This document shows positions 1 to 51,108 of a DNA stretch of 51,108 bases, one piece after another. The position numbers were made by a program, and so were the translations under genes. Location of the stretch: NCBI GenBank assembly GCA_963589235.1, contig CAVAJX010000038.1, positions 1 to 51,108 on the forward strand, written 5' to 3'. How positions within the stretch are numbered: position 1 is the stretch's first letter; every line of letters begins with the position of its first letter. This stretch comes from a bacterium. Lineage in GTDB: Bacteria; Bacillota_I; Bacilli_A; RF39; UBA660. The notes below the pieces were generated by a model. It did not search any database. It saw only the letters and a program-made list of their open reading frames with translations, and was not told the DNA's origin.

Positions 1-123
1 ATATAGTAATTGTACCAAAAATTTATTGCGAAGAAAATTTACTCTTTTTTACTGACTGATATTGAAAGATTTGACAAACTAAGATATAATATAATAGAGA
101 AAGAATAAAGCGAGGGATGCAAA

Positions 124-1443
124 ATGAATACAGAAACAAAAGACGAAGTTGTTTATTTATATTTAGACGACATAATTCCAAACCGTTTTCAACCAAGAGA
201 AGTATTTGACGAAAAAGCACTAAAAGAATTAGCAGTTTCAATTAAAGAACATGGTGTTATTCAGCCAATAATCGTACGTCGTGTAAACGGAAAATATGAA
301 ATAATTGCTGGAGAACGTCGTTATAAAGCATCAGCATTAGCTGGTATGACAAAGATCCCTGCTATTATAAGAGATTTAGATGATAAAGAAAGTTCTAAAG
401 TAGCCTTACTTGAAAACTTACAAAGAAAAAATCTTAATCCAATAGAAGAAGCTAGAACATATCAAAAAATTCTTGAAATAGATCAAATGACTCAAGATGA
501 ATTAGCCAAAACAATGGGTAAGAGTCAGTCAGCCGTAGCTAACAAATTAAGACTATTATCATTATCAGATGAAGTTCAAGATTCATTATTGAAAGAACAA
601 ATTTCCGAAAGACATGCTAGAGCCTTACTAAATATTTCAGATGCTAAGAAGCAAAAAGAAATGTTAAAAAAAGTAATAAGCAATAAAATGACAGTAAGAA
701 CATTGGAAGAGGAGATATCAAAAATGAACGGAACGCCATCAAATGAAAATATTCAGTCTGTAAGAACCACATTAACAAATAATGCTACACCTATAATGCC
801 AACAACAGATATGCCAGAAGATATGTCAAATTATGGAAAAGTAACAATAGCTCCACCAATAGAAAACGGTCCAGCTAGTCAAGAACAAAAGTTTATTAAC
901 TATGGTGAAATTGATAAAGAAGCCGTAGAAGAGCCTAAAAATTCATATTATAATCAAGTTGCAGTTCAACCTGTTGATGTAAATACAATAAAAGAACAAG
1001 CCATTGATATAACACCAGGAAATGATACACCATCCGCTGACTTAGATAATTTATTAAATATTCAAGCACCAGCTAGTAGCAAATATCCTCAAGTAAAAGC
1101 ACGTCCAACACAAGATTATATGACACCAGCAGAAGCAATTGTTAAAGGTGATGCCGAAGCTCCTGATGAGTCAATTAAAGATTACTTCCAAATGCCTAAT
1201 ATCAAGGCAACAGACTTTTCACAAGGAGTAAATCAAGCTGCAGCTATGCCAGCTCAACAGTCAATTTCAAGTATCATGAGTAATCCAAACCCAGTTCAAA
1301 ATACTGGTGCTTATACAACCGAAGAGATTATGGCTAAAATCAGAGACGTAGTAAAAGACATAGAAAGTCATGGTAACAAAATTACTTTTGATGAAATGAA
1401 TTTTGCAACAGCTTATCAAGTAATCATTAAAGTAGATAAATAA
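124..1443 (+). CDS. noc: ParB/Noc-family DNA-binding protein with a long low-complexity C-terminal extension
   Basis: The first ~200 aa carry the ParB signature (IPNRFQPR, GKYEIIAGERRYKA, LLENLQRKNLNPIEEA, HTH). The gene sits upstream of soj-spo0J, as noc does in Bacillota. Residues ~205-395 are P/Q/N/A-rich. Confidence 0.6.
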   Translation: MNTETKDEVVYLYLDDIIPNRFQPREVFDEKALKELAVSIKEHGVIQPIIVRRVNGKYEIIAGERRYKASALAGMTKIPAIIRDLDDKESSKVALLENLQRKNLNPIEEARTYQKILEIDQMTQDELAKTMGKSQSAVANKLRLLSLSDEVQDSLLKEQISERHARALLNISDAKKQKEMLKKVISNKMTVRTLEEEISKMNGTPSNENIQSVRTTLTNNATPIMPTTDMPEDMSNYGKVTIAPPIENGPASQEQKFINYGEIDKEAVEEPKNSYYNQVAVQPVDVNTIKEQAIDITPGNDTPSADLDNLLNIQAPASSKYPQVKARPTQDYMTPAEAIVKGDAEAPDESIKDYFQMPNIKATDFSQGVNQAAAMPAQQSISSIMSNPNPVQNTGAYTTEEIMAKIRDVVKDIESHGNKITFDEMNFATAYQVIIKVDK

Positions 1444-1446
1444 AAG

Positions 1447-1468
1447 GTAGATAATTCTACTTTTTTTT
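1447..1468 (+). terminator. Intrinsic terminator after the noc-like gene
   Basis: GTAGA-taat-TCTAC stem followed by T8. Confidence 0.6.
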
Positions 1469-1537
1469 AACAAAAACATTTAAAAAAGTTCAATTGTTTG
1501 ATACAATAATTAAGTAAAATTGAAAATGGGTGATTAG

Positions 1538-2326
1538 ATGGGAAAGGTTATATCATTAGTAAATCAAAAAGGTGGAGTAGGAAAAACAACGACAAGTATC
1601 AATCTTTCTGCATCACTAGCAGTATTAGGGAAAAATGTTTTATTAATAGATTTAGATCCTCAAGGTAATACAACTACTGGTGTAGGAATAAATAAGGGAG
1701 AAATTGAACGTAGTATATATGATGTTTTAATAGACGAATGTACAATAACAGAAGCTATTATCAAAACAAAATATAAAAACTTATATGTTTTACCTGCAAC
1801 AATAAATTTAGCCGGAATTGATATTGAATTAGTAGAAAAAAGTAAACAAGAAAATGGTTTTCAAAAAGGTGAGCAATTAAAAAGACATATAGAAGGAATT
1901 AAAGATAGTTTCGATTATATAATAATAGACTGTCCACCTTCTTTGGGTGTTATAACAACAAATGCATTAACTGCTTCTAACTCAGTTATAATACCAGTAC
2001 AATGTGAATTCTTTGCTCTAGAAGGAATAACACAGCTATTAAAAACTATTATGTTAGCACAAAAAACATTAAATCCAGACTTAGTAATCGAAGGTGTTTT
2101 ACTAACTATGTTAGATTCTAGAACAAATCTAGGCTTTGAAGTAGTAGAAGATATCAGAAAATTCTTTAAAGAAAAAGTATACAACACAATAATTCCAAGA
2201 TTAGTAAGATTAACAGAGGCTCCATCACACGGAGAACCTATAATAGTTTATGATCCAAAAAGTAGAGGATCAGAAGCTTATATAAATTTAGCAAAGGAAG
2301 TGATTGCGAGAAATGGAAACAACTAA
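1538..2326 (+). CDS. soj: ParA/Soj chromosome-partitioning ATPase
   Basis: Deviant Walker A (NQKGGVGKTTT) and ParA/MinD-family length. Lies immediately upstream of parB. Confidence 0.92.
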   Translation: MGKVISLVNQKGGVGKTTTSINLSASLAVLGKNVLLIDLDPQGNTTTGVGINKGEIERSIYDVLIDECTITEAIIKTKYKNLYVLPATINLAGIDIELVEKSKQENGFQKGEQLKRHIEGIKDSFDYIIIDCPPSLGVITTNALTASNSVIIPVQCEFFALEGITQLLKTIMLAQKTLNPDLVIEGVLLTMLDSRTNLGFEVVEDIRKFFKEKVYNTIIPRLVRLTEAPSHGEPIIVYDPKSRGSEAYINLAKEVIARNGNN

Positions 2327-3215
2327 CAACAATAAAAGAAGAGCCTTAGGTAGAGGATTAGAAGAATTATTCTATAATGAGCCAATTGATTACAACAAAG
2401 TAGAAGAAAAAATACTAACAGAAACCCCAAAAGATGAAATCAAAATGGTAAAAATAGATGAATTAAGAAGTAATCCATACCAGCCAAGAAAAGTATTTGA
2501 TGAAACAGCACTTCAAGAATTAGCCGCATCAATTAAAGAACATGGTGTATTTCAACCTATAATAATTAAAAAGAGTATTAAAGGATATGAAATAATAGCA
2601 GGTGAGCGAAGAGTAAAGGCCTCAAAATTAGCAGGTTTAGACGAAATACCAGCCATAATTCGTGATTTTTCAGATGACGAAATGATGGAAATTGCTCTAC
2701 TTGAAAACTTACAAAGAGAAAATTTAAATGCGATAGAAGAAGCAAATGCTTACAAAAAATTACTAGAAACATTAGAATTAACTCAAGAACAACTATCAAA
2801 TAGACTAGGTAAAAGTAGAAGTCATATTACAAACATGATAGGTCTATTGAACTTACCAGAAGAAGTACAAAAACTACTTAGTAGTAAAGAAATAAGTGCT
2901 GGACATGCAAGAATAATAAGCAAACTAGAAAATCAAGAGCAGCAAATAAGTCTTGCTAAAAAAGTAGTAAATGAAGGACTAAGTGTTAGACAACTAGAAG
3001 ATATTACACATTCTAATGAAAAGTTCTTAAGAGTACACGAAATTAAAAGAAAAACAAAAGAGACAAGTTCAGAATATATGTATTTACAAGAAGAACTATG
3101 TGAAAAATTAGGTACAAAAGTAAAAATTAAAACTAATAAAATAGAAATCAGTTTTGTTAACGGAAATGATCTAAATAGACTATTAGAAATAATGAATTTA
3201 GAATCAAGGAGGTAA
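2304..3215 (+). CDS. spo0J: ParB/Spo0J chromosome-partitioning protein
   Basis: KRRALGRGLEELF N-terminus, GERR box (IIAGERRVKA), LLENLQRENLN and HTH. The true start may be the ATG at 2313. Confidence 0.9.
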   Translation: MREMETTNNNKRRALGRGLEELFYNEPIDYNKVEEKILTETPKDEIKMVKIDELRSNPYQPRKVFDETALQELAASIKEHGVFQPIIIKKSIKGYEIIAGERRVKASKLAGLDEIPAIIRDFSDDEMMEIALLENLQRENLNAIEEANAYKKLLETLELTQEQLSNRLGKSRSHITNMIGLLNLPEEVQKLLSSKEISAGHARIISKLENQEQQISLAKKVVNEGLSVRQLEDITHSNEKFLRVHEIKRKTKETSSEYMYLQEELCEKLGTKVKIKTNKIEISFVNGNDLNRLLEIMNLESRR

Positions 3216-3218
3216 TAC

Positions 3219-4034
3219 ATGTTAAAACTGACTGAAAATATAGAAGTTGATATAATTAATTTAATTCTTCCTGTAATATATATATTAATAGGAATGGTAA
3301 TCTACAAAGTCTTAAAAAGAATTATTGATAGAAGTATAAACATAGAAAGAATAACTTTAAAATCACATAAACAAAGAGCAGAAACAATAAAAATGTTAAT
3401 ACTAAATATAATTAAATACATAACAGTAATATTAGTATTATTAGCAATTCTTTCTAACTTTGGAATAAACGTTAAGTCAATTTTAGCAGGATTAGGAATT
3501 ACAACTGCCATTATTGGTTTAGCCTTCCAAGACTTAGCAAAAGACTTAATAGCAGGTATTTCAATAATTACTGAAAATCAATATGAAGTAGGAGATACCA
3601 TAGAAGTAGATGGATTCATGGGAGAAGTTGTATTTTTAGGTCTAAAAACAACAAAGATTAGAGACTATAAAGGCGCAACAAAAATAATAGCAAATCACAA
3701 CATGGATAAAATAATTAATTATAGTCTACATGACTCATTAGCTGTAGTAGATATAGGAACAAGCTATGAAAATACAACAGAAGAAATAGAAAAAGTATTA
3801 ACTGATTTAGCAACTAATCTAAAAGGAAAAATAAAAGATGCCACTGGTGACATTGAAATTTTAGGAATAAATAGACTTGCAGACTCAGCTGTTGAATATC
3901 GAGTTACTGTACCAGTAAAACCTATGAAACAGTTTGCAACCGAAAGATTCTTACGCAAAGAAATTAAAGATGCCTTTGATAAATCAGGAATAAATATCCC
4001 ATATCCACAAATAGAGGTGCACAATGGAAAATAA
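3219..4034 (+). CDS. MscS-family mechanosensitive ion channel
   Basis: N-terminal TM helices followed by a beta-domain (GDTIEVDGFMGEVVFLGLKTTKIRDY) typical of small MscS homologs. Confidence 0.8.
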   Translation: MLKLTENIEVDIINLILPVIYILIGMVIYKVLKRIIDRSINIERITLKSHKQRAETIKMLILNIIKYITVILVLLAILSNFGINVKSILAGLGITTAIIGLAFQDLAKDLIAGISIITENQYEVGDTIEVDGFMGEVVFLGLKTTKIRDYKGATKIIANHNMDKIINYSLHDSLAVVDIGTSYENTTEEIEKVLTDLATNLKGKIKDATGDIEILGINRLADSAVEYRVTVPVKPMKQFATERFLRKEIKDAFDKSGINIPYPQIEVHNGK

Positions 4035-4218
4035 AGAATATACAATAGGAACAAAAGTCATCATGAAAAAACAACATCCTTGTGGTGCTAACTCATGGGA
4101 AATAACTAGACTAGGTGCCGACATAAAAATAAAATGTCTAAACTGTGGTAGAACAGTATTAATACCTAGAATTGATTTTAATAAAAAAATTAAGAAAATA
4201 ATTACAGAGGAGGAATAA
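4024..4218 (+). CDS. DUF951-family small protein
   Basis: 64 aa with the HPCG...W...R.GADI..KC..CGR pattern characteristic of DUF951 proteins in the origin region of Firmicutes. Confidence 0.65.
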   Translation: MENKEYTIGTKVIMKKQHPCGANSWEITRLGADIKIKCLNCGRTVLIPRIDFNKKIKKIITEEE

Positions 4219-4219
4219 A

Positions 4220-5815
4220 ATGTTTCAAAAGAAAAAACTCCGCTTAAAGAAATTTTATTTTCATCCAACAACGACCCTAATCCTCTTAACATTTGGCCTA
4301 ATAATTTTAAGTGCTATATTATCAGGATTAGAAATGCAGGCTACATATAATACAGTAAATATTAATACAAAAGAACTAGAACCAACACTAATAGCTGTTG
4401 AAAATATGTTAAGCTTTGATGGAATAAAATATATCATAAGTAGTGCAACAAGAAACTTTATTAGTTTTGCTCCATTAGGTACATTGTTAATATCATTACT
4501 TGGTTTAACCATTGCTGAATCAACAGGTATGTTAGAAACTATTACCAGAAGAAAACTAAAAAAGATGCCAAAAAATGCTCTAACATTTATTTTGATCTTT
4601 GTAGCAACAATTTCATCATTAATTAACGAAGTTGGCTATGCAATACTAATACCTTTAGCAGCCTTAATATACTTTATGAATGATAGAAATCCAATTCTTG
4701 GTATTGTAACAGCATTCGTAGGAGTTGCCTTTGGCTATGGTGTATCAATATTTGTAGGAACAATGGAATCATCCTTAATAGAATATACAAAAAATGCTAC
4801 ACTTTTAGTTGATGATACAGCTCATATAGCCCTAACTTCAAATCTTATCTTTATAATAGCTGCTTCAGTTATACTATCAATAGTAGGAACTATTATTATT
4901 GAAAAAATAATAGCGCCAAAGATAGGAAAATATAAAAAAGATGAAGAAATGGCTCAAACAGAAAAATATAGTATTGTTAATACTGAAGAAACACAACAAA
5001 TTGAATTAGAAAAAGAAAAAAGAGAAAAAACAGGTTTGAAATATGCCTTAATTACAGGAATTGTAGTCCTATTATTATTCATCTGGTCACTAATTCCTAA
5101 TCTTCCATACTCTGGTTTATTACTAGATATGTCTGAAACAACATACTTAAATCAAGTATTTGGTGAAAATGCCTATTTCCAAAATGCTTTTACCTACTTA
5201 GTATCACTTTTATTCTTCCTAACAGGAATTGCCTATGGTATAGGAGCACATACAATAAAAAGTGATTCAAAACTAATAGAAAAAGCAAGTGATAATTTTT
5301 CAAAACTGGGTAGTATGTTTATTCTAATGTTTGTTGCCGCTCAATTTATAGCAATATTTAAAAAGACAAATATAGGTACAGTAATAGCTTGCTGGCTAGC
5401 AAATGCTTTAGAAATATTAGACTTTACTGGTATTCCTTTAATTATAGTAACTCTAATATTTATAGCCATAGCAAACATATTCTTAACTGGTACCGCAACA
5501 AAATGGATGATTTTTGCTCCAATAGTTGTACCAAAATTTTTACAGTCAAACATTTCACCAGAGTTTGCTCAAATAGTAATGCGTGCTGGTGACTCAATGA
5601 CTAAAGGTTTCACACCAATATTAGCAGCCTTTATTATATATCTAGGCTATCTAAATATATATAACTTAAACAAAAACAAACCATACTCAATTACCAAAGC
5701 TATGAAACTAATAACACCATATTTCTTATTAATTTCATTAACCTGGATTTTATTGGTAGTAGGTTGGTACATATCAGGTCTTCCAATAGGACCAGGAGTA
5801 TATCCAACATTATAG
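4220..5815 (+). CDS. AbgT-family transporter (aminobenzoyl-glutamate-type)
   Basis: 531-aa polytopic membrane protein. Size and the N-terminal pattern (helix, then the ..IAESTGMLE.. segment) resemble the AbgT family. Confidence 0.6.
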   Translation: MFQKKKLRLKKFYFHPTTTLILLTFGLIILSAILSGLEMQATYNTVNINTKELEPTLIAVENMLSFDGIKYIISSATRNFISFAPLGTLLISLLGLTIAESTGMLETITRRKLKKMPKNALTFILIFVATISSLINEVGYAILIPLAALIYFMNDRNPILGIVTAFVGVAFGYGVSIFVGTMESSLIEYTKNATLLVDDTAHIALTSNLIFIIAASVILSIVGTIIIEKIIAPKIGKYKKDEEMAQTEKYSIVNTEETQQIELEKEKREKTGLKYALITGIVVLLLFIWSLIPNLPYSGLLLDMSETTYLNQVFGENAYFQNAFTYLVSLLFFLTGIAYGIGAHTIKSDSKLIEKASDNFSKLGSMFILMFVAAQFIAIFKKTNIGTVIACWLANALEILDFTGIPLIIVTLIFIAIANIFLTGTATKWMIFAPIVVPKFLQSNISPEFAQIVMRAGDSMTKGFTPILAAFIIYLGYLNIYNLNKNKPYSITKAMKLITPYFLLISLTWILLVVGWYISGLPIGPGVYPTL

Positions 5816-5834
5816 CACCCGTTCGGGTGTTTTT
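5816..5834 (+). terminator. Intrinsic terminator
   Basis: CACCCG-tt-CGGGTG stem followed by TTTTT. Confidence 0.8.
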
Positions 5835-5894
5835 AATTTTTATATTTAAAAAGAAAAACTTATGTTATAATAAGACAAGAAAAGAGGTATTTAT

Positions 5895-6995
5895 ATGAGT
5901 TTAACAGCTGGAATAGTGGGCCTACCAAATGTAGGAAAATCAACTTTATTTAATGCAATAACTAATCAAAAAATATTAGCTGAAAACTATCCATTCGCAA
6001 CAATAGAGCCAAATGTTGGAGTAGTAACAGTACCAGATGAAAGAATGGATAAATTAAAAGAAATGTATAATCCAAATAGATTTATACCAACAGCATACGA
6101 ATTTACAGATATTGCAGGTTTAGTAAAAGGAGCTTCACAAGGAGAAGGTTTAGGTAATAAATTCCTATCTCACATACGTGAAGTAGATGCCATAGTAGAA
6201 GTAGTAAGATGTTTTGATGATGGAAAAATAATCCATGTAGAAGGAAATATAGATCCAATTAGAGACATTGAAACAATCAATCTAGAACTAGCTATAGCCG
6301 ATTTAGATGTCATTAATAATAGATTAGAACGTGTTGCTAAAAAAGCCCGTACTACAAAGAATAAAGATGATTTACTAGAAGTAGAAGTCCTAGAAAAGTG
6401 TAAAAAAGCCTTAGAAGAAAATACACCAATAAGACAATTAGGCTTAAATGAAGAAGAAAAGAAAATAATAAAGTCTTATAGCTTTTTAACATTAAAGCCA
6501 ATAATATATCTTGCTAATATAAAAGAAAGCGAACTTGGTAATCCAGACAACGAATACGTAAAAGTAGTAAAAGATTATGCTGCTAAAGAAAATGCTAAAG
6601 TAGTTAGTCTTTGTGCAAAAGTTGAAGAAGAGCTAAGTGAACTATCAAAAGAAGATAAAAAAGAAATGTTAGAAGGACTAGGATTAGATGCATCAGGATT
6701 AGATAAATTAATAACCGCAACATATGACATTCTAGGTCTAGCAACATATTTTACTGTCGGAAAAGATGAAGTACGTGCTTGGACATTTAAAAAAGGTATG
6801 AATGCCAAACAATGTGCTGGTATAATTCATACAGATTTTGAAAAAGGATTTATCCGTGCTGAAGTAATTTCATATACTGACTTAATTGAACTTGGTAGTG
6901 AATTAAAAGTAAAAGAAGCAGGAAAAGCTAGACTAGAAGGAAAAGATTATTTAATGCAAGATGGAGATATCTGCCATTTTAGATTTAATGTATAA
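5895..6995 (+). CDS. ychF: Redox-regulated ATPase YchF
   Basis: GIVGLPNVGKSTLFNA P-loop, a TGS-like C-terminus (FIRAEV....GK.YLMQDGDI.HFRFNV) and 366 aa. Confidence 0.95.
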   Translation: MSLTAGIVGLPNVGKSTLFNAITNQKILAENYPFATIEPNVGVVTVPDERMDKLKEMYNPNRFIPTAYEFTDIAGLVKGASQGEGLGNKFLSHIREVDAIVEVVRCFDDGKIIHVEGNIDPIRDIETINLELAIADLDVINNRLERVAKKARTTKNKDDLLEVEVLEKCKKALEENTPIRQLGLNEEEKKIIKSYSFLTLKPIIYLANIKESELGNPDNEYVKVVKDYAAKENAKVVSLCAKVEEELSELSKEDKKEMLEGLGLDASGLDKLITATYDILGLATYFTVGKDEVRAWTFKKGMNAKQCAGIIHTDFEKGFIRAEVISYTDLIELGSELKVKEAGKARLEGKDYLMQDGDICHFRFNV

Positions 6996-7027
6996 AAATT
7001 ACACCAATTAAAAATAAAGGAAAAAGT

Positions 7028-7804
7028 ATGAAAAAACTAGTAATTTTTGAAACAAATAATAAAGACGGTATTATGAGTAGAAGTAAAAAGTTCTATCCAG
7101 ATACTTATAGTGAAGAAGATATAAAGCAAGACTTTTTAAAAGTACGTCAAAAAGTAGGTGAAAAATACGGTTTTTCAGGTTTGAAAATACTTCAGCCTGC
7201 TCAAAAAGATGTAGAGGCAAATCTTGATTATCCAGATGGAACATATAAAAGAATAGATGATACTTGCTTATTAAAAGAAGATTTATGGTATGAAACAATA
7301 CCGGCAGATATATTAGTAATCAATTCTAATTATCCAAGTGTCGTTATTGGTCATAGAGCGGCAGACTGTCCAGTAATAATTGCCGAAGATAGAAAAAACC
7401 AAGTAGTATCAGTTTCCCACTCTGGAGCCTTACAAATAAACAGAAAAGTTCCAATGTATACCATAACTGCTCTTCAAAAAGAAGCTGGCAGTAATTTAAA
7501 TGATATTTATGTCTACATTGGTAGTTGTATAAAAAAAGAGTCATATATTTATGACCGTTATCCAAACTGGGCAACAAATACTTCTGTATGGGAAAACTGT
7601 ATAGAAAAAAAGGATAACTTATATTACATTGACTTAATAACCGCAATAATTAATCAATTAAATATACCTAAAGACCATATTACAATAAGTCCTGTTGATA
7701 CATATAAAGATCCAGATTACTATTCGCATTTATCAGAAGTAAAAAAAGAATCTAAACCTATAGGTCAAAACTTTGTAGGAGCATTTTATAAAGAACAAGG
7801 ATAG
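7028..7804 (+). CDS. YfiH/PgeF (DUF152, laccase-domain) family protein
   Basis: HRAADCPVIIAED...VSVSHSGALQ matches the conserved ..ADC.P....-...H.GW.G core of the family. Confidence 0.7.
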   Translation: MKKLVIFETNNKDGIMSRSKKFYPDTYSEEDIKQDFLKVRQKVGEKYGFSGLKILQPAQKDVEANLDYPDGTYKRIDDTCLLKEDLWYETIPADILVINSNYPSVVIGHRAADCPVIIAEDRKNQVVSVSHSGALQINRKVPMYTITALQKEAGSNLNDIYVYIGSCIKKESYIYDRYPNWATNTSVWENCIEKKDNLYYIDLITAIINQLNIPKDHITISPVDTYKDPDYYSHLSEVKKESKPIGQNFVGAFYKEQG

Positions 7805-7883
7805 TATTTTCTACTATCTTTTAAGTTGCAAAAAAAACTTAAATTTGTTATAATATGCTTCTAGCAAAAGAGGTGATACATTA

Positions 7884-8762
7884 ATGGGAAATTTAATTAA
7901 AAAAGTAGAAATTTACTCACCAAAAATATTAAGCAGTAAAAAAATATTTACATTATCTGATATACATAAAACAAACAAAAAAGGAACAACGCCCGGACTT
8001 GCACATTTAAGTATGATAGAAAAAGAACTAGCTTCAGAAATTGATGATATCGATTTTATACTTATACCTGGTGATATTATAAATGATACTGAAGACTTAG
8101 AAGATAATGATTTTAAAAGATTTTTAGCTTTTGAACTAGAAACTTTAACCCAAGGAAAACCAACGTTTATATCATATGGTAATCATGATCAAATGACAAA
8201 AGCTGCTTCAAATACTTGGCAAATAAGTTCTAGAAGACAATTAAAAGAAGCTTTAAGTCCTCTTTCTAATGTAACAGTATTAGAAAATTCAGAAGTACAG
8301 AACTTTCAAGAAGTATCAATATCCGCTTTTTCACCTGCATATCCTTATTATGAGTTAGAAAAAGAAAGTGAATCAGCTTTTATGACTGAATTTCTAGAAG
8401 AAATGGATAATAGTCTTTTTTCATCAGAACAATATAATATTTTATTAACACATGCTCCAAGTTCTATGATTAGCTTGATAAAAAGACGAGTTAATCTTTT
8501 AGAAACAAATCCAGATTTAGTAGTATCAGGACATATGCACAATGGACTGATTCCCTTATCTAAAAATGTCGGTCTAATATCTCCATCACATAAATTATTC
8601 CCTAAATATGCTCATGGTGTTACAGAAGAAAATGGAACAACATTTGTTATTAATGGAGCAGTAAATACAATGGTAGAGTCACCAACTATAAATAGTTTTT
8701 TCAAACCAAGTGCTAATATAATTACATTAAATCCATCTATACAAAAGGTAAAGAAAAAATAA
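7884..8762 (+). CDS. Metallophosphoesterase
   Basis: Calcineurin-like motifs: SDIH, GDIIND, GNHD, SGHMHNG. Confidence 0.75.
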   Translation: MGNLIKKVEIYSPKILSSKKIFTLSDIHKTNKKGTTPGLAHLSMIEKELASEIDDIDFILIPGDIINDTEDLEDNDFKRFLAFELETLTQGKPTFISYGNHDQMTKAASNTWQISSRRQLKEALSPLSNVTVLENSEVQNFQEVSISAFSPAYPYYELEKESESAFMTEFLEEMDNSLFSSEQYNILLTHAPSSMISLIKRRVNLLETNPDLVVSGHMHNGLIPLSKNVGLISPSHKLFPKYAHGVTEENGTTFVINGAVNTMVESPTINSFFKPSANIITLNPSIQKVKKK

Positions 8763-8772
8763 TTAAAAGATA

Positions 8773-8868
8773 TAGACAAAATCTCATACATTTGTTATAA
8801 TACATCCGAGTATTTAAAATACTCCTTGCTGTAATTACAGCCGAATAGTCCAAAAGGAGGTGTAAGAA
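8773..8868 (+). promoter_or_regulatory. rpsF promoter plus structured leader
   Basis: TAGACA(8773-8778)-17 nt-TATAAT(8796-8801) with an upstream TG. The leader has two hairpins: GAGTAT/ATACTC (8808-8824) and GCTGTA/TACAGC (8828-8841). It may be the S6:S18 autoregulatory leader. Confidence 0.5.
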
Positions 8869-9156
8869 ATGAATAAATATGAAGTTATGTTTATCGTTAG
8901 ACCTGATATGGAGGAAGCAGAAATTAAAAAGACTGCAGAAGACATGAAAAAGGTTTTAACTGATAATAAGGCTAAACTTTTAGAAGAAAAGCCATTAGGT
9001 CAAAAAGAATTAGCTTATGAAATCAATAAATTTAAAACTGGATACTATTACTTATACGTAGTAGAAGCAGATAGTGCAGCTGTAAATGAATTTGATCGTG
9101 TTGCTAGAATCAATGAAAGCCTACTTCGTCATTTAGTTGTAAAAGTAGAAGACTAA
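8869..9156 (+). CDS. rpsF: 30S ribosomal protein S6
   Basis: MNKYEVMFIVRPD... sequence and rpsF-ssb-rpsR synteny. Confidence 0.96.
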   Translation: MNKYEVMFIVRPDMEEAEIKKTAEDMKKVLTDNKAKLLEEKPLGQKELAYEINKFKTGYYYLYVVEADSAAVNEFDRVARINESLLRHLVVKVED

Positions 9157-9172
9157 GAAAAAGAGGTATAAT

Positions 9173-9649
9173 ATGAATAAGGTATTTTTAATAGGAAGAC
9201 TAACAAGAGATCCAGAATTAAGATACACTGGTAACAACACTCCAGTAGCAACATTTTCATTAGCTGTAAATAGACCATTTTCTAACCAAGCAGGTGAAAG
9301 AGAAGCAGACTTTATAAACATCGTTGTTTGGAGAAAACAAGCAGAAAATGTTAAGAACTATTTAACACAAGGAAGTCAAGCTGCTATTGAAGGACGTATT
9401 CAAGTAAGATCATATGATGACCAATCTGGTCAAAAAAGATATGTTACAGAAGTAATTGCCGATAATGTTGAATTCTTAGGATCAAGATCTTCCACAAATA
9501 ATTCAAATAATTCATCAGCTAGTAGCAATGAACCAACACCATATGATTTTGGTGATACAAAAGAGCCAAAGGGAACAGATGTAGATAGTAATCCATTTGC
9601 AGACTTTGGTGCCAGCATTGAAATAAGTGATGATGAATTACCATTCTAA
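9173..9649 (+). CDS. ssb: Single-stranded DNA-binding protein
   Basis: MNKVFLIGRLTRDPELRYT OB-fold and an acidic C-terminal tip (DDELPF). Confidence 0.96.
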   Translation: MNKVFLIGRLTRDPELRYTGNNTPVATFSLAVNRPFSNQAGEREADFINIVVWRKQAENVKNYLTQGSQAAIEGRIQVRSYDDQSGQKRYVTEVIADNVEFLGSRSSTNNSNNSSASSNEPTPYDFGDTKEPKGTDVDSNPFADFGASIEISDDELPF

Positions 9650-9664
9650 AAAGGAGGATAAACA

Positions 9665-9883
9665 ATGGCAGAATTTAATCGTAGAAAGAAAAAAGTTTGT
9701 ATGATGTGCACAAAAAATGCAGTAGTTGATTATAAAGATCCAGAAACTTTAAAAAGATATACAAATGAAAAAGGTAAAATCGTACCAAGACGTGTAACAG
9801 GAAACTGTGCATTACATCAAAGATATATTGCTAAACAAATTAAAAGAGCACGTGCAATAGCATTAATGCCTTATACAAGATAA
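9665..9883 (+). CDS. rpsR: 30S ribosomal protein S18
   Basis: RRKKKVC.....VDYKD...LKRY......I.PRR.TG.CA..QR conserved pattern. Confidence 0.96.
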
Positions 9884-9968
9884 TAGTGTACCAGAAATGG
9901 TATGCTTTTTTATTAGACAAAATAGGCAAACTATTATATAATATAGTTGACATTTGATAGGAGGCCAT

Positions 9969-10958
9969 ATGAGAATTATTGATAAAAGAAGAGAATTAAA
10001 TAAGGCAATACGAGGAAGTAAAAATGTATTTTTAATGGCCCATAAGGACCTAGACCTAGATGCACTTGGAAGTTGCATTGGACTTAGTACTGTATTAGGT
10101 CAAAAAAAGAAAAATTGCTATATAATAATAGATGATAAAAACCATGAATTAGGTGTTGAAAAAGTATTAAGAGAACTAGAAGGTTGTATAAAAATAATTA
10201 AAAGTGAAGAAGTAGATAGATATTTATATCCAAAACTATCAAAAAATCTTTTAATTATATTAGATACAAATAAAACTGACTTAGTACAAAGTAAAGACAT
10301 ATTGAAAAAAATAGAAAAAAAGGTTATTATAGACCATCATGACACATCAAAAACAACTATAAAAGGTGCACTTACAATAATTGATAATGAAGTATCAAGT
10401 ACTTGTGAAATGATAACAGAACTAGTAGAGCATAATGATGTTGAATTAGAACCATATTACGCTACTGTTTTATTATCAGGAATCGTTTTAGATACCAATA
10501 ACTTCACATTAAAAACAACAGCAGAAACATACTACGCTGCATACTACCTATCAAGTTTAGGTGCCAGTGCTAAAAAAGTACAATATCTTTTAAAACAAGA
10601 TATAATGGAATACACCGAAAGACAAAAACTATTAGCTGATATTCAAACTATAAACAATAGAATAGCTTTTACAAAAGCTACACCATATACAATATATAGA
10701 AGAGAAGACTTAGCTAAAGTTGCCGATACATTACTATTCTTTAATAATATAGAAGCATCATTTGTCATTGGTAAAATTGGTAAAGATACCGTAGGAATTA
10801 GTGCCAGAAGCCTGGGTAATTACAACATAAGTAAAATATTAGAAAAACTAGGTGGTGGCGGTGATACATACAATGGAGCTGCTAGATTTGAAAAGACAAC
10901 TATAAGTAAAGTTGAGCAAATGTTGAAAAAAGAAATACAAGATCAGGAGGGTGAATAG
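9969..10958 (+). CDS. Stand-alone DHH/DHHA1 phosphoesterase in the gdpP position
   Basis: DLDALGS, IIDHHD and a glycine-rich DHHA1 motif (LGGGGD..NGAA). The start is set at the ATG at 9969, after the TAGGAGG RBS. Confidence 0.75.
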
Positions 10959-10959
10959 T

Positions 10960-11400
10960 ATGGAAGTAATTTTTATCAAAGATTTAAAAAATCAAGGTAA
11001 GAAAGGACAAATTAAAAACGTAAAAGATGGATATGCCCAAAACTTTCTTATCAAAAACGGTTATGCCGTAGCAAAAACTAAAGAAAACTTATCAAAGCTT
11101 GAACATGAAAAAGAGAAAAAAGCTGATGAAGATTTAAAAAACAAAAAATTAGCTGAAGAACTAAAAGCAAAACTTGATAAAGAAGTATTAGAATTCAAAG
11201 TAAAAACTGGTGAAAACGATAGAGTATTTGGAAGTATCAGTCAAAAACAAATAAAAGATAACCTACAAGAAAAAGGTTACAAAATAGAAAAGAGTCAAAT
11301 AGATAATAGTAATCAAATATCATCACTTGGCTTTCATAATGTAAACATAAATATATACGGAAATATTAAAGCAACAGTAAAAGTACATCTAGTAAAGTGA
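10960..11400 (+). CDS. rplI: 50S ribosomal protein L9
   Basis: [31 protein letters not shown] sequence. The start is set at the ATG at 10960, after the GGAGGGTG RBS. Confidence 0.95.
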
Positions 11401-11411
11401 GGTGATGCCTA

Positions 11412-12761
11412 ATGGCTAACAAAATAATGCCAAATAACTTAGAAGCAGAAGAGTCAGTCTTAGGAGCATGTTTCTTATCAAAGTATGCCTTACAAAAAGC
11501 TACTGAAAGTCTACTACCAGAATCTTTCTATAGTGAAAAAAACGCAAAAATATTTACAGCTATGATGGACTTGGCAGAAGAAAAAACACCAATAGATTTA
11601 ACAACAATAACAAGCCATTTAAAAAAGAAAAATGAGCTTAATGAAGTTGGTGGAGTAGAATACTTAACAGAAATATTAAACTTTGTACCAACAGCAAGTA
11701 ACGTTGATTACTATATTCAAAACGTAGAAGAAACAGCTATTTTAAGAAGACTTATAGAAACAGCTAATGATATAGCAACAGAAGGATATAGAACAGATGA
11801 AACAGTAAATGAAATATTAGATAGTTCAGAAAAGAAAATACTAAGTATTGTTAAAAATAGAAAATCCAGTGAATTTAGAAGTATTAAAGATGTTTTATTA
11901 AAAACCCAGTCTGACTTGGAACGTTTATCAGAAAACAAGAGTGAAATTACTGGTTTAGCAACTGGTTGGTATGACTTAGATAAACTAACAACAGGACTAC
12001 ATCCAAATGAATTCATCATTATAGCAGCAAGACCAGCAATGGGAAAAACAGCTTTTGCACTTAATCTCGCAACACATGCCGCTATGACTCAAGACAAAAG
12101 CGTCGCTGTTTTTAACTTAGAAATGAGTGCTGAGCAATTGGCGATGCGTATTCTATCTTCCCTTGGTCAATTAGAAGGCTTCAAACTACGTACCGGTAAT
12201 TTAATGAATAATGACTGGAAAAGAATAAATGAAGCAGTATCACAATTATCCAATACAAACTTAGTAATTGATGATACACCAGGTATTACAATAGGTGAAA
12301 TTAGAGCTAAATGTCGTAGACTAGCAAGTAGTGAAAAAGGTTTAAGCCTAGTTATAATCGACTACTTACAACTAATTTCCGGTGGTAAAAACTATGGAGC
12401 AAATCGTCAACAAGAAGTATCAGATATTTCACGTAGTTTAAAAACACTTGCTATGGAATTAAATGTTCCAATAATAGCGTTATCACAGTTATCAAGAAGT
12501 GTAGAAGGAAGAGAAGATAAGAGACCATTAATGAGTGACTTAAGAGAATCAGGCTCAATCGAGCAAGATGCTGATATTGTAGCTTTCTTATATCGTGATG
12601 ACTATTACAATAAAGAAGCACGTACAGAAGATAATACAAGTATCAGTGAATTAATAATAGGAAAACATCGTAATGGACCAACCGCAACAATAGAATTACT
12701 ATTTAAAAAGAATACTTCGACATTCTTAAACTTAAAAAGAGAGAATAAGGAGGCCAACTAG
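11412..12761 (+). CDS. dnaB: Replicative DNA helicase (DnaB family; dnaC in B. subtilis nomenclature)
   Basis: PNNLEAEESVLGA N-terminus and Walker A (ARPAMGKTAFALN); 449 aa. Confidence 0.96.
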   Translation: MANKIMPNNLEAEESVLGACFLSKYALQKATESLLPESFYSEKNAKIFTAMMDLAEEKTPIDLTTITSHLKKKNELNEVGGVEYLTEILNFVPTASNVDYYIQNVEETAILRRLIETANDIATEGYRTDETVNEILDSSEKKILSIVKNRKSSEFRSIKDVLLKTQSDLERLSENKSEITGLATGWYDLDKLTTGLHPNEFIIIAARPAMGKTAFALNLATHAAMTQDKSVAVFNLEMSAEQLAMRILSSLGQLEGFKLRTGNLMNNDWKRINEAVSQLSNTNLVIDDTPGITIGEIRAKCRRLASSEKGLSLVIIDYLQLISGGKNYGANRQQEVSDISRSLKTLAMELNVPIIALSQLSRSVEGREDKRPLMSDLRESGSIEQDADIVAFLYRDDYYNKEARTEDNTSISELIIGKHRNGPTATIELLFKKNTSTFLNLKRENKEAN

Positions 12762-14281
12762 TGAAGAAAAATAAATTATCAATAATTTTATCAATAACAT
12801 TAGTACTAAGCCTTTTTCTAGTAACTGGTTTTACTCCTAAAAGACTAACGACTCATACCGTTTACCATGTATATTTAAAAGGTGAATCTTTAGGTATTAT
12901 AAAATCTAAACAAAGTCTTGAAGAGTACATCAATAAAAAGCAGTCAGAAGTAAAGAAAAAATATAATGTAGATAAAGTATATATTCCATCTGATTTGGAT
13001 ATTGTTAAAGAAATAACATATGATAATGATTTAACGTCAGTAGAAAAAATATATAATAAAATCAAAGATATTTCGCCATTTACTATTTCTGGTTATGCCA
13101 TTACTATAAAAGGATTAGATACAAAAGATGCTTCAACTGGTAAAAAAATAAAAGGTAAAAACCAAGTAATATACGTTCTAGATAAAGAAGTTTTTACAGA
13201 CGCTGTAGAAAATATTGTAAAATCATTTGTATCAGAAGAGGATTATGAAGCATTTGCAAATGATACACAAAAAGAAATAGATAAAACCGGCAAAATAATA
13301 GAGAAAATATATATTGAAAACACCATAACTATAAAACAAAAAAAAATACCTATAGATAAAGAAATATATCAAGATTCAAAAGAATTAAGTAAATACTTAT
13401 TATTTGGAACAACGTCAGAACAACAAAAATACATAGTTCAACCAGGAGATACGATAGAAGATGTAGCCTTCAACAATAAAATCTCAACAGAAGAATTTTT
13501 AATAGCGAACCCTAGTATCAGTAGTGCTAATAGTTTGTTATACTCAGGTCAGGAAGTAACTTTAGGTATTTTAAAACCACAGTTCAATGTTGTAGAATGG
13601 GATTATGTAGTTACAGAAGAAGAGAAAAAATTTACTACAGAAACGCGATACGATAATGATAAATACGTAGGATATACAGAAATTGCTCAAAAGGGAGTAA
13701 ATGGATTAAACAAAGTAAGTAATAAAGTACAAAAGGTTAATGGAGAAATTACTAGCTTGGTTAATGTAGAAACAGAAACTATAAAAGAACCTATAACTGA
13801 AATAATTATAAAAGGTGGTAAAAAGTCAAGCTATTATGGATATGGAGCTGTTCTTCCTACCAAAGGAGAATGGGGATGGCCTGCATCATGTTCATCAATT
13901 TCATCATCATTTGGATATAGATGGGGAACATTACATGATGGTACCGATATAGCGGGCTGTGGCTATGGATCAAATATATTTGCAGCACAATCAGGTACCG
14001 TTGTAGAGTCAAAAAAGAAGACAGGATCATATGCTGGTGGCTATGGTGACAATGGTGAATACATAACAATAGACCATCATAACGGATATTATACTCTATA
14101 CGCACATTTGTGCCCAGGATGTAGATATGTTAGTGTTGGTGATACAGTGACAAAAGGACAGGTCATTGGTGGCATGGGACAGACAGGAATGGCAACAGGA
14201 GTTCATTTACACTTCTCATTATGGCAAGGATATCCATATCGTTCTGGAAGTAGAGCTCTAAATGCTATGAACTATTATTAA
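12761..14281 (+). CDS. Secreted LysM + G5 + M23 (LytM) peptidase
   Basis: GTG start and a signal/TM helix. LysM (YIVQPGDTIEDVAFNNKIS), a G5-like repeat (..TEIAQKGVNGL..) and M23 motifs (HDGTDIA, HLHFSL). Confidence 0.85.
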   Translation: MKKNKLSIILSITLVLSLFLVTGFTPKRLTTHTVYHVYLKGESLGIIKSKQSLEEYINKKQSEVKKKYNVDKVYIPSDLDIVKEITYDNDLTSVEKIYNKIKDISPFTISGYAITIKGLDTKDASTGKKIKGKNQVIYVLDKEVFTDAVENIVKSFVSEEDYEAFANDTQKEIDKTGKIIEKIYIENTITIKQKKIPIDKEIYQDSKELSKYLLFGTTSEQQKYIVQPGDTIEDVAFNNKISTEEFLIANPSISSANSLLYSGQEVTLGILKPQFNVVEWDYVVTEEEKKFTTETRYDNDKYVGYTEIAQKGVNGLNKVSNKVQKVNGEITSLVNVETETIKEPITEIIIKGGKKSSYYGYGAVLPTKGEWGWPASCSSISSSFGYRWGTLHDGTDIAGCGYGSNIFAAQSGTVVESKKKTGSYAGGYGDNGEYITIDHHNGYYTLYAHLCPGCRYVSVGDTVTKGQVIGGMGQTGMATGVHLHFSLWQGYPYRSGSRALNAMNYY

Positions 14282-15036
14282 TGAAATTCAAAGTAATAGC
14301 GTCCGGATCTAAAGGAAACAGTACAATTGTATTTACTAATAATACAAAAATAGTAATTGATATGGGAATTTCCTATCTAACTCTAAAAAAGAGTTTAGAA
14401 GAGGATTCCCTTTCTTTAGATAATTTTACCGGAATTTTAATAACCCATTGCCACAAAGACCATATAAACGGTCTAGCGTCCCTAATTAAACATACAAGAT
14501 TAAAAGTATACATTCCAGAAAAAATGTATGATAGTCTAAAAGAAGTAGTAGAAAAAGACTCATGCGTATTTATAGATGATAATTTTTCTATTGGAGACTT
14601 AAATATAGAACTAATTCATACATCACATGATGCTCCAGCATCAGTAGGATACATAATTGAAAATAACAAAAAGACACTTGTCTATGTAACAGATACTGGC
14701 TATATAAATAGAAAATTCTTAGCCAGAATGACTGAAAAAGACTGTTATATAATAGAAAGTAATCATGATGAAAAAATGTTAATGGATGGACCTTATCCAA
14801 GATTTCTAAAAGAGAGAGTAATTAGTGATAAAGGCCATTTATCAAATACCACCACAGCTAAATACCTTCAAAAACTAATTGGAGAGAATACTAAAAATAT
14901 AGTACTAGCTCACTTAAGTGAAACAAATAACACCGAAGAGTTAGCTTTAACTACTGTAAAAGATGCTTTAAATAATGATAACTTAAATATTATTGTTGCT
15001 CATCAACATAATCCTAGTCCTATAATAGAGGTGTAA
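14281..15036 (+). CDS. MBL-fold metallo-hydrolase (YycJ/WalJ-like)
   Basis: THCHKDH metal motif; ~250 aa; lies upstream of rlmH, as yycJ does. Confidence 0.8.
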   Translation: MKFKVIASGSKGNSTIVFTNNTKIVIDMGISYLTLKKSLEEDSLSLDNFTGILITHCHKDHINGLASLIKHTRLKVYIPEKMYDSLKEVVEKDSCVFIDDNFSIGDLNIELIHTSHDAPASVGYIIENNKKTLVYVTDTGYINRKFLARMTEKDCYIIESNHDEKMLMDGPYPRFLKERVISDKGHLSNTTTAKYLQKLIGENTKNIVLAHLSETNNTEELALTTVKDALNNDNLNIIVAHQHNPSPIIEV

Positions 15037-15037
15037 T

Positions 15038-15493
15038 ATGATTAAAATAATTGCGATAGGTAGCATAAAAGAAAAATATTTAAAAGATGCCATTGCTGAA
15101 TACCAAAAAAGACTTCAAAAATATACAAGTCTTGAAATAGTAGAGTTAAAAGACGAAAGCTTTGATGATATAGACAAAACTCTTAACAAAGAAGCTGAAA
15201 AAATAAAGAAGCATATATCAGAAAAAGACTACATAATAACTTTAGAAATTGAAGGAAAACAACTAGACTCAATAGAGTTTTCTAAAAAGTTAGAAAATAT
15301 TCAATTAGAAACAAGTAATATTACCTTTATCATTGGTGGTAGTTATGGACTAAGTACTGAGATAAAAGAAATGTCTAATTATCATTTATCAATATCAAAA
15401 ATGACATTTCCACATCAACTATTCAGAGTAATATTATTAGAACAAATATATAGAGCATTTAAAATAAAAAATAACGAAAGTTATCATAAGTAG
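15038..15493 (+). CDS. rlmH: 23S rRNA (pseudouridine1915-N3)-methyltransferase RlmH
   Basis: SPOUT protein of ~150 aa with the ...FIIGGSYGLS....MTFPHQL.R..L.EQIYRA pattern. Confidence 0.9.
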   Translation: MIKIIAIGSIKEKYLKDAIAEYQKRLQKYTSLEIVELKDESFDDIDKTLNKEAEKIKKHISEKDYIITLEIEGKQLDSIEFSKKLENIQLETSNITFIIGGSYGLSTEIKEMSNYHLSISKMTFPHQLFRVILLEQIYRAFKIKNNESYHK

Positions 15494-15505
15494 GGGGAAT
15501 CATCT

Positions 15506-16168
15506 ATGATAGGAAACAATTGGGATAACATATTAAAAGAAGAATTTGAAAAAGATTACTTCAAAGAACTAATGAAATTTGTTAGCCAAGAATACAAAAA
15601 TAAAACTATCTATCCTAAACAGAGTGATGTCTTTAATGCCTTTCGTTATACAGATTTTGACAATGTAAAGGTTGTAATCCTTGGTCAAGATCCTTATCAT
15701 GGACCTAATCAAGCCGAAGGATTATCCTTTTCTGTAAGTAATGAAGTCTTAAAACCACCGTCATTGAAAAACATTTTTAAGGAACTAGAAAGTGATATAC
15801 AAATACCATTTCCAGAACATAACTCACTTAAATCTTGGGCAAAAGAGGGAGTTCTTCTATTGAATGCAGTCTTAACTGTAGAAGAACATAACCCGACTTC
15901 CCATAAAGATCATGGCTGGGAAACATTTACTGATGATATTATAAAAATAATTAATAATAAAAAAACACCAGTAGTGTTTATCTTATGGGGCTCATATGCT
16001 AGAAATAAAAAAAGTTTAATTACAAATCCAATACATTATGTAATTGAGTCTCCACATCCTTCGCCATTTTCAGCATATTCTGGATTCTTTGGTAGTAAAC
16101 CATTTTCTAAAACAAATAACTTTTTAAAAAGCAAAGGTTTAAAAGAAATAAACTGGCGCATAGAATAA
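15506..16168 (+). CDS. ung: Uracil-DNA glycosylase
   Basis: GQDPYHGPNQA.GLSFSV and ESPHPSP motifs. Confidence 0.96.
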   Translation: MIGNNWDNILKEEFEKDYFKELMKFVSQEYKNKTIYPKQSDVFNAFRYTDFDNVKVVILGQDPYHGPNQAEGLSFSVSNEVLKPPSLKNIFKELESDIQIPFPEHNSLKSWAKEGVLLLNAVLTVEEHNPTSHKDHGWETFTDDIIKIINNKKTPVVFILWGSYARNKKSLITNPIHYVIESPHPSPFSAYSGFFGSKPFSKTNNFLKSKGLKEINWRIE

Positions 16169-16196
16169 AAAAGGTACTTCAATTCGAAGTACTTTT
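16167..16196. terminator. Bidirectional terminator between ung and pta
   Basis: A-run, GTACTTC-aattc-GAAGTAC stem, then T-run. Confidence 0.8.
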
Positions 16197-17184
16197 ATTT
16201 TTGTGCTTGAACAGCCGTAATAGCAATAACTCCAAGTATATCGTCTACGCTACAACCACGAGATAAATCATTAACTGGAGCAGCCAAACCTTGACAAATA
16301 GGACCATACGCTTGAGCCTTAGCCAAACGTTGTACTAATTTATATCCAGAGTTACCTGCATCTAAGTCAGGAAAAATTAATACATCAGCCTTACCAGCAA
16401 CTAAACTTCCAGGAGCCTTACTTCTAGCAACCTCAGGTACAATTGCGGCATCAACTTGTAATTCACCATCCATATTATAATCAGGATATTTCTCATTTGC
16501 ATATTTTACAGCTCTAATAACCTTATCAACATCGGCATGTTTTGCACTACCTTTTGTTGAATGAGATATGAAAGCAACCCAAGGATCAGCTTTAGTAAGA
16601 AGTTTGAAACTATCAGCACTTTCTTTCGCGATACTAGCAAGTTCTACATCAGTAGGATTTTGTACTAATCCAGAATCAGCAAAAATAAATGTTCCATTCA
16701 AACCATAATCACAGTCAGGTACACACATTAAAAAGAAAGCAGATACCAAGTCAACTCCTTGCTTAGCTTTAATTATTTGCAAAGCCGGACGCAAAGTATC
16801 AGACGTAGGATGACATGCACCAGATACAACACCATCAGCTTTACCTAGTTTTACTAACATACAAGCAAAATACATATAGTCATTATGTAATAACTCAGCG
16901 GCCTCATCATAAGTTAATCCTTTATCTTTCCTTAAAAGATAAAGTTCATTAACCATATTTTCTGTATCAGGATAAGTACTTGGATTTATTACTTCTATCC
17001 TTTCGCTTCCCTCAATATTAAATTTTTTGATTTCCTCACTATCACCAATAACAACAATTCTAGCAAGTCCTTCATCAGTAGCACTAACAGCAGCCTTAAG
17101 TACTCTTTCATCCATAGACTCAGGTAATACTATAGTCTTAATATTATTTTTAGCTCTTTCTTTAATACTATCAATAAAATTCAT
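16195..17184 (-). CDS. pta: Phosphate acetyltransferase
   Basis: 329 aa with conserved SHSTKGS, DAGNSGYKL and PVNDLSRG motifs. Confidence 0.95.
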   Translation of the reverse strand: MNFIDSIKERAKNNIKTIVLPESMDERVLKAAVSATDEGLARIVVIGDSEEIKKFNIEGSERIEVINPSTYPDTENMVNELYLLRKDKGLTYDEAAELLHNDYMYFACMLVKLGKADGVVSGACHPTSDTLRPALQIIKAKQGVDLVSAFFLMCVPDCDYGLNGTFIFADSGLVQNPTDVELASIAKESADSFKLLTKADPWVAFISHSTKGSAKHADVDKVIRAVKYANEKYPDYNMDGELQVDAAIVPEVARSKAPGSLVAGKADVLIFPDLDAGNSGYKLVQRLAKAQAYGPICQGLAAPVNDLSRGCSVDDILGVIAITAVQAQK

Positions 17185-17195
17185 ATATCATCCTT

Positions 17196-17729
17196 CTATC
17201 TATCTTTTAATATTTCAAACATTTCTCTTTTTTCATCAGAGTAAAAACTTTTTTTCTTATATCTTCTAAAGAAACCAACAATATTAGAAGGAAAAGAAAC
17301 AACTAAACTATTAAAAACTATTACCGCGTCATTATAAAACTTAACAGCTCCAGAAAGCTCAATTTCATTTTTCTTTAACTCTTCCAAAATACTATTTAAA
17401 GAATCACTTTTAAGTAATTTTTCATTTTCATCTATAGTTTTTAATAAATCATTATAATTTTTTCTTAATAAATCATTAAATTCAAAATGATTAAGAGCGT
17501 CAGGATTTATATTTAAAACCTCAGGTAAAAACTCTTCTATTTTTAATTCTTTAATAATAATAGGACAAGTTCTTTCTAATAAATCTTTTTTAGTATGTAA
17601 CAAAGCATCTATATTATTTTCAGCTTCTTCTATTTTAATAATCGCAAACTGAAACTTATTATTAAGTATACTAATAAAAATCAGAATAAGAGCTAATCCC
17701 ACAACAACACCAAGAATTATTTCTAACAT
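17196..17729 (-). CDS. lemA: LemA-family membrane protein
   Basis: N-terminal TM helix plus the LemA pattern (..FYNDAV..FN......FPSN.V). The start is set at the ATG at 17727-17729, after AGAGGTGG. The longer track ORF reads through the repeat element. Confidence 0.85.
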   Translation of the reverse strand: MLEIILGVVVGLALILIFISILNNKFQFAIIKIEEAENNIDALLHTKKDLLERTCPIIIKELKIEEFLPEVLNINPDALNHFEFNDLLRKNYNDLLKTIDENEKLLKSDSLNSILEELKKNEIELSGAVKFYNDAVIVFNSLVVSFPSNIVGFFRRYKKKSFYSDEKREMFEILKDR

Positions 17730-17764
17730 AAAACCACCTCTAATTATTACAATTATATCAAAAT

Positions 17765-18150
17765 AATGTTTTATAAACAACTTCCTAAAAGAACAAAGGA
17801 CAAATTTTAATTTATAAATTTCAATTTGTCGTTTTTGTTTGGTCGTCACCGATCAAATTTCCTACCTCACAGATAGAGTAATCTCTATTCGCCATAATGG
17901 CTTAAATTCCGACAGTCGCTGCCGTACTAATTCTTTTATTTATAATTTTTTAATTGTTTTGACAAATTATTTATATTACTAGTATTTTTAGTATAACTCA
18001 AATAGGATGTAGTTTGAACTTATCAGCTTTATACATAAAATAACACCTCCATAATCTTATCTTATTATATTACGATGCAAACGTTTGTTTGTCAACGGGT
18101 GAGATTATAAAATTTAAAAAAGTAGAAAGAAAATTCCTTATAAATAAAAA
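17765..18150 (-). mobile_element. Copy A of a miniature IS200/IS605-type (tnpB-deleted) element
   Basis: About 95% identical by eye to 28485-28875 in inverted orientation. Contains a promoter (TTGACA 18090-18095 on -, 17-nt spacer, TAATAT), a micro-ORF at 17998-18036 (-) reading MYKADKFKLHPI*, and a subterminal hairpin at 17799-17830. Confidence 0.6.
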
Positions 18151-18171
18151 AAGTCAATAATATGACCTTTT

Positions 18172-18414
18172 TTACATACCTAAAAGTTGTGATAAACTTA
18201 ACAATAATCCTAGAAGTAAAAAGAAAAATGTAATACCTAAACCAACAAGAGCACCAGATTTAGCAAATTGTGCATGATACTCTTTATTCTTTTTATCTAG
18301 GAAAAAGTAATATAGTGCAATACCTGCTGGAAAGAAGAATATTCCACATATCAATAATAATATACGATCTTCAACATCAATTTTTCCAGCATAAACATCT
18401 TTTTCTTTTTCCAT
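18172..18414 (-). CDS. Small two-TM membrane protein, function unknown
   Basis: 80 aa with two hydrophobic helices; RBS GGAGGAG upstream of the ATG; terminator hairpin downstream. Confidence 0.5.
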   Translation of the reverse strand: MEKEKDVYAGKIDVEDRILLLICGIFFFPAGIALYYFFLDKKNKEYHAQFAKSGALVGLGITFFFLLLGLLLSLSQLLGM

Positions 18415-18448
18415 ATGATACTCCTCCTATGATAATTATAACACGAAT

Positions 18449-20407
18449 TTAGGAAGCCGTATAGTTATTATTTTTTTCATCAAAAGTTTGGTCAGTACTA
18501 CTAGGCTCCGTACCCTTTACAAAGTACATCATCTTCTTTTTTGGACTAGAATCAGTTGCTGGCTTACCAGAAATTGGATCAACTAATACCGCCGATATAT
18601 TATCTGGCATTTCATACCAAGCATCTTCCTTACCAAGTTCATATGCTTCAATTGACTTATACCATATATCTCTAGCGTACTTATAGTCAGACTTATCAAT
18701 ATTTCTATTGTCATCATAACCAGCCCAAACAGCCGTAACTACATCATTATTAAAACCAATATACCAAGTATCAGTATTAGTAGTACCAGACTTAATTCCA
18801 TATTTATGTGTTAACTTAGAAGCTAAATTTATTGCGGTAGGATAATTATAATCAATATAATCTTTATCATAAGTAGCTGTTAATAAATTATTAAGAATAA
18901 AAACCAAACTAGAATTTAAGACTAATTCCTTTTTATCATTAGCTTTATATAATACTTTACCAGATGCATCAACAACTTTTTCAATCAAATGACCTTTAAC
19001 TTTGTATCCCAGATTAGCAAAAGCAGAGTAGCCAGAGGCCATTTCAACAATACTAATTTCATTAGTACCTAAAGGTAAAGAAGGAACACTTTCAAGTTTA
19101 GAAGTAATACCAACTCTTCTAGCAACATTAATAAGGGCATCTTCTCCAAGAAAAAGATGAGTTTTAACAGCATAAATATTTTCTGAGTAAGCAATAGCAG
19201 TACCCATGGAAATAGGCTTATTACCATATACATTATTATAATTACTTGGTGAATATGGCTCTTGATTACTAAAAGTAAAAGTCGTTTTTTCACTAGTAAA
19301 AGCCGAACTAGATGTAAAACCATTCTCTAAAGCAGCATAATATAAATAAGGTTTCATAGTAGAGCCAACTTGTCTTTTTGAAGATATAACCCGATTATAA
19401 GAAGATTTATTATAATTTTTACCACCAAGCAACGCTATTATTGCGCCATTATTAGGATTCATCATTACTGCTGAAGCTTCAATTTCTGAAGTATCAGGAA
19501 TACTTTCTTTAACATTTTTTTCAAGTATACGTTGAGCATTTAAATCTAAATTAGTATATATTTTTAAACCTTTACTATCACTATAAGATAAAGGAATAGA
19601 GTCAATATTTTTTAACTCTTCCAAAACAGCGTCCTGATAATACATTACACTAGTCAATTCTTCAGAATCATCCGCACCAGAAAACTTAAGTTCTTCACTA
19701 TAAGCTTTATTTTTCTCTTCCTCACTAATAACATTATTTTTAACAAGTAACTCCAATATAGTTAATTGTCTTTCTTTCGCAAGATCAAAATTAATTATTG
19801 GCGAATAATTAGCTGGAGACTTAGGAATACCTGTTAAAATACTTGCCTCGGCCAAGTCTAAATCTTTTGCCGACTTATTAAAATAAAACTTACTAGCATT
19901 TTCAATACCATACATACCATGTCCATAATTAATAGTATTTAAATATCCTTCTAGTATTTCATCTTTAGAATAGTTAGCCTCTATTTTCATCGTATACCAC
20001 ATTTCATCCCATTTTCTTTTCCAAGTCTTATCAAAATCCAAGAAAAGATTTTTAGCATATTGTTGTGTAATAGTAGAAGCACCCTGCATAGTCTTTCCAG
20101 ATGTTATATTTATATAGCTAGCTTTCAATATTCTTAAAATATCAAATCCAAAATGTTTATAAAAATTCTTATCCTCAGTATAAATAGTAGACTTAATAAC
20201 ATTATCAGATATTTCATCTAAACTAACCCAGGCTTTTGACTCATTACCTTGAAAAAACACTGTATCTGTAGAGTCATACAATGTTATATTATTAGCACTA
20301 TATATCTCAGGCTTAGGAGAGGTTTTAATATAAACAAATATTCCGACACATAATAAAACTAGGAGTATCATCCCGTACTTAAAAATTTTAAAAAAAGTCT
20401 TTTTCAA
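18449..20407 (-). CDS. Class A penicillin-binding protein (glycosyltransferase + transpeptidase)
   Basis: GT51 motifs (EDKNFYKHFGFD, GASTITQQYAKN), transpeptidase SxxK (GSTMKP) and KSGTT; N-terminal TM helix. Confidence 0.92.
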   Translation of the reverse strand: MKKTFFKIFKYGMILLVLLCVGIFVYIKTSPKPEIYSANNITLYDSTDTVFFQGNESKAWVSLDEISDNVIKSTIYTEDKNFYKHFGFDILRILKASYINITSGKTMQGASTITQQYAKNLFLDFDKTWKRKWDEMWYTMKIEANYSKDEILEGYLNTINYGHGMYGIENASKFYFNKSAKDLDLAEASILTGIPKSPANYSPIINFDLAKERQLTILELLVKNNVISEEEKNKAYSEELKFSGADDSEELTSVMYYQDAVLEELKNIDSIPLSYSDSKGLKIYTNLDLNAQRILEKNVKESIPDTSEIEASAVMMNPNNGAIIALLGGKNYNKSSYNRVISSKRQVGSTMKPYLYYAALENGFTSSSAFTSEKTTFTFSNQEPYSPSNYNNVYGNKPISMGTAIAYSENIYAVKTHLFLGEDALINVARRVGITSKLESVPSLPLGTNEISIVEMASGYSAFANLGYKVKGHLIEKVVDASGKVLYKANDKKELVLNSSLVFILNNLLTATYDKDYIDYNYPTAINLASKLTHKYGIKSGTTNTDTWYIGFNNDVVTAVWAGYDDNRNIDKSDYKYARDIWYKSIEAYELGKEDAWYEMPDNISAVLVDPISGKPATDSSPKKKMMYFVKGTEPSSTDQTFDEKNNNYTAS

Positions 20408-20515
20408 GTGAATCTCTCCCTTCTTTATTAGTATTAAATGAAAAAAAATAAAATATGTATGAAAAATTAATGATTTGTGCTATAATCTAAACTATAAATT
20501 TAAGGCGGTGGTACT

Positions 20516-20866
20516 ATGCCTAAAACAAAAGTAAAAATTACTACAAAATCAAATAATATTACTGATACATATGAAATAAAAGCTCTATTAAAAGATAATA
20601 AATTAATGTATTATGAGCCAAATAAAACAAAAGTAATTTTTGATTATGAAAATAATATATTAACTAGAAATAATAAAGATATATCAATGGAATATAAGTT
20701 TGACTTAGAAAATAAAACAATAGGTTATATAGAAGTAAAAGAATTAGGGAAATCCTTAAATTTAAATATTAAAACAAAACAGTTCCTATCAGATAATAAA
20801 AATATTGATTTAGTATTTTTTGTAGAAGAAGAAGAGATTTGTTACAAACTGGAGGTGTTAGAATGA
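20516..20866 (+). CDS. DUF1934 (YwiB-like) protein
   Basis: Small ~116-aa beta-rich protein immediately upstream of argS and overlapping it, as ywiB does in Bacillus. Confidence 0.6.
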   Translation: MPKTKVKITTKSNNITDTYEIKALLKDNKLMYYEPNKTKVIFDYENNILTRNNKDISMEYKFDLENKTIGYIEVKELGKSLNLNIKTKQFLSDNKNIDLVFFVEEEEICYKLEVLE

Positions 20867-22611
20867 GTCTTATTAAAACAATAGAAAAAGAAATTAAAAA
20901 TATTATTGAAAGTTCAGGATACAGTCTAGAAAACTTTGTATTACAACCATCATCAAGACCAGATTTAGGCCAATATCAAATAAATGACTCTATGGTACTA
21001 GCTAAAAAATATGGTAAAAATCCAAGAGATATTGCCAATGATATTGTAAAAGAATTAGAAAAAGATAAAAGATTTACAAATATAAATATAGCTGGCCCAG
21101 GTTTTATAAATATAAGTTTAACTGATGAATATCTTACTGTGTTATTAAATATGATAAATACTGATATCACTTCAGTTATAGATAAAAAAGAGCCAAAGAA
21201 GATAATTTTAGATTATGGTGGCGCAAATGTCGCTAAAGCACTACACGTCGGTCACTTAAGAAGTGCAAACATTGGTGAAGCTTTAAAGAGACTAGCAACA
21301 TTACTAGGATATGAAGTTTTGGGTGATGCTCATTTAGGAGATTATGGAAGACCATTAGGATTTGTTGTTTTAGAAATAAAAAAACGTTATCCAGACTTAC
21401 CATATTTTGATCCAAATTACACCGGTGACTATAGTGAAATAGAATTACCTATAACAAATGAAGAACTAGAAAAAATATATCCAGAAGCATCTAGAAAGGC
21501 TAAAGAAGATGAATGCTACTTGGAAGAAGGCCGTGATGTAACTGCTAAAATACAAAATCATGTACCAGGATATTATGACTTATGGAAAAAAGTTGTTGAT
21601 ATATCAAAAGCAGATATTAAAAATGTATATGATGACCTAAATGTTCATTTTGAACTATGGCAAGGAGAAAGTGACGCAGCTGAATACTTTAATGAATTAG
21701 AAGAATTCTTTGAAAAATCAGGTGTCTTAATAGAAAGTTCAGGAGCTAAAATCATCGAAGTAAAAGAAGAAACTGACAAAGCCCCAATGCCACCATTACT
21801 ATTTGTAAAGTCAAACGGAACATTGTCATATGAAACAACTGATTTAGCAACTATTCTTGAAAGAAAGAAGAATTATAATCCAGATGAAATCTGGTATTTA
21901 ACAGATGCAAGACAGGAATTACATTTTATACAAGTATTTAGAGCAGCAAAAAAAGCAAAACTAGTAAATGATGATATAAAACTAGTTTGGTTTGGCTTTG
22001 GTACTATGAACGGTAAAGACGGTAAACCATTTAAAACAAGAGATGGTGGTGTAATGTCTTTAAAAGGATTAATCAACTTAATTTATGATGAGACAATAAA
22101 AAGAATTAATCCAGAAACAGTTAGTGAAGATGAAAAAGAAAAAGTTGCTAAAACTGTTGCTATAGCAGCCTTAAAATACGCTGACTTCCTACCATATCGT
22201 GGTACAGATTATATCTTCGAAGTTGAAAAGTTTGCTGATTTAGAAGGAAAAACAGGACCATATTTACTATATTCCACTATTAGAATGAAGTCTCTTTTAA
22301 ATAAAGCAAAAGATATAAAACAAGAAAAAGCAACAACTATCACAACCGCAACAGAAAGAGAAATAATATTAAATCTTTTAAGTTTACCAAGAGTACTAGA
22401 TAAAGCCTTAGAAGCAAAATCATTAAATGATATAGCTGAATATCTTTATAAATTAACTTCTCAATATAACAAATTTTATTCAGAAAATAAAATAATTACT
22501 GAAGAAAATGAATATATCAGAGAATCTTGGTTAATCCTAACTACAGTTGTATATAATATAAACATGTTACTACTAAATACATTGGGAATATCTGTTCCAG
22601 AAAAAATGTAA
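20863..22611 (+). CDS. argS: Arginine--tRNA ligase
   Basis: HIGH-type motif (ALHVGHLRS) and a DALR anticodon-binding C-terminus. The start is set at the ATG at 20863, after GGAGGTG. Confidence 0.95.
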   Translation: MSLIKTIEKEIKNIIESSGYSLENFVLQPSSRPDLGQYQINDSMVLAKKYGKNPRDIANDIVKELEKDKRFTNINIAGPGFINISLTDEYLTVLLNMINTDITSVIDKKEPKKIILDYGGANVAKALHVGHLRSANIGEALKRLATLLGYEVLGDAHLGDYGRPLGFVVLEIKKRYPDLPYFDPNYTGDYSEIELPITNEELEKIYPEASRKAKEDECYLEEGRDVTAKIQNHVPGYYDLWKKVVDISKADIKNVYDDLNVHFELWQGESDAAEYFNELEEFFEKSGVLIESSGAKIIEVKEETDKAPMPPLLFVKSNGTLSYETTDLATILERKKNYNPDEIWYLTDARQELHFIQVFRAAKKAKLVNDDIKLVWFGFGTMNGKDGKPFKTRDGGVMSLKGLINLIYDETIKRINPETVSEDEKEKVAKTVAIAALKYADFLPYRGTDYIFEVEKFADLEGKTGPYLLYSTIRMKSLLNKAKDIKQEKATTITTATEREIILNLLSLPRVLDKALEAKSLNDIAEYLYKLTSQYNKFYSENKIITEENEYIRESWLILTTVVYNINMLLLNTLGISVPEKM

Positions 22612-22719
22612 AAAAGTGTTGTAATTAAGAAAGATATATGTTATAAGTTTATTGGTAATTTTATTACCCAGTCAAAATTGATATTAATACATATAATGTT
22701 TTGAATATAGGAGGTCAAT

Positions 22720-23166
22720 ATGAGCATAAAGAAAATGACAAAAGATGAATTAGAACTATTATCAAATAAAGATATAACAAATTTAATCTTAGAAGAAAGT
22801 AAAAAGCCAATAAATACAGCTGATTTGTTCAAAAAAATAATTAAATTATTAGAATTACCTGAAAGTACATTTGAAGCAAAAATAGCTGATTATTATACAG
22901 CCCTTAGTACAGATAAAAGATTCATTTTATTAGAAGATGGAACATGGGATTTACGTAGTCGTCATACATCAGATAAAGTTGTAAAAATAACTGAAGATGA
23001 AGAAGAAGAAACTGAAGAAAATAAAGACGATATAGAAGAAGCAATAGAAGAAGACGAAGAAGATTCATATGATGATAAAGATGACGATGACTATAACGAC
23101 GACACCAACGAAGAACTAAAAGATTTAGTTGTAATTGATGAAGACGAATTAGAACTAGAACAATAG
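22720..23166 (+). CDS. rpoE: RNA polymerase delta subunit
   Basis: HARE-HTH N-terminal domain (...YTALSTDKRFILLEDGTWDLR) followed by a long D/E-rich tail. Confidence 0.9.
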   Translation: MSIKKMTKDELELLSNKDITNLILEESKKPINTADLFKKIIKLLELPESTFEAKIADYYTALSTDKRFILLEDGTWDLRSRHTSDKVVKITEDEEEETEENKDDIEEAIEEDEEDSYDDKDDDDYNDDTNEELKDLVVIDEDELELEQ

Positions 23167-23231
23167 TTTCTAGTTTTTTTGATTAAAACTGTGATATAAT
23201 ACGATTAAATCAACCGGAAAGGGTGAGAAAA

Positions 23232-24299
23232 ATGATAGAAAGATTAGAAGTAACTTTAGAAAAGTACCAAGCTTTAGAACAAGAATTAACTAAACCAGAA
23301 GTACTAAGTGACATTAAGAAAACAAGAGAATACTCAAAAGAAATGTCTTCACTTGAAGATATTGTTAATTGTTACAAAAAATACAAAAAAGTATTAGCTG
23401 GTATAGAAGAAGCTAAAGAAATGTTAAAAGATTCTGAAATAGGAGAAATGGCTAAAGAAGAGTTAAAAAGTTTAGAAGAAGAAAAAGCTCAACTTGATCA
23501 AGAATTAGAAATATTATTAATACCAAAGGACCCTAATGATGACAAAAACGTTGTTATGGAAATTAGAGGAGCTGCCGGTGGTGACGAAGCTAATATCTTT
23601 GCTGGTGACCTATTTAGAATGTATACAAGATATGCCGAAAAGAAAGGTTTTAGTTACCAGGTATATAACTCAGTAGAAGGAACAGCAGGTGGATTCAGTC
23701 AAATAGAATTAATTATTAAAGGACAAAATGCCTATTCAATATTAAAATATGAATCAGGTTCACACCGTGTTCAAAGAGTTCCAGTAACAGAGTCAAACGG
23801 TAGATTACAAACTTCAACCGCAACAGTATTAGTTATGCCAGAAGCTGATGAAGACATTGATATTGAAATAAATCCAAATGATTTAAGAATTGATATTTAT
23901 CGTTCATCAGGTTGTGGAGGACAAGGAGTAAATACAACAGATTCAGCTGTTAGAATTACCCATTTACCAACTAACACTGTAGTTACATGTCAAAATGAAC
24001 GTAGTCAAATTCAAAATAAAGAACAAGCTATGAAAGTATTAAAAACACGCCTATATGAGCTTGAGCAACAAAAGAAATTAGAAGAAGAAGGTTCACAAAG
24101 ACGTAGTAAAATAGGTACTGGTGATAGAGCTGAAAAAATAAGAACTTATAATTATCCACAAAATCGTGTAACAGACCATCGTATTGGCTATACTACAAAG
24201 AACTTAGATAGAGTAATGGATGGAGACTTAGATGATATTATCAACGCTTTAATTCAAGAAGACCAAAAACGTAAATTAAAAGGAGAAACAGAAGAATAA
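23232..24299 (+). CDS. prfA: Peptide chain release factor 1
   Basis: PVT tripeptide (RVQRVPVTES) and the GGQ motif (SSGCGGQGVNT). The start is set at the ATG at 23232. Confidence 0.96.
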   Translation: MIERLEVTLEKYQALEQELTKPEVLSDIKKTREYSKEMSSLEDIVNCYKKYKKVLAGIEEAKEMLKDSEIGEMAKEELKSLEEEKAQLDQELEILLIPKDPNDDKNVVMEIRGAAGGDEANIFAGDLFRMYTRYAEKKGFSYQVYNSVEGTAGGFSQIELIIKGQNAYSILKYESGSHRVQRVPVTESNGRLQTSTATVLVMPEADEDIDIEINPNDLRIDIYRSSGCGGQGVNTTDSAVRITHLPTNTVVTCQNERSQIQNKEQAMKVLKTRLYELEQQKKLEEEGSQRRSKIGTGDRAEKIRTYNYPQNRVTDHRIGYTTKNLDRVMDGDLDDIINALIQEDQKRKLKGETEE

Positions 24300-25123
24300 T
24301 GACAGTAGAAGATCTTCTGTTTTTTGCTAAACAGCACATTCATTCAGACTATGCTAAAATACTTTTAGGTGAACTGCTTAATAGAAATCCTTTAGAATTA
24401 TTAAATTATTTAGACTACGAAGTAAGTGAAGAAGACGTAAAAAAATATAAAGAATATGTCAACGCCTTAGAAGAAGGAAGACCAATACAATATGCTCTTG
24501 GATATGTTAACTTTTATGGTAATAAGTTCATAATAAATGAAAATACCTTAATACCAAGATTTGAAACAGAAGAATTAGTAGAAAAAACCATTGAATTTTC
24601 AAAAAAGTTTTTCACAAAACCTGTGGATATAATTGATTTAGGAACAGGTTCAGGCGTCATTGGTCTTACTCTAGAAAAAAAATTATCCACAAATTCTGTG
24701 GATTTAATAGATATAAGTCCAAAAGCATTGGAAGTTGCCCACAAAAACTGTGCAAAACTAAATTCAAAAGCCAATTTAATAGAAAGTGACATGTTCCAAA
24801 ATGTGAATAAAAAATATGATATCATTATAAGTAACCCGCCTTATATAAAAACAACAGAAGAAATTGAAAAGATAGTTAAAGATAATGAACCTGATATTGC
24901 TTTGTACGCTGGTGAAAATGGCCTAGACTGTTATAAAAAAATATTAGAAAATATTTCACCATTCATGAAAGATAGATGTTTAGTAGCTTTTGAAATTGGT
25001 ATGACTCAGGCCAATGACATAAAAGAATTAATTAATAAATATCTATCAGATGTAAAAGTAGAAGTTTATAAAGATTTGTCCGAAAAAGACAGAATGATAT
25101 TTATTTTTAAAAATCTTGAATAA
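24299..25123 (+). CDS. prmC: Release-factor glutamine methyltransferase
   Basis: DLGTGSG SAM motif and the NPPY catalytic motif (ISNPPYI). Start codon overlaps the prfA stop codon. Confidence 0.92.
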   Translation: MTVEDLLFFAKQHIHSDYAKILLGELLNRNPLELLNYLDYEVSEEDVKKYKEYVNALEEGRPIQYALGYVNFYGNKFIINENTLIPRFETEELVEKTIEFSKKFFTKPVDIIDLGTGSGVIGLTLEKKLSTNSVDLIDISPKALEVAHKNCAKLNSKANLIESDMFQNVNKKYDIIISNPPYIKTTEEIEKIVKDNEPDIALYAGENGLDCYKKILENISPFMKDRCLVAFEIGMTQANDIKELINKYLSDVKVEVYKDLSEKDRMIFIFKNLE

Positions 25124-25169
25124 AAAAATAACAAAAGCCTCACTATTAAAATGAAAGTGAGGTTTTATA

Positions 25170-25691
25170 ATGAAAAAAACTCTTATAATACTAAGTATAA
25201 TAATCGTAATACTATTCTTAAATAAAACAGAAAAAATTACCATTCCTAAAGAATCAATAAGATTTAGAGTAATTGCAAATAGTAATAGTGAACATGATCA
25301 AAACACTAAAAAGGAACTAGTCAAAAATCTTTATCAAGAAATAGAAACTATCAATAACTATTCTAAAGATATAAAAACATCTCGTGAAATTATAAATAAT
25401 AATATTCATAACTTTGAAAAAGTCGTAGAACATACTATTCAAAATGAAACATATAAAGATGACTATGATATCAATTATGGAGAAAACTATTTTCCTGAAA
25501 AAGAGTACAAAGGAGTTAGTTATGAAGAAGGTAATTATGAATCATTAGTAATAACTTTAGGTGATGGACTAGGAGACAACTTCTGGTGTGTACTATTTCC
25601 ACCATTATGTCTATTAGAAGCAGAAGAGACTGATACAAATGAAGTAGAATATACATCATTCATTAAAGAAATAATAGATAAGTATTTTTAA
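25170..25691 (+). CDS. spoIIR: Stage II sporulation protein R
   Basis: Signal/TM helix, the IRFRVIANSNS..DQ..K motif and C-terminal NFWCVLFPPLC, all typical of SpoIIR. Confidence 0.8.
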   Translation: MKKTLIILSIIIVILFLNKTEKITIPKESIRFRVIANSNSEHDQNTKKELVKNLYQEIETINNYSKDIKTSREIINNNIHNFEKVVEHTIQNETYKDDYDINYGENYFPEKEYKGVSYEEGNYESLVITLGDGLGDNFWCVLFPPLCLLEAEETDTNEVEYTSFIKEIIDKYF

Positions 25692-25724
25692 TAATTATAA
25701 GAATAAAATATATAAGGTGATATA

Positions 25725-26255
25725 ATGCAGCAACTCCTTATATATTTTTTTGTTGCTTTAGGACTAAGTATGGATGCCTTTTCTCTAGCAATCGCTTATG
25801 GTACAAATAAAATAAGTACTAAAAAAACAATTATGCTAAGCCTTTGTGTAGGATTCTTTCATTATTTAATGCCTTACTTAGCCTCATCTATTGGAAGAAA
25901 AATAGAATTTATAACGACTGGCTCTAACATCATAGTTGCTTTAATTTTTCTTATTATCGCAATAGAAATGTATATATCAAAAGATGAAGAAATTAAAGGT
26001 ACTATAACCGGTATTTTTTCCATGATAGTATTTGCTTTTACCGTAAGTATAGATAGTTTCTCTATAGGATTAGCTTTAAGTATTGTAGAAAATAATTTAA
26101 ATATAGCTTTTTTAATTTTTAGTATCACATCAGCTATTTTTACTTTATTAGGATTACTACTTGGAAAATACCTGTCAAAAAAACTAGGCAAAAAAGCTAC
26201 ATACTTTGGAATAATAATTTTAGTATTATTAGCAATAAAGTATCTTATTAACTAA
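25725..26255 (+). CDS. mntP: Manganese efflux pump MntP
   Basis: Two repeats of the LSMDAFS/SIDSFS motif in a 6-TM, 176-aa protein. Confidence 0.85.
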   Translation: MQQLLIYFFVALGLSMDAFSLAIAYGTNKISTKKTIMLSLCVGFFHYLMPYLASSIGRKIEFITTGSNIIVALIFLIIAIEMYISKDEEIKGTITGIFSMIVFAFTVSIDSFSIGLALSIVENNLNIAFLIFSITSAIFTLLGLLLGKYLSKKLGKKATYFGIIILVLLAIKYLIN

Positions 26256-26293
26256 TTATTTACAAGATTTATCCCAATAATATAAGTAAAACA

Positions 26294-26322
26294 TTGACAA
26301 ACAACTTATATTTTTTTATGAT
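26294..26322 (+). promoter_or_regulatory. Sigma-A promoter of fba
   Basis: TTGACA(26294-26299)-17 nt-TATGAT(26317-26322). This shows the track ORF start at 26294 is spurious. Confidence 0.6.
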
Positions 26323-26338
26323 AAATCTGGGTGATAAG

Positions 26339-27184
26339 ATGTTAGTGAACATGAACCAAATGTTGAAAAAAGCTAAAGAAGAACATTACGCTGTACCTCA
26401 TTTCAATATTAATAATTTAGAATGGACTAAATTCATATTAGAAGAGTGTAACGAATTAAATGTACCCGTTATTTTAGGAGTAAGTGAAGGTGCTGTTAAG
26501 TACATGGGCTCATACTTAGTAGTAGCAGACTTGGTAAAAGCCATGATCAAATCTTTAAATATTAAAATACCGGTATGCTTACATTTAGACCATGGTAGTA
26601 GTCTTGAAAGTTGTATTTCAGCCATAGACGCCGGATTTTCATCTGTAATGATCGATGGCTCAAGACTACCATTGGAAGAAAATATTAAAATAACAAAAGA
26701 AGTTGTTTCGTATGCTCATGAAAGAGGGATAAGTGTTGAAGCAGAAGTTGGTCATATAGGAACAACAGATGATAATATAACTAAAGAAGAAACAAATGCA
26801 ACATTAGAAGACTGTCAAATATTATATGAAAATACAAATATTGATGCTTTAGCAGCAGCTCTAGGAAGTGTTCACGGATTCTATAAAAAAGAAGCTAATC
26901 TTGATTTTGAAACAATGGAATTAATTAATAAAAGTTTACCTGTTGCATTAGTATTACATGGAGGAACTGGAATTCCAGACGATAAAATCAGAATGGCTAT
27001 ATCAAAAGGAATATCAAAAATTAATATTAATACTGAACTTCAGTCAGTATGGAGTAAGGCCGTAAGAAAGTATCTTTTAGAGAATGAAGATGTTTATGAC
27101 CCAAGAAAAATAATTTCATCAGGTGAGGCTGCAATGAAAGAAAGAATCTCAGAAATTGTAACGCTATTTGGAACCAAGATATAA
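26339..27184 (+). CDS. fba: Class II fructose-1,6-bisphosphate aldolase
   Basis: YAVPHFNINNLEW, LHLDHG and LVLHGG.G motifs. The start is set at the ATG at 26339. Confidence 0.92.
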   Translation: MLVNMNQMLKKAKEEHYAVPHFNINNLEWTKFILEECNELNVPVILGVSEGAVKYMGSYLVVADLVKAMIKSLNIKIPVCLHLDHGSSLESCISAIDAGFSSVMIDGSRLPLEENIKITKEVVSYAHERGISVEAEVGHIGTTDDNITKEETNATLEDCQILYENTNIDALAAALGSVHGFYKKEANLDFETMELINKSLPVALVLHGGTGIPDDKIRMAISKGISKININTELQSVWSKAVRKYLLENEDVYDPRKIISSGEAAMKERISEIVTLFGTKI

Positions 27185-27211
27185 AATATACTAGGTAGAT
27201 GGAGGTGTAGA

Positions 27212-28465
27212 ATGAAAGTTATTGAAATAGACGGAGGTCATAAACTAACAGGAAGTATTAGAGTTTCCGGAGCAAAAAATGCAACAGTTGCCCTTATACC
27301 AGCCGCAATATTAACAGATGAAGAAGTAACAATATGCAATGTCCCAGAAATAACCGATACAAATGACCTATGTGCAATATTAAACACATTAAAAGTAGAT
27401 ATAAAAAGAGCGAGTGAAAGTATAATTATAAATCCAAGTAAGATGGAAAACACAGAAATAACTGAAGAATTTTCGAAAAAATTAAGAGCGTCATATTACT
27501 TCATGGGTGCATTACTAGGAAAATATGGAAAAGCAGCTATGTACTTCCCAGGTGGATGTTCTATAGGTGCTAGACCAATAGACTTACACTTAAAAGGATT
27601 TGAAGCTTTAGGAGCAAAAGTAACTGTTGATAAAAATAAATACACAGTAGAAGCAGATGAATTAAAAGGTGCAAATATATATTTAGATATTGCCTCAGTA
27701 GGAGCCACAATAAATATTATGTTAGCAGCCGTAAAAGCTAAAGGTAAAACAATAATAGATAATGCCGCAAAAGAACCAGAAATAGTAAACGTTGCCACAT
27801 TCTTAAATAACATGGGTGCAAAAATTACTGGAGCTGGAACTTCAACAATAAAAATAGAAGGAGTAGATTATCTTCATCAATGTTTTCATGAAGTAATACC
27901 AGATCGTATTGAAGCTGGAACCTACATAATCATTGGTGCTTTATCAGGAGCTCCATTAAAAGTAGATAATATTATTCCAGAACACATTGATTCGTTAATA
28001 TCAAAATTAGAAGAAATAGGTGTTAACCTTGAACTAGGTTCAGATTATGTAATAATTAATTCTAAAGATTCGTATAAATCAACAAATATAAAAACAGCTG
28101 TATATCCAGGCTTTCCAACCGACTTGCAGCAACCATTTACAGTACTTTTAACACAAAGTTCTGGTAAGTCAAAAGTAACTGAAACAATATGGGAAAACCG
28201 TTTTATGCATATCCCATACTTAAATGATTTAGGTGCTGATATTACCGTAAAAAATCAAACCGCAACAATACTTGGTCCAACAAAACTAAAAGGTTGCCAA
28301 GTTGTCGCAACTGATCTTAGAGCGGGAGCTGCCATGATCGCAGCAGGATTAAAAGCCGATGGTAGAACAACAATAACAAATGCCGAACATATTTTAAGAG
28401 GATATGAAGATATAGTTGAAAAACTATCTGAAGTAGGTGCTAAAATAAGAATAAAAGAAATATAA
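27212..28465 (+). CDS. murA: UDP-N-acetylglucosamine 1-carboxyvinyltransferase
   Basis: GSIRVSGAKNA, the active-site Cys loop (FPGGCSIGARPIDLH) and 417 aa. Confidence 0.96.
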   Translation: MKVIEIDGGHKLTGSIRVSGAKNATVALIPAAILTDEEVTICNVPEITDTNDLCAILNTLKVDIKRASESIIINPSKMENTEITEEFSKKLRASYYFMGALLGKYGKAAMYFPGGCSIGARPIDLHLKGFEALGAKVTVDKNKYTVEADELKGANIYLDIASVGATINIMLAAVKAKGKTIIDNAAKEPEIVNVATFLNNMGAKITGAGTSTIKIEGVDYLHQCFHEVIPDRIEAGTYIIIGALSGAPLKVDNIIPEHIDSLISKLEEIGVNLELGSDYVIINSKDSYKSTNIKTAVYPGFPTDLQQPFTVLLTQSSGKSKVTETIWENRFMHIPYLNDLGADITVKNQTATILGPTKLKGCQVVATDLRAGAAMIAAGLKADGRTTITNAEHILRGYEDIVEKLSEVGAKIRIKEI

Positions 28466-28488
28466 TTATATAGTTATATTTCTTTTTT
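28456..28488 (+). terminator. murA intrinsic terminator
   Basis: AGAAATATAA/TTATATTTCT 10-bp stem overlapping the stop codon, followed by T5. Confidence 0.75.
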
Positions 28489-28875
28489 ATTTATAATGGA
28501 TTTTCTTTCTACTTTTTTAAATTTTATAATTTTGCCCATTGACAAACAAATGTTTGTATCGTAATATAATAAGACAAGATTATGGAGGTGTTATTTTATG
28601 TATAAAGCTGATAAGTTCAAACTACATCCTATTTGAGTTATACTAAAAATACTAGTAATATAAATAATTTGTCAAAACAATTAAAAAATTATAAATAAAA
28701 GAATTAGTACGGCAGCGACTGTCGGAATTTAAGCCATTATGGCGAATAGAGGTTACTCTATCTGTGAAGTAGGAAATTTGATCGGTGACGACCAAACGGC
28801 AAATTGAAATTTATAAATTGAAATTTGCCCTTTGTTCTTTTGGAGGAGTTATGAAGTTTATAAAAAAACACTATA
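28485..28875 (+). mobile_element. Copy B of a miniature IS200/IS605-type (tnpB-deleted) element
   Basis: Promoter TTGACA(28539-28544)-17-TAATAT, micro-ORF at 28598-28636, a GC-richer structured block at 28706-28797 and a subterminal hairpin at 28798-28829. Repeated at 17765-18150 (-) and 36889-37256 (+). Confidence 0.6.
28598..28636 (+). pseudogene. 12-codon relic of a TnpB (IS605 OrfB) N-terminus
   Basis: GGAGGTG RBS, then MYKADKFKLHPI*. The paralogous copy C reads (TTG)YKAYKFRLYPI*, matching the canonical KAYKFRLYP start of TnpB proteins. Confidence 0.55.
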
Positions 28876-29594
28876 AACTATTGATAAGTATTTTAGTATG
28901 CCTACTAGTATTTGTAATATTTAAAGAAAACAATAAAAACAACCAAAATTATTTATCATTAGGAGATGGCTTTGCCCTAGGAAAAGATTCATATGGGCAA
29001 GTTGATTATGGTTACAGTGACTATTTAAAAGACTATTTACAAGAAAATGAATATTTAAATAGGTACATAAAATCATTTTCAGCAGAAACAATGTCCATAA
29101 CAGAATTAAAAAGTAAAATAATAGTTAATAAAAAAATAAATATAGGTAATCAAGAATTAAATTTAAAACAAACCTTAAGAGAAAGTACCATTTTAACACT
29201 TTCTATAGGATTAAATGATTTAATTTATCAAATGAGTATAGCCGATAATCTAACAGATAGTAAATTAGATAAAATAATTGCTAATATTGAAAAAGACTTT
29301 AATAGTCTAATTATAGAACTAAAAAAATATTATCAATATGATATATACGTAATCGGATATTACAACATAAATCCAACTAATTACTTTCTAACAACAGGTA
29401 TCAAAAAACTAAATAATATTTATAAAAATAATAAAGACATAATTTATATAGATATATATGAAGACTTTCAAAATAATAAAAATTTTCGTTCTAGAAAGCA
29501 AAATATTTATCCAAATAGACATGGATATCAAGCAATTTCTAATAAAATAATAGATAAAATGGCCAAAAGACTTGAAAAACAAAAAAATAACTGA
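28851..29594 (+). CDS. SGNH/GDSL-family hydrolase with N-terminal membrane anchor
   Basis: A TM helix followed by SLGDGFALG (block I GDS-like) and the C-terminal HGYQAIS pattern. The start is set at the ATG at 28851, after GGAGGAG. Confidence 0.7.
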   Translation: MKFIKKHYKLLISILVCLLVFVIFKENNKNNQNYLSLGDGFALGKDSYGQVDYGYSDYLKDYLQENEYLNRYIKSFSAETMSITELKSKIIVNKKINIGNQELNLKQTLRESTILTLSIGLNDLIYQMSIADNLTDSKLDKIIANIEKDFNSLIIELKKYYQYDIYVIGYYNINPTNYFLTTGIKKLNNIYKNNKDIIYIDIYEDFQNNKNFRSRKQNIYPNRHGYQAISNKIIDKMAKRLEKQKNN

Positions 29595-29654
29595 TATACT
29601 AATAGCGCATTTAATTACTATGACAAACGTTGTCATGGCGGAAGGAGAGATCGT

Positions 29655-29873
29655 ATGAAAAAGGATATACATCCAACAATGGTAGATTGTAAAGTTACTT
29701 GCGCTTGTGGAGAAACATTTACAGTTAAATCAACAAAACCAGAAATAAGCGTTGAAGTTTGTTCAAAATGTCATCCATTCTATACAGGAAAACAAAGTAG
29801 AGCATCTCGTGCTGGTAGAGTAGATAAATTTAATAGAAAATATGGTTTAAATCAAAACGAAACTGCTGAATAA
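29655..29873 (+). CDS. rpmE: 50S ribosomal protein L31 (zinc-ribbon type)
   Basis: MKKDIHP start with C..C....C..CHPFYTG. Confidence 0.95.
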
Positions 29874-29927
29874 GCGGTTTTTTCTTTTCAAATTTATGTT
29901 ATAATTACAAAAGAGGAGATAGAAAAG

Positions 29928-30371
29928 ATGAAGTTAGGATTTGCTAGTGACCATAGAGGTTACAAATTAAAAAAAGAATTAATAAATGAATTAAAAAAAG
30001 AAAACTATGAAATAATAGATTATGGAACCGATAGTGAAGAATCAACTGATTATCCAGACTATGCTTTTAAATTAGGAGAAAGTATTGTTAATAAAAATGT
30101 TGATTTTGGAGTAGCTATCTGTGGCTCAGGTATAGGAATAAGTATTGCTTGTAACAAAGTAAAAGGTATTCGTTGCGCAAAAGTTTCAACTAAAGAAGAA
30201 GCTGAAGTAACTAGAATTGATAATGATTCAAACATAGTAGCATTTGGCGAAAAAACATCATTTAATGAAGCTCTTGCTATAGTTAAAACATTTATTAATA
30301 CAGAAAGTTCAGATTTAGAAAAACATAAAAGAAGAATTAATAAAATAAAAGAATATGAGGAAACACACTAA
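29928..30371 (+). CDS. rpiB: Ribose-5-phosphate isomerase B
   Basis: LacAB/RpiB fold with GVAICGSGIGISIACNK. Confidence 0.9.
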   Translation: MKLGFASDHRGYKLKKELINELKKENYEIIDYGTDSEESTDYPDYAFKLGESIVNKNVDFGVAICGSGIGISIACNKVKGIRCAKVSTKEEAEVTRIDNDSNIVAFGEKTSFNEALAIVKTFINTESSDLEKHKRRINKIKEYEETH

Positions 30372-30568
30372 TGTCAGGTAAATTTTTTCTATATGTAGCT
30401 GTAACTATTCTAGTAATCTGGTCATTAGATTCTGTAAATATAAATCAAATTTTCAAAAAAAATAAAATAATTCAAGCAAGAGTATTTTACTTTTTACTAG
30501 GCATTTCAATGATTTATTTAGTAACTAATTTTATAATGGATTTATTTACTTCTGGAAAAATTTTTTAA
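30371..30568 (+). CDS. Small two-TM membrane protein (possibly DUF1146-like)
   Basis: 65 aa with two hydrophobic helices; start codon overlaps the rpiB stop codon. Confidence 0.45.
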   Translation: MSGKFFLYVAVTILVIWSLDSVNINQIFKKNKIIQARVFYFLLGISMIYLVTNFIMDLFTSGKIF

Positions 30569-30619
30569 AAGAAGTATAAATCTTTTTTTTTGGTTAAAAC
30601 TTATAATGAGGTGAAAAAA

Positions 30620-31252
30620 ATGGTAAAAAGAAAATTAAAATCCTTTGTAATACCGAGTATTGCTGTTTTTCTAATAATAGTAGGTGCATTCATTAGTATT
30701 GTAAACATGAAAGATTCAGGAAAAGATGAAGAACTAAGTAATGTTGATTTTGTAACTAACACAATTTTAAATGATGATGTAGCTGTTATTAATACTAGTA
30801 CTAAAGTAATTAATCCATATACTGATCAAACAGTAACAATAGGAAAATCATTTTATGATTTCAAAGGAACTGCAGAACAACAAGAAAAGTCTATTATCTA
30901 TCATGACAATACATACTTACAAAATACAGGAATAGATTTTATAAGTCAAAACGTATTTGAAGTAGTATCAGTATTACCAGGAACAGTAGCAGATGTTAGT
31001 GATAATGAAAGTTTAGGTAAAACAGTTCAAATAAAACATGACAATGGATACGTATCAGTATATCAAAGTTTATCAGAAGTTTCGGTTAAAAAAGGAGATA
31101 GTATTAATCAAGGACAAGTAATAGGTAAGTCTGGTACTAATGAACTAGATAAAGAAATAGGAAACCATTTACATTTTGAGTTTTATGCCAATGGTCAAAT
31201 CGTAGATCCTACACTTTATTTAGATAAAGAGTTATCAAAAAACGAAGAGTAA
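30620..31252 (+). CDS. spoIIQ: SpoIIQ-like membrane-anchored protein with a degenerate LytM domain
   Basis: A TM anchor plus an M23 fold. The first metal motif reads NTGIDF (H replaced by N) while HLHFEF is kept. YQSLSEVSVKKGD..NQGQVIGKSG resembles SpoIIQ. Confidence 0.6.
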   Translation: MVKRKLKSFVIPSIAVFLIIVGAFISIVNMKDSGKDEELSNVDFVTNTILNDDVAVINTSTKVINPYTDQTVTIGKSFYDFKGTAEQQEKSIIYHDNTYLQNTGIDFISQNVFEVVSVLPGTVADVSDNESLGKTVQIKHDNGYVSVYQSLSEVSVKKGDSINQGQVIGKSGTNELDKEIGNHLHFEFYANGQIVDPTLYLDKELSKNEE

Positions 31253-31345
31253 TACTATATTACTCTTTTTTTAATAAAAAAAGACGAAGAATAATATATT
31301 ATAAGTAAAAGAGATGTGATAAAATTAAAAAGAAAGGAATGTGAC

Positions 31346-32347
31346 ATGATGTTAGCAAAAGATATAGGTATAGATTTAGGAACGGCAAACGTTTTAATAT
31401 ATATAAAAGGACAAGGTATTGTTTTAAATGAACCGAGTATTGTTGCTGTTGAAACAGAGACAAAAAAAGTAATAGCGGTAGGAGAATCAGCAAGAGAAAT
31501 GTTAGGAAGAACACCAGGTAAAATAAAAGCTATTAAACCAATGAAAGATGGTGTCATTGCTGATTTTGAAATTACTGAAATAATGCTAAATGAATTTATT
31601 AAGAAAATAAAGGCTAGAAATTTATTTTCAAGACCTAGAATATTAATTTGTTGTCCTACTAATATTACACAAGTTGAAAAAAATGCTATTAAAGAAGCAG
31701 CCGAGCGAACTGGCGCAAGAAGAGTTTACATAGAAGAAGAACCAAAGGTAGCGGCTATCGGTGCTGGTATGGACATATCAAAACCAGAAGCAAACATGGT
31801 AGTAGACATTGGTGGTGGAACAACCGATATAGCGATTCTATCACTTAATGGTATAGTTGTCTCATCATCAATAAAATTAGCAGGTAATGTATTTGATCAA
31901 GATATAATAAGATATATAAGAGATAAATATAAACTTCTCATTGGTGAAAAAACAGCTGAAGACATCAAAATAAACTTTGCTACTGTTTATAAACCAAGTC
32001 GTAAGCAAAAGAAAGAAGTAAAAGGAAGAAGTTTAATAACTGGTTTACCATCAACAATAGAAATTACTCAAGATGAAACAACAGAAGCTCTAAAAGAAAG
32101 TACAACAAAAATCATCAAAGAAACAATAGCAGTATTAGAACAAGCAGATCCAGAGTTATCCGCAGATATTGTGGAAAAAGGTATTGTTCTAACTGGTGGC
32201 GGAGCTCTTTTAAAAGGTTTAATCAACTTATTTGAACAAGAATTAAAAGTACCAATACTTATCGCAACCTCACCATTAACTTGTGTTGCTGAAGGAACCG
32301 GTGTACTTTTAGATGATATAAAAAGTTTAGAAAATGACCAAAATTAA
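31346..32347 (+). CDS. mreB: Rod-shape-determining actin homolog MreB/Mbl
   Basis: DIGIDLGTANVLIY, DIGGGTTDIA and VLTGGGALL motifs. The start is set at the ATG at 31346. Confidence 0.93.
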   Translation: MMLAKDIGIDLGTANVLIYIKGQGIVLNEPSIVAVETETKKVIAVGESAREMLGRTPGKIKAIKPMKDGVIADFEITEIMLNEFIKKIKARNLFSRPRILICCPTNITQVEKNAIKEAAERTGARRVYIEEEPKVAAIGAGMDISKPEANMVVDIGGGTTDIAILSLNGIVVSSSIKLAGNVFDQDIIRYIRDKYKLLIGEKTAEDIKINFATVYKPSRKQKKEVKGRSLITGLPSTIEITQDETTEALKESTTKIIKETIAVLEQADPELSADIVEKGIVLTGGGALLKGLINLFEQELKVPILIATSPLTCVAEGTGVLLDDIKSLENDQN

Positions 32348-32432
32348 CCTAGGTCATTTTTATTTTTAAGTAAAATAGCCCATAGTTATTAGTTTATTCT
32401 TGCGTATATACTGAAATTTGGTATAATTAAAG

Positions 32433-33551
32433 ATGAAAGAAGTGAAAAAAAACATGAGAACACAAATCCTTGAATCAAGTAAAATTGTTCTGGTAACATT
32501 TCTTTTTTCTGCACTAATAATGATTTTAATGAAAAAAGTTGCCGTTCATATTGGCGCTATGGACATACCAAGAACTGAAGAAGGAAATAGACATATTCAT
32601 AAAGTTGCTACTCCAAAACTTGGTGGAGTTGGAATATTTCTATCATTCCTGTTTGGATATATGCTTTTCGGTGAACAAAGTATAAGAATGAATTCAATTC
32701 TGATAGGTAGTTTTATAGTGATATTAACTGGAATAGTTGATGATATAAAACCAATTCGTCCATATCAGAAACTACTAGGTCATATAGCGGCCGCATCAGT
32801 AATAACATTTTATGGTGGCATACGTCTTGATAATATTACTGCGTTTGGCTTTTATATTGACTTTGGCATTATGTCTTATCCATTAACAATTTTATTTTTA
32901 ATAGCGTGTACAAATATAATTAATTTAATAGATGGTTTAGATGGCCTGTCTGGTGGTATTTGCAGTATATTTTATTTAACAATTGGTATAATCGGCTTCT
33001 ATCAAGGTAGATATGGAAGCTTAGTAATGATATTAACGTTTATTATGTTAGGATCAACTTTGGGATTTTTATTGCATAACTTTCATCCGGCAAAAATATT
33101 TGCAGGTGACTGTGCAACGTTCATGGGCTTTATTATTGGAGTAATAACTTTATTAGAATTTAAAGGCCCGGCACTTATATCATTTTTTGTACCAGTTACA
33201 ATATTAGGCATACCAATACTAGATACTCTATTTGCTATAATAAGACGATTATTGCGAGGACAACCGCCATTTCAAGCAGATAAAGAACATTTACACCATC
33301 AATTATTAGGAATGAACTTTTCACAACAAACTACAGTATTAATAATTTATGGAATAAATATTTTATTTGCTGCAGCTTCAATACTATATACATTAAAAGA
33401 TCCATTTGTTGGAAAAATTATATATATAATAATATTGATTATAGTTTTATGGTTTGTGCTCCACACAACAATAATATCCGACAAAAGTCCACAAATAACA
33501 CAAAAAATTGAATCAAAATTAGGATTAACAAAAAAGAAAGCAAAAAAATAA
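32433..33551 (+). CDS. tagO: Undecaprenyl-phosphate GlcNAc-1-phosphate transferase (TagO/WecA-like, MraY family)
   Basis: Polytopic protein with the NLIDGLDGL motif and a VDDI segment. The -10 box ends only 5 nt before the ATG at 32433, so the ATG at 32454 may be the real start. Confidence 0.8.
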   Translation: MKEVKKNMRTQILESSKIVLVTFLFSALIMILMKKVAVHIGAMDIPRTEEGNRHIHKVATPKLGGVGIFLSFLFGYMLFGEQSIRMNSILIGSFIVILTGIVDDIKPIRPYQKLLGHIAAASVITFYGGIRLDNITAFGFYIDFGIMSYPLTILFLIACTNIINLIDGLDGLSGGICSIFYLTIGIIGFYQGRYGSLVMILTFIMLGSTLGFLLHNFHPAKIFAGDCATFMGFIIGVITLLEFKGPALISFFVPVTILGIPILDTLFAIIRRLLRGQPPFQADKEHLHHQLLGMNFSQQTTVLIIYGINILFAAASILYTLKDPFVGKIIYIIILIIVLWFVLHTTIISDKSPQITQKIESKLGLTKKKAKK

Positions 33552-33631
33552 AAAAGCTAAAGAGTACTCTACAAAAGTACTCTTTTTAAATTAACTTAAA
33601 AAACTGGAAAAATCTGGAAAAGGGAGACAAT

Positions 33632-34363
33632 ATGATTAATTTTATAATATGTGAAGATGAAGATATTTTAGCATCCAAATATATAAATGTAATAGATAAG
33701 TTTATGATGACCAATGATGCTGATTACAAGATTCATAGATATACGGGATATACAAAAGCTTGGGAAAATTATGTTAAAAGCGAAAAAGAATTTAAAATAT
33801 ATATCCTAGATATTAAAACAAAAGAGGGTTCTGGAATAGATGCAGCTAGAAAAATCAGAGAAGAATTTGATGACTGGGTTTCAATGATAATAATTGTAAC
33901 TGCATATTCCGAATATAAATATGAAGCAATGAGTAAACGACTGATGTTAGTAGACTTTATTAATAAGCTGTACGACTTTGAACAAAAATTACAGGAAGCT
34001 TTGTTAATATGTATGAAGCATTATAATAGAAAATTTAAAAGTATAAAATACAACTATCGTAATGTTTCATATAATATTGAATTACGATATATACTGTATA
34101 TCGAAAAAGAGCCTGGCACAAAGAGGAGTAAAGTTAAAACCGTACACGGTGAGTTCTATATCCAAGGTCCATTAGACGATATAATGAAACAACTAGATAA
34201 AAGATTTAGAAAATGTGGTAGAAGTCTAATTATAAATATAGAACAAGTTGAACGTTATAATACAAAATCAAACACAGTAATATTCAATAATAATGAAAGA
34301 TTAACATCTGTACCAAGAGAGAAGAGAAAGGAGTTAGAAAGATATGTTAGAGGTCTTGATTAA
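33632..34363 (+). CDS. agrA: LytTR-family response regulator (AgrA-like)
   Basis: Receiver domain (ICEDE...ILDI) plus a C-terminal LytTR-type domain. Overlaps the downstream kinase gene and lies next to agrBD. Confidence 0.8.
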   Translation: MINFIICEDEDILASKYINVIDKFMMTNDADYKIHRYTGYTKAWENYVKSEKEFKIYILDIKTKEGSGIDAARKIREEFDDWVSMIIIVTAYSEYKYEAMSKRLMLVDFINKLYDFEQKLQEALLICMKHYNRKFKSIKYNYRNVSYNIELRYILYIEKEPGTKRSKVKTVHGEFYIQGPLDDIMKQLDKRFRKCGRSLIINIEQVERYNTKSNTVIFNNNERLTSVPREKRKELERYVRGLD

Positions 34364-35648
34364 ATTTACAAGTGCATTGATGATGGCGTTATCTGGAATA
34401 TATGTCATTAAGAAAATTAGTAATAAGGAAATTAAAATATTAAATGTAAAAACAATGGTTGGAATATTATTGTTATGTATATCATCAATAACAATTTCAA
34501 AAAGTGAATATGCAATGGTGGGAATTATAGCTATTTTTGCATTACAAATTATTGTATATAAAGAAATTTTTGATATAAAATTAGAAGAATCACTAATATG
34601 TTGCGGAATTTTAATGCTATTAGTGTTTATTGGAGACATAATAAGTGTAGTTATTCTTCAAAGATTTGTGGAGATAGAGGAAATGAGGACAGCTGGACCA
34701 ATATATTTACTTGCAAATTTTATGGTATCAGCCTTCATTGCAATAATAGTTAAAATTAAATTCTTACTTCGTCCGTTACAAAATTTCTACAATATCATAT
34801 CAAAGAAACGTTCAGTTTCTAATATGGCATTTATAATTTTGTTAATTATTGGTCTAAGTTCTATTGCTCAAAACATAACAAGAGCCAGTAATCAAAGTAC
34901 CAGTTACTTTGTAAATATTGCCATCATGTTAATATTTTTTGTCCTAGCCGCATTGTTTATCAAAAGTAAAAATAGTTATAATAGATTAAACTCCGAATAT
35001 GAAAGTATGTTTAGTTATGTTCAAAACTTTGAAGACTGGATAGAAAAAGAACAATTAAATCGTCATGAATATAAAAATCAATTAGCTGTTCTACGTTGCC
35101 TAACTAGTGAGAAAAAAGTAAAAGATAAGATAGATGAGATTTTAGAAGACAGTATCAATGTTGAAGGAGAAGTAGTTCACCAACTTAAAACGCTGCCAAA
35201 GGGTGGTATCAAAGGTCTTATGTATTATAAATCAGCTATTGCTCAAAAGAATAAAATTGATTTAACTGTAAATATTAGTTTAGAAGTACATTCAATATTA
35301 TCTAAATTGTCAGAAAAAGAAGCTAAAGTACTATGCCATTTAATAGGAATCTATTTTGATAATGCTATTGAAGCGGCTAAAGAAACTAGAAAGAAAAAAG
35401 TTTTAATAGAAATATATGAAATCAAAGACCATGTTACCTTTGTATTTTCTAATACATTTAAAAAGGCAAAAAACTTTGATGATAGAAATAAGAAAGGTGT
35501 TTCAACTAAAGGAGAAGGCCATGGTAATGGATTATATTACGCTTCAAAATTAATTGCTCAAAACCCTTGGCTAAGTCAAAAACAAGAAGTTATAGATAAA
35601 TATTATATTCAACAAATTATTGTAACACGAAAAAACGACCGTAAATAA
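34344..35648 (+). CDS. agrC: AgrC-like GHKL sensor histidine kinase
   Basis: A multi-TM N-terminus (~200 aa), then an H-box region (NRHEYKNQLAVL) and an ATPase domain (GEGHGNGLYYA). Confidence 0.8.
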   Translation: MLEVLIKFTSALMMALSGIYVIKKISNKEIKILNVKTMVGILLLCISSITISKSEYAMVGIIAIFALQIIVYKEIFDIKLEESLICCGILMLLVFIGDIISVVILQRFVEIEEMRTAGPIYLLANFMVSAFIAIIVKIKFLLRPLQNFYNIISKKRSVSNMAFIILLIIGLSSIAQNITRASNQSTSYFVNIAIMLIFFVLAALFIKSKNSYNRLNSEYESMFSYVQNFEDWIEKEQLNRHEYKNQLAVLRCLTSEKKVKDKIDEILEDSINVEGEVVHQLKTLPKGGIKGLMYYKSAIAQKNKIDLTVNISLEVHSILSKLSEKEAKVLCHLIGIYFDNAIEAAKETRKKKVLIEIYEIKDHVTFVFSNTFKKAKNFDDRNKKGVSTKGEGHGNGLYYASKLIAQNPWLSQKQEVIDKYYIQQIIVTRKNDRK

Positions 35649-35668
35649 TCAGTCGTTTTCTTTTTTAA
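35632..35668. terminator. Hairpin shared by the convergent agrC and agrD genes
   Basis: AAAACGAC/GTCGTTTT stem, T-rich on the + side. Confidence 0.6.
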
Positions 35669-35784
35669 TCACAAAGACTTTTCATAGCTTTTGGCTCATC
35701 AGCAATAGCCCAAATGCATCCTAAACTAGCAGTGCTAGCAGCCATCATAGCGATAGCAGTTAATAGATACGCGATTTTTTTCAA
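35665..35784 (-). CDS. agrD: AgrD-like autoinducing-peptide precursor (39 aa, TTG start)
   Basis: Not in the ORF track. GGAGG RBS 7 nt before the TTG. Product is (M)KKIAYLLTAIAMMAASTASLGCIWAIADEPKAMKSLCD. It has an amphipathic leader, a Cys+4 ring candidate (CIWAI) and an acidic EPK recognition tail. Lies 40 nt downstream of agrB. Confidence 0.7.
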   Translation of the reverse strand: MKKIAYLLTAIAMMAASTASLGCIWAIADEPKAMKSLCD

Positions 35785-35824
35785 AACAATTTCCTCCTTG
35801 GTTAAAATATATATGCTGAAAATA

Positions 35825-36433
35825 TTAAATATTTAAAGCCTGAACGTAGGTCTTATAATTATTATATGGTTGACCGAATGCCATATAAAGTAATGGATTT
35901 ATAATAATAGCTTCCACTATCAAAGCTGATAAAATTAATGGTGCTATAAAAGTATCTGAAAATATAAATAACAATATTGAATAAATAATACCTATGAAAA
36001 CGGTAGACCATTTTCTAATTTTTCTTTTTTTCATATTTGGTAATGGTCTTTTTATTGTATCTGCTGGTGCAAAAAAGAAATAACTAACAACACATATGAT
36101 ACAAATAATAAAAACAATATTTTTTGGAATAACAACGTTAATTAAAATATATGGAAGAATAACAAACTGAAATAACGATATAAATAAACACTGTATACTT
36201 TTTTCTGCATGAAAACCAAATCCTGTATAGCGAATGGTATTAAACAGTATCAAAGTAATAATAACCTCTTTTAAAATACCTAACAGTAATGCTGCAATAG
36301 CAATAATTACAAGTTTTGTAATAGTCAGATATATACCTTCAAGTCCATACCTCAATTTTTCTATATCATCATCAGTTAGTTCCTTATAGTTTCCAATAAA
36401 TCTAATAGAAGAATCTAAGAACTTTTTCTTCAT
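35825..36433 (-). CDS. agrB: AgrB-family AIP-processing membrane peptidase
   Basis: RYTGFGFHAEKSIQC matches the conserved R..sGG.HA.....C core; 4-6 TM helices; ~200 aa. Confidence 0.85.
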   Translation of the reverse strand: MKKKFLDSSIRFIGNYKELTDDDIEKLRYGLEGIYLTITKLVIIAIAALLLGILKEVIITLILFNTIRYTGFGFHAEKSIQCLFISLFQFVILPYILINVVIPKNIVFIICIICVVSYFFFAPADTIKRPLPNMKKRKIRKWSTVFIGIIYSILLFIFSDTFIAPLILSALIVEAIIINPLLYMAFGQPYNNYKTYVQALNI

Positions 36434-36661
36434 TTTTCACCTCACGAATCCATTATACAATTAAATATTTAAAATAAATATTTATTCTATATAAAGTATC
36501 TGCACAAATTAAAAATGTCGATTTTTGTCGAAATAACAGTAAAACCCTACAATTCGATGCCGCAAACATACAAGTTAAGGAAAATACACTTTCATGACCA
36601 AATTATTTGCTAGAATTTAATCACCAACAAGAATGGTAGAAATGAGAGGTGTAAAGGTGTG

Positions 36662-36880
36662 ATGATAGGTCGCGTAAAATGGTTCAATAATGAAAAAGGA
36701 TATGGATTTATTGAATTTAAGGAAGACGAAGATATATTTGTACATTATTCTGCAATAGAAGCAGAGGGATACAAAACTTTATCTGAGGACCAACTAGTAG
36801 AGTTTAAATTAGTAGAAACAAGTAAAGGTTTTCAAGCAATAAACGTTAAACTAGTAAAAGAAGCTACTACTACAAAGTAG
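36662..36880 (+). CDS. Cold-shock protein (CspA family)
   Basis: [15 protein letters not shown] (RNP1) and DIFVHYS (RNP2). Confidence 0.93.
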
Positions 36881-36888
36881 TAGTTTCT

Positions 36889-37256
36889 TATTTATAAGAA
36901 ATTTTTTAAGAATATTATAACTGTGCACTTGAATAATAAGTATATGTACACCATTATAGTAAGAGAAGATTATGTTGGCATATCATTGTATAAAGCTTAT
37001 AAGTTTAGACTATATCCTATTTGATTTATAAAAAAATGTAGGTGTATAAATGGAAGTGTAAAAACATTGTCAAAAGGTCAAAAGAATTATAAATAAAATA
37101 ATTAGTATACCAGCGACTGTAGCAAATTTAACTCATTATAGTGAATAGAGGTTACTCTATCTGGAAAGTGGAAAATTTGATTGACGTTGATTAAAAAAAT
37201 ATAAATAGAAATTTATAAATGAAATTTGTCTTTTGTACTTTAGATGTGTTATAATT
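36889..37256 (+). mobile_element. Copy C (diverged, decayed) of the miniature IS200/IS605-type element
   Basis: Alignable over its whole length with copies A and B, at roughly 65-70% identity by eye. Relic ORF at 36986-37024 reads (TTG)YKAYKFRLYPI*. The ATAGAG-gtta-CTCTAT hairpin is conserved, but the 5' arm of the terminal hairpin is lost. Confidence 0.55.
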
Positions 37257-37280
37257 TAAATATAAGGAGGAAAGATATAT

Positions 37281-37817
37281 ATGGAAATTATTATACGTGG
37301 AGACAAACTAAAAATTACTGATTCTATGCATACATACATTGAAGAAAAGTTAGGAAAGTTAGAAAAATATCTAAAAAATAGCGATGAAATTCGTGCAAAT
37401 GTAATTGTAAAAGTAAAGAATCACGAACAACGAGTAGAAATTACTATTCCGTTAAAAACTTATATTATAAGAGCAGAGGAAACCAAAGATGATTTTTATG
37501 CTGCTGTTGATAAGGCTCTTGATACCTTAGAAAGACAAATTAGAAAGAATAAAACAAGGTTAATGTCAAAACAAGGAAAAACAAATCATGATTTTGACAT
37601 GAGTGTGATAGAAACAGATTCTGAAAAAGAAATAGAAGAGAAAAAAATAGTAAAAAGAAAGACTGTAGAAGTAAAACCAATGGATGAAGAAGAAGCAATT
37701 CTTCAAATGGAACTATTAGGACATCAATTCTATATGTATAAAGACAGTAACACTAATAAAACAGCCGTTGTATATCAAAGAAAAGATGGCAACTATGGCG
37801 TTATTGAATCTGAATAA
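37281..37817 (+). CDS. hpf: Ribosome hibernation-promoting factor (long HPF)
   Basis: A YfiA/S30AE N-domain (ITDSMHTYIEEKLGKLEKY) and a C-terminal dimerisation domain (KPMDEEEAILQMELLGHQFYMY). Confidence 0.95.
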   Translation: MEIIIRGDKLKITDSMHTYIEEKLGKLEKYLKNSDEIRANVIVKVKNHEQRVEITIPLKTYIIRAEETKDDFYAAVDKALDTLERQIRKNKTRLMSKQGKTNHDFDMSVIETDSEKEIEEKKIVKRKTVEVKPMDEEEAILQMELLGHQFYMYKDSNTNKTAVVYQRKDGNYGVIESE

Positions 37818-37828
37818 TTTAATTAAAA

Positions 37829-37865
37829 AATAGTATTAGATTGACCTCTAATATTATTTTTTTTT
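37829..37865 (+). terminator. hpf intrinsic terminator
   Basis: 12-bp stem with one mismatch (AATAGTATTAGA/TCTAATATTATT), loop TTGACC, followed by T7. Confidence 0.8.
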
Positions 37866-37875
37866 ATATATAAGG

Positions 37876-39610
37876 GTGTGCCAGTTCGGTGCTTAATATA
37901 TAGTTAGGTGAAACTCCAAACCTGGTAATCTCTAGCAAAGAGCCAGTATCCAGTCTTGGAGCCAAAATCGTGAGATTAGGTTTAAGCGTAGACAAGAAAG
38001 TGTTTGAGCCGAAATGCAAAAGCGTGAAGTGATGGAGCCTCGTTATTAAAACATTAAATATGGAAGCTTATGTACTCCTTTTTACAGCAAGCAACATTTG
38101 TAATATCGTTAAAGCGAGATATTATGAATTCCATCAGGGTCTAAGAACTTGGCAAGTTCACAAGGTATATTTAAGCATACCTGGGAGAACTTATGGGTTC
38201 CTTAATTCTAAAAGGTTTAAAATCACCAATAGTAAAAGGTATATCAAAGCAAGGTTTTATAAACTAAGCGAGGTAAATGACTTATAAGTAGTCGGACTAG
38301 TTCATAGTAGCGATGAAGTATATGAAAGTATATGGAGTGAAGGGACTAGCATATAAATCGTTTCTCTGATAGAAACATTAATTACACATGGAGGTAATAG
38401 AAAGTGGAAAATGAAAGAGGAGATATAAGAAGTCAATCTATAAAGTATAAGAAACTTCAAATGTTGATGCATCATATCAACAATGAAACATTAATAAAAG
38501 AACATCAAAAGCAAATCAACAATAAAGCGAGTGGAATAGACAAAATGACTAAAGAGAAATACGAAACAAATTTAAACAACAACATAGATGAATTAATACA
38601 AAGAATGAAGTTATTTAAATACAGACCACAAGCGGTAAGAAGAACGTACATACCCAAGGCAAATGAGAAATTAAGACCATTAGGAATACCTGCATATGAA
38701 GATAAACTAGTACAAGGCGTCATGGCAAATATCCTAAACGAGATATACAAACCAAGATTTTTAAATTGTTCATATGGATTTAGACCAAATAGAAATTGTC
38801 ATCAAGCAATAGCAAGCATTAAGAAATCGATAACGACAAAACCAGTCAATTATATATTAGATGCAGATATAAAAGGCTTCTTTGATAATGTAGACCATAA
38901 ATGGATGATAAGATTTCTAGAAAATGATATAGAGGATAAGAACTTTATAAGATACATAGTAAGATTTTTAAAATCAGGTATTATGGAAAAAGGAATTATT
39001 AAAGAAAGCTTAAAAGGAACACCACAAGGTGGATTAATATCACCTATACTAGCTAATGTATATTTACATTATGTACTTGATTTATGGGTAGAAAAATGGG
39101 TAAAACCAAGAGCAAAAGGATATGTAGAAATAGTAAGATATGCCGATGATTTTTTAGTGATGTTTCAATATGAAAATGAAGCCAAATCATTTTATGAGGT
39201 TTTAAAGAAAAGGCAAATACATAGTAAAACATAAAACAAGTAAGAAGAAAATGAAAGCAAAAAGAAAAGAATTTAAAATGTGGATGCGGCAAAATATGCA
39301 TAAACCAATATATGAAACAATGGAAACTATTAAGTGAAAATTAATAGGACACTATAATTATTATGGAATAATAAATCCATATGTGATTATTATATGTATG
39401 TTAAATGGAATACATATAGAATATTAAATAGAAGACATCAAAAGAAAAGTATGTCTTATGAAATATTTAATAGAATATGGATTGGATTTTTAATGCCAAT
39501 ACCACATATTAGAGTAAACATAGGTTAAATCAAAGATTTATATGAAGAGTCGTAAGCCTTAATAGGGCACGTACGGTTCTGTGAGGGACAGACAGACGAG
39601 CCTTTCACTT
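37876..39610 (+). mobile_element. Group II intron (class C-like), degenerate
   Basis: 5' GUGUG at 37876. Canonical domain V at 39547-39579 (GAGUCGUAAGCC..GGGCACGUACGGUUC), followed by a domain VI-like helix. Contains an internal RT ORF. Sits 10 nt after the T-run of a terminator. The 3' boundary is approximate. Confidence 0.8.
38404..39528 (+). pseudogene. Intron-encoded reverse transcriptase/maturase, frameshifted and internally deleted
   Basis: RT blocks are present, including RPLGIPAYEDKLVQ and YADDF. The frame breaks after 39234. Maturase X remnants (KLIGHYNYYGI, ...PHIRVNIG*) appear in other frames. No endonuclease domain. Confidence 0.8.
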
Positions 39611-39868
39611 AAATTAAAAAAGAGAGGTAAGTTGAGTTTGTCTACTCGACAAATTGCGTTTAAGCTATTATTGAACAAAAAAAGAACTCGATAGAATTAA
39701 TACATATCAAAAAGATTAAAGCTAAAAACTCTAATTATTTATAAGGAATTTGCTTTTTACTATTGTAACTATTCAGACTATTTGCAAACAACATTATAAT
39801 TTTTTTAATTAAATAACAAAATTAGTGTAATCTATGATACAATAAAAAAAAAGTAGAGGAGTGGAAGA

Positions 39869-41668
39869 ATGAAAGAAGAAAAAAAGTCTCGGGATAGTCT
39901 AAAAATAATAATTCTAATAGCTGTAACCATATTTGCAACATGCTTTATATATGAATATAACAAAATTTTGATATCTAAAAACAATAAGAATAATCAAGAT
40001 GTAAAAGAATCAAAAACAATTGCTGTAGAAAAAGTGGATATAAATGCAATAGGTGACAATACAATAGAAGAAGAAACAAACAATGACAATAAAATAATAA
40101 ATAAAAATACTATAACGCAATCACAATCTACAACTAGTTGTAAAAAAAATTCAGCTTGTTTAATAGCGGGTAATTTTTTAAGTGATGGAGTTGTAACAAC
40201 AGCGGAAGCAAATGCTATGAAAATTAACACAGCAAATTTACAATATCTTGTTAATACATATAATTCATCAGAAAGGACCATTATTGAACTTCCTTCAGGA
40301 ACATATTACTTTTCAAAAGGCGGAGAGGCAAAAAATGAAGATTATGTTATTAAACTTACAAATAATACAACAATAAAAGGATCAGGAACTTCGGAAAATG
40401 AAGCAACAATCTTAAAACCATATGCACCAGATAACACAATTGAAAAAGGATTAGATATGTTTTATTATAATCATTTAACAGATACAAAAGGTGCAGAAGC
40501 AAAATACCTTGAAAATGTAAGTTTTTCAAATTTTGTTATAGATGGTAATGATGTTAGAGCAAAAAAATACACAAGTGCCGGAAAAGGATTTATGATAAAT
40601 TTATGCAAAAATTGTACATGGGATAACATGGTTGTAAAAAATACAGATGGAACTGGATTTGGAATGGATAACCTTATTGATAGTAAGATAACAAATAGTA
40701 CAGCTATAAATTGTGGAAAATTAGCAACAACAACTTCATATGGAGCATCTGGATTTGGTATAGGTACAGGTTACTCCAATGAAGAATCCGTACTTATTGA
40801 AAACTGTACAGCAATTGGAAATAAAAAATATGGATTCTTCTTTGAACATCAAGGCTATTTTGAAAATGGTGAAAGTGATGATAACAGAACATACAAAGCG
40901 ACAAAAGCGGTAGGATTTACTGTAAAAAATTCAACTGCAACAGGAAATCTATATAACTTTGGTGCTAATAGAGGAAATGATGTCAGCTACATAAACTGTT
41001 CAAGTACAAAAGATAATACAACGATAGATGGTACTCCTGTAGGATATACGCAATCTGATATATATTTCACTGATCAATCTCGTAGAACAAAAATAGAAAA
41101 CTTTCAAACAGATAATATGTTTACTGATGTTAGTAAATCATCACCATATTATGATGCTATTAAATGGGCATATCTTAATAGTATGATATATGGAGTAGGC
41201 AACTATACTTTCGGTTTGAATGTAAATGCAACTAGAGCAGATGTTGTAACAATTCTATGGAGATATTCAGGTAGAAAAGGAGATGTTGTTTTTGGATTAC
41301 ATGAAGATGCAAAAGTAAAAACTGATTTCAAAGATGTATCAAGCAATGCCCTTTATGCAGGTGCTGTAAGCTGGGCTGCAGAAAATAAAATAACAAATGG
41401 TACTTCATCAACAACATTCTCACCAAATAAAAATGTTACAAGAGAACAATTTGTAACAATGTTATGGCGTTACGCTGGAAGTCCAAATGTAAAAGGAAGT
41501 TTACCATTTAAAGATGTAAAAAAATCATCACCATATTATAAGGCAATAAAATGGGCATATAAAAAGAATATAACAAATGGAACCAGTAACACTACCTTTT
41601 CTCCAAAAGCAAATTGTACAAGGGAACAAGTTATTACTATGATATACAGATATAATAATACACTATAG
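39869..41668 (+). CDS. Cell-surface protein: signal anchor, right-handed beta-helix region and three C-terminal SLH domains
   Basis: Three SLH repeats (FTDVSKSSPYYDAIKWAY.., FKDVSSNALYAGAVSWAA.., FKDVKKSSPYYKAIKWAY..). The central N/G/T-rich repeats resemble a pectin-lyase fold. Confidence 0.85.
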   Translation: MKEEKKSRDSLKIIILIAVTIFATCFIYEYNKILISKNNKNNQDVKESKTIAVEKVDINAIGDNTIEEETNNDNKIINKNTITQSQSTTSCKKNSACLIAGNFLSDGVVTTAEANAMKINTANLQYLVNTYNSSERTIIELPSGTYYFSKGGEAKNEDYVIKLTNNTTIKGSGTSENEATILKPYAPDNTIEKGLDMFYYNHLTDTKGAEAKYLENVSFSNFVIDGNDVRAKKYTSAGKGFMINLCKNCTWDNMVVKNTDGTGFGMDNLIDSKITNSTAINCGKLATTTSYGASGFGIGTGYSNEESVLIENCTAIGNKKYGFFFEHQGYFENGESDDNRTYKATKAVGFTVKNSTATGNLYNFGANRGNDVSYINCSSTKDNTTIDGTPVGYTQSDIYFTDQSRRTKIENFQTDNMFTDVSKSSPYYDAIKWAYLNSMIYGVGNYTFGLNVNATRADVVTILWRYSGRKGDVVFGLHEDAKVKTDFKDVSSNALYAGAVSWAAENKITNGTSSTTFSPNKNVTREQFVTMLWRYAGSPNVKGSLPFKDVKKSSPYYKAIKWAYKKNITNGTSNTTFSPKANCTREQVITMIYRYNNTL

Positions 41669-41760
41669 TAAAAAAAGTCCTAAAAAAGAAAGAAAATTAG
41701 TATATTACTTTTCTTCTTTCTTTTTTTTTGGTAAAATAATACGTTGAAGGAGTTGATAGA

Positions 41761-44250
41761 ATGAACCTTTTAAGGAAATTATTCGATCACGAATATAAAG
41801 AAATGAAAAAGTTTACTACTTTAGCAGACAAAGTAATGGCTTTAGATGAAGAGTATTCAAAATTAACAGATACAGAATTACAAAATAAAACAGAAGAGTT
41901 TAAAAATCGTTTAAGAGACGGCGAAACATTAGATGATATCTTAGTAGAAGCATTTGCAACTGCACGTGAAGCTGCATTCCGTGTACTAGGTGAAAAACAC
42001 TTCTATGTACAAATTTTAGGTGGTCTTGCTATCCATTATGGAAATATAGCTGAAATGAAAACAGGTGAAGGAAAAACTTTAACCAGTGTATTACCCGCTT
42101 ACTTAAATGCCTTATCTGGTGAAGGTGTTCACATCATAACAGTAAATGAATATCTAGCAACCCGTGATGCTGAATGGATGGGTAAAATACATGAATTTTT
42201 AGGTTTAACTGTTGGTGTTAATACAAGAGACTTATCTCCTAAAGAAAAACAAGAAGCATACAACTGTGATATTTTATATTCAACAAATAATGAAATTGGT
42301 TTTGACTACTTAAGAGATAACATGGTTGTTCATAAAGAAGACAGAGTACAAAGAAAACTAAACTTTGCCATTATCGATGAAGTTGACTCAGTTTTAATAG
42401 ATGAAGCTAGAACACCATTAATAATCTCCGGTGGTGAAATGAAAAGTGCCAATCTATACATTGATGCAGACCGTTTTGCTAAAAGTTTAAAAGATGAAAA
42501 AGACTATATTTATGATGAAAAAACAAAAAGTGTTAATTTAACGGATGCCGGTTCAGAAAAAGCTGAAAAGACATTTAACATTAAGAACTTATATGAAATA
42601 GAAAATGCAGGGCTTCTACATTACATAAATCAAGCATTACGAGCTAACTACTCTATGAAAAATGATGTTGACTATGTAGTACAAGATGATGAAGTTATAA
42701 TAGTTGATCAGTTTACTGGACGTTTAATGAAAGGAAGAGCTTATTCCGATGGATTACACCAAGCAATAGAAGCTAAAGAGGGTGTAACAATAAATCAAGA
42801 AACTAAGACTCTAGCAACTATCACATTCCAAAATTTATTTAGAATGTATAAGAAATTATCGGGTATGACAGGTACTGCTAAGACAGAAGAAGAAGAATTT
42901 AGAAATATATATAACATGTATGTTATTGAAATTCCTACTAATAAACCAGTTATTCGTGTCGATGCTCCAGACCTAGTTTATGCTACTAAAGAAGCAAAAT
43001 ACAAAGCAATCATAAATTTTGTAAAAGAACGTTATGAAAAAGGACAACCAGTTTTAATTGGTACAATAGCAATTGAAACAAGTGAATTAATAAGTAGTTT
43101 ATTAAAACAAGCAAAAATCCCTCATGAAGTATTGAATGCTAAAAACCATGCTCGTGAAGCTGAAATAATTTCAAAAATCGGTTTAGGCAAATCTGTTACT
43201 ATCGCAACTAACATGGCTGGCCGTGGTACAGATATCAAACTATCAGACGAAATAAGAAATTTAGGTGGATTATGTGTTGTAGGTACTGAAAGACATGAGT
43301 CCCGTCGTATTGATAACCAGTTAAGAGGTCGTTCTGGACGTCAAGGAGATCCTGGTTATACTCAATTCTTCGTTTCAATGAAAGATGACCTAATGGTACG
43401 CTTTGGTTCTGATCGTATCGGTGAAATGATGAAGAACATGGGTCTAGGTGACCAAGCTATTCAAAGTAAAACATTTACTAGGTCAATTGGAACAGCACAA
43501 AAGAGAGTTGAAGGAAACAACTTTGATATTCGTAAACAATTATTACAATATGATGATGTAATGAATAATCAAAGAGAAATAATATATGAAAAAAGAAATA
43601 CTATTTTAGATAGTGATTCAATTCATGAAATGGTATTAAGTTCATTTAGACATCACGTAGAAGACTTAGTAAATTCTCATTTAGCACCAGAAGGAATGCT
43701 AACAGATAATGACTTAAATGAAATAGTAGATTTTGCTAATGAAAATCTATTGAAAAAAGATATTAAGAAAAGTAGTATCTCTGGAATTACAACAGAAGAG
43801 GTAATCGATAAAATTGCACAACAAGTAATAGCTGAATATGAAGAAAAAATCAAAGAGATACCAGAAGAAATAACTGATGAATTCGAAAAAGTTATAACAT
43901 TACAAGTTGTGGATAACTATTGGATGGAACATATCAACACAATGTCTCATTTAAGAGAAGGAATTCACTTAAGAGGATATGCTCAAGAAGATCCATTAAG
44001 AGCTTATACTATGGAAGGGTTTGACTTATTTGACTCTATGCTTCAAAAGATAGATAAAGATATAAGTATCTTCTTATTAAAGGCAGAAGTTCGTCACAAT
44101 GTTGAAAGAAAAACAGTATCAAAAAAACAAATAACTAACGAAAGTGATGAAGGAGTAAAGAAAACTCCAAAGAAGTCAAAAAAAATAGGTCGTAACGATC
44201 CTTGTCCATGTGGCTCTGGTAAGAAGTACAAACAATGCTGTGGTAAATAG
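41761..44250 (+). CDS. secA: Preprotein translocase ATPase SecA
   Basis: The MKTGEGKTL Walker A, the DEVDSVLIDEARTPLIISG DEAD box and the C-terminal SEC-C zinc motif (CPCGSGKKYKQCCGK). Confidence 0.97.
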   Translation: MNLLRKLFDHEYKEMKKFTTLADKVMALDEEYSKLTDTELQNKTEEFKNRLRDGETLDDILVEAFATAREAAFRVLGEKHFYVQILGGLAIHYGNIAEMKTGEGKTLTSVLPAYLNALSGEGVHIITVNEYLATRDAEWMGKIHEFLGLTVGVNTRDLSPKEKQEAYNCDILYSTNNEIGFDYLRDNMVVHKEDRVQRKLNFAIIDEVDSVLIDEARTPLIISGGEMKSANLYIDADRFAKSLKDEKDYIYDEKTKSVNLTDAGSEKAEKTFNIKNLYEIENAGLLHYINQALRANYSMKNDVDYVVQDDEVIIVDQFTGRLMKGRAYSDGLHQAIEAKEGVTINQETKTLATITFQNLFRMYKKLSGMTGTAKTEEEEFRNIYNMYVIEIPTNKPVIRVDAPDLVYATKEAKYKAIINFVKERYEKGQPVLIGTIAIETSELISSLLKQAKIPHEVLNAKNHAREAEIISKIGLGKSVTIATNMAGRGTDIKLSDEIRNLGGLCVVGTERHESRRIDNQLRGRSGRQGDPGYTQFFVSMKDDLMVRFGSDRIGEMMKNMGLGDQAIQSKTFTRSIGTAQKRVEGNNFDIRKQLLQYDDVMNNQREIIYEKRNTILDSDSIHEMVLSSFRHHVEDLVNSHLAPEGMLTDNDLNEIVDFANENLLKKDIKKSSISGITTEEVIDKIAQQVIAEYEEKIKEIPEEITDEFEKVITLQVVDNYWMEHINTMSHLREGIHLRGYAQEDPLRAYTMEGFDLFDSMLQKIDKDISIFLLKAEVRHNVERKTVSKKQITNESDEGVKKTPKKSKKIGRNDPCPCGSGKKYKQCCGK

Positions 44251-44433
44251 CTCGCAAACCCTTATAAAATAAAGAATTGTCAAAAATAGAAAAAATGATA
44301 AATTTGTCTACTGATGACAATTTGTTCACGACTTGTCCACATAGTATAAATAATGTGGAAAGAATTAAAAAAATAAGTAAAAAGGATGCAGACGACATTT
44401 TTAAACCGACATCCTTTTTACTTGTAGTGATTT

Positions 44434-44462
44434 TTGACATATTAATATTAATTTGTTATAAT
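44434..44462 (+). promoter_or_regulatory. Near-perfect sigma-A promoter with an extended -10
   Basis: TTGACA(44434-44439)-17 nt-TATAAT(44457-44462), preceded by TGT. Confidence 0.65.
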
Positions 44463-44468
44463 TTAAAT

Positions 44469-44647
44469 GTAGTAAATCAATTAGTCATTCGCGTTTTACT
44501 ATCAGATAAACAAATGTTTAAAGGAATAATGAAGAGTCTTAAGAATCTCCTCATGAATGACAAAAAATATACACATTAATTTTGTGATTGTTTTTTGTGT
44601 CGTATTCATGAAAGGAGACTTGCTAACCATTGTCAAGTCTTTTTTTA
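44469..44647 (+). ncRNA. Candidate ~180-nt transcript (sRNA or orphaned attenuator leader)
   Basis: Bounded by the consensus promoter and the terminator AGACTTG..CAAGTCT+T7 (44616-44647). No ORF with an RBS. An alternative long helix (44546-44561 with 44600-44619) competes with the terminator stem. Confidence 0.35.
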
Positions 44648-44697
44648 TTGCTATTTTTTCTAAAAGAAGGTAGATTTCCCCTTACCCCAAATTATAC

Positions 44698-45891
44698 TTA
44701 ATTATATATTTCTTTTACTCTTGCATAATATATTCTCAAAAATTTATTTAATCCTGCAATTTTAGCTAATGTTTTATTTTTACCTTCTGCTTCTTTTCTT
44801 AACATAAATAGATATACTGCATTATCTGTTTTTGGCCTACAAGACTTAATACTCTTAGTTATTTCATAGCCAACTTTTCTTAAATATTTATTTCCTCGTT
44901 TACTTATATGTCTATTACTTGAATTAAAATTTCCTGATTGATATGGTGGCGCATCTATGCCACAAAATGCTATCAAACAATTAGCATTTTTAAATCTTCT
45001 TATGTCACCAATCTCTGCAATAAGTCTTGCTCTGGTTTTAGGTCCAACACCTTTCATTTCATTAACAATATCAAACTCTTCTAATTGCATTGCAAGTTCA
45101 TCCATTTTTGATATAATATCATTAGTTACTTTTATAGAATTTCTTAAAAGTAATATACAGCTATCAATAGATAGTTGTAATGATTCATTATATGGACATG
45201 AAGTTATTATTGTTGGAGCTTTTGCATAAAGGTTATCTCCAATAATTTTACCAACTTTATGTCTATATTTTTTTGCTATATTATCTATTTCATTAACAAA
45301 TTCTTCTTTAGTTTTTTCTAATACTAAATTTGGATATGAGTATTTTTCATAGATATCCAATAATAATTCATATCTATTTTCTTCATCAACAATACTTTTA
45401 ATTCCAGGAAAAGTCTTATCAATCATATTTGTTAATTGAATTTTTAAACTTGTTTTAATTTTTATATATTGAGTATACTGCCTTGAAAGAAATTGTAACT
45501 GTTCTCTAATTTCATCTGATGGTTCAAATTTTCTTAATTTAAACCATTTATCACTACAATAACTAGCTAATTTTAAAGAATCCTTTCTGTCATTTTTAAC
45601 TTTTCTAAGATCCATATCACAATACTTTTTTATAACTAAAGCATTTTCTACACAAACAAAATAATCTTTTTCAATTAATGAATTTAATATTGGTAAATGA
45701 TAATGTCCTGTGGCTTCCATTAGAAATTTTATTTCTTCTTTATTTATATTTTTTATTTTTGATAATAAAATATCAAATCCTTCTTGATCATGATTAATTT
45801 CAAATGGTTCTTCAACAACTTCGCCTTCTGTTGTAATTATTGAAATTGTACTTTTTCCTTTTGAAACATCAATTCCTACTGCATACATCAA
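44698..45891 (-). CDS. IS110-family DEDD transposase/recombinase
   Basis: MYAVGIDVSKGKS N-terminus (RuvC-like DEDD domain). The C-terminal domain has GVGPKTRARLIAEIGDIRRF and FCGIDAPPYQSGN. Confidence 0.92.
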   Translation of the reverse strand: MMYAVGIDVSKGKSTISIITTEGEVVEEPFEINHDQEGFDILLSKIKNINKEEIKFLMEATGHYHLPILNSLIEKDYFVCVENALVIKKYCDMDLRKVKNDRKDSLKLASYCSDKWFKLRKFEPSDEIREQLQFLSRQYTQYIKIKTSLKIQLTNMIDKTFPGIKSIVDEENRYELLLDIYEKYSYPNLVLEKTKEEFVNEIDNIAKKYRHKVGKIIGDNLYAKAPTIITSCPYNESLQLSIDSCILLLRNSIKVTNDIISKMDELAMQLEEFDIVNEMKGVGPKTRARLIAEIGDIRRFKNANCLIAFCGIDAPPYQSGNFNSSNRHISKRGNKYLRKVGYEITKSIKSCRPKTDNAVYLFMLRKEAEGKNKTLAKIAGLNKFLRIYYARVKEIYN

Positions 45892-45899
45892 TTCTCCTC

Positions 45900-46075
45900 C
45901 TTCTATTAATAACTGGTTCCATCTCTTTTACATATCTTCATCCTGGCTTGTGACGCGAAAGTACATAAGTATTTCAACTTGCTTAATCGAATGTATTATG
46001 CAAAGGATGATCAACTGTCCTCCTTTACGAACGCGAAGTTCAGGTGTGATTTCGTTGACCAATTATCCTCTTACA
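45900..46075 (-). ncRNA. Candidate IS110 bridge RNA in the transposase 5' leader
   Basis: Locally GC-richer than its flanks, with nested helices on the minus strand (GGATAAT..ATCATCC, CAAC..GTTG, ACGAA..TTCGT). It occupies the position where IS110-group elements encode their bridge RNA. Confidence 0.4.
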
Positions 46076-46082
46076 TAATAAT

Positions 46083-46129
46083 AAAAAAGAGTGTAATAAT
46101 CAATTCATTATTTGAATTAAATATTACAC
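46083..46129. repeat. Long imperfect hairpin abutting the IS110 left end
   Basis: GTGTAATA..AATTC / GAATT..TATTACAC arms preceded by A6 (so T-run on the minus strand). May be a REP/terminator-like insertion target. Confidence 0.5.
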
Positions 46130-46192
46130 TTATATGGTACCAGGTTCTTTTTATATACAATCACATTTTATATTAAGAGAGGATGGTAGAAA

Positions 46193-46954
46193 ATGAAAAC
46201 AAACGAACATGATTTTTACAGTGAAATAGCTAATTGGTCTTTTGAAGATATAGACTATACTAGCGAAGTAATTACAAATTGGATTTATGAAGATGAAATA
46301 AAAAAACGTGTAAAAGAAAATACAAAAATTTTAGATTTGGGAACAGCAGCAGGAGAAAAAGTACTTAAAAATTTTCCAAATTGTGCTGAAATATTGGGAA
46401 CAGATTTCTCTGATGAAATGATAGAAACAGCTAATAAAAATTTATTACAAAGTGGAAGAAAGAATATTTTATTTAGAGTTATGAATAATCTAAAAATGGA
46501 TACTCCAGATAATTACTTTGATATAGTAACAGCACGTCATACAATAATTGATCCATTGCAAATATATAAAACATTAAAAACAGGTGGACAACTTGTTATA
46601 AGAGGTGTTGATAAATTGGATTGTTGGTCTTTAAAAAGAATGTTTAAAAGAGGTCAAGCATATCACGATGTTAAGCCTATAAGCTTAATTGATTATGAAG
46701 CAATAATGGATGCAGGATTTAAAGAAGTAGAATTAATTCCACTTCATGTAATAGAGTACTATAAAACAAAAGAAGATTTATATGCTTTACTAGTTAAAAC
46801 TCCAATATTAGATGACTTCTCAGAAGAATCATTTAATGAATATGAAAGAAAACCAATAGAGAAGGAAACATTTGAAAAATATGTTAAACAAAACACTACT
46901 GAAAAAGGCATCAAATTAATCAGAAGATATTATGGAATAATTGGGAAAAAATAA
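46193..46954 (+). CDS. Class I SAM-dependent methyltransferase
   Basis: Motif I (ILDLGTAAGE) and motif post-I (GTDFSDEM); ~250 aa. Confidence 0.8.
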   Translation: MKTNEHDFYSEIANWSFEDIDYTSEVITNWIYEDEIKKRVKENTKILDLGTAAGEKVLKNFPNCAEILGTDFSDEMIETANKNLLQSGRKNILFRVMNNLKMDTPDNYFDIVTARHTIIDPLQIYKTLKTGGQLVIRGVDKLDCWSLKRMFKRGQAYHDVKPISLIDYEAIMDAGFKEVELIPLHVIEYYKTKEDLYALLVKTPILDDFSEESFNEYERKPIEKETFEKYVKQNTTEKGIKLIRRYYGIIGKK

Positions 46955-47175
46955 TAATTACTAGTATGAATGCGAACAGTTTTTGTTAGCGTTCTGTCTA
47001 TTTATAAAAGAACAAAATAATGAAAGATATAACAAAAGTTATTAAATTTTGAAGATGAAATGAATAAAATTTAATTTGGTCAAATTCGAGCAAATTGATT
47101 GTTTAATAATATAAAAAAATAGTATAATATCTAATATAAATTAGTGAAAAAATATTAGGATAAGGATGATAAAAC

Positions 47176-48195
47176 ATGGATAATAAATTAATTGGAAATG
47201 AGAAAAATATTTTGTTCTATAATGATGAAGAAGGAAATACAAAAGTAGAAGTACTATTAGAAAATGAAGATGTTTGGTTAAATGCCGAGGCATTAGCAGC
47301 ACTTTTTAATATTGATAGAAGTGGAATTGTAAGACATATTAACAATATTTATAAAGATGAAGAGCTAGATGAAAATAGCACATGTGCAAAAATTGCACAT
47401 ATGGGTAATGTTGGTAAGCAAACTTACAATACTAAGTATTATAATCTTGATATGATTATTTCTATTGGATTTAGAGTTAACTCTAAAAAAGCAATTAAAT
47501 TTAGAATTTGGGCAAATAAAATAATTAAAGATTATATGGTTCAAGGTTTTGCTTTAAATGATGAAAGATTTTTAAAAGCAAAAAAATCTGATCAAGAGTA
47601 TTTTAAAAGATTACTTGAAAGAATTAAATTAATTCGTACAAGCGAGAGAATGTTTTATCAAAAAATTACTGATATATTTGCTGAATGTTCTATTGATTAT
47701 GATAAAAATAGTGATACTGCAATAACTTTTTATAAAACTATTCAGAATAAATTTCATTATGCAATTACTGGAAACACTGCTGCTGAAATAGTTTATAAAA
47801 GAGTGGATTCTACAAAAGAAAATATGGGACTTACTACTTGGGAAAAATCACCTGATGGAAAAATTTTAAAATCTGATGTAATTATTGCCAAGAACTATTT
47901 AAATGAACAAGAAATTAAAAATTTAAATAATTTAGTAAACTTATTTTTGGATATCGCTGAAAATAATGCAGAAAGAAGTATAACTATGTATATGGAAGGT
48001 TGGAAAAATGAAGTAGAAAATGCCTTAAAAGTTTTTCATTATGAAGTTTTAGAAGGAAAAGGAAAAATCTCACATAAACAAGCAGTCGAAAAAGCGGAAA
48101 ACGAATATGAAAAATATAAAATTATACAGGATAAAAATTATGTGTCAGATTTTGATAAACTATTAAGAGAAACAAAGCAAATTGAAAATAAATAA
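47176..48195 (+). CDS. rhuM: RhuM-family protein (paralog 1)
   Basis: WL....LA.LF......I..HI.NIY...EL...STC, YYNLDMIISIGFRVNSK and ..F..LL.RI..IR.SER.FYQK are characteristic of the RhuM family. Roughly half of the residues are identical by eye to the product of 50014-51024. Confidence 0.8.
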   Translation: MDNKLIGNEKNILFYNDEEGNTKVEVLLENEDVWLNAEALAALFNIDRSGIVRHINNIYKDEELDENSTCAKIAHMGNVGKQTYNTKYYNLDMIISIGFRVNSKKAIKFRIWANKIIKDYMVQGFALNDERFLKAKKSDQEYFKRLLERIKLIRTSERMFYQKITDIFAECSIDYDKNSDTAITFYKTIQNKFHYAITGNTAAEIVYKRVDSTKENMGLTTWEKSPDGKILKSDVIIAKNYLNEQEIKNLNNLVNLFLDIAENNAERSITMYMEGWKNEVENALKVFHYEVLEGKGKISHKQAVEKAENEYEKYKIIQDKNYVSDFDKLLRETKQIENK

Positions 48196-48250
48196 ATTGC
48201 ACATTAGATAAAAAAACAAAAATATGATATACTCATATCAAGAGAACGAA

Positions 48251-48278
48251 TGTGGACAGTGTCCACAATTTGTCCACA
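48251..48278. promoter_or_regulatory. Cluster of three TGTCCACA boxes (inverted pair plus a direct copy)
   Basis: TGTGGACA g TGTCCACA att TGTCCACA. The same octamer recurs at 44334-44341, 48522-48529 and 49916-49923. Confidence 0.35.
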
Positions 48279-48402
48279 GTAGAGAAATATTTATAATATA
48301 AATAGTACGGATAATACAGATAATATAGATAATATAGATGATACCTAGTCTGGAAAAGCCTGAAATACAAGTAATATTATAAATACAAATAATACAGATA
48401 AT

Positions 48403-48462
48403 ATGGGAGTACAAAGTTCTTGTGACTCTGGTAAGAAATATAAACAATGTTGTGGAAAGTAA
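48403..48462 (+). pseudogene. Relic of a SEC-C zinc-motif C-terminus
   Basis: Reads ...SSCDSGKKYKQCCGK*. Upstream, the same frame contains stops and DN(T/I) repeats. Confidence 0.45.
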
Positions 48463-48660
48463 TATAAATGAGTGAAAATCATTAATTTAAAAATCAGCAA
48501 TTTGGTTCGAGTTTTAGAACTTGTCCACAAAAATTAAAAATATGTAGTAAAATAAAGGTGTGAACAATGATTATATTTGTTGACACCTTTTAAAATCTAA
48601 TAGAAATGTGGGCAAATAATGGAAGAAAATAACAATAATATTGTAATTTATCAAACTGAT
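48442..48660 (+). repeat. Duplicated module, copy 1 (SEC-C tail, intergenic region, first 14 rhuM codons)
   Basis: Aligns with 49836-50055. The distal ~140 nt are about 90% identical by eye. Confidence 0.7.
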
Positions 48661-48732
48661 AATTTGTTTAGAGAGTTAATTCAAGCTTTGCTAGATAAAA
48701 TTATTATAGATAAATATAGAAATTATTTATAA
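48619..48732 (+). pseudogene. rhuM 5' fragment fused to an unrelated 23-codon tail
   Basis: MEENNNNIVIYQTD is almost nucleotide-identical (2 mismatches in 42 nt) to the start of 50014-51024. It then reads NLFRELIQALLDKIIIDKYRNYL*. Confidence 0.55.
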
Positions 48733-48840
48733 ATTTAGTATATTGAATAATTAGAACTTTGTCGCAAGTGGCGAGAATGTGTGCATAAAAATGATAAACT
48801 ACTTATACAAGAAAAAACATAATAAAAAATAATTGTCGTA

Positions 48841-48854
48841 AGAACAAACGTTTG
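48841..48854 (+). promoter_or_regulatory. Possible LexA (Cheo-type) box in the promoter of the Bro-N/DinD-like gene
   Basis: AGAACAAACGTTTG compared with the consensus CGAAC-N4-GTTCG. Lies in the spacer between TTGTCG and TATTAT. Confidence 0.35.
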
Positions 48855-48882
48855 ATATTATATATAACAAGGGAGGTAATCG

Positions 48883-49740
48883 ATGAATCAAGACAAAATA
48901 CATTTAGTAAATAAAATATTTAATAATGAAACCATTAGAACAGTTTGGGATAAGGAACAAGAAAAATACTTTATAAGTGTTGTTGATTTAGTTGGAGTTA
49001 TTTCAGAAAGCAAGGATAAGCAAGCCTATTGGAGAAAACTTTAGCAACGTTTAAAAGAAGAAGGAAATGAAACCGTGACAAATTGTCACGCTTTGAAATT
49101 AAAAGCGCAAGATGGCAAATATCGTATGACAGATGTTGTTGATATTGAGGGAATGTTTAGAATTATAGAATCAATTCCTAGTAAAAATGCAGAGCCAATA
49201 AAACAATGGTTAGCTAAACTAGGTAGTGAAAGAATAGATGAAACTTTTGATCCATCACTTGCCGCTCAAAGAGCTATAGATATATACCGAGCTAAAGGTT
49301 ATGATGAAAAATGGATTGCAAAAAGATTAAAAGGAATCCAAGATAGAAAAGAATTAACTGATATTTGGCAAGAAAATGGTGTGGTTGAAGGTAAGAAATA
49401 TGCTATACTAACTAATGAGATCTATAAAGAATGGTCTGGTATGACGGCAAAAGAATATAAACAATACAAAGGACTTCGTAAAGAATCTTTAAGAGATAAT
49501 ATGGATAATATTGAAATAATATTAACTGATTTATCGGAAGAAACTGCAAAAAGACTTGCAGAGAAACATAAACCGCAGGGTTTAGAACAAAATAAAGAAG
49601 TAGCCAGAATGGGTGGACATGCTGCAAAGGTAGCAAGAGAAGATATAGAAAAAAATTTAGGAGAATCTGTTGTTACTAAACAAAATAGATTAAATTATGA
49701 ATATAATGAAACAAAGAAATTAGAAGTTTCTAAAAACTAG
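48883..49740 (+). pseudogene. Bro-N domain / DinD-like protein gene interrupted by an in-frame TAG
   Basis: GGGAGG RBS and ATG at 48883. The N-terminal 53 codons (..IRTVWDKEQEKYFISVVDLVGVIS..) are in frame with the track ORF at 49075-49740. A single TAG lies at 49042-49044. Confidence 0.75.
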
Positions 49741-49784
49741 GCTGTATCTGTGAAAAAAACATTGAAGAACTAGCATTATTATTA

Positions 49785-49856
49785 ATGCACTTAACATTTT
49801 GGAAAGATGATCCAAGTTCTTTTGAATATAGCTTAAAACAATGCTGTGGAAAGTAA
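49785..49856 (+). pseudogene. Second relic of a SEC-C-type C-terminus
   Basis: Reads ...FWKDDPSSFEYSLKQCCGK*. Its last 24 nt and stop match the relic at 48439-48462, with one mismatch. Confidence 0.4.
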
Positions 49857-50055
49857 TATAAGATAAGTGGAAATTAATAATTCGAAAATATTAATTTTAT
49901 TCAGATTTCATAACTTGTCCACAAAACATTAAAAATATGTAGTAAAATAAAGGTGCGAACAATGATTATATTTGTTGACGTCTTTTAAAATATAATAGAA
50001 ATGGGGCACAATAATGGAAGAAAATAACAATAATATTGTAATTTATCAAACAGAT
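49836..50055 (+). repeat. Duplicated module, copy 2
   Basis: Aligns with 48442-48660. Confidence 0.7.
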
Positions 50056-51024
50056 GATGGAATGACAAAAATAGATGTAAAACTTGAAGATGAAACAGTA
50101 TGGTTATCACAACAACAAATGGCAGAATTGTTTTCGACATCTAGAACAAATATTATTGAACATATAAATAATATTTATGCTGAAGAAGAATTGGATAAGA
50201 ATTCAACATGTCAAAATTTCCGACAAGTTCGAATAGAAGGTAATAGAACAGTAAATAGAGAGATTCCATATTACAATTTAGATATGATTATTTCTTTAGG
50301 ATATAGAATAAAATCAAAAGTTGCTACTAATTTTAGAAGATGGGCGACTGAAAGATTAAAAGAATATATGATTAAAGGCTTCACCATGGATGATGAAAGG
50401 CTTAAAGGTAACGGAGGCGGCAATTATTGGAAAGAATTGCTTGCAAGAATTAAAGATATAAGATCATCTGAAAAGGTATTATATAGACAGGTTCTTGATT
50501 TGTATGCGACTGCTGTAGATTATAATCCTAAAGACAGTAAATCAATTGAATTTTTTAAAATTGTTCAAAATAAACTTCATTATGCTGCCCATGGACATAC
50601 AGCACCTGAAGTAATATATGAAAGGGCAAATTCTGATAAACCTTTTATGGGATTAACTACTTTTAAAGGTGATTTGCCAGTAATGAGTGATGTTATAATT
50701 GCTAAAAATTATTTAAAAGAAGAAGAATTAAAAATTTTAAATAATTTAGTATCTGGATATTTTGATTTTGCTGAAATACAAGCAATTAGACATAATCCAA
50801 TGCATATGGATGATTATATTAAACAATTGGATACAATCCTTTCTAGTACTGGAGAAAAGTTACTTACTGGTGCAGGTGCAATTAGTCATGATAAAGCAAT
50901 AGAAAAAGCAAAAGATGAATATAAGAAATATCAAGTAAAAACAATAAGTCCGGTGGAAAAAGAGTATTTAGAAACTTTAAAAGCAATAAGTAATAAAATT
51001 GGTAATAAAGCAAAGAATGAATAG
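50014..51024 (+). CDS. rhuM: RhuM-family protein (paralog 2)
   Basis: Same family signature as 47176-48195 (YYNLDMIISLGYRIKSK, IKDIRSSEKVLYRQ). Confidence 0.8.
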   Translation: MEENNNNIVIYQTDDGMTKIDVKLEDETVWLSQQQMAELFSTSRTNIIEHINNIYAEEELDKNSTCQNFRQVRIEGNRTVNREIPYYNLDMIISLGYRIKSKVATNFRRWATERLKEYMIKGFTMDDERLKGNGGGNYWKELLARIKDIRSSEKVLYRQVLDLYATAVDYNPKDSKSIEFFKIVQNKLHYAAHGHTAPEVIYERANSDKPFMGLTTFKGDLPVMSDVIIAKNYLKEEELKILNNLVSGYFDFAEIQAIRHNPMHMDDYIKQLDTILSSTGEKLLTGAGAISHDKAIEKAKDEYKKYQVKTISPVEKEYLETLKAISNKIGNKAKNE

Positions 51025-51108
51025 AGTGTATCATCTAGATAGATTCTGTTTTTGCAGGATAAAATCACAAATTAACAAATTTTAAAGATGGTATGGAAAA
51101 AATATCAT

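Follow-up and report, generated by a model that had tools for sequence, protein, structure and literature searches.

In the IS200/IS605 family, the Y1 transposase TnpA excises and inserts the top strand of the element, TnpB with an RNA from the right end cuts the vacated site, and recombination then restores the element (PMC10055086). Gene-less PATE-like copies "often encode omega-RNAs", with TnpB encoded elsewhere acting in trans (PMC10055086).

We analyzed a 51,108-nt stretch of DNA (hereafter the window) from an uncultured gut bacterium of the Bacilli. The host genome is 1.36 Mb in 127 contigs, with 28% G+C, and the assembly is 96.75%-complete. A repeat upstream of lemA in the window, copy A, is very probably a PATE-like mini-element, which derives by internal deletion from a tnpB-only insertion sequence of the IS200/IS605 family and is non-autonomous. 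The element type is already known, and the basic picture matches published IS200/IS605 biology.

Mini-elements and their tnpB-encoding parent

Three copies were located in the window. Copy A occupies 17791-18144 on the (-) strand (354 nt; left end at 18144, right end at 17791), and its ends were fixed from empty sites in the related genomes G005, G007, and G014. Copy B (28490-28837, (+), 348 nt) lies between the murA terminator and the ribosome-binding site of a GDSL/SGNH hydrolase gene. Copy C (36891-37238, (+), about 348 nt) lies between csp and hpf; it is old and decayed, with ~74% identity to A and B. Contigs C123, C47, C92 (copy F), and C114 carry further copies, C17 a left half, and C96 a right half. 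One deletion junction is common to copies A, B, C, D, E, F, and H, so that the deletion derivative itself has spread, and the host genome contains seven mini-elements and one full-length element.

In a blastn alignment of 389 nt, 17769-18151 (-) and 28483-28865 (+) were 92.8% identical. Between the true ends of the element, 14 substitutions, of which 13 are transitions, and one 6-nt indel separate A from B, giving 96.0% identity, close to the ~95% estimated by eye in a sequence-only reading that preceded this work. That reading also described an identical core of ~215 nt, which is too long, as the longest identical run is 176 nt, and it started the copy at 17765, which is 26 nt past the right end of copy A. 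The coordinates and sequence that it gave for a micro-ORF, MYKADKFKLHPI plus a stop codon at 17998-18036 (-), agree with ours.

Copy A retains a left end with a promoter, a 12-codon relic of TnpB, ~8 codons from the end of tnpB, the complete structured module that follows the stop codon, and a right-end hairpin. No functional protein gene lies within it, and the 12-codon relic ORF alone remains. Judged by homology, the parent of the repeat, which had not been named previously, belongs to the TnpB-only IS200/IS605 elements. The same left end continues on C17 into the N-terminus of TnpB, which can be read for 264 residues to the contig end and matches the Pfam domains HTH_OrfB_IS605 (1e-17) and OrfB_IS605 (6e-21). 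The end of C96 carries the TnpB C-terminus, ...INASINIMFEGLRIHCQNS with its stop codon, followed by the right end. The one tnpB of the host genome is split by this contig break (C17/C96), and its middle third is unseen. No TnpB zinc-ribbon domain was found in the host assembly, because the contig break falls inside the single full-length copy, and this does not indicate absence of the gene.

Intact elements in close relatives, which are metagenome-assembled genomes of uncultured gut Bacilli, have a left end of about 115 nt, a gene for a 376-aa TnpB, and about 165 nt after the stop codon. This TnpB is homologous over its full length (residues 3-369) to ISDra2 TnpB (8bf8/8exa/8h1j; E 6.6e-66). 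The two ends of the full-length relatives L002, L016, and L001 match the two halves of copy A, and the mini-element thus has ends homologous to those of a TnpB-encoding element, as defines an IS200/IS605 derivative. Positions 21-204 of copy B correspond to 2386-2564 of L002, and positions 204-353 to 3610-3757. From this split match, about 1045 bp are missing, comprising tnpB codons ~22-369. The deletion joined the left end, with its promoter, 5'UTR, and initial codons, to the final few codons of the gene.

Because the C17 gene starts from the same left end, the 12-codon micro-ORF is a relic of the TnpB N-terminus. It is preceded by GGAGGTG and corresponds to the start of the full-length protein; its counterpart in copy C reads (L) followed by 11 residues. 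The adjoining 65 nt toward the right end (17933-17997, (-)) consist of the decayed tnpB codons ~13-21, the deletion junction near 17971, the last ~8 tnpB codons, and an A-rich linker.

The gene next to copy A, lemA (17196-17729, (-)), encodes 177 aa from the ATG at 17729 (Pfam LemA, 1.8e-8) and is followed by pta (16195-17184, (-); PTA_PTB, 7.7e-120). A promoter-like site of lemA at 17752-17780 (-), TTGTTT-17 nt-TG-n-TATAAT, is found in both the empty and occupied alleles. The hydrolase gene starts at 28851, 13 nt past the end of copy B. Long N-terminal ORF extensions of lemA and the hydrolase gene had been suspected to be artefacts of translating the repeat, and they are: VTTKQKRQIEIYKLKFVLCSF and VTTKRQIEIYKLKFALCSF translate the right end, the extended ORFs are GTG-initiated, and empty-site relatives without that DNA keep the same ribosome-binding site and ATG. 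The annotation is corrected here in two respects, in that these extensions are spurious and the ORF of 12 codons is a relic.

Empty sites and target preference

Genomes of the same genus with 95-98% identical flanks provided precise empty sites for both A and B. The empty allele of site A reads ...GACTTTTTTTA followed directly by TTTTAG(A/T)AAGTTG... in G005, G007, and G014, or in short form ...TTTTTTTA followed by TTTTAG.... The empty allele of site B in G007 and G005 reads ...TTATATTTCTTTTA followed by TTTTGGAGG..., with CTTTTA meeting TTTTGG at the junction. Site B is also empty in G013, G002, G011, G017, and G019, with slightly different T/A spacers. G014 is occupied at site B and empty at site A. 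Comparison of the empty and occupied alleles at A and B revealed no target-site duplication. The left boundary can be shifted by up to three T, and the right end was set at ...TTTGTTC because the flank of L002 begins with A. The sequence-only reading had proposed comparing orthologous lemA upstream regions in related strains; empty sites without duplication indicate insertion, not local duplication. In G013, another member of the family lies at the same nucleotide upstream of lemA, with a different left end, no tnpB relic, and an RNA module with about 85% identity, so that this site has been used at least twice.

The left flank of copy A (18145-18171, (-); AAAAAGGTCATATTATTGACTTTTTTTA) consists of a terminator-like hairpin of an 80-aa gene (18172-18414), a T7 tract, and A, and contains the candidate target/TAM ...TTTTA. 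The placement of copy A between this hairpin with its T-tract and lemA, pointing to lemA, agrees with the earlier description. All left flanks in the family end in a T-run followed by A or G. By a crude hairpin fold test, a hairpin with an immediate T-run was present in 18 of 33 independent left flanks (55%), against 13% of all T5(A/G) sites in the host genome and 24% of the intergenic ones (p 1.6e-4 versus intergenic). These counts and the empty-site junctions bear out the target-site preference after a terminator T-tract that had been suggested from copies A and B.

Because the sense strand of the upstream gene carries the target motif, the element adopts the orientation of that gene. It therefore points toward the next gene where the two genes are co-directional, as is so for five of the seven mini-elements and for the full-length element; copies E and H instead meet a convergent gene, whose 3' end lies directly at their right ends. 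Part of the pattern may reflect the survival of insertions that do no harm. Terminator-tail insertion, the repeated use of one site by different family members, and a LexA-like box in the element's promoter (see below) are testable observations. The matched empty and occupied alleles document an active family of guide-RNA-bearing mini-transposons in small-genome uncultured gut Bacilli.

An element with an intact 155-aa IS200 TnpA (L082, G015:C2) was also observed directly after a terminator T-tract and A (GGTTTTTTTA followed by TTATGTTCC). Terminator-tail targeting may be common to unrelated IS200/IS605 lineages of the genus.

The right-end RNA module and its hairpin

A structured module of five helices, GTACGG...TTTGTTC, occupies 17791-17932 (-) of copy A and is read as an omega-RNA scaffold plus the right end (covariance model R1, 125.1 bits, E 4e-22). 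In at least 30 full-length elements, the tnpB stop codon is followed by an A-rich linker and the conserved GTACGG-to-TTTGTTC block, which starts 25-60 nt after the stop. The module is ~120-140 nt long, lies wholly after the tnpB stop, and is present in 16 of 21 genomes of the genus. The segment from GTACGG to the end was kept exactly in three deletion or fusion products, namely the window type, the G013 lemA-site type, and a tnpA pseudogene fusion in G006; its retention in products of three different types indicates a functional unit. In most genomes of the genus, TnpB zinc-ribbon matches are fewer than RNA modules (9 modules to 0 matches, 10 to 5, and 6 to 2, for example), in counts that are biased by assembly breaks at repeats.

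R1 was built from 18 copies and matched 43 instances in the fetched loci and the window. Scores were 125 bits for A, 130 for B, 77 for C, and 141-148 for close full-length relatives. The alignment of the 43 members was fitted to the model's own structure, and in it 95.1% of cells were standard pairs and 21 of 28 pairs had changes on both sides. The covariation score was 0.369, against 0.147 for shuffles (none of 500 reached the observed value) and at most 0.08 for slid partners. A G-U pair in helix 1 is conserved; with several helices, this indicates that the fold is strand-specific and more than a transposase hairpin. These results support selection on the structure at the family level, as judged from the alignment. 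The module extends from the 3' end of tnpB through the right end and has a covarying fold, as expected of an omega-RNA, and we read it as the omega-RNA scaffold that follows tnpB in full-length elements.

Searches of the whole window at the gathering threshold and of copy B at a permissive threshold found no Rfam family for the module. The covariance model and fold are now given for an omega-RNA scaffold absent from Rfam. The Rfam matches judged real in the window were a group II intron and an L31 leader only. The latter, an L31-Firmicutes leader match at 29618-29647 (34.2 bits, just above the gathering score), lies upstream of a small ORF at 29655-29873.

The subterminal right-end hairpin of copy A (17799-17830, (-)) has an 8-bp stem, GACAAATT/AATTTGTC, a 2x2 internal loop, and an inner AATT-TATA-AATT. 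The location of this hairpin, its stem sequences, and those of copy B, GGCAAATT/AATTTGCC, were given correctly in the sequence-only reading, as was a second hairpin, ATAGAG/CTCTAT, in which A and B differ only in the loop. The long form of the right-end hairpin, found in copies A, B, C, E, F, and G, arose when the short GACAAATTGAAATTTGTC of full-length copies underwent a tandem duplication of 14 nt, and at least three different long forms occur in the family. Terminal inverted repeats are absent; the right-end hairpin is clear and covarying. We found no convincing left-end hairpin matching it, and a palindrome at the left end does not co-vary with it across subfamilies. In the terminal hairpin, pairing across the 43 members reaches 99.2% in one helix and 96.6% in the other, double changes are numerous, and the stem is wholly replaced between subfamilies (GACAAATT..., GAATAAAAATT..., GCGAAATAAAAT..., and TAAAAACAAAC...).

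The double substitution between A and B had been taken as covariation that argues for selection on structure. Among 22 close copies, G-C at this pair is confined to copy B of the window, which marks it as the derived state; on this comparison, the change from A-T to G-C in copy B is a derived, pairing-preserving change in a stem paired throughout the family. With 14 substitutions, 348 sites, and about 32 pairs, we estimated the chance expectation of a doubly changed pair as ~0.05, so that a single compensatory pair is only marginally beyond chance. Taken alone, the A/B pair is weak evidence (p about 0.05), and the argument for structural selection stands on the covarying 43-member fold. Non-compensatory stem changes in other copies, which had been named as evidence against selection, do occur in the old copy C, where helix 1 and the terminal hairpin contain uncompensated mismatches.

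A possible origin of the double change in copy B, though a somewhat doubtful one, is as a mutational by-product without selection for pairing, either by template-switch repair of the quasi-palindrome or by gene conversion between copies. Apart from the marginal statistics and the restriction of G-C to copy B, such an origin would fit a hairpin that is the most changeable part of the element, with its 14-nt duplication, at least three long forms, and a 6-nt indel just upstream. It would also fit the orthologue of copy B in G014, which has the short A-T form with a GAC/GTC hairpin despite about 95% overall identity. However, no one-sided intermediate was found among the intact close copies, and a stem that is replaced wholesale in the 43 diverged members yet is 96-99% paired requires selection at the family level.

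The left-end promoter, mobilization, and known systems

The sigma-70-type promoter of the former tnpB lies at 18067-18095 (-) (TTGACA, 17 nt, TAATAT; 10/12 in a promoter scan) and is conserved in full-length relatives. Between its -35 and -10 regions, at 18077-18092 (-), is the palindrome ACAAAC-N4-GTTTGC, a candidate LexA-type operator; LexA (SOS) operators are palindromes of the CGAAC-N4-GTTCG type that recur in the promoters of lexA, recA, and other damage genes of one organism. Its family form is ACAAAC-N4-GTTTG(T/C), with conserved arms and a spacer that varies in closer subfamilies. The 13-mer CAAACAAATGTTT, found in copy B and full-length copies, is the reverse complement of a box overlapping the -35 region of lexA; copy A differs from it at one spacer base (CAAACAAACGTTT). 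This box matched in six of six genus genomes inspected (G003, G005, G007, G011, G013, and G014), and in the lexA promoters it stands beside a second box, CGTAC-N4-GTTCG. The recA gene of the host genome has AAAACAATTGTTCG, and a dinD paralogue has AGAACAAATGTTTG. The AAAC-N4-GTTT core is frequent by chance at 28% G+C. No lexA was found in the host assembly by tblastn with the B. subtilis protein or by Pfam; it is present in all 20 other genomes of the genus, and its absence reflects either loss or an assembly gap. We treat the resemblance of the palindrome to a LexA-type box as a lead, not a finding.

It is conceivable, though rather improbable on these sequence matches, that the clade carries the host's LexA-type SOS operator in its left-end promoter and homes to terminator T-tails. 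If so, DNA damage would trigger production of TnpB and guide RNA at the very time when breaks and single-stranded DNA are at hand, and each gene-less copy would also serve as a movable damage-inducible promoter for the next gene (lemA-pta, the hydrolase gene, hpf, dnaE, or dinD).

Several fragments of the left end were observed elsewhere. Element remnants lie at C74:~160-330 and C76:~10960-11040, upstream of dnaE and a dinD-like gene; both keep the promoter, palindrome, and 5'UTR, and that on C74 also keeps a decayed right end. We considered these "solo" promoter fragments as independent SOS promoters and rejected that reading, as they are decayed remnants of the same element and give the SOS idea no independent support. 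In the window, the region 37818-39800 begins with the T-tract and A of the hpf terminator; next come TATATAAGG, the motif with which left ends of this insertion sequence family start, and, directly after it, GTGTG, the 5' end of a group II intron (RF02005 at 37911-38149). This intron has a truncated reverse transcriptase ORF at 38404-39234 and a D5-like GCACGTACGGTTC near 39570. The long variant of the left end that occurs in copy F (C92) and in the G013 lemA-site element is matched past the intron, at 39650-39736. From its sequence, this appears to be a fourth, degenerate left end split by the group II intron. A solo left-end/promoter fragment (TTTATAAGGAATTTGCTTTTTACT...TTTGCAAACAAC..ATTATAAT) follows at 39737-39800, directly upstream of the gene at 39869 for a 599-aa secreted protein.

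We weighed three other readings of the whole element. The layout of copy A, with a promoter, ribosome-binding site, 12-codon ORF, structured RNA, and hairpin with a T-rich run before a gene, superficially fits a host cis-regulatory leader (a promoter, leader peptide, and RNA attenuator or riboswitch) duplicated upstream of several genes and not mobile. We dropped a riboswitch or leader-peptide attenuator on recognizing the TnpB N-terminus and the empty sites, and we consider a non-mobile leader highly improbable: each half is one end of a TnpB insertion sequence, the supposed leader peptide is the start of TnpB, the sites are precisely empty in close relatives, two copies are directed at the 3' ends of convergent genes, and no Rfam leader or riboswitch family matched. 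A simple local segmental (inverted) duplication within the 51-kb window has even less to recommend it and can practically be set aside. A and B are 10.3 kb apart and inverted, as it would predict, yet their similarity breaks off precisely where the element ends, an orthologous empty allele exists for each of the two sites, six other contigs carry further copies, and G014 has B and not A.

More plausible, but still unlikely, is co-option of the copies by the host, for which they would serve as mobile regulatory cassettes with a damage-inducible, LexA-controlled outward promoter and a hairpin/U-tract attenuator before lemA-pta, the hydrolase gene, and hpf. A strong promoter is directed at the next gene, its palindrome matches the lexA-promoter box of the genus and resembles the recA and dinD-paralogue boxes, and the 13 nt between copy B and the hydrolase start codon leave no space for another promoter. 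On the other hand, strains with 95-98% identical flanks lack the element at sites A and B, which shows that it is dispensable for the host; lemA has its own promoter, copy C is decaying, no lexA is present in the host assembly, and the palindrome core is common by chance at this G+C content. The terminal hairpin also does not qualify as a terminator by its sequence: a terminator scan found no intrinsic terminator in 17650-18450, and the stem has two G-C pairs with the tail CUUUGUUC.

As a non-autonomous tnpB derivative, copy A would move by single-strand "peel and paste" with a Y1 TnpA supplied in trans. The old tnpB promoter would transcribe the relic ORF and the scaffold into the flank, and TnpB of the full-length copy would load this mini-element RNA in trans. 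Loaded TnpB would then cut the vacated site, a T-rich TAM followed by the flank, and recombination would restore the element. From the TnpB/omega-RNA architecture (PMC10055086), the predicted guide portion is the flank 3' of the right end, 17771-17790 (-), TTTTAGGAAGTTGTTTATAA. In the empty site, the guide-flank sequence stands directly after ...TTTTTTTA. This architecture is consistent with omega-RNA use of the flank as a predicted guide beside the TAM.

No Y1 tnpA was found in the host assembly (96.75%-complete), and Y1_Tnp matches occurred in three of 15 genus relatives searched, in one of which it is a pseudogene fused to the same RNA/right-end module. Intact IS200 elements of the genus have different end hairpins, CCACCC...GGGTGG, and for this reason they were not matched as the mobilizer; no cognate TnpA was found. 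An active TnpB in the host cell is unproven, with the only tnpB interrupted by an assembly gap. At L080 (G006:C75, 1348-1900), we observed an IS200-type tnpA (Y1) with one in-frame TAG and its 3' end fused directly to the same module; the hairpin at the left end of L080 is a different one (CCACCCGC...GCGGGTG). By its composition, L080 looks like a chimera of two IS200/IS605 lineages.

In IS608 of Helicobacter pylori, the basis of the Y1 TnpA single-strand model, as in copy A, a subterminal hairpin lies within a few nucleotides of the right end, insertion takes place 3' of a fixed short motif, and neither terminal inverted repeats nor target duplication occur. IS608 has near-identical hairpins at both ends and its own TnpA, whereas copy A has no matching left-end hairpin and no cognate TnpA was found.

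The parent TnpB is a full-length homologue of that of ISDra2 from Deinococcus radiodurans (E 6.6e-66). In both ISDra2 and the family of copy A, the RNA runs from the 3' end of tnpB through the right end, and insertion occurs after a short T-rich motif without duplication. ISDra2 has its own tnpA and the target/TAM TTGAT, whereas the family of copy A is tnpB-only, with a T-run and A as target, and copy A itself has no tnpB. The ISDra2 RNA and the module are unrelated in sequence at the level detectable with Rfam.

Copy A also resembles the PATE-like omega-RNA elements of the ISGst families of Geobacillus stearothermophilus (Meers et al., PMC10055086), which likewise have no protein gene. Both have ends in common with TnpB-encoding elements of the same genome, keep the scaffold at the right end, and presumably need TnpA and TnpB in trans. 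Copy A differs in its host, an uncultured gut member of the Bacilli with a 1.36 Mb genome of 28% G+C, and in retaining the tnpB promoter and the 12-codon relic, which gives its RNA module an upstream promoter of its own. It differs further in that its module lies entirely after the tnpB stop and that its insertion sites are terminator T-tails.

Follow-up and report, generated by a model that had tools for sequence, protein, structure and literature searches.

A 348-bp unit (positions 28490-28837, hereafter copy B) lying between murA and an SGNH hydrolase gene in the 51,108-nt stretch of DNA analysed here (the window) is, judged from its sequence, an internal-deletion derivative of a tnpB-only IS200/IS605-family element. 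By the same evidence, copy B and its two sister copies in the window, A and C, are PATE/MITE-like non-autonomous derivatives of tnpB-only (IS1341-type) IS200/IS605-family insertion sequences. An initial annotation had placed at 28485-28875 an internally deleted, non-autonomous IS200/IS605 derivative keeping a promoter and an omega-RNA/right-end module but no nuclease in cis; full-length tnpB relatives that match both ends bear this out. All features listed in that annotation were recovered at their positions and the unit is real, while its limits were narrowed by empty sites and flank comparison. The largest open reading frames of copy B are a 12-codon micro-ORF, on the same strand as the element, and, on the minus strand (28652-28795), a mechanical ORF of 47 aa; neither of them represents an intact protein gene. 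The coordinates of its features are given in Table 1.

Table 1. Features of copy B, its flanks and its sister copies (window positions).
Feature	Position	Strand	Remarks
Mini element copy B	28490-28837	+	Delimited by alignment to L004, empty sites, right flanks across insertions and the three window copies
Host flank: murA terminator-like hairpin AAAGAAATATAA / TTATATTTCTTT, T-run (28483-28488), A (28489)	28454-28489	+	Same hairpin and T-run in empty sites L091, L092 and L094
Candidate TAM, TTTTA	28485-28489	+	TTTAT if the boundary slides by one base
Putative former tnpB promoter, TTGACA-17 nt-TAATAT	28539-28567	+	-35, 28539-28544; -10, 28562-28567
Left-end subterminal palindrome, ACAAAC-AAAT-GTTTGT	28542-28557	+	Inside the promoter spacer; kept in mini and full-length copies; -4.1 kcal/mol
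tnpB ribosome-binding site, GGAGGTG	28584-28590	+	In the 5' tnpB relic region (28584-28663)
Micro-ORF MYKADKFKLHPI (stop)	28598-28636	+	ATG start; 5' tnpB relic
3' tnpB relic, IICQNN (stop)	28664-28684	+	Same frame as micro-ORF; compare L004 C terminus, ...RIHCQNS (stop)
Putative omega-RNA scaffold region (~128 nt)	28710-28837	+	Same block 3' of the tnpB stop in full-length loci
P1	28710-28724	+	Scaffold helix
J1/2, GAAUUUAAG	28725-28733	+	Scaffold junction
P2	28734-28740 with 28769-28773	+	Scaffold helix
P3, ATAGAG-GTTA-CTCTAT	28746-28761	+	Scaffold hairpin
P4	28777-28796	+	GUGA loop, 28785-28788
P5, right-end subterminal hairpin GGCAAATT...AATTTGCC	28798-28829	+	-9.4 kcal/mol; followed by CTTTGTTCTTTT
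Scaffold tail, CUUUGUUC	28830-28837	+	Ends at the element boundary
Right flank TTTTGGAGGAGTTATGAAGT, presumptive 16-20-nt guide/target	28838-28857	+	Host sequence according to empty sites
Mini element copy A (354 bp)	17791-18144	-	93% identical to B
Mini element copy C (348 bp)	36891-37238	+	~73% identical to B; between cspA terminator and hpf

Copy B is located directly 3' of the T-run of the murA terminator and 13 nt upstream of the hydrolase ATG. The element-bearing loci fetched first included no empty sites, and these were found only after look-up of hydrolase homologues. Empty sites in three relatives (L091, L092 and L094), reading ...TTATATTTCTTTTTA/TTTTGGAGGTACTTATG, fix the element boundaries, with a slack of up to 3 nt from the empty sites alone, caused by the flanking T-runs, and of 0-1 nt once the variable right flanks of other insertions are compared. 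The filled site in the window reads ...CTTTTT(T)A/element/TTTTGGAGG versus ...CTTTTTA/TTTTGGAGG in the empty site of L094, a comparison that indicates scarless insertion 3' of a T-rich motif, a 1-3-nt T duplication being still compatible with the empty sites taken alone. The empty sites point to a T-rich TAM, with TTTTA or TTTAT as the candidates. Independent insertions of the TnpB element family all follow a T-run and A or G, almost all of them after a hairpin and T-run. The ends of copy B, TTTATAA... and ...CTTTGTTC, are not inverted repeats, and the full-length elements of the family comprise neither inverted repeats nor a target duplication nor tnpA.

MAGs of close relatives among the gut Bacilli contain full-length elements of about 1.38 kb that match both ends of copy B (among them L004 and L016); the initial annotation had proposed looking for such elements. 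Relative to L004, copy B is 81% identical in its left part (over 192 nt) and 89% in its right part (over 156 nt). The TnpB of the L004 type is intact, with 376 aa, and aligns over its full length with ISDra2 TnpB (E=5.6e-64), with the catalytic motifs DLG, E and DRD present; the L004 and L016 proteins carry all three Pfam TnpB domains (PF12323, PF01385 and PF07282). One full-length element belongs to the MAG that also contains L020, an 8-kb stretch syntenic with the window and 95.4% identical to it. This co-occurrence of full-length and mini elements is seen in MAG CAVIUA01 (full-length L004 and L017, mini L008 and L020) and in MAG CAVKYO01 (full-length L009 and L023, mini L001 and L012). The 51-kb window itself contains no full-length tnpB; a 397-aa ORF (44698-45891) encodes an IS110-family transposase.

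The left end of copy B carries the promoter reported previously, which agrees with the consensus at 10 of 12 positions; nothing else in the region resembles a promoter as closely. Since such matches are common in DNA of 29% GC (seven were found against 4.8 expected), the hexamers alone are weak proof of a promoter; TTGACA, the 17-nt spacer and a TAnnAT-type -10 box are, however, kept in the full-length elements L004, L055, L065 and L066. The sequence at 28519-28537, earlier taken for a left-end relative of the right-end hairpin, is poorly conserved between copies; the conserved element is instead the palindrome within the promoter spacer. Its stem resembles that of the right-end hairpin (GACAAATT..AATTTGTC), and in L012 it reads GCAAAT..ATTTGC, with two compensatory changes. 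The left- and right-end subterminal hairpins share orientation and related stems, and both are retained in other subfamilies despite sequence change. The palindrome is presumably the hairpin recognised by TnpA on single-stranded DNA.

The ribosome-binding site and micro-ORF were likewise present as described, and the micro-ORF matches the N terminus of TnpB. Read through two stops, the 5' relic ends in ..VILKILVI (stop) and corresponds to TnpB residues 1-21. A Pfam search of the copy B relic peptide gave no match; the copy C relic, YKAYKFRLYPI, aligned with positions 1-12 of PF12323 at E=0.042, which is below the Pfam threshold. The tail in another frame, ...NTSNINNLSKQLKNYK (stop), ending at 28698, exists but is not the relic of the TnpB C terminus, the true one being IICQNN. 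As this peptide shares the frame of the micro-ORF, the deletion was in-frame: about 1045 bp were removed at a junction near 28663/28664, leaving about 21 N-terminal codons and the last six codons of tnpB in the same frame.

The right part of the element is occupied by a block of higher GC content, as noted in the initial annotation together with its inner hairpin. Positions 28706-28797 have 44.6% GC, compared with 19.5% at 28485-28705 and 28.9% in the window as a whole, and only 0.6% of 92-nt intervals are as high. The same block is found 3' of the tnpB stop in L003, L004, L007, L009, L015-L017, L022, L023, L055, L065, L066 and L072-L087; in more than 20 full-length loci it starts 25-45 nt past the stop and ends with ...TTTGTTC, where the flanks diverge. 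Scaffold variants of copy B also adjoin tnpB genes in L007 and L087. The 32-nt subterminal hairpin and the T-rich tract behind it were present as claimed. The P5 stem has the form G(G/A)CAAATT..AATTTG(C/T)C; in copy B the hairpin is of the long type, 15 nt being duplicated internally when compared with L004 and L020. The stem sequence is wholly different between subfamilies, while the hairpin is retained.

Folding of the whole unit could not be separated from that of shuffled sequences (z=-1.3), and only comparative analysis was informative. RNAalifold on a plain MAFFT alignment missed P4 and P5 owing to indels, and the helices were therefore parsed explicitly. In the four helices tested for covariation (P1-P4, 25 pairs, a structure drawn partly from the same sequences), 95.3% of cells were paired and seven pairs showed compensatory changes, values reached by 0-1 of 500 shuffles; the covariation score was 0.202 versus 0.117, and slid controls were 29-55% paired. 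In every intact copy the P4 loop is a GNRA tetraloop. The almost invariant segments GAAU (28725-28728) and GUUC (28834-28837) could pair, but this J1/2-tail pseudoknot has no covariation support: the variants L015, L065 and copy C break the pairing with no compensation. In Rfam, a search of the whole window gave no family at the gathering threshold, and one of 28300-29000 with E relaxed to 10 brought up nothing but miRNA and Sib matches due to chance. A promoter-like site is located upstream of the scaffold, and no terminator-like site was scored at the right end of copies A and B. A putative omega-RNA would run through the scaffold, carry a 3' guide copied from the flank and be bound by TnpB.

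The presumptive guide segment of this RNA, by analogy with the known TnpB/omega-RNA mechanism (PMC10097598; PMC10055086), is the right flank, which includes the start codon of the hydrolase gene (ATG at 28851) together with its Shine-Dalgarno sequence (28842-28848). The initial annotation had suggested that the element or a co-duplicated flank supplies this ribosome-binding site and start codon. Both, however, are present in the empty sites of relatives and are thus host sequence. The right-flank similarity of copies A and B is marginal (score 14 against 7.8 +/- 2.0, a value attained in 0.8% of windows chosen at random and in 3.8% of those that are RBS-like) and leaves co-transfer of a flank unproven. 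The candidate target of a copy B guide, 3' of TTTTA/TTTAT, is TTTTGGAGGAGTTATG, and the candidate cleavage target of the copy B RNA is TTTTGGAGGAGTTATGAA.

A profile search of the window (nhmmer) revealed exactly three copies, with E-values of 4e-29, 2e-27 and 1e-16; the repeat matches to copy B are 17769-18151 on the minus strand (93% over 389 bp) and 36902-37241 (73.5%). Copy A is located 3' of the hairpin and T-run of a small membrane-protein gene, 61 nt upstream of a LemA-like gene (ATG at 17729). In copies A and B the promoter, ribosome-binding site, left-end hairpin, all scaffold helices, GNRA loop and TTTGTTC end are intact. Copy C is decayed, with a promoter of 8/12 (by inspection), three of six pairs in the left-end hairpin and four of six in P1, a P4 loop ACGU and the end TTTGTAC, and is probably inert. 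Mini copies outside the window (L001, L005, L008, L012 and L020) have the same deletion junction. This junction and the same stop codon are common to A, B, C, L005, L008, L012 and L020, at different genomic sites and in several MAGs, which suggests one deletion event followed by spread of the mini family. Each of the three window copies has the orientation of the next gene, which follows after 13-61 nt; full-length elements show the same position and orientation. Among viral contigs the scaffold pattern had no matches, and all 30 matches of the left-end 18-mer were due to chance, none aligning to the element.

The best explanation of these observations, and in our view a probable one, is that copy B is a gutted TnpB element which has kept the promoter and omega-RNA module and uses TnpB and TnpA in trans. 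The retained tnpB promoter would direct synthesis of an RNA of about 270 nt through the scaffold into the right flank, so that its 3' end would carry flanking host sequence as the guide. TnpB from a full-length copy elsewhere in the genome could bind this RNA in trans. Should a Y1 TnpA, likewise supplied in trans, excise the mini element, TnpB would cut the restored empty site, consisting of TAM plus target, and recombination with the sister chromosome would then restore the element. Because TnpB and TnpA would both act in trans, the mini element may thus be regarded as a hitch-hiker on both transposon proteins. RNA expression, loading of TnpB in trans and mobilisation of copy B by TnpA are inferred here from the established TnpB/TnpA mechanism. 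None of the elements looked up had a Y1 tnpA as a neighbour, and a regular-expression search of 375 kb of related loci gave no match to the HUH and W..[GS]Y[FY] motifs, which, given the crudeness of such a scan, is not proof of absence.

The same copies could also be inert fossils of this TnpB element, with no usable guide, no service by TnpB and no mobilisation, persisting through slow deletion; we give this reading some weight but think it rather improbable. Copy C fits it, being degenerate in promoter, left-end hairpin, P1, P4 loop and end, yet its site is filled (400-nt cspA-hpf spacing) in all nine arrangements shown, from 23 contigs with an identical hpf protein. So does the L020 ortholog of copy B, in which the -10 box TAATAT is changed to CAATAA and one base each of the -35 box and the left-end hairpin is lost. 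This ortholog is 92.3% identical to copy B, compared with 95-98% for the flanking genes, and therefore evolves no slower than its flanks; its divergence fits neutral decay rather than maintained function. The failure to find tnpA in any fetched locus points the same way. What speaks against inertness is the integrity of copies A and B in all the parts named above, the co-occurrence of intact TnpB genes in sister MAGs, and signs of recent spread: copies A and B lie 10 kb apart and share 93% identity, and L001, in another MAG, is 98% identical to A. Read-out from the tnpB promoter is expected by design, as an omega-RNA must run into the flank, and the copies might have been kept as mobile promoters or leaders that drive or boost the downstream genes (hydrolase, LemA-like and hpf). 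This exaptation appears unlikely. The co-orientation of all three copies at 13-61 nt from these genes would agree with it, as would the lack of a scored right-end terminator and the arrangement at copy B, where only 13 nt remain before the hydrolase ATG and the stretch back to the murA terminator contains no second promoter-like site. However, full-length elements are placed and oriented alike, which a T-rich TAM within terminator tails accounts for with no selection involved; relatives lacking the element have the same gene arrangement, with a murA-hydrolase spacing of 34-37 nt; the promoter is damaged in the L020 ortholog and in copy C; and the LemA-like gene and hpf have extended -10 boxes of their own in the flank.

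A structured, GC-richer block with its own promoter upstream of genes might also suggest a host RNA that has nothing to do with transposition, either cis-regulatory or an independent small RNA; a riboswitch, a leader and a TldR-type guide serving a nuclease-dead regulator would be examples. We find this hardly credible, given the lack of any Rfam family even at E up to 10, the identical block at the 3' end of intact tnpB genes, the functional unrelatedness of the three downstream genes and the catalytic motifs kept by the associated TnpB, unlike TldR proteins. A bolder, very speculative reading is that the TnpB family homes in on the T-tails of intrinsic terminators, placing an outward promoter and guide-RNA cassette before the next gene, and that persistent gene-less copies such as B are co-opted as terminator-bypassing promoters or as a guide source for a TnpB policing or regulating the hydrolase start in trans. 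Such terminator-tail targeting and promoter delivery to downstream genes would, if true, be the more interesting aspect of the family.

Elements consisting of an omega-RNA alone and relying on TnpB in trans have already been published, and copy B is a well-documented but ordinary example. The PATE concept originates from Haloquadratum (PMC3119063), and PATE-like minimal IS200/IS605 elements with omega-RNAs are known from Geobacillus stearothermophilus (Meers et al., 2023, PMC10055086). Like copy B, the Geobacillus elements are gene-less, comprise both IS ends and the omega-RNA region and coexist with full-length copies within one genome; they depend on TnpA and TnpB in trans, as copy B would. 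In contrast to them, copy B has gut Bacilli as hosts (Ca. Onthousia-like MAGs, 29% GC) and retains in-frame tnpB remains (21 N-terminal and six C-terminal codons), promoter and ribosome-binding site, so that a single deletion can be recognised directly as its origin. Among IS1341-type elements, the relatives L004, L016, L055, L065, L066 and L072-L086 comprise left end, tnpB and right end without tnpA, with subterminal hairpins, whereas the window copies are deletion derivatives lacking TnpB coding.

In the omega-RNA of ISDra2, the scaffold measures 116 nt and reaches to the right end, the guide behind it 16 nt (PMC10097598), and structures of this RNA with TnpB are available (PDB 8BF8/8EXA/8H1J; PMC10097598, PMC8612924). 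The putative scaffold of copy B is similar in size (~120-128 nt) and in its location at the tnpB 3' end and right end, with a small hairpin and short tail immediately 5' of the guide taken from the flank. ISDra2 has a pseudoknot in which nucleotides just 5' of the guide pair with a segment further upstream (PMC10097598), and the possible GAA(U)/(G)UUC pairing of J1/2 with the tail would sit at that place, a likeness by position only. Unlike the family described here, which is tnpB-only with a T-rich TAM (~TTTTA/TTTAT), ISDra2 carries tnpA and has the TAM TTGAT; the helix layout is not one-to-one, and the window copies lack a protein. Guide RNAs of TldR and domesticated TnpB proteins (PMC10705468) also represent TnpB-type scaffolds away from an active nuclease gene. 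TldR systems, however, combine a nuclease-dead TnpB-like protein with a guide directed at a promoter, while the element described here has both transposon ends intact, a partner TnpB with its catalytic residues retained and, as its "guide", simply the insertion flank.

For genome annotation, copy B explains a repeated, structured, promoter-bearing intergenic unit that is unnamed in RNA and protein libraries, as well as the assembly breaks at the mini-element repeat in these gut Bacilli, and it cautions against annotating the micro-ORF as a gene or the block as a riboswitch. The in-frame tnpB remains show how one deletion turns a TnpB element into a PATE. Comparison of filled with empty sites provides both termini of the element and, as a candidate, a T-rich TAM for a TnpB closely related to the editing enzyme ISDra2 TnpB; together with the compact scaffold of about 120 nt, this could serve those mining for TnpB/omega-RNA pairs.

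All the features that the initial annotation had described in copy B, the mini element in the gap between murA and a GDSL/SGNH-type hydrolase gene, were confirmed in place. The promoter TTGACA-17 nt-TAATAT is the top promoter-like site there (10/12 positions), and GGAGGTG, the 12-codon ORF MYKADKFKLHPI and both hairpins were recovered. The less AT-rich block has 44.6% GC, compared with 19.5% immediately upstream and 28.9% in the window, a value reached by only 0.6% of 92-nt windows. The RNA fold of the whole unit alone is not significant (z = -1.3), and an Rfam search returned no matching family, even up to E 10.

The reading of copy B as an internally deleted derivative of a tnpB element is supported by full-length relatives, which match both of its ends. 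When one genome of each species was scanned for the 21-nt hairpin block, 24 loci were obtained, all from MAGs of gut Bacilli (Candidatus Onthousia faecavium, "uncultured Bacilli" and some doubtfully named bins). In nine of them the block lies directly 3' of a coding sequence ending in RNWTCLNCGCENDRDINASINIMFEGLRIHCQNS and a stop, the zinc-finger/RuvC C-terminus of TnpB. Two loci, L004 and L016, contain complete elements of ~1.38 kb, whose 376-377-aa proteins carry HTH_OrfB_IS605, OrfB_IS605 and Cas12f1-like TNB domains and can be aligned over their whole length with ISDra2 TnpB (E = 5.6e-64); the catalytic motifs are kept. Copy B aligns with L004 in two pieces, with ~1045 bp absent between them: 28474-28663 corresponds to the left end and first tnpB codons (81%), and 28663-28812 to the last tnpB codons and right end (89%). 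The relic reads in one frame as MYKADKFKLHPI*VILKILVI*IICQNN* (asterisks, stops), its TnpB counterpart being MYKAYKFRLYPNTSQKILINK...RIHCQNS*; judged from this alignment, the deletion is in-frame. The tail in another frame, previously taken for a TnpB remnant, is non-homologous, and the homologous relic shares the frame of the micro-ORF. The initial interpretation holds overall, with three details to be corrected: the tail frame, the left-end hairpin and the origin of the hydrolase ribosome-binding site and ATG.

A profile search of the window found exactly three copies, with A and C being 93% and ~73% identical to B, respectively. Every module of A and B looks intact, while each module of C is degraded; C still reads YKAYKFRLYPI, with a below-threshold Pfam match to HTH_OrfB_IS605 (E = 0.042). 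The spacing between cspA and hpf, where copy C lies, is nevertheless filled in 9/9 arrangements shown, of 23 contigs with an identical hpf protein. The deletion junction and the codon-13 stop are common to A, B, C and the mini copies L005, L008, L012 and L020, which occupy different sites in several MAGs, and from this we infer that one ancestral deletion product spread afterwards. MAGs contain up to ten copies, many at contig ends, with mini and full-length copies found together. Both kinds are present in the MAG of L020, an 8-kb stretch of which is syntenic with the window (95.4% identity). Its ortholog of copy B has lost the -10 box and, in part, the -35 box and hairpin, and is 92.3% identical, compared with 95-98% for the flanking genes, a slightly faster divergence; therefore, some copies, at least, decay neutrally. 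In genomes ~95% identical, positions 28664-28837 of copy B and 3340-3504 of L020 differ exactly by the indels distinguishing subfamilies (in P2 an AT bulge, in P5 an additional 15 nt, and a CAAAAA linker), a pattern more suggestive of gene conversion among the copies than of divergence by point mutation. Locus L006 (CALVUN010000007.1, ~6000-6400 of the locus, minus strand) contains a different derivative, which keeps the left-end promoter and hairpin (TTGACAAACAAATGTT) and helices P1-P3, P1 with two compensatory changes, and has an unrelated middle, a different P4 and neither the right-end hairpin nor the TTTGTTC tail. In L068 (3990-4100), where an ABC-ATPase gene follows a full-length element, an N run with a duplicated flank inside that gene was rejected as biology, being an assembly scaffold gap.

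Positions of features in the window
Feature	Position (strand)	Remark
Copy A	17791-18144 (-)	upstream of LemA-like gene
Copy B	28490-28837 (+)
Copy C	36891-37238 (+)	between cspA and hpf
murA	27212-28465
Hydrolase gene	28851	ATG
Left-flank hairpin and T-run	18145-18170	copy A
Left-flank hairpin and T-run	28454-28489	copy B
Left-flank hairpin and T-run	36866-36890	copy C
Promoter	28539-28567
GGAGGTG	28584-28590
12-codon ORF	28598-28636
Less AT-rich block	28706-28797
P1	28710-28724	CGGCAG/CUGUCG
P2	28734-28740 with 28769-28773	CC..UAU/GUAGG, encloses P3
P3	28746-28761	AUAGAG/CUCUAU
P4	28777-28796	8 bp; cap GUGA, GUAA, GCAA or GCGA (GNRA)
P5	28798-28829	right-end hairpin
Scaffold tail	28830-28837	CUUUGUUC
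Right flank, copy A	17730-17790 (-)
Right flank, copy B	28838-28880 (+)
Extended -10 box, copy A flank	17751-17779 (-)	TGATATAAT
Extended -10 box, copy C flank	37226-37255 (+)	TGTTATAAT
L31-Firmicutes leader	29618-29647 (+)	RF03156
agr-like module	33632-36433
LytTR response regulator	33632-34363
GHKL histidine kinase	34344-35648
AgrB	35825-36433 (-)
Group II intron D1-D4	37911-38149 (+)	RF02005
276-aa ORF	38404-39234 (+)	RVT_1
IS110-family transposase	44698-45891 (-)
SEC-C-like motif	44204-44249, 48416-48461, 49810-49855
Paralogous blocks	47437-48001, 50269-50815

Hydrolase homologues in three related species retain the murA-hydrolase order with a gap of 34-37 nt, and these empty sites read TTATATTTCTTTTTA followed by TTTTGGAGGTACTTATG. 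The filled site reads TTATATTTCTTTTTTA, then the element (TTTATAATGG...CCCTTTGTTC), then TTTTGGAGGAGTTATG, with no clear target duplication. This comparison sets the limits of copy B, with a slide of up to 3 nt in T-runs (narrowed to 0-1 nt by right flanks, which vary among the other insertions), and points to a T-rich TAM, TTTTA or TTTAT. It also shows that the hydrolase Shine-Dalgarno sequence and ATG are host DNA and no part of the element. In almost all independent insertions a hairpin with a terminal T-run forms the left flank; a run of 6-8 T after the hairpin was seen 5' of the insertions in L004, L005, L016, L055, L066, L072, L074 and L078. The mean fold energy of left flanks is -6.5 kcal/mol vs. 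-2.5 for random 39-mers, with a p-value (2e-6) that is indicative only, as some of the 19 flanks are repeat samplings of the same site and two are false anchors. Therefore, this TnpB family, full-length and mini, lands on the tails of intrinsic terminators, which suffices to explain the co-oriented position of both forms just upstream of the next gene. Copies A and B show a weak similarity in their right flanks (TTTT.GGA.GTT..GTTTATAAAA), with a score that no more than 0.8% of random windows match; either coincidence in AT-rich DNA or a short flank transferred along with the element could account for it.

From the fetched loci 37 distinct right ends were gathered, and their core was parsed into five helices and a tail. 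Pairing is kept in 95.3% of cells among 23 distinct sequences, a level reached by 0/500 shuffles, and seven pairs are changed on both sides (1/500 shuffles); with slid partners pairing falls to 29-55%. The sequence of P5 is wholly different between subfamilies, while the hairpin is kept, and the GNRA loop of P4 suggests constraint on RNA, not DNA. In size and position the scaffold resembles that of ISDra2, which has 116 nt and ends with a small hairpin and short tail, followed by a 16-nt guide (PMC10097598). A pseudoknot-like GAAU/GUUC pairing is possible, with covariation support absent.

The comparisons demonstrate the origin and ends of the element, the conserved scaffold structure and the presence of intact TnpB genes alongside mini copies in sister genomes; beyond this, a working model can be drawn from published mechanism (PMC10055086, PMC8612924). 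The former tnpB promoter would transcribe across the scaffold into the flank, producing an RNA with the guide TTTTGGAGGAGTTATGAAGT. TnpB made by a full-length copy would load this RNA and cut the empty site regenerated by TnpA-mediated excision, and recombination would then restore the element. No TnpA was found beside the looked-up elements or in a motif scan of the fetched loci. Because intact tnpB genes carry this block at their 3' end, a host riboswitch or sRNA was rejected. A less likely alternative is that copy B acts as a mobile promoter driving the hydrolase gene, since the stretch from the murA terminator to the hydrolase ATG offers no other promoter-like site. Selection for such a role is, however, opposed by the TAM, which explains the placement, by the relatives that manage without the element, by the loss of the promoter in the ortholog, and, for A and C, by the extended -10 boxes that the next gene in each case possesses itself. 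The best -35 partner for the gene downstream of C, TTGTCT (18-nt spacer), lies inside the right-end hairpin of the element, and a hybrid of right end and flanking -10 box is possible.

As a putative guide-RNA source, copy B is of the same kind as the minimal PATE-like IS200/IS605 elements of Geobacillus, which "often encode omega-RNAs" and need TnpB in trans (PMC10055086). The kind itself is thus already described, and what is new is a well-resolved example in an uncultured gut lineage. Worth keeping are the still readable in-frame tnpB remnants, the pairs of filled and empty sites with their T-rich TAM at the tails of terminators, and the compact covarying scaffold from a close relative of ISDra2-TnpB.

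Several other features of the window were recorded. The agr-like quorum-sensing module directly precedes cspA and copy C. Directly downstream of hpf is a group II intron match (132.6 bits), followed 3' by a 276-aa ORF; its sole domain is RVT_1, which suggests a truncated or split intron-encoded protein. This arrangement is present in all contigs with an identical hpf gene. The IS110-family transposase (DEDD_Tnp_IS110 and Transposase_20) represents a second, unrelated mobile element. The L31-Firmicutes ribosomal-protein leader, preceding rpmE, scores 34.2 bits, barely above threshold. A CxSGKKYKQCCGK-type (SEC-C-like) C-terminal motif is repeated at the ends of two smaller ORFs and an 829-aa ORF, presumably SecA. 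The 3' end of the window contains paralogous blocks that are 73-92% identical.

Follow-up and report, generated by a model that had tools for sequence, protein, structure and literature searches.

In IS621 from Escherichia coli (PMC11208160, PMC11208158), a recombinase with DEDD and Tnp domains serves an element that has a CT core, no inverted repeats, and an LE that is longer than the RE. The LE encodes a bridge RNA in which a 5′ stem-loop is followed by a target loop, made up of the left target guide (LTG), a hairpin, and the right target guide (RTG), and then by a donor loop with the left donor guide (LDG), a hairpin, and the right donor guide (RDG). The LTG reads as the top strand and the RTG as its complement, and the RDG pairs discontinuously. 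Circularization unites a −35 box from the RE with a −10 box from the LE, and a promoter reconstituted at the circle junction has been described (PMC11208160). The element studied here resembles IS621 in all these features. CazIS110-1 of Caloranaerobacter azorensis (bioRxiv 10.1101/2025.10.25.684509), to which the element can be likened by description, belongs to the IS110 group, comes from a Firmicute, and uses a bridge RNA that also has target and donor loops; copy-out and direct-transfer pathways and an abundant target-loop-only RNA have been reported for it (bioRxiv 10.1101/2025.10.25.684509). The IS1111 group with its seekRNAs shares the recombinase family and the RNA-guided choice of target, and in these elements the RNA is located in a long RE and subterminal inverted repeats of 7–17 bp are present (PMC11208160).

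The locus lies in a window of 51,108 nucleotides (the whole stretch of DNA that was analyzed) from a low-GC uncultured lineage of gut Bacilli, a host unlike that of IS621. Comparison with empty sites, near-identical copies, and relatives with varied guides makes it very probable that the minus strand of 44618–46141 represents a complete IS110-group insertion sequence with its own bridge RNA, which would make this a well-resolved bridge-RNA element from such a host. The results support the initial annotation in assigning the element to the IS110 group and in proposing that a bridge RNA, with guides in two internal loops, is encoded in its non-coding left end. The element body measures 1,524 bp and comprises a 253-nt LE, a 1,191-nt coding sequence, and an 80-nt RE. 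An LE longer than the RE matches the IS110 group (PMC11208160) and is the reverse of the IS1111 group; with the RNA in the LE, an RE of only 80 nt, and no subterminal inverted repeats visible when both ends were read by eye, the element falls outside the IS1111 group. Among plasmid sequences, the nearest annotated match, an IS110 family transposase on Clostridium perfringens plasmids (NZ_CP013040.1), shows only 67% identity over 55% of the element and is thus a different IS.

On the evidence of sequence comparison, the ends and the core can be regarded as established. Relative to five strains with an empty secA–methyltransferase spacer, the insertion is precise and 1,524 bp long, with junctions at 44617|44618 and 46141|46142. 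The empty site is tcatgaaaggAGgttc, all five strains reading ...CATGAAAGG-AG-GTTCTTTTT..., and the occupied site is ...AAAGG-AG|ACTTGC...GGTACC-AG|GTTC.... The empty site contains a single CT core (AG on the plus strand) and the occupied site two, without a longer target duplication. On the minus strand, the left core dinucleotide, at the left target/element junction, occupies 46142–46143 (occupied site, ...ggtaccAG|gttc) and the right one 44616–44617, where the occupied left side on the plus strand reads gaaaggAG|acttgctaacc. Conservation among copies begins and ends at 44618 and 46141, and the contigs of relatives break at the element ends. These ends, GGTACCATAT... and ...GTTAGCAAGT (GGTACC... 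and ...GCAAGT), bear out the earlier observation that terminal inverted repeats are lacking.

The initial annotation had placed the ends at 44655 and 46129, and the comparison with strains lacking the insertion, which it had suggested as a check, put the ends outside those positions. The TCTTTT strings that it had taken for the junctions do exist, but they are internal T-tracts and the real core is CT. Likewise, the two hairpins between which the element was thought to lie are present, but both are located inside the element and are conserved in copies with unrelated flanks, into which they move together with the element. An element bounded at 44655–46129 by TCTTTT direct repeats and inserted between two targeted, pre-existing host hairpins, as could be suspected from TCTTTT near both proposed ends and hairpins just beyond them, retains practically no probability; these boundaries are already refuted by empty sites that contain neither hairpin and by an insertion that equals 1,524 bp plus the CT core, and further copies of either hairpin were not found elsewhere in the window. 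For annotation, this means that the true element ends are fixed and that two hairpins that look like host sequence belong to the element itself.

The recombinase gene occupies 44698–45888 on the minus strand and encodes an IS110 DEDD/Tnp recombinase of 396 amino acids, preceded by a ribosome-binding site (RBS), GGAGGAG, at 45894–45900. Pfam searches with the ORF as annotated earlier (44698–45891, minus strand) matched DEDD_Tnp_IS110 at 4e-33 and Transposase_20 at 7e-21, in agreement with its description as an IS110-type transposase; the N-terminal DEDD RuvC-like domain (PF01548) and the C-terminal Tnp domain (PF02371), which bears the catalytic Ser, both scored above the cut-offs. The length of 397 amino acids given for this otherwise correct ORF should probably be reduced by one, as translation probably starts from the ATG at 45888, which lies 7 nt after GGAGG and is the same ATG that relatives use; a database record exists for the 396-residue ATG-start protein, and no record was found for the exact 397-residue TTG-start protein. 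Similarity to the IS621 protein (8wt6) is remote (E = 1.2e-14, or about 1e-14, over two segments), with the GID, EATG, D..D, and SK.G motifs aligned, and the recombinase is also homologous to ISCro4 (9t56), again with aligned catalytic motifs. Homologues number approximately 7,700 at E ≤ 1e-60. The stop codon is followed by a G-rich segment and a T-tract (GGGGTAAGGGGAAATCTACCTTCTTTT, 44661–44688, minus strand) that is conserved in relatives and corresponds to the second of the presumed TCTTTT junctions. This segment may act as a terminator-like end of the recombinase transcript; a terminator scan did not call it as a terminator.

The 253-nt LE is predicted to encode a bridge RNA of approximately 200–220 nt with the same layout as in IS621, i.e., a 5′ stem-loop, a target-binding loop, and a donor-binding loop. 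As noted earlier, the leader is richer in GC than its flanks (0.40 at 45950–46049 versus ∼0.21–0.26 in most of the transposase gene and the flanks). Folded as a single sequence, the leader was no more stable than shuffled sequences (z = −0.26), whereas alignment of homologues revealed the two covarying internal loops; hence, the structure is supported by covariation and not by folding energy. In the alignment behind the main count, which was fitted to a covariance model and contains 26 distinct relatives, 93.2% of the cells are paired and 26 of the 30 pairs show compensatory changes, compared with 37–47% paired cells in slid controls. A MAFFT-only alignment of 11 close relatives gave 95.7% paired cells. 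RNAalifold, run on an all-clade MAFFT alignment, missed the target-loop stem, and the distant sequences in that alignment were wrongly aligned; the covariance-model alignment was used instead. The covariance model yielded 36 matches, one upstream of every full-length relative, in the LE, and an Rfam scan of 44000–47000 at E ≤ 10 returned two chance matches and no bridge-RNA family.

All parts of the predicted RNA lie on the minus strand. The 5′ stem-loop (46090–46130) is a hairpin with 18-nt arms, its energy predicted at −16.5 kcal/mol, and a U-tract follows at 46082–46089; its sequence differs in every clade, yet a hairpin followed by a U-rich tract is always found, and the conserved U-tract distinguishes this RNA from that of IS621. 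The stretch previously proposed as the bridge RNA, 45900–46075, does hold both the target-binding and the donor-binding loop, but the RNA also includes this hairpin. The target-binding module (46005–46068) is built from an outer stem (46065–46068/46005–46008), an inner stem (46054–46060/46009–46015), and an apical hairpin (46029–46041). The inner stem is 97% paired with compensatory changes in five of seven pairs, and the apical hairpin 100% paired with such changes in three of four; the outer stem is weak (78% paired) and faces competition for its bases from a segment 3′ of the donor loop. The donor-binding module (45926–46004) follows without the linker that separates the two modules in IS621, and has a basal stem (45997–46004/45926–45934; 90% paired, all eight pairs compensatory) and an apical hairpin (45957–45975; 98% paired, six of seven pairs compensatory). 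A further difference from IS621 is an extra covarying helix between the base of the target module and a segment 3′ of the donor module, which is not described in the IS621 papers (PMC11208160, PMC11208158). Its 3′ strand, CCAGUUAU (45909–45916), pairs with AUAAUUGG at 46059–46066; 92.6% of the cells are paired, against 20–55% in slid controls, and three pairs are changed on both sides. This helix may close the whole bridge RNA.

Among the nested helices named in the initial annotation, GGAT..ATCC and CAAC..GTTG are conserved, but ACGAA..TTCGT is not: relatives have ACGTN without a compensating change, and the hairpin conserved at the apex is GAAC-N5-GUUC. Also considered was a longer stem for the target module (LE positions 62–72 with 138–148), which was rejected at 72% paired, below the 90% of the competing donor basal stem. 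A shorter RNA could in principle arise from an internal promoter-like site at 46103–46075, which scored no better than chance.

Across the relatives, all four guides, which likewise lie on the minus strand, track their DNA partners, with exceptions. Among close relatives, no stretch of the LE varies more than the LTG, AUCACAC-CU (46042–46050). In five copies (L001, L002, L044, L069, and L095), which represent four sequences (TTTTCAC, ATCAAAC, ACATCAC, and TATCAAC; permutation p ∼ 0.001), it agrees at 7/7 positions with the left flank and core, and in L064 the agreement is 6/7. In the window copy the LTG matches its own left flank at 3/7 positions only, and guide mismatches are also seen in the relatives L039 and L068 and in the P0049 type. 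The RTG, AAAGG-AG (46020–46026), is the reverse complement of the right flank, CT-CCTTT (5/5), and comprises 7 nt including the core, compared with 4 in IS621. Its changes follow those of the right flank in L026, L034, L037, and L007; overall, the pairs of RTG and right target are AAAGG/CCTTT, TTGCAA/TTGCAA, ACGAC/GTCGT versus ACGAG/CTCGT, and ATAGG/CCTAT.

On the donor side, the LDG, UUAAGCAAGUU (45976–45986), has AGCAAGT in common with the RE end, GTTAGCAAGT-CT; its predicted partner is the left donor GGTTAGCAAGT, the terminal RE bases at 44618–44628 (minus strand). Both the LDG and the RE end are changed to AGCAGGT in the L034 clade. Of the core-binding bases of the LDG, the second (G) pairs with neither core and the first (U) only wobbles in the CT clade. 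The RDG, AAGCC-AG (45943–45949), contains CC-AG, the reverse complement of CT-GG (core plus LE start), and becomes CC-AA in clades with a TT core and, if the LE begins with AG, CT-AA. The stretches in which the donor loop matches the RE–LE junction (AGCAAGT to the left, CC-AG to the right) are short, with imperfect agreement at the core positions of the LDG. Another candidate for the RDG, AUGGAACCAG (45913–45922), matches the reverse complement of the LE start at nine of ten positions, but it lies outside the donor-loop stem and its “core” bases do not change with the core (AA occurs alongside a CT core in L002, L005, and L022), which is why AAGCC-AG was preferred. The expectation that the loops would be complementary to the junctions therefore holds at the real CT junctions for the RTG and the two donor guides; it fails at the junctions originally proposed, and for the LTG with its 3/7 match.

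The same data bear on the idea that the leader is solely a cis-regulatory 5′ untranslated region, either a translational attenuator or the source of a leader peptide with AAAGGAGG as its RBS, and not a guide RNA. A short ORF could begin at AAAGGAGG-N4-TTG, and folding could be coupled to translation by the conserved helix in which the base of the target module pairs with the segment immediately preceding the recombinase RBS. However, the variable loop segments track outside DNA (LTG and RTG) and the element ends (LDG and RDG), which a pure untranslated region has no reason to do, and in L026, L034, and L007, where the target differs, the complement of the new flank stands in place of AAAGGAGG. 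We consider a purely regulatory leader very improbable.

When RE, CT, and LE are joined, the sequence TTGACA-17-TACCAT is formed, and the 17-nt spacing occurs in all 15 of the representatives examined. These boxes suggest that closing the circle would restore a sigma-70 promoter spanning the junction. The putative −35 box, TTGACA, is at 44631–44636 (minus strand), preceded by an A-rich tract at 44637–44660, and the putative −10 box, TACCAT, is at 46134–46139 (minus strand), with an extended −10 TG composed of the T of the core and the first G of the LE. What had been read as a terminator hairpin at 44616–44647 holds this −35 box and the left-donor sequence. By analogy with IS621, excision would generate an RE-CT-LE circle (...GGTTAGCAAGT-CT-GGTACCATATAAG...), and the junction promoter would then direct transcription of the bridge RNA and the recombinase. 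The donor loop would grip the RE–LE junction and the target loop a target of the type ATCA(C/A)AC-CT-CCTTT, with strand exchange at the CT core presumably catalyzed by the recombinase. A search of viral contigs and of the loci of the relatives did not turn up the circle junction GTTAGCAAGT-CT-GGTACCATA. The known bridge-RNA mechanism is left unchanged by these findings.

The preferred targets of the clade are apparently Shine–Dalgarno/start-codon regions read antisense. Insertions fall between the Shine–Dalgarno sequence and the start codon, mostly of genes for hydrophobic peptides of approximately 30 amino acids. This target differs from the REP element used by IS621, and the hairpin- or REP-type targeting that the initial annotation had anticipated was not borne out. 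One reading, to which we give slightly less than even credence, is that the clade is specialized on the RBS: the RTG itself would be a Shine–Dalgarno sequence (AAAGGAGG), the LTG would correspond to the spacer before the start codon, and the element would insert antisense between Shine–Dalgarno and ATG, preferably at multi-copy genes for ∼30-residue hydrophobic peptides ending in IKK. LTGs would then differ between close relatives because the Shine–Dalgarno half is universal and small changes in the LTG suffice for retargeting, which would amount to natural reprogramming. That relatives carry different LTGs matching their own flanks provides a natural illustration of guide reprogramming. The IKK-ending peptides could be toxin-like; a Pfam and NCBIfam search of the small target peptides gave nothing above noise. 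No copy of a small-peptide gene or its RBS motif was found in the window, and the literature searched contained no mention of a Shine–Dalgarno/start-codon preference for small hydrophobic peptide genes.

Copies that are 99.8–100% identical occur at three different sites, and the element has therefore moved recently; it is intact and recently active. The secA site is polymorphic, being occupied in some near-identical strains and empty in others with an identical neighboring protein, and the copies at the two other sites differ by 2–3 nt in 1,524, one of these sites matching the guide at 6/7 positions. The window copy is at a poorly matched secondary site (AAAGAAC-CT-CCTTT), reached by off-target insertion or through a sibling bridge RNA acting in trans; a better-matching site at 8853–8866 in the window is unoccupied. 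Placement by a sibling RNA with an LTG close to AAAGAAC, and not by off-target use of the element's own RNA, is conceivable but on balance unlikely. It would explain why an LTG with a 3/7 match came to this site while better ones in the window stay empty; donor ends are common to all clade members, so that any sibling RNA can mobilize any copy, LTGs vary among close relatives, and the IS621 bridge RNA works in trans (PMC11208160). Against this, none of approximately 95 loci has a sibling with an AAAGAAC-like LTG, the identical element in L064 sits at a 6/7 site (ATCAAAC-CT-CCTTT), which implies use of its own RNA, and off-target events with more than two mismatches are documented for IS621 (PMC11208160).

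A quite different view would make the window copy a decaying, immobile relic whose guide now matches nothing. The LTG mismatch to its own flank would presumably also hinder excision here, and damaged relatives do occur, L006 having its LE replaced and L004 lacking the RE end. Such decay is improbable for the window copy, given an intact ORF with its catalytic motifs, a full set of structural elements and donor guides, the near-identity of the copies elsewhere including that at a 6/7 site, and the polymorphism of the site among near-identical strains. At this site, downstream of secA, the element lies in the 5′ region of the methyltransferase gene, which the insertion severs from its likely promoter.

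A 397-aa ORF on the minus strand (44698–45891, ORF scan) contains both IS110 domains (Pfam DEDD_Tnp_IS110, 4e-33; Transposase_20, 7e-21). Translation probably begins at the ATG at 45888 (396-aa product), because GGAGGAG (45894–45900) precedes this codon, relatives start there, and public gene calls also give 396 aa. The recombinase resembles the solved IS621 recombinase (8wt6, E = 1.2e-14), with which its motifs GID, EATG, D..D, and SK.G line up, and it also matches ISCro4 (9t56). The nearest annotated DNA is the IS110 transposase of C. perfringens plasmids (67% identity), and repeat searches within the window revealed one copy. The two domains and the IS621 homology confirm the family assignment made in the initial annotation, and the element is a new member of the known IS110-group bridge-RNA elements.

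Public assemblies were searched with the neighboring 253-aa methyltransferase, which yielded contigs with and without the transposase. In five strains, the spacer between secA and the methyltransferase gene is empty and reads ...GTCGTATTCATGAAAGG-AG-GTTCTTTTTATATAC... In the window, the left part of this sequence extends to 44617 (..GAAAGGAG) and is followed by ACTTGCTAACC, whereas the right part restarts at 46144 (GTTCTTTTT), with ..ATATGGTACC-AG just before it. The insertion therefore spans 44618–46141 (1,524 bp). Read on the strand of the element, it is bordered on both sides by the dinucleotide CT, which is the core of IS621 too (PMC11208160). In an alignment with six related copies with unrelated flanks, the conserved block starts at CCTGGTACC and stops at GCAAGTCTCC. 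Breakpoints of several relatives' contigs fall exactly at the element ends, as a repeated unit would be expected to cause. The initial annotation had placed the ends at 44655 and 46129, at TCTTTT junctions between two flanking hairpins; the empty sites and related copies show that these ends and the TCTTTT junctions are incorrect, both hairpins prove to be part of the element, and the proposed hairpin target is incorrect as well.

The GC-rich leader noticed earlier is real (0.40 at 45950–46049 versus approximately 0.21–0.26 across most of the transposase gene and the flanks). Parts of the predicted bridge RNA were mapped onto the left end (LE; position 1 = 46141, minus strand) by the published IS621 geometry (PMC11208160, PMC11208158). 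A 5' stem-loop (LE 12–52, 46130–46090) is followed by a target module with an outer stem (LE 74–77/134–137, 46068–46065/46008–46005), an inner stem (LE 82–88/127–133, 46060–46054/46015–46009), and an apical hairpin (LE 101–113, 46041–46029), and by a donor module with a basal stem (LE 138–145/208–216, 46004–45997/45934–45926) and an apical hairpin (LE 167–185, 45975–45957). A covariance model trained on 11 close relatives gave a single full-length match upstream of every full-length relative (36 in total), reaching clades with recombinase identity of only 41 to 54%. In the resulting alignment, 93.2% of cells are paired, with two-sided changes in 26 of 30 pairs, compared with 37 to 47% paired when partners were shifted by 1 to 3 columns. 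Because this alignment is fitted to the model, pairs were recounted on a plain MAFFT alignment of the close relatives, which gave 95.7% pairing and seven compensatory pairs; here, variation sits in the guide segments, and the stems are nearly invariant. The 5' stem-loop, which has a U-rich tract after it, differs in sequence clade by clade but keeps its fold in all (−16 to −23 kcal/mol). Single-sequence folding of the leader showed no unusual stability (z = −0.26), and no Rfam family matched it.

An additional long-range helix can form between AUAAUUGG (46066–46059), at the base of the target module, and CCAGUUAU (45916–45909), directly 5' of the recombinase RBS. Among relatives, 92.6% of its positions are paired, with two-sided changes in three pairs (slid controls, 20–55%). 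The weak outer stem (78% paired) competes for its first two pairs, and the first two pairs of the target module inner stem compete for its last two. The helix may act as the closing stem of a three-way junction that encompasses the entire RNA, or it may couple RNA folding to translation; the IS621 papers (PMC11208160, PMC11208158) do not describe it.

The predicted guides covary with their DNA partners. The left target guide (LTG; AUCACAC-CU, 46050–46042, in the window) is the most variable stretch of the LE among relatives. It is identical to left flank plus core at the related loci L001 (TTTTCAC), L002 and L095 (ATCAAAC), L044/L022 (ACATCAC), and L069 (TATCAAC), and matches 6/7 in L027, L064, and the P0063 type of relative; cognate pairs match better than shuffled pairings (permutation p ~0.001). 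The right target guide (RTG; AAAGG-AG, 46026–46020) is the reverse complement of the window right flank CT-CCTTT (5/5), and changes with that flank in L026 (UUGCAA with TTGCAA), in L034 (ACGAC with GTCGT) versus L037 (ACGAG with CTCGT), and in L007 (AUAGG with CCTAT). The left donor guide UUAAGCAAGUU (45986–45976) shares AGCAAGT with the right end (RE) terminus GTTAGCAAGT, both being changed to AGCAGGT in the L034 clade. The right donor guide AAGCC-AG (45949–45943) is complementary to CT-GG at the start of the LE, and becomes CC-AA in TT-core clades and CT-AA where the LE starts with AG. Donor-guide pairing is short and imperfect, similar to IS621, for which a discontiguous right donor guide has been reported.

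In the window copy, RTG, core, and both donor guides fit, but only 3/7 positions of the LTG agree with the adjoining left flank (AAAGAAC). At L064, the same element occupies ATCAAAC-CT-CCTTTC (6/7), and CTTACAC-CT-CCTTT elsewhere in the window (8853–8866, minus strand) is empty though it fits better (5/7 + 5/5) than the occupied site. Drift of the LTG after insertion is unlikely, because three near-identical copies carry an identical LTG. Two readings remain: the copy inserted off-target, carried by the 9-nt match AC-CT-CCTTT, or it was guided in trans by the RNA of a sibling element, in line with donor ends common to all clade members. Mismatched copies also occur at L039, L068, and in the P0049 type.

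An identical 396-aa protein occurs in many assemblies, and the element occupies two sites besides secA (L064 and L060/L006), with 2 to 3 nt differences per 1,524. Sequence comparison thus shows recent transposition, because near-identical copies lie at other sites and the secA site is polymorphic. Damaged relatives were also seen. At L006 (1–149), the recombinase is 98% identical, but unrelated sequence has taken the place of the entire left end up to GAACCAG, so this copy lacks the bridge RNA; its right flank is shared with L060, where the copy is intact. At L004 (1443–1640), the left end is kept, and the right end diverges past the T-tract; this copy is probably immobile, because the −35 box and left-donor sequence are missing. 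One element type shows left and right flanks in mixed combinations (L065/L066/L070 and L075/L078/L083), which could reflect intercopy recombination, paralogous targets, or assembly chimeras.

In the CT-core clade with RTG AAAGGAG, targets read on the opposite strand (A/G)GG-AG-G, spacer, start codon; insertions fall between the Shine–Dalgarno sequence and ATG, antisense to the gene (L001, L002, L023/24, L044, L064–L072, L085–L093, left flanks; window 44606–44620). The top strand of the target resembles the 16S rRNA 3' tail (ATCACCTCCTTTC). Most sites precede a 27- to 35-aa hydrophobic peptide, mostly IKK-terminated (e.g., MKKRNFVIKVLRYISIILLLLIIMIIVIKK, MKKKDLLITFLILIIILLVISVMILTIKK), with no Pfam or NCBIfam family match; further sites lie upstream of called genes (DUF5684, a 78-aa protein, a 451-aa ORF). 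At the window site, GAAAGGAGG resembles a Shine–Dalgarno sequence, but a start codon at the proper distance is lacking. A possible preference for ribosome-binding sites is offered as a lead, because the sample comprises approximately 16 sites, some orthologous. Full-text literature searches found no paper joining IS110 insertion sites to Shine–Dalgarno sequences and nothing on such a preference. What makes the element moderately interesting is this possible preference, together with relatives that form a natural series in which the guides are retargeted.

Joining RE, CT, and LE would create a promoter: TTGACA (44636–44631), a 17-nt spacer, and TACCAT (46139–46134), with a TG two bases 5' of the −10, its T supplied by the core and its G being the first base of the LE. 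This layout and spacing are common to 15/15 representatives across clades and, as far as sequence goes, agree with the promoter rebuilt on circularization of IS621 (PMC11208160). The integrated copy has no comparable −35 upstream, and an internal promoter-like site (46103–46075) scored no better than chance. The −35 region (CTTGAC) is complementary to the left-donor sequence (GCAAGT), which accounts for the hairpin at 44616–44647, terminator-like in appearance on the plus strand and directed at the element; read by eye, other clades keep a shorter pairing (CTTG with CAAG or CAGG).

Upstream of the insertion point lies a perfect TTGACA-17-TATAAT promoter with TG (44434–44462, plus strand). In empty sites, it precedes the methyltransferase start by approximately 200 nt, and a possible 20-aa upstream ORF (ATGAAAGGAGG...) would overlap that start at its end. 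In the window (44607–46195), the insertion separates both from the methyltransferase gene. Elsewhere in the window, a 39-aa ORF (MKKIAYLLTAIAMMAASTASLGCIWAIADEPKAMKSLCD; ~35665–35784, minus strand) downstream of AAGGAGG scores above the cut-off of the family of AgrD cyclic lactone autoinducer peptides (TIGR04223, 21.7 bits versus 19).
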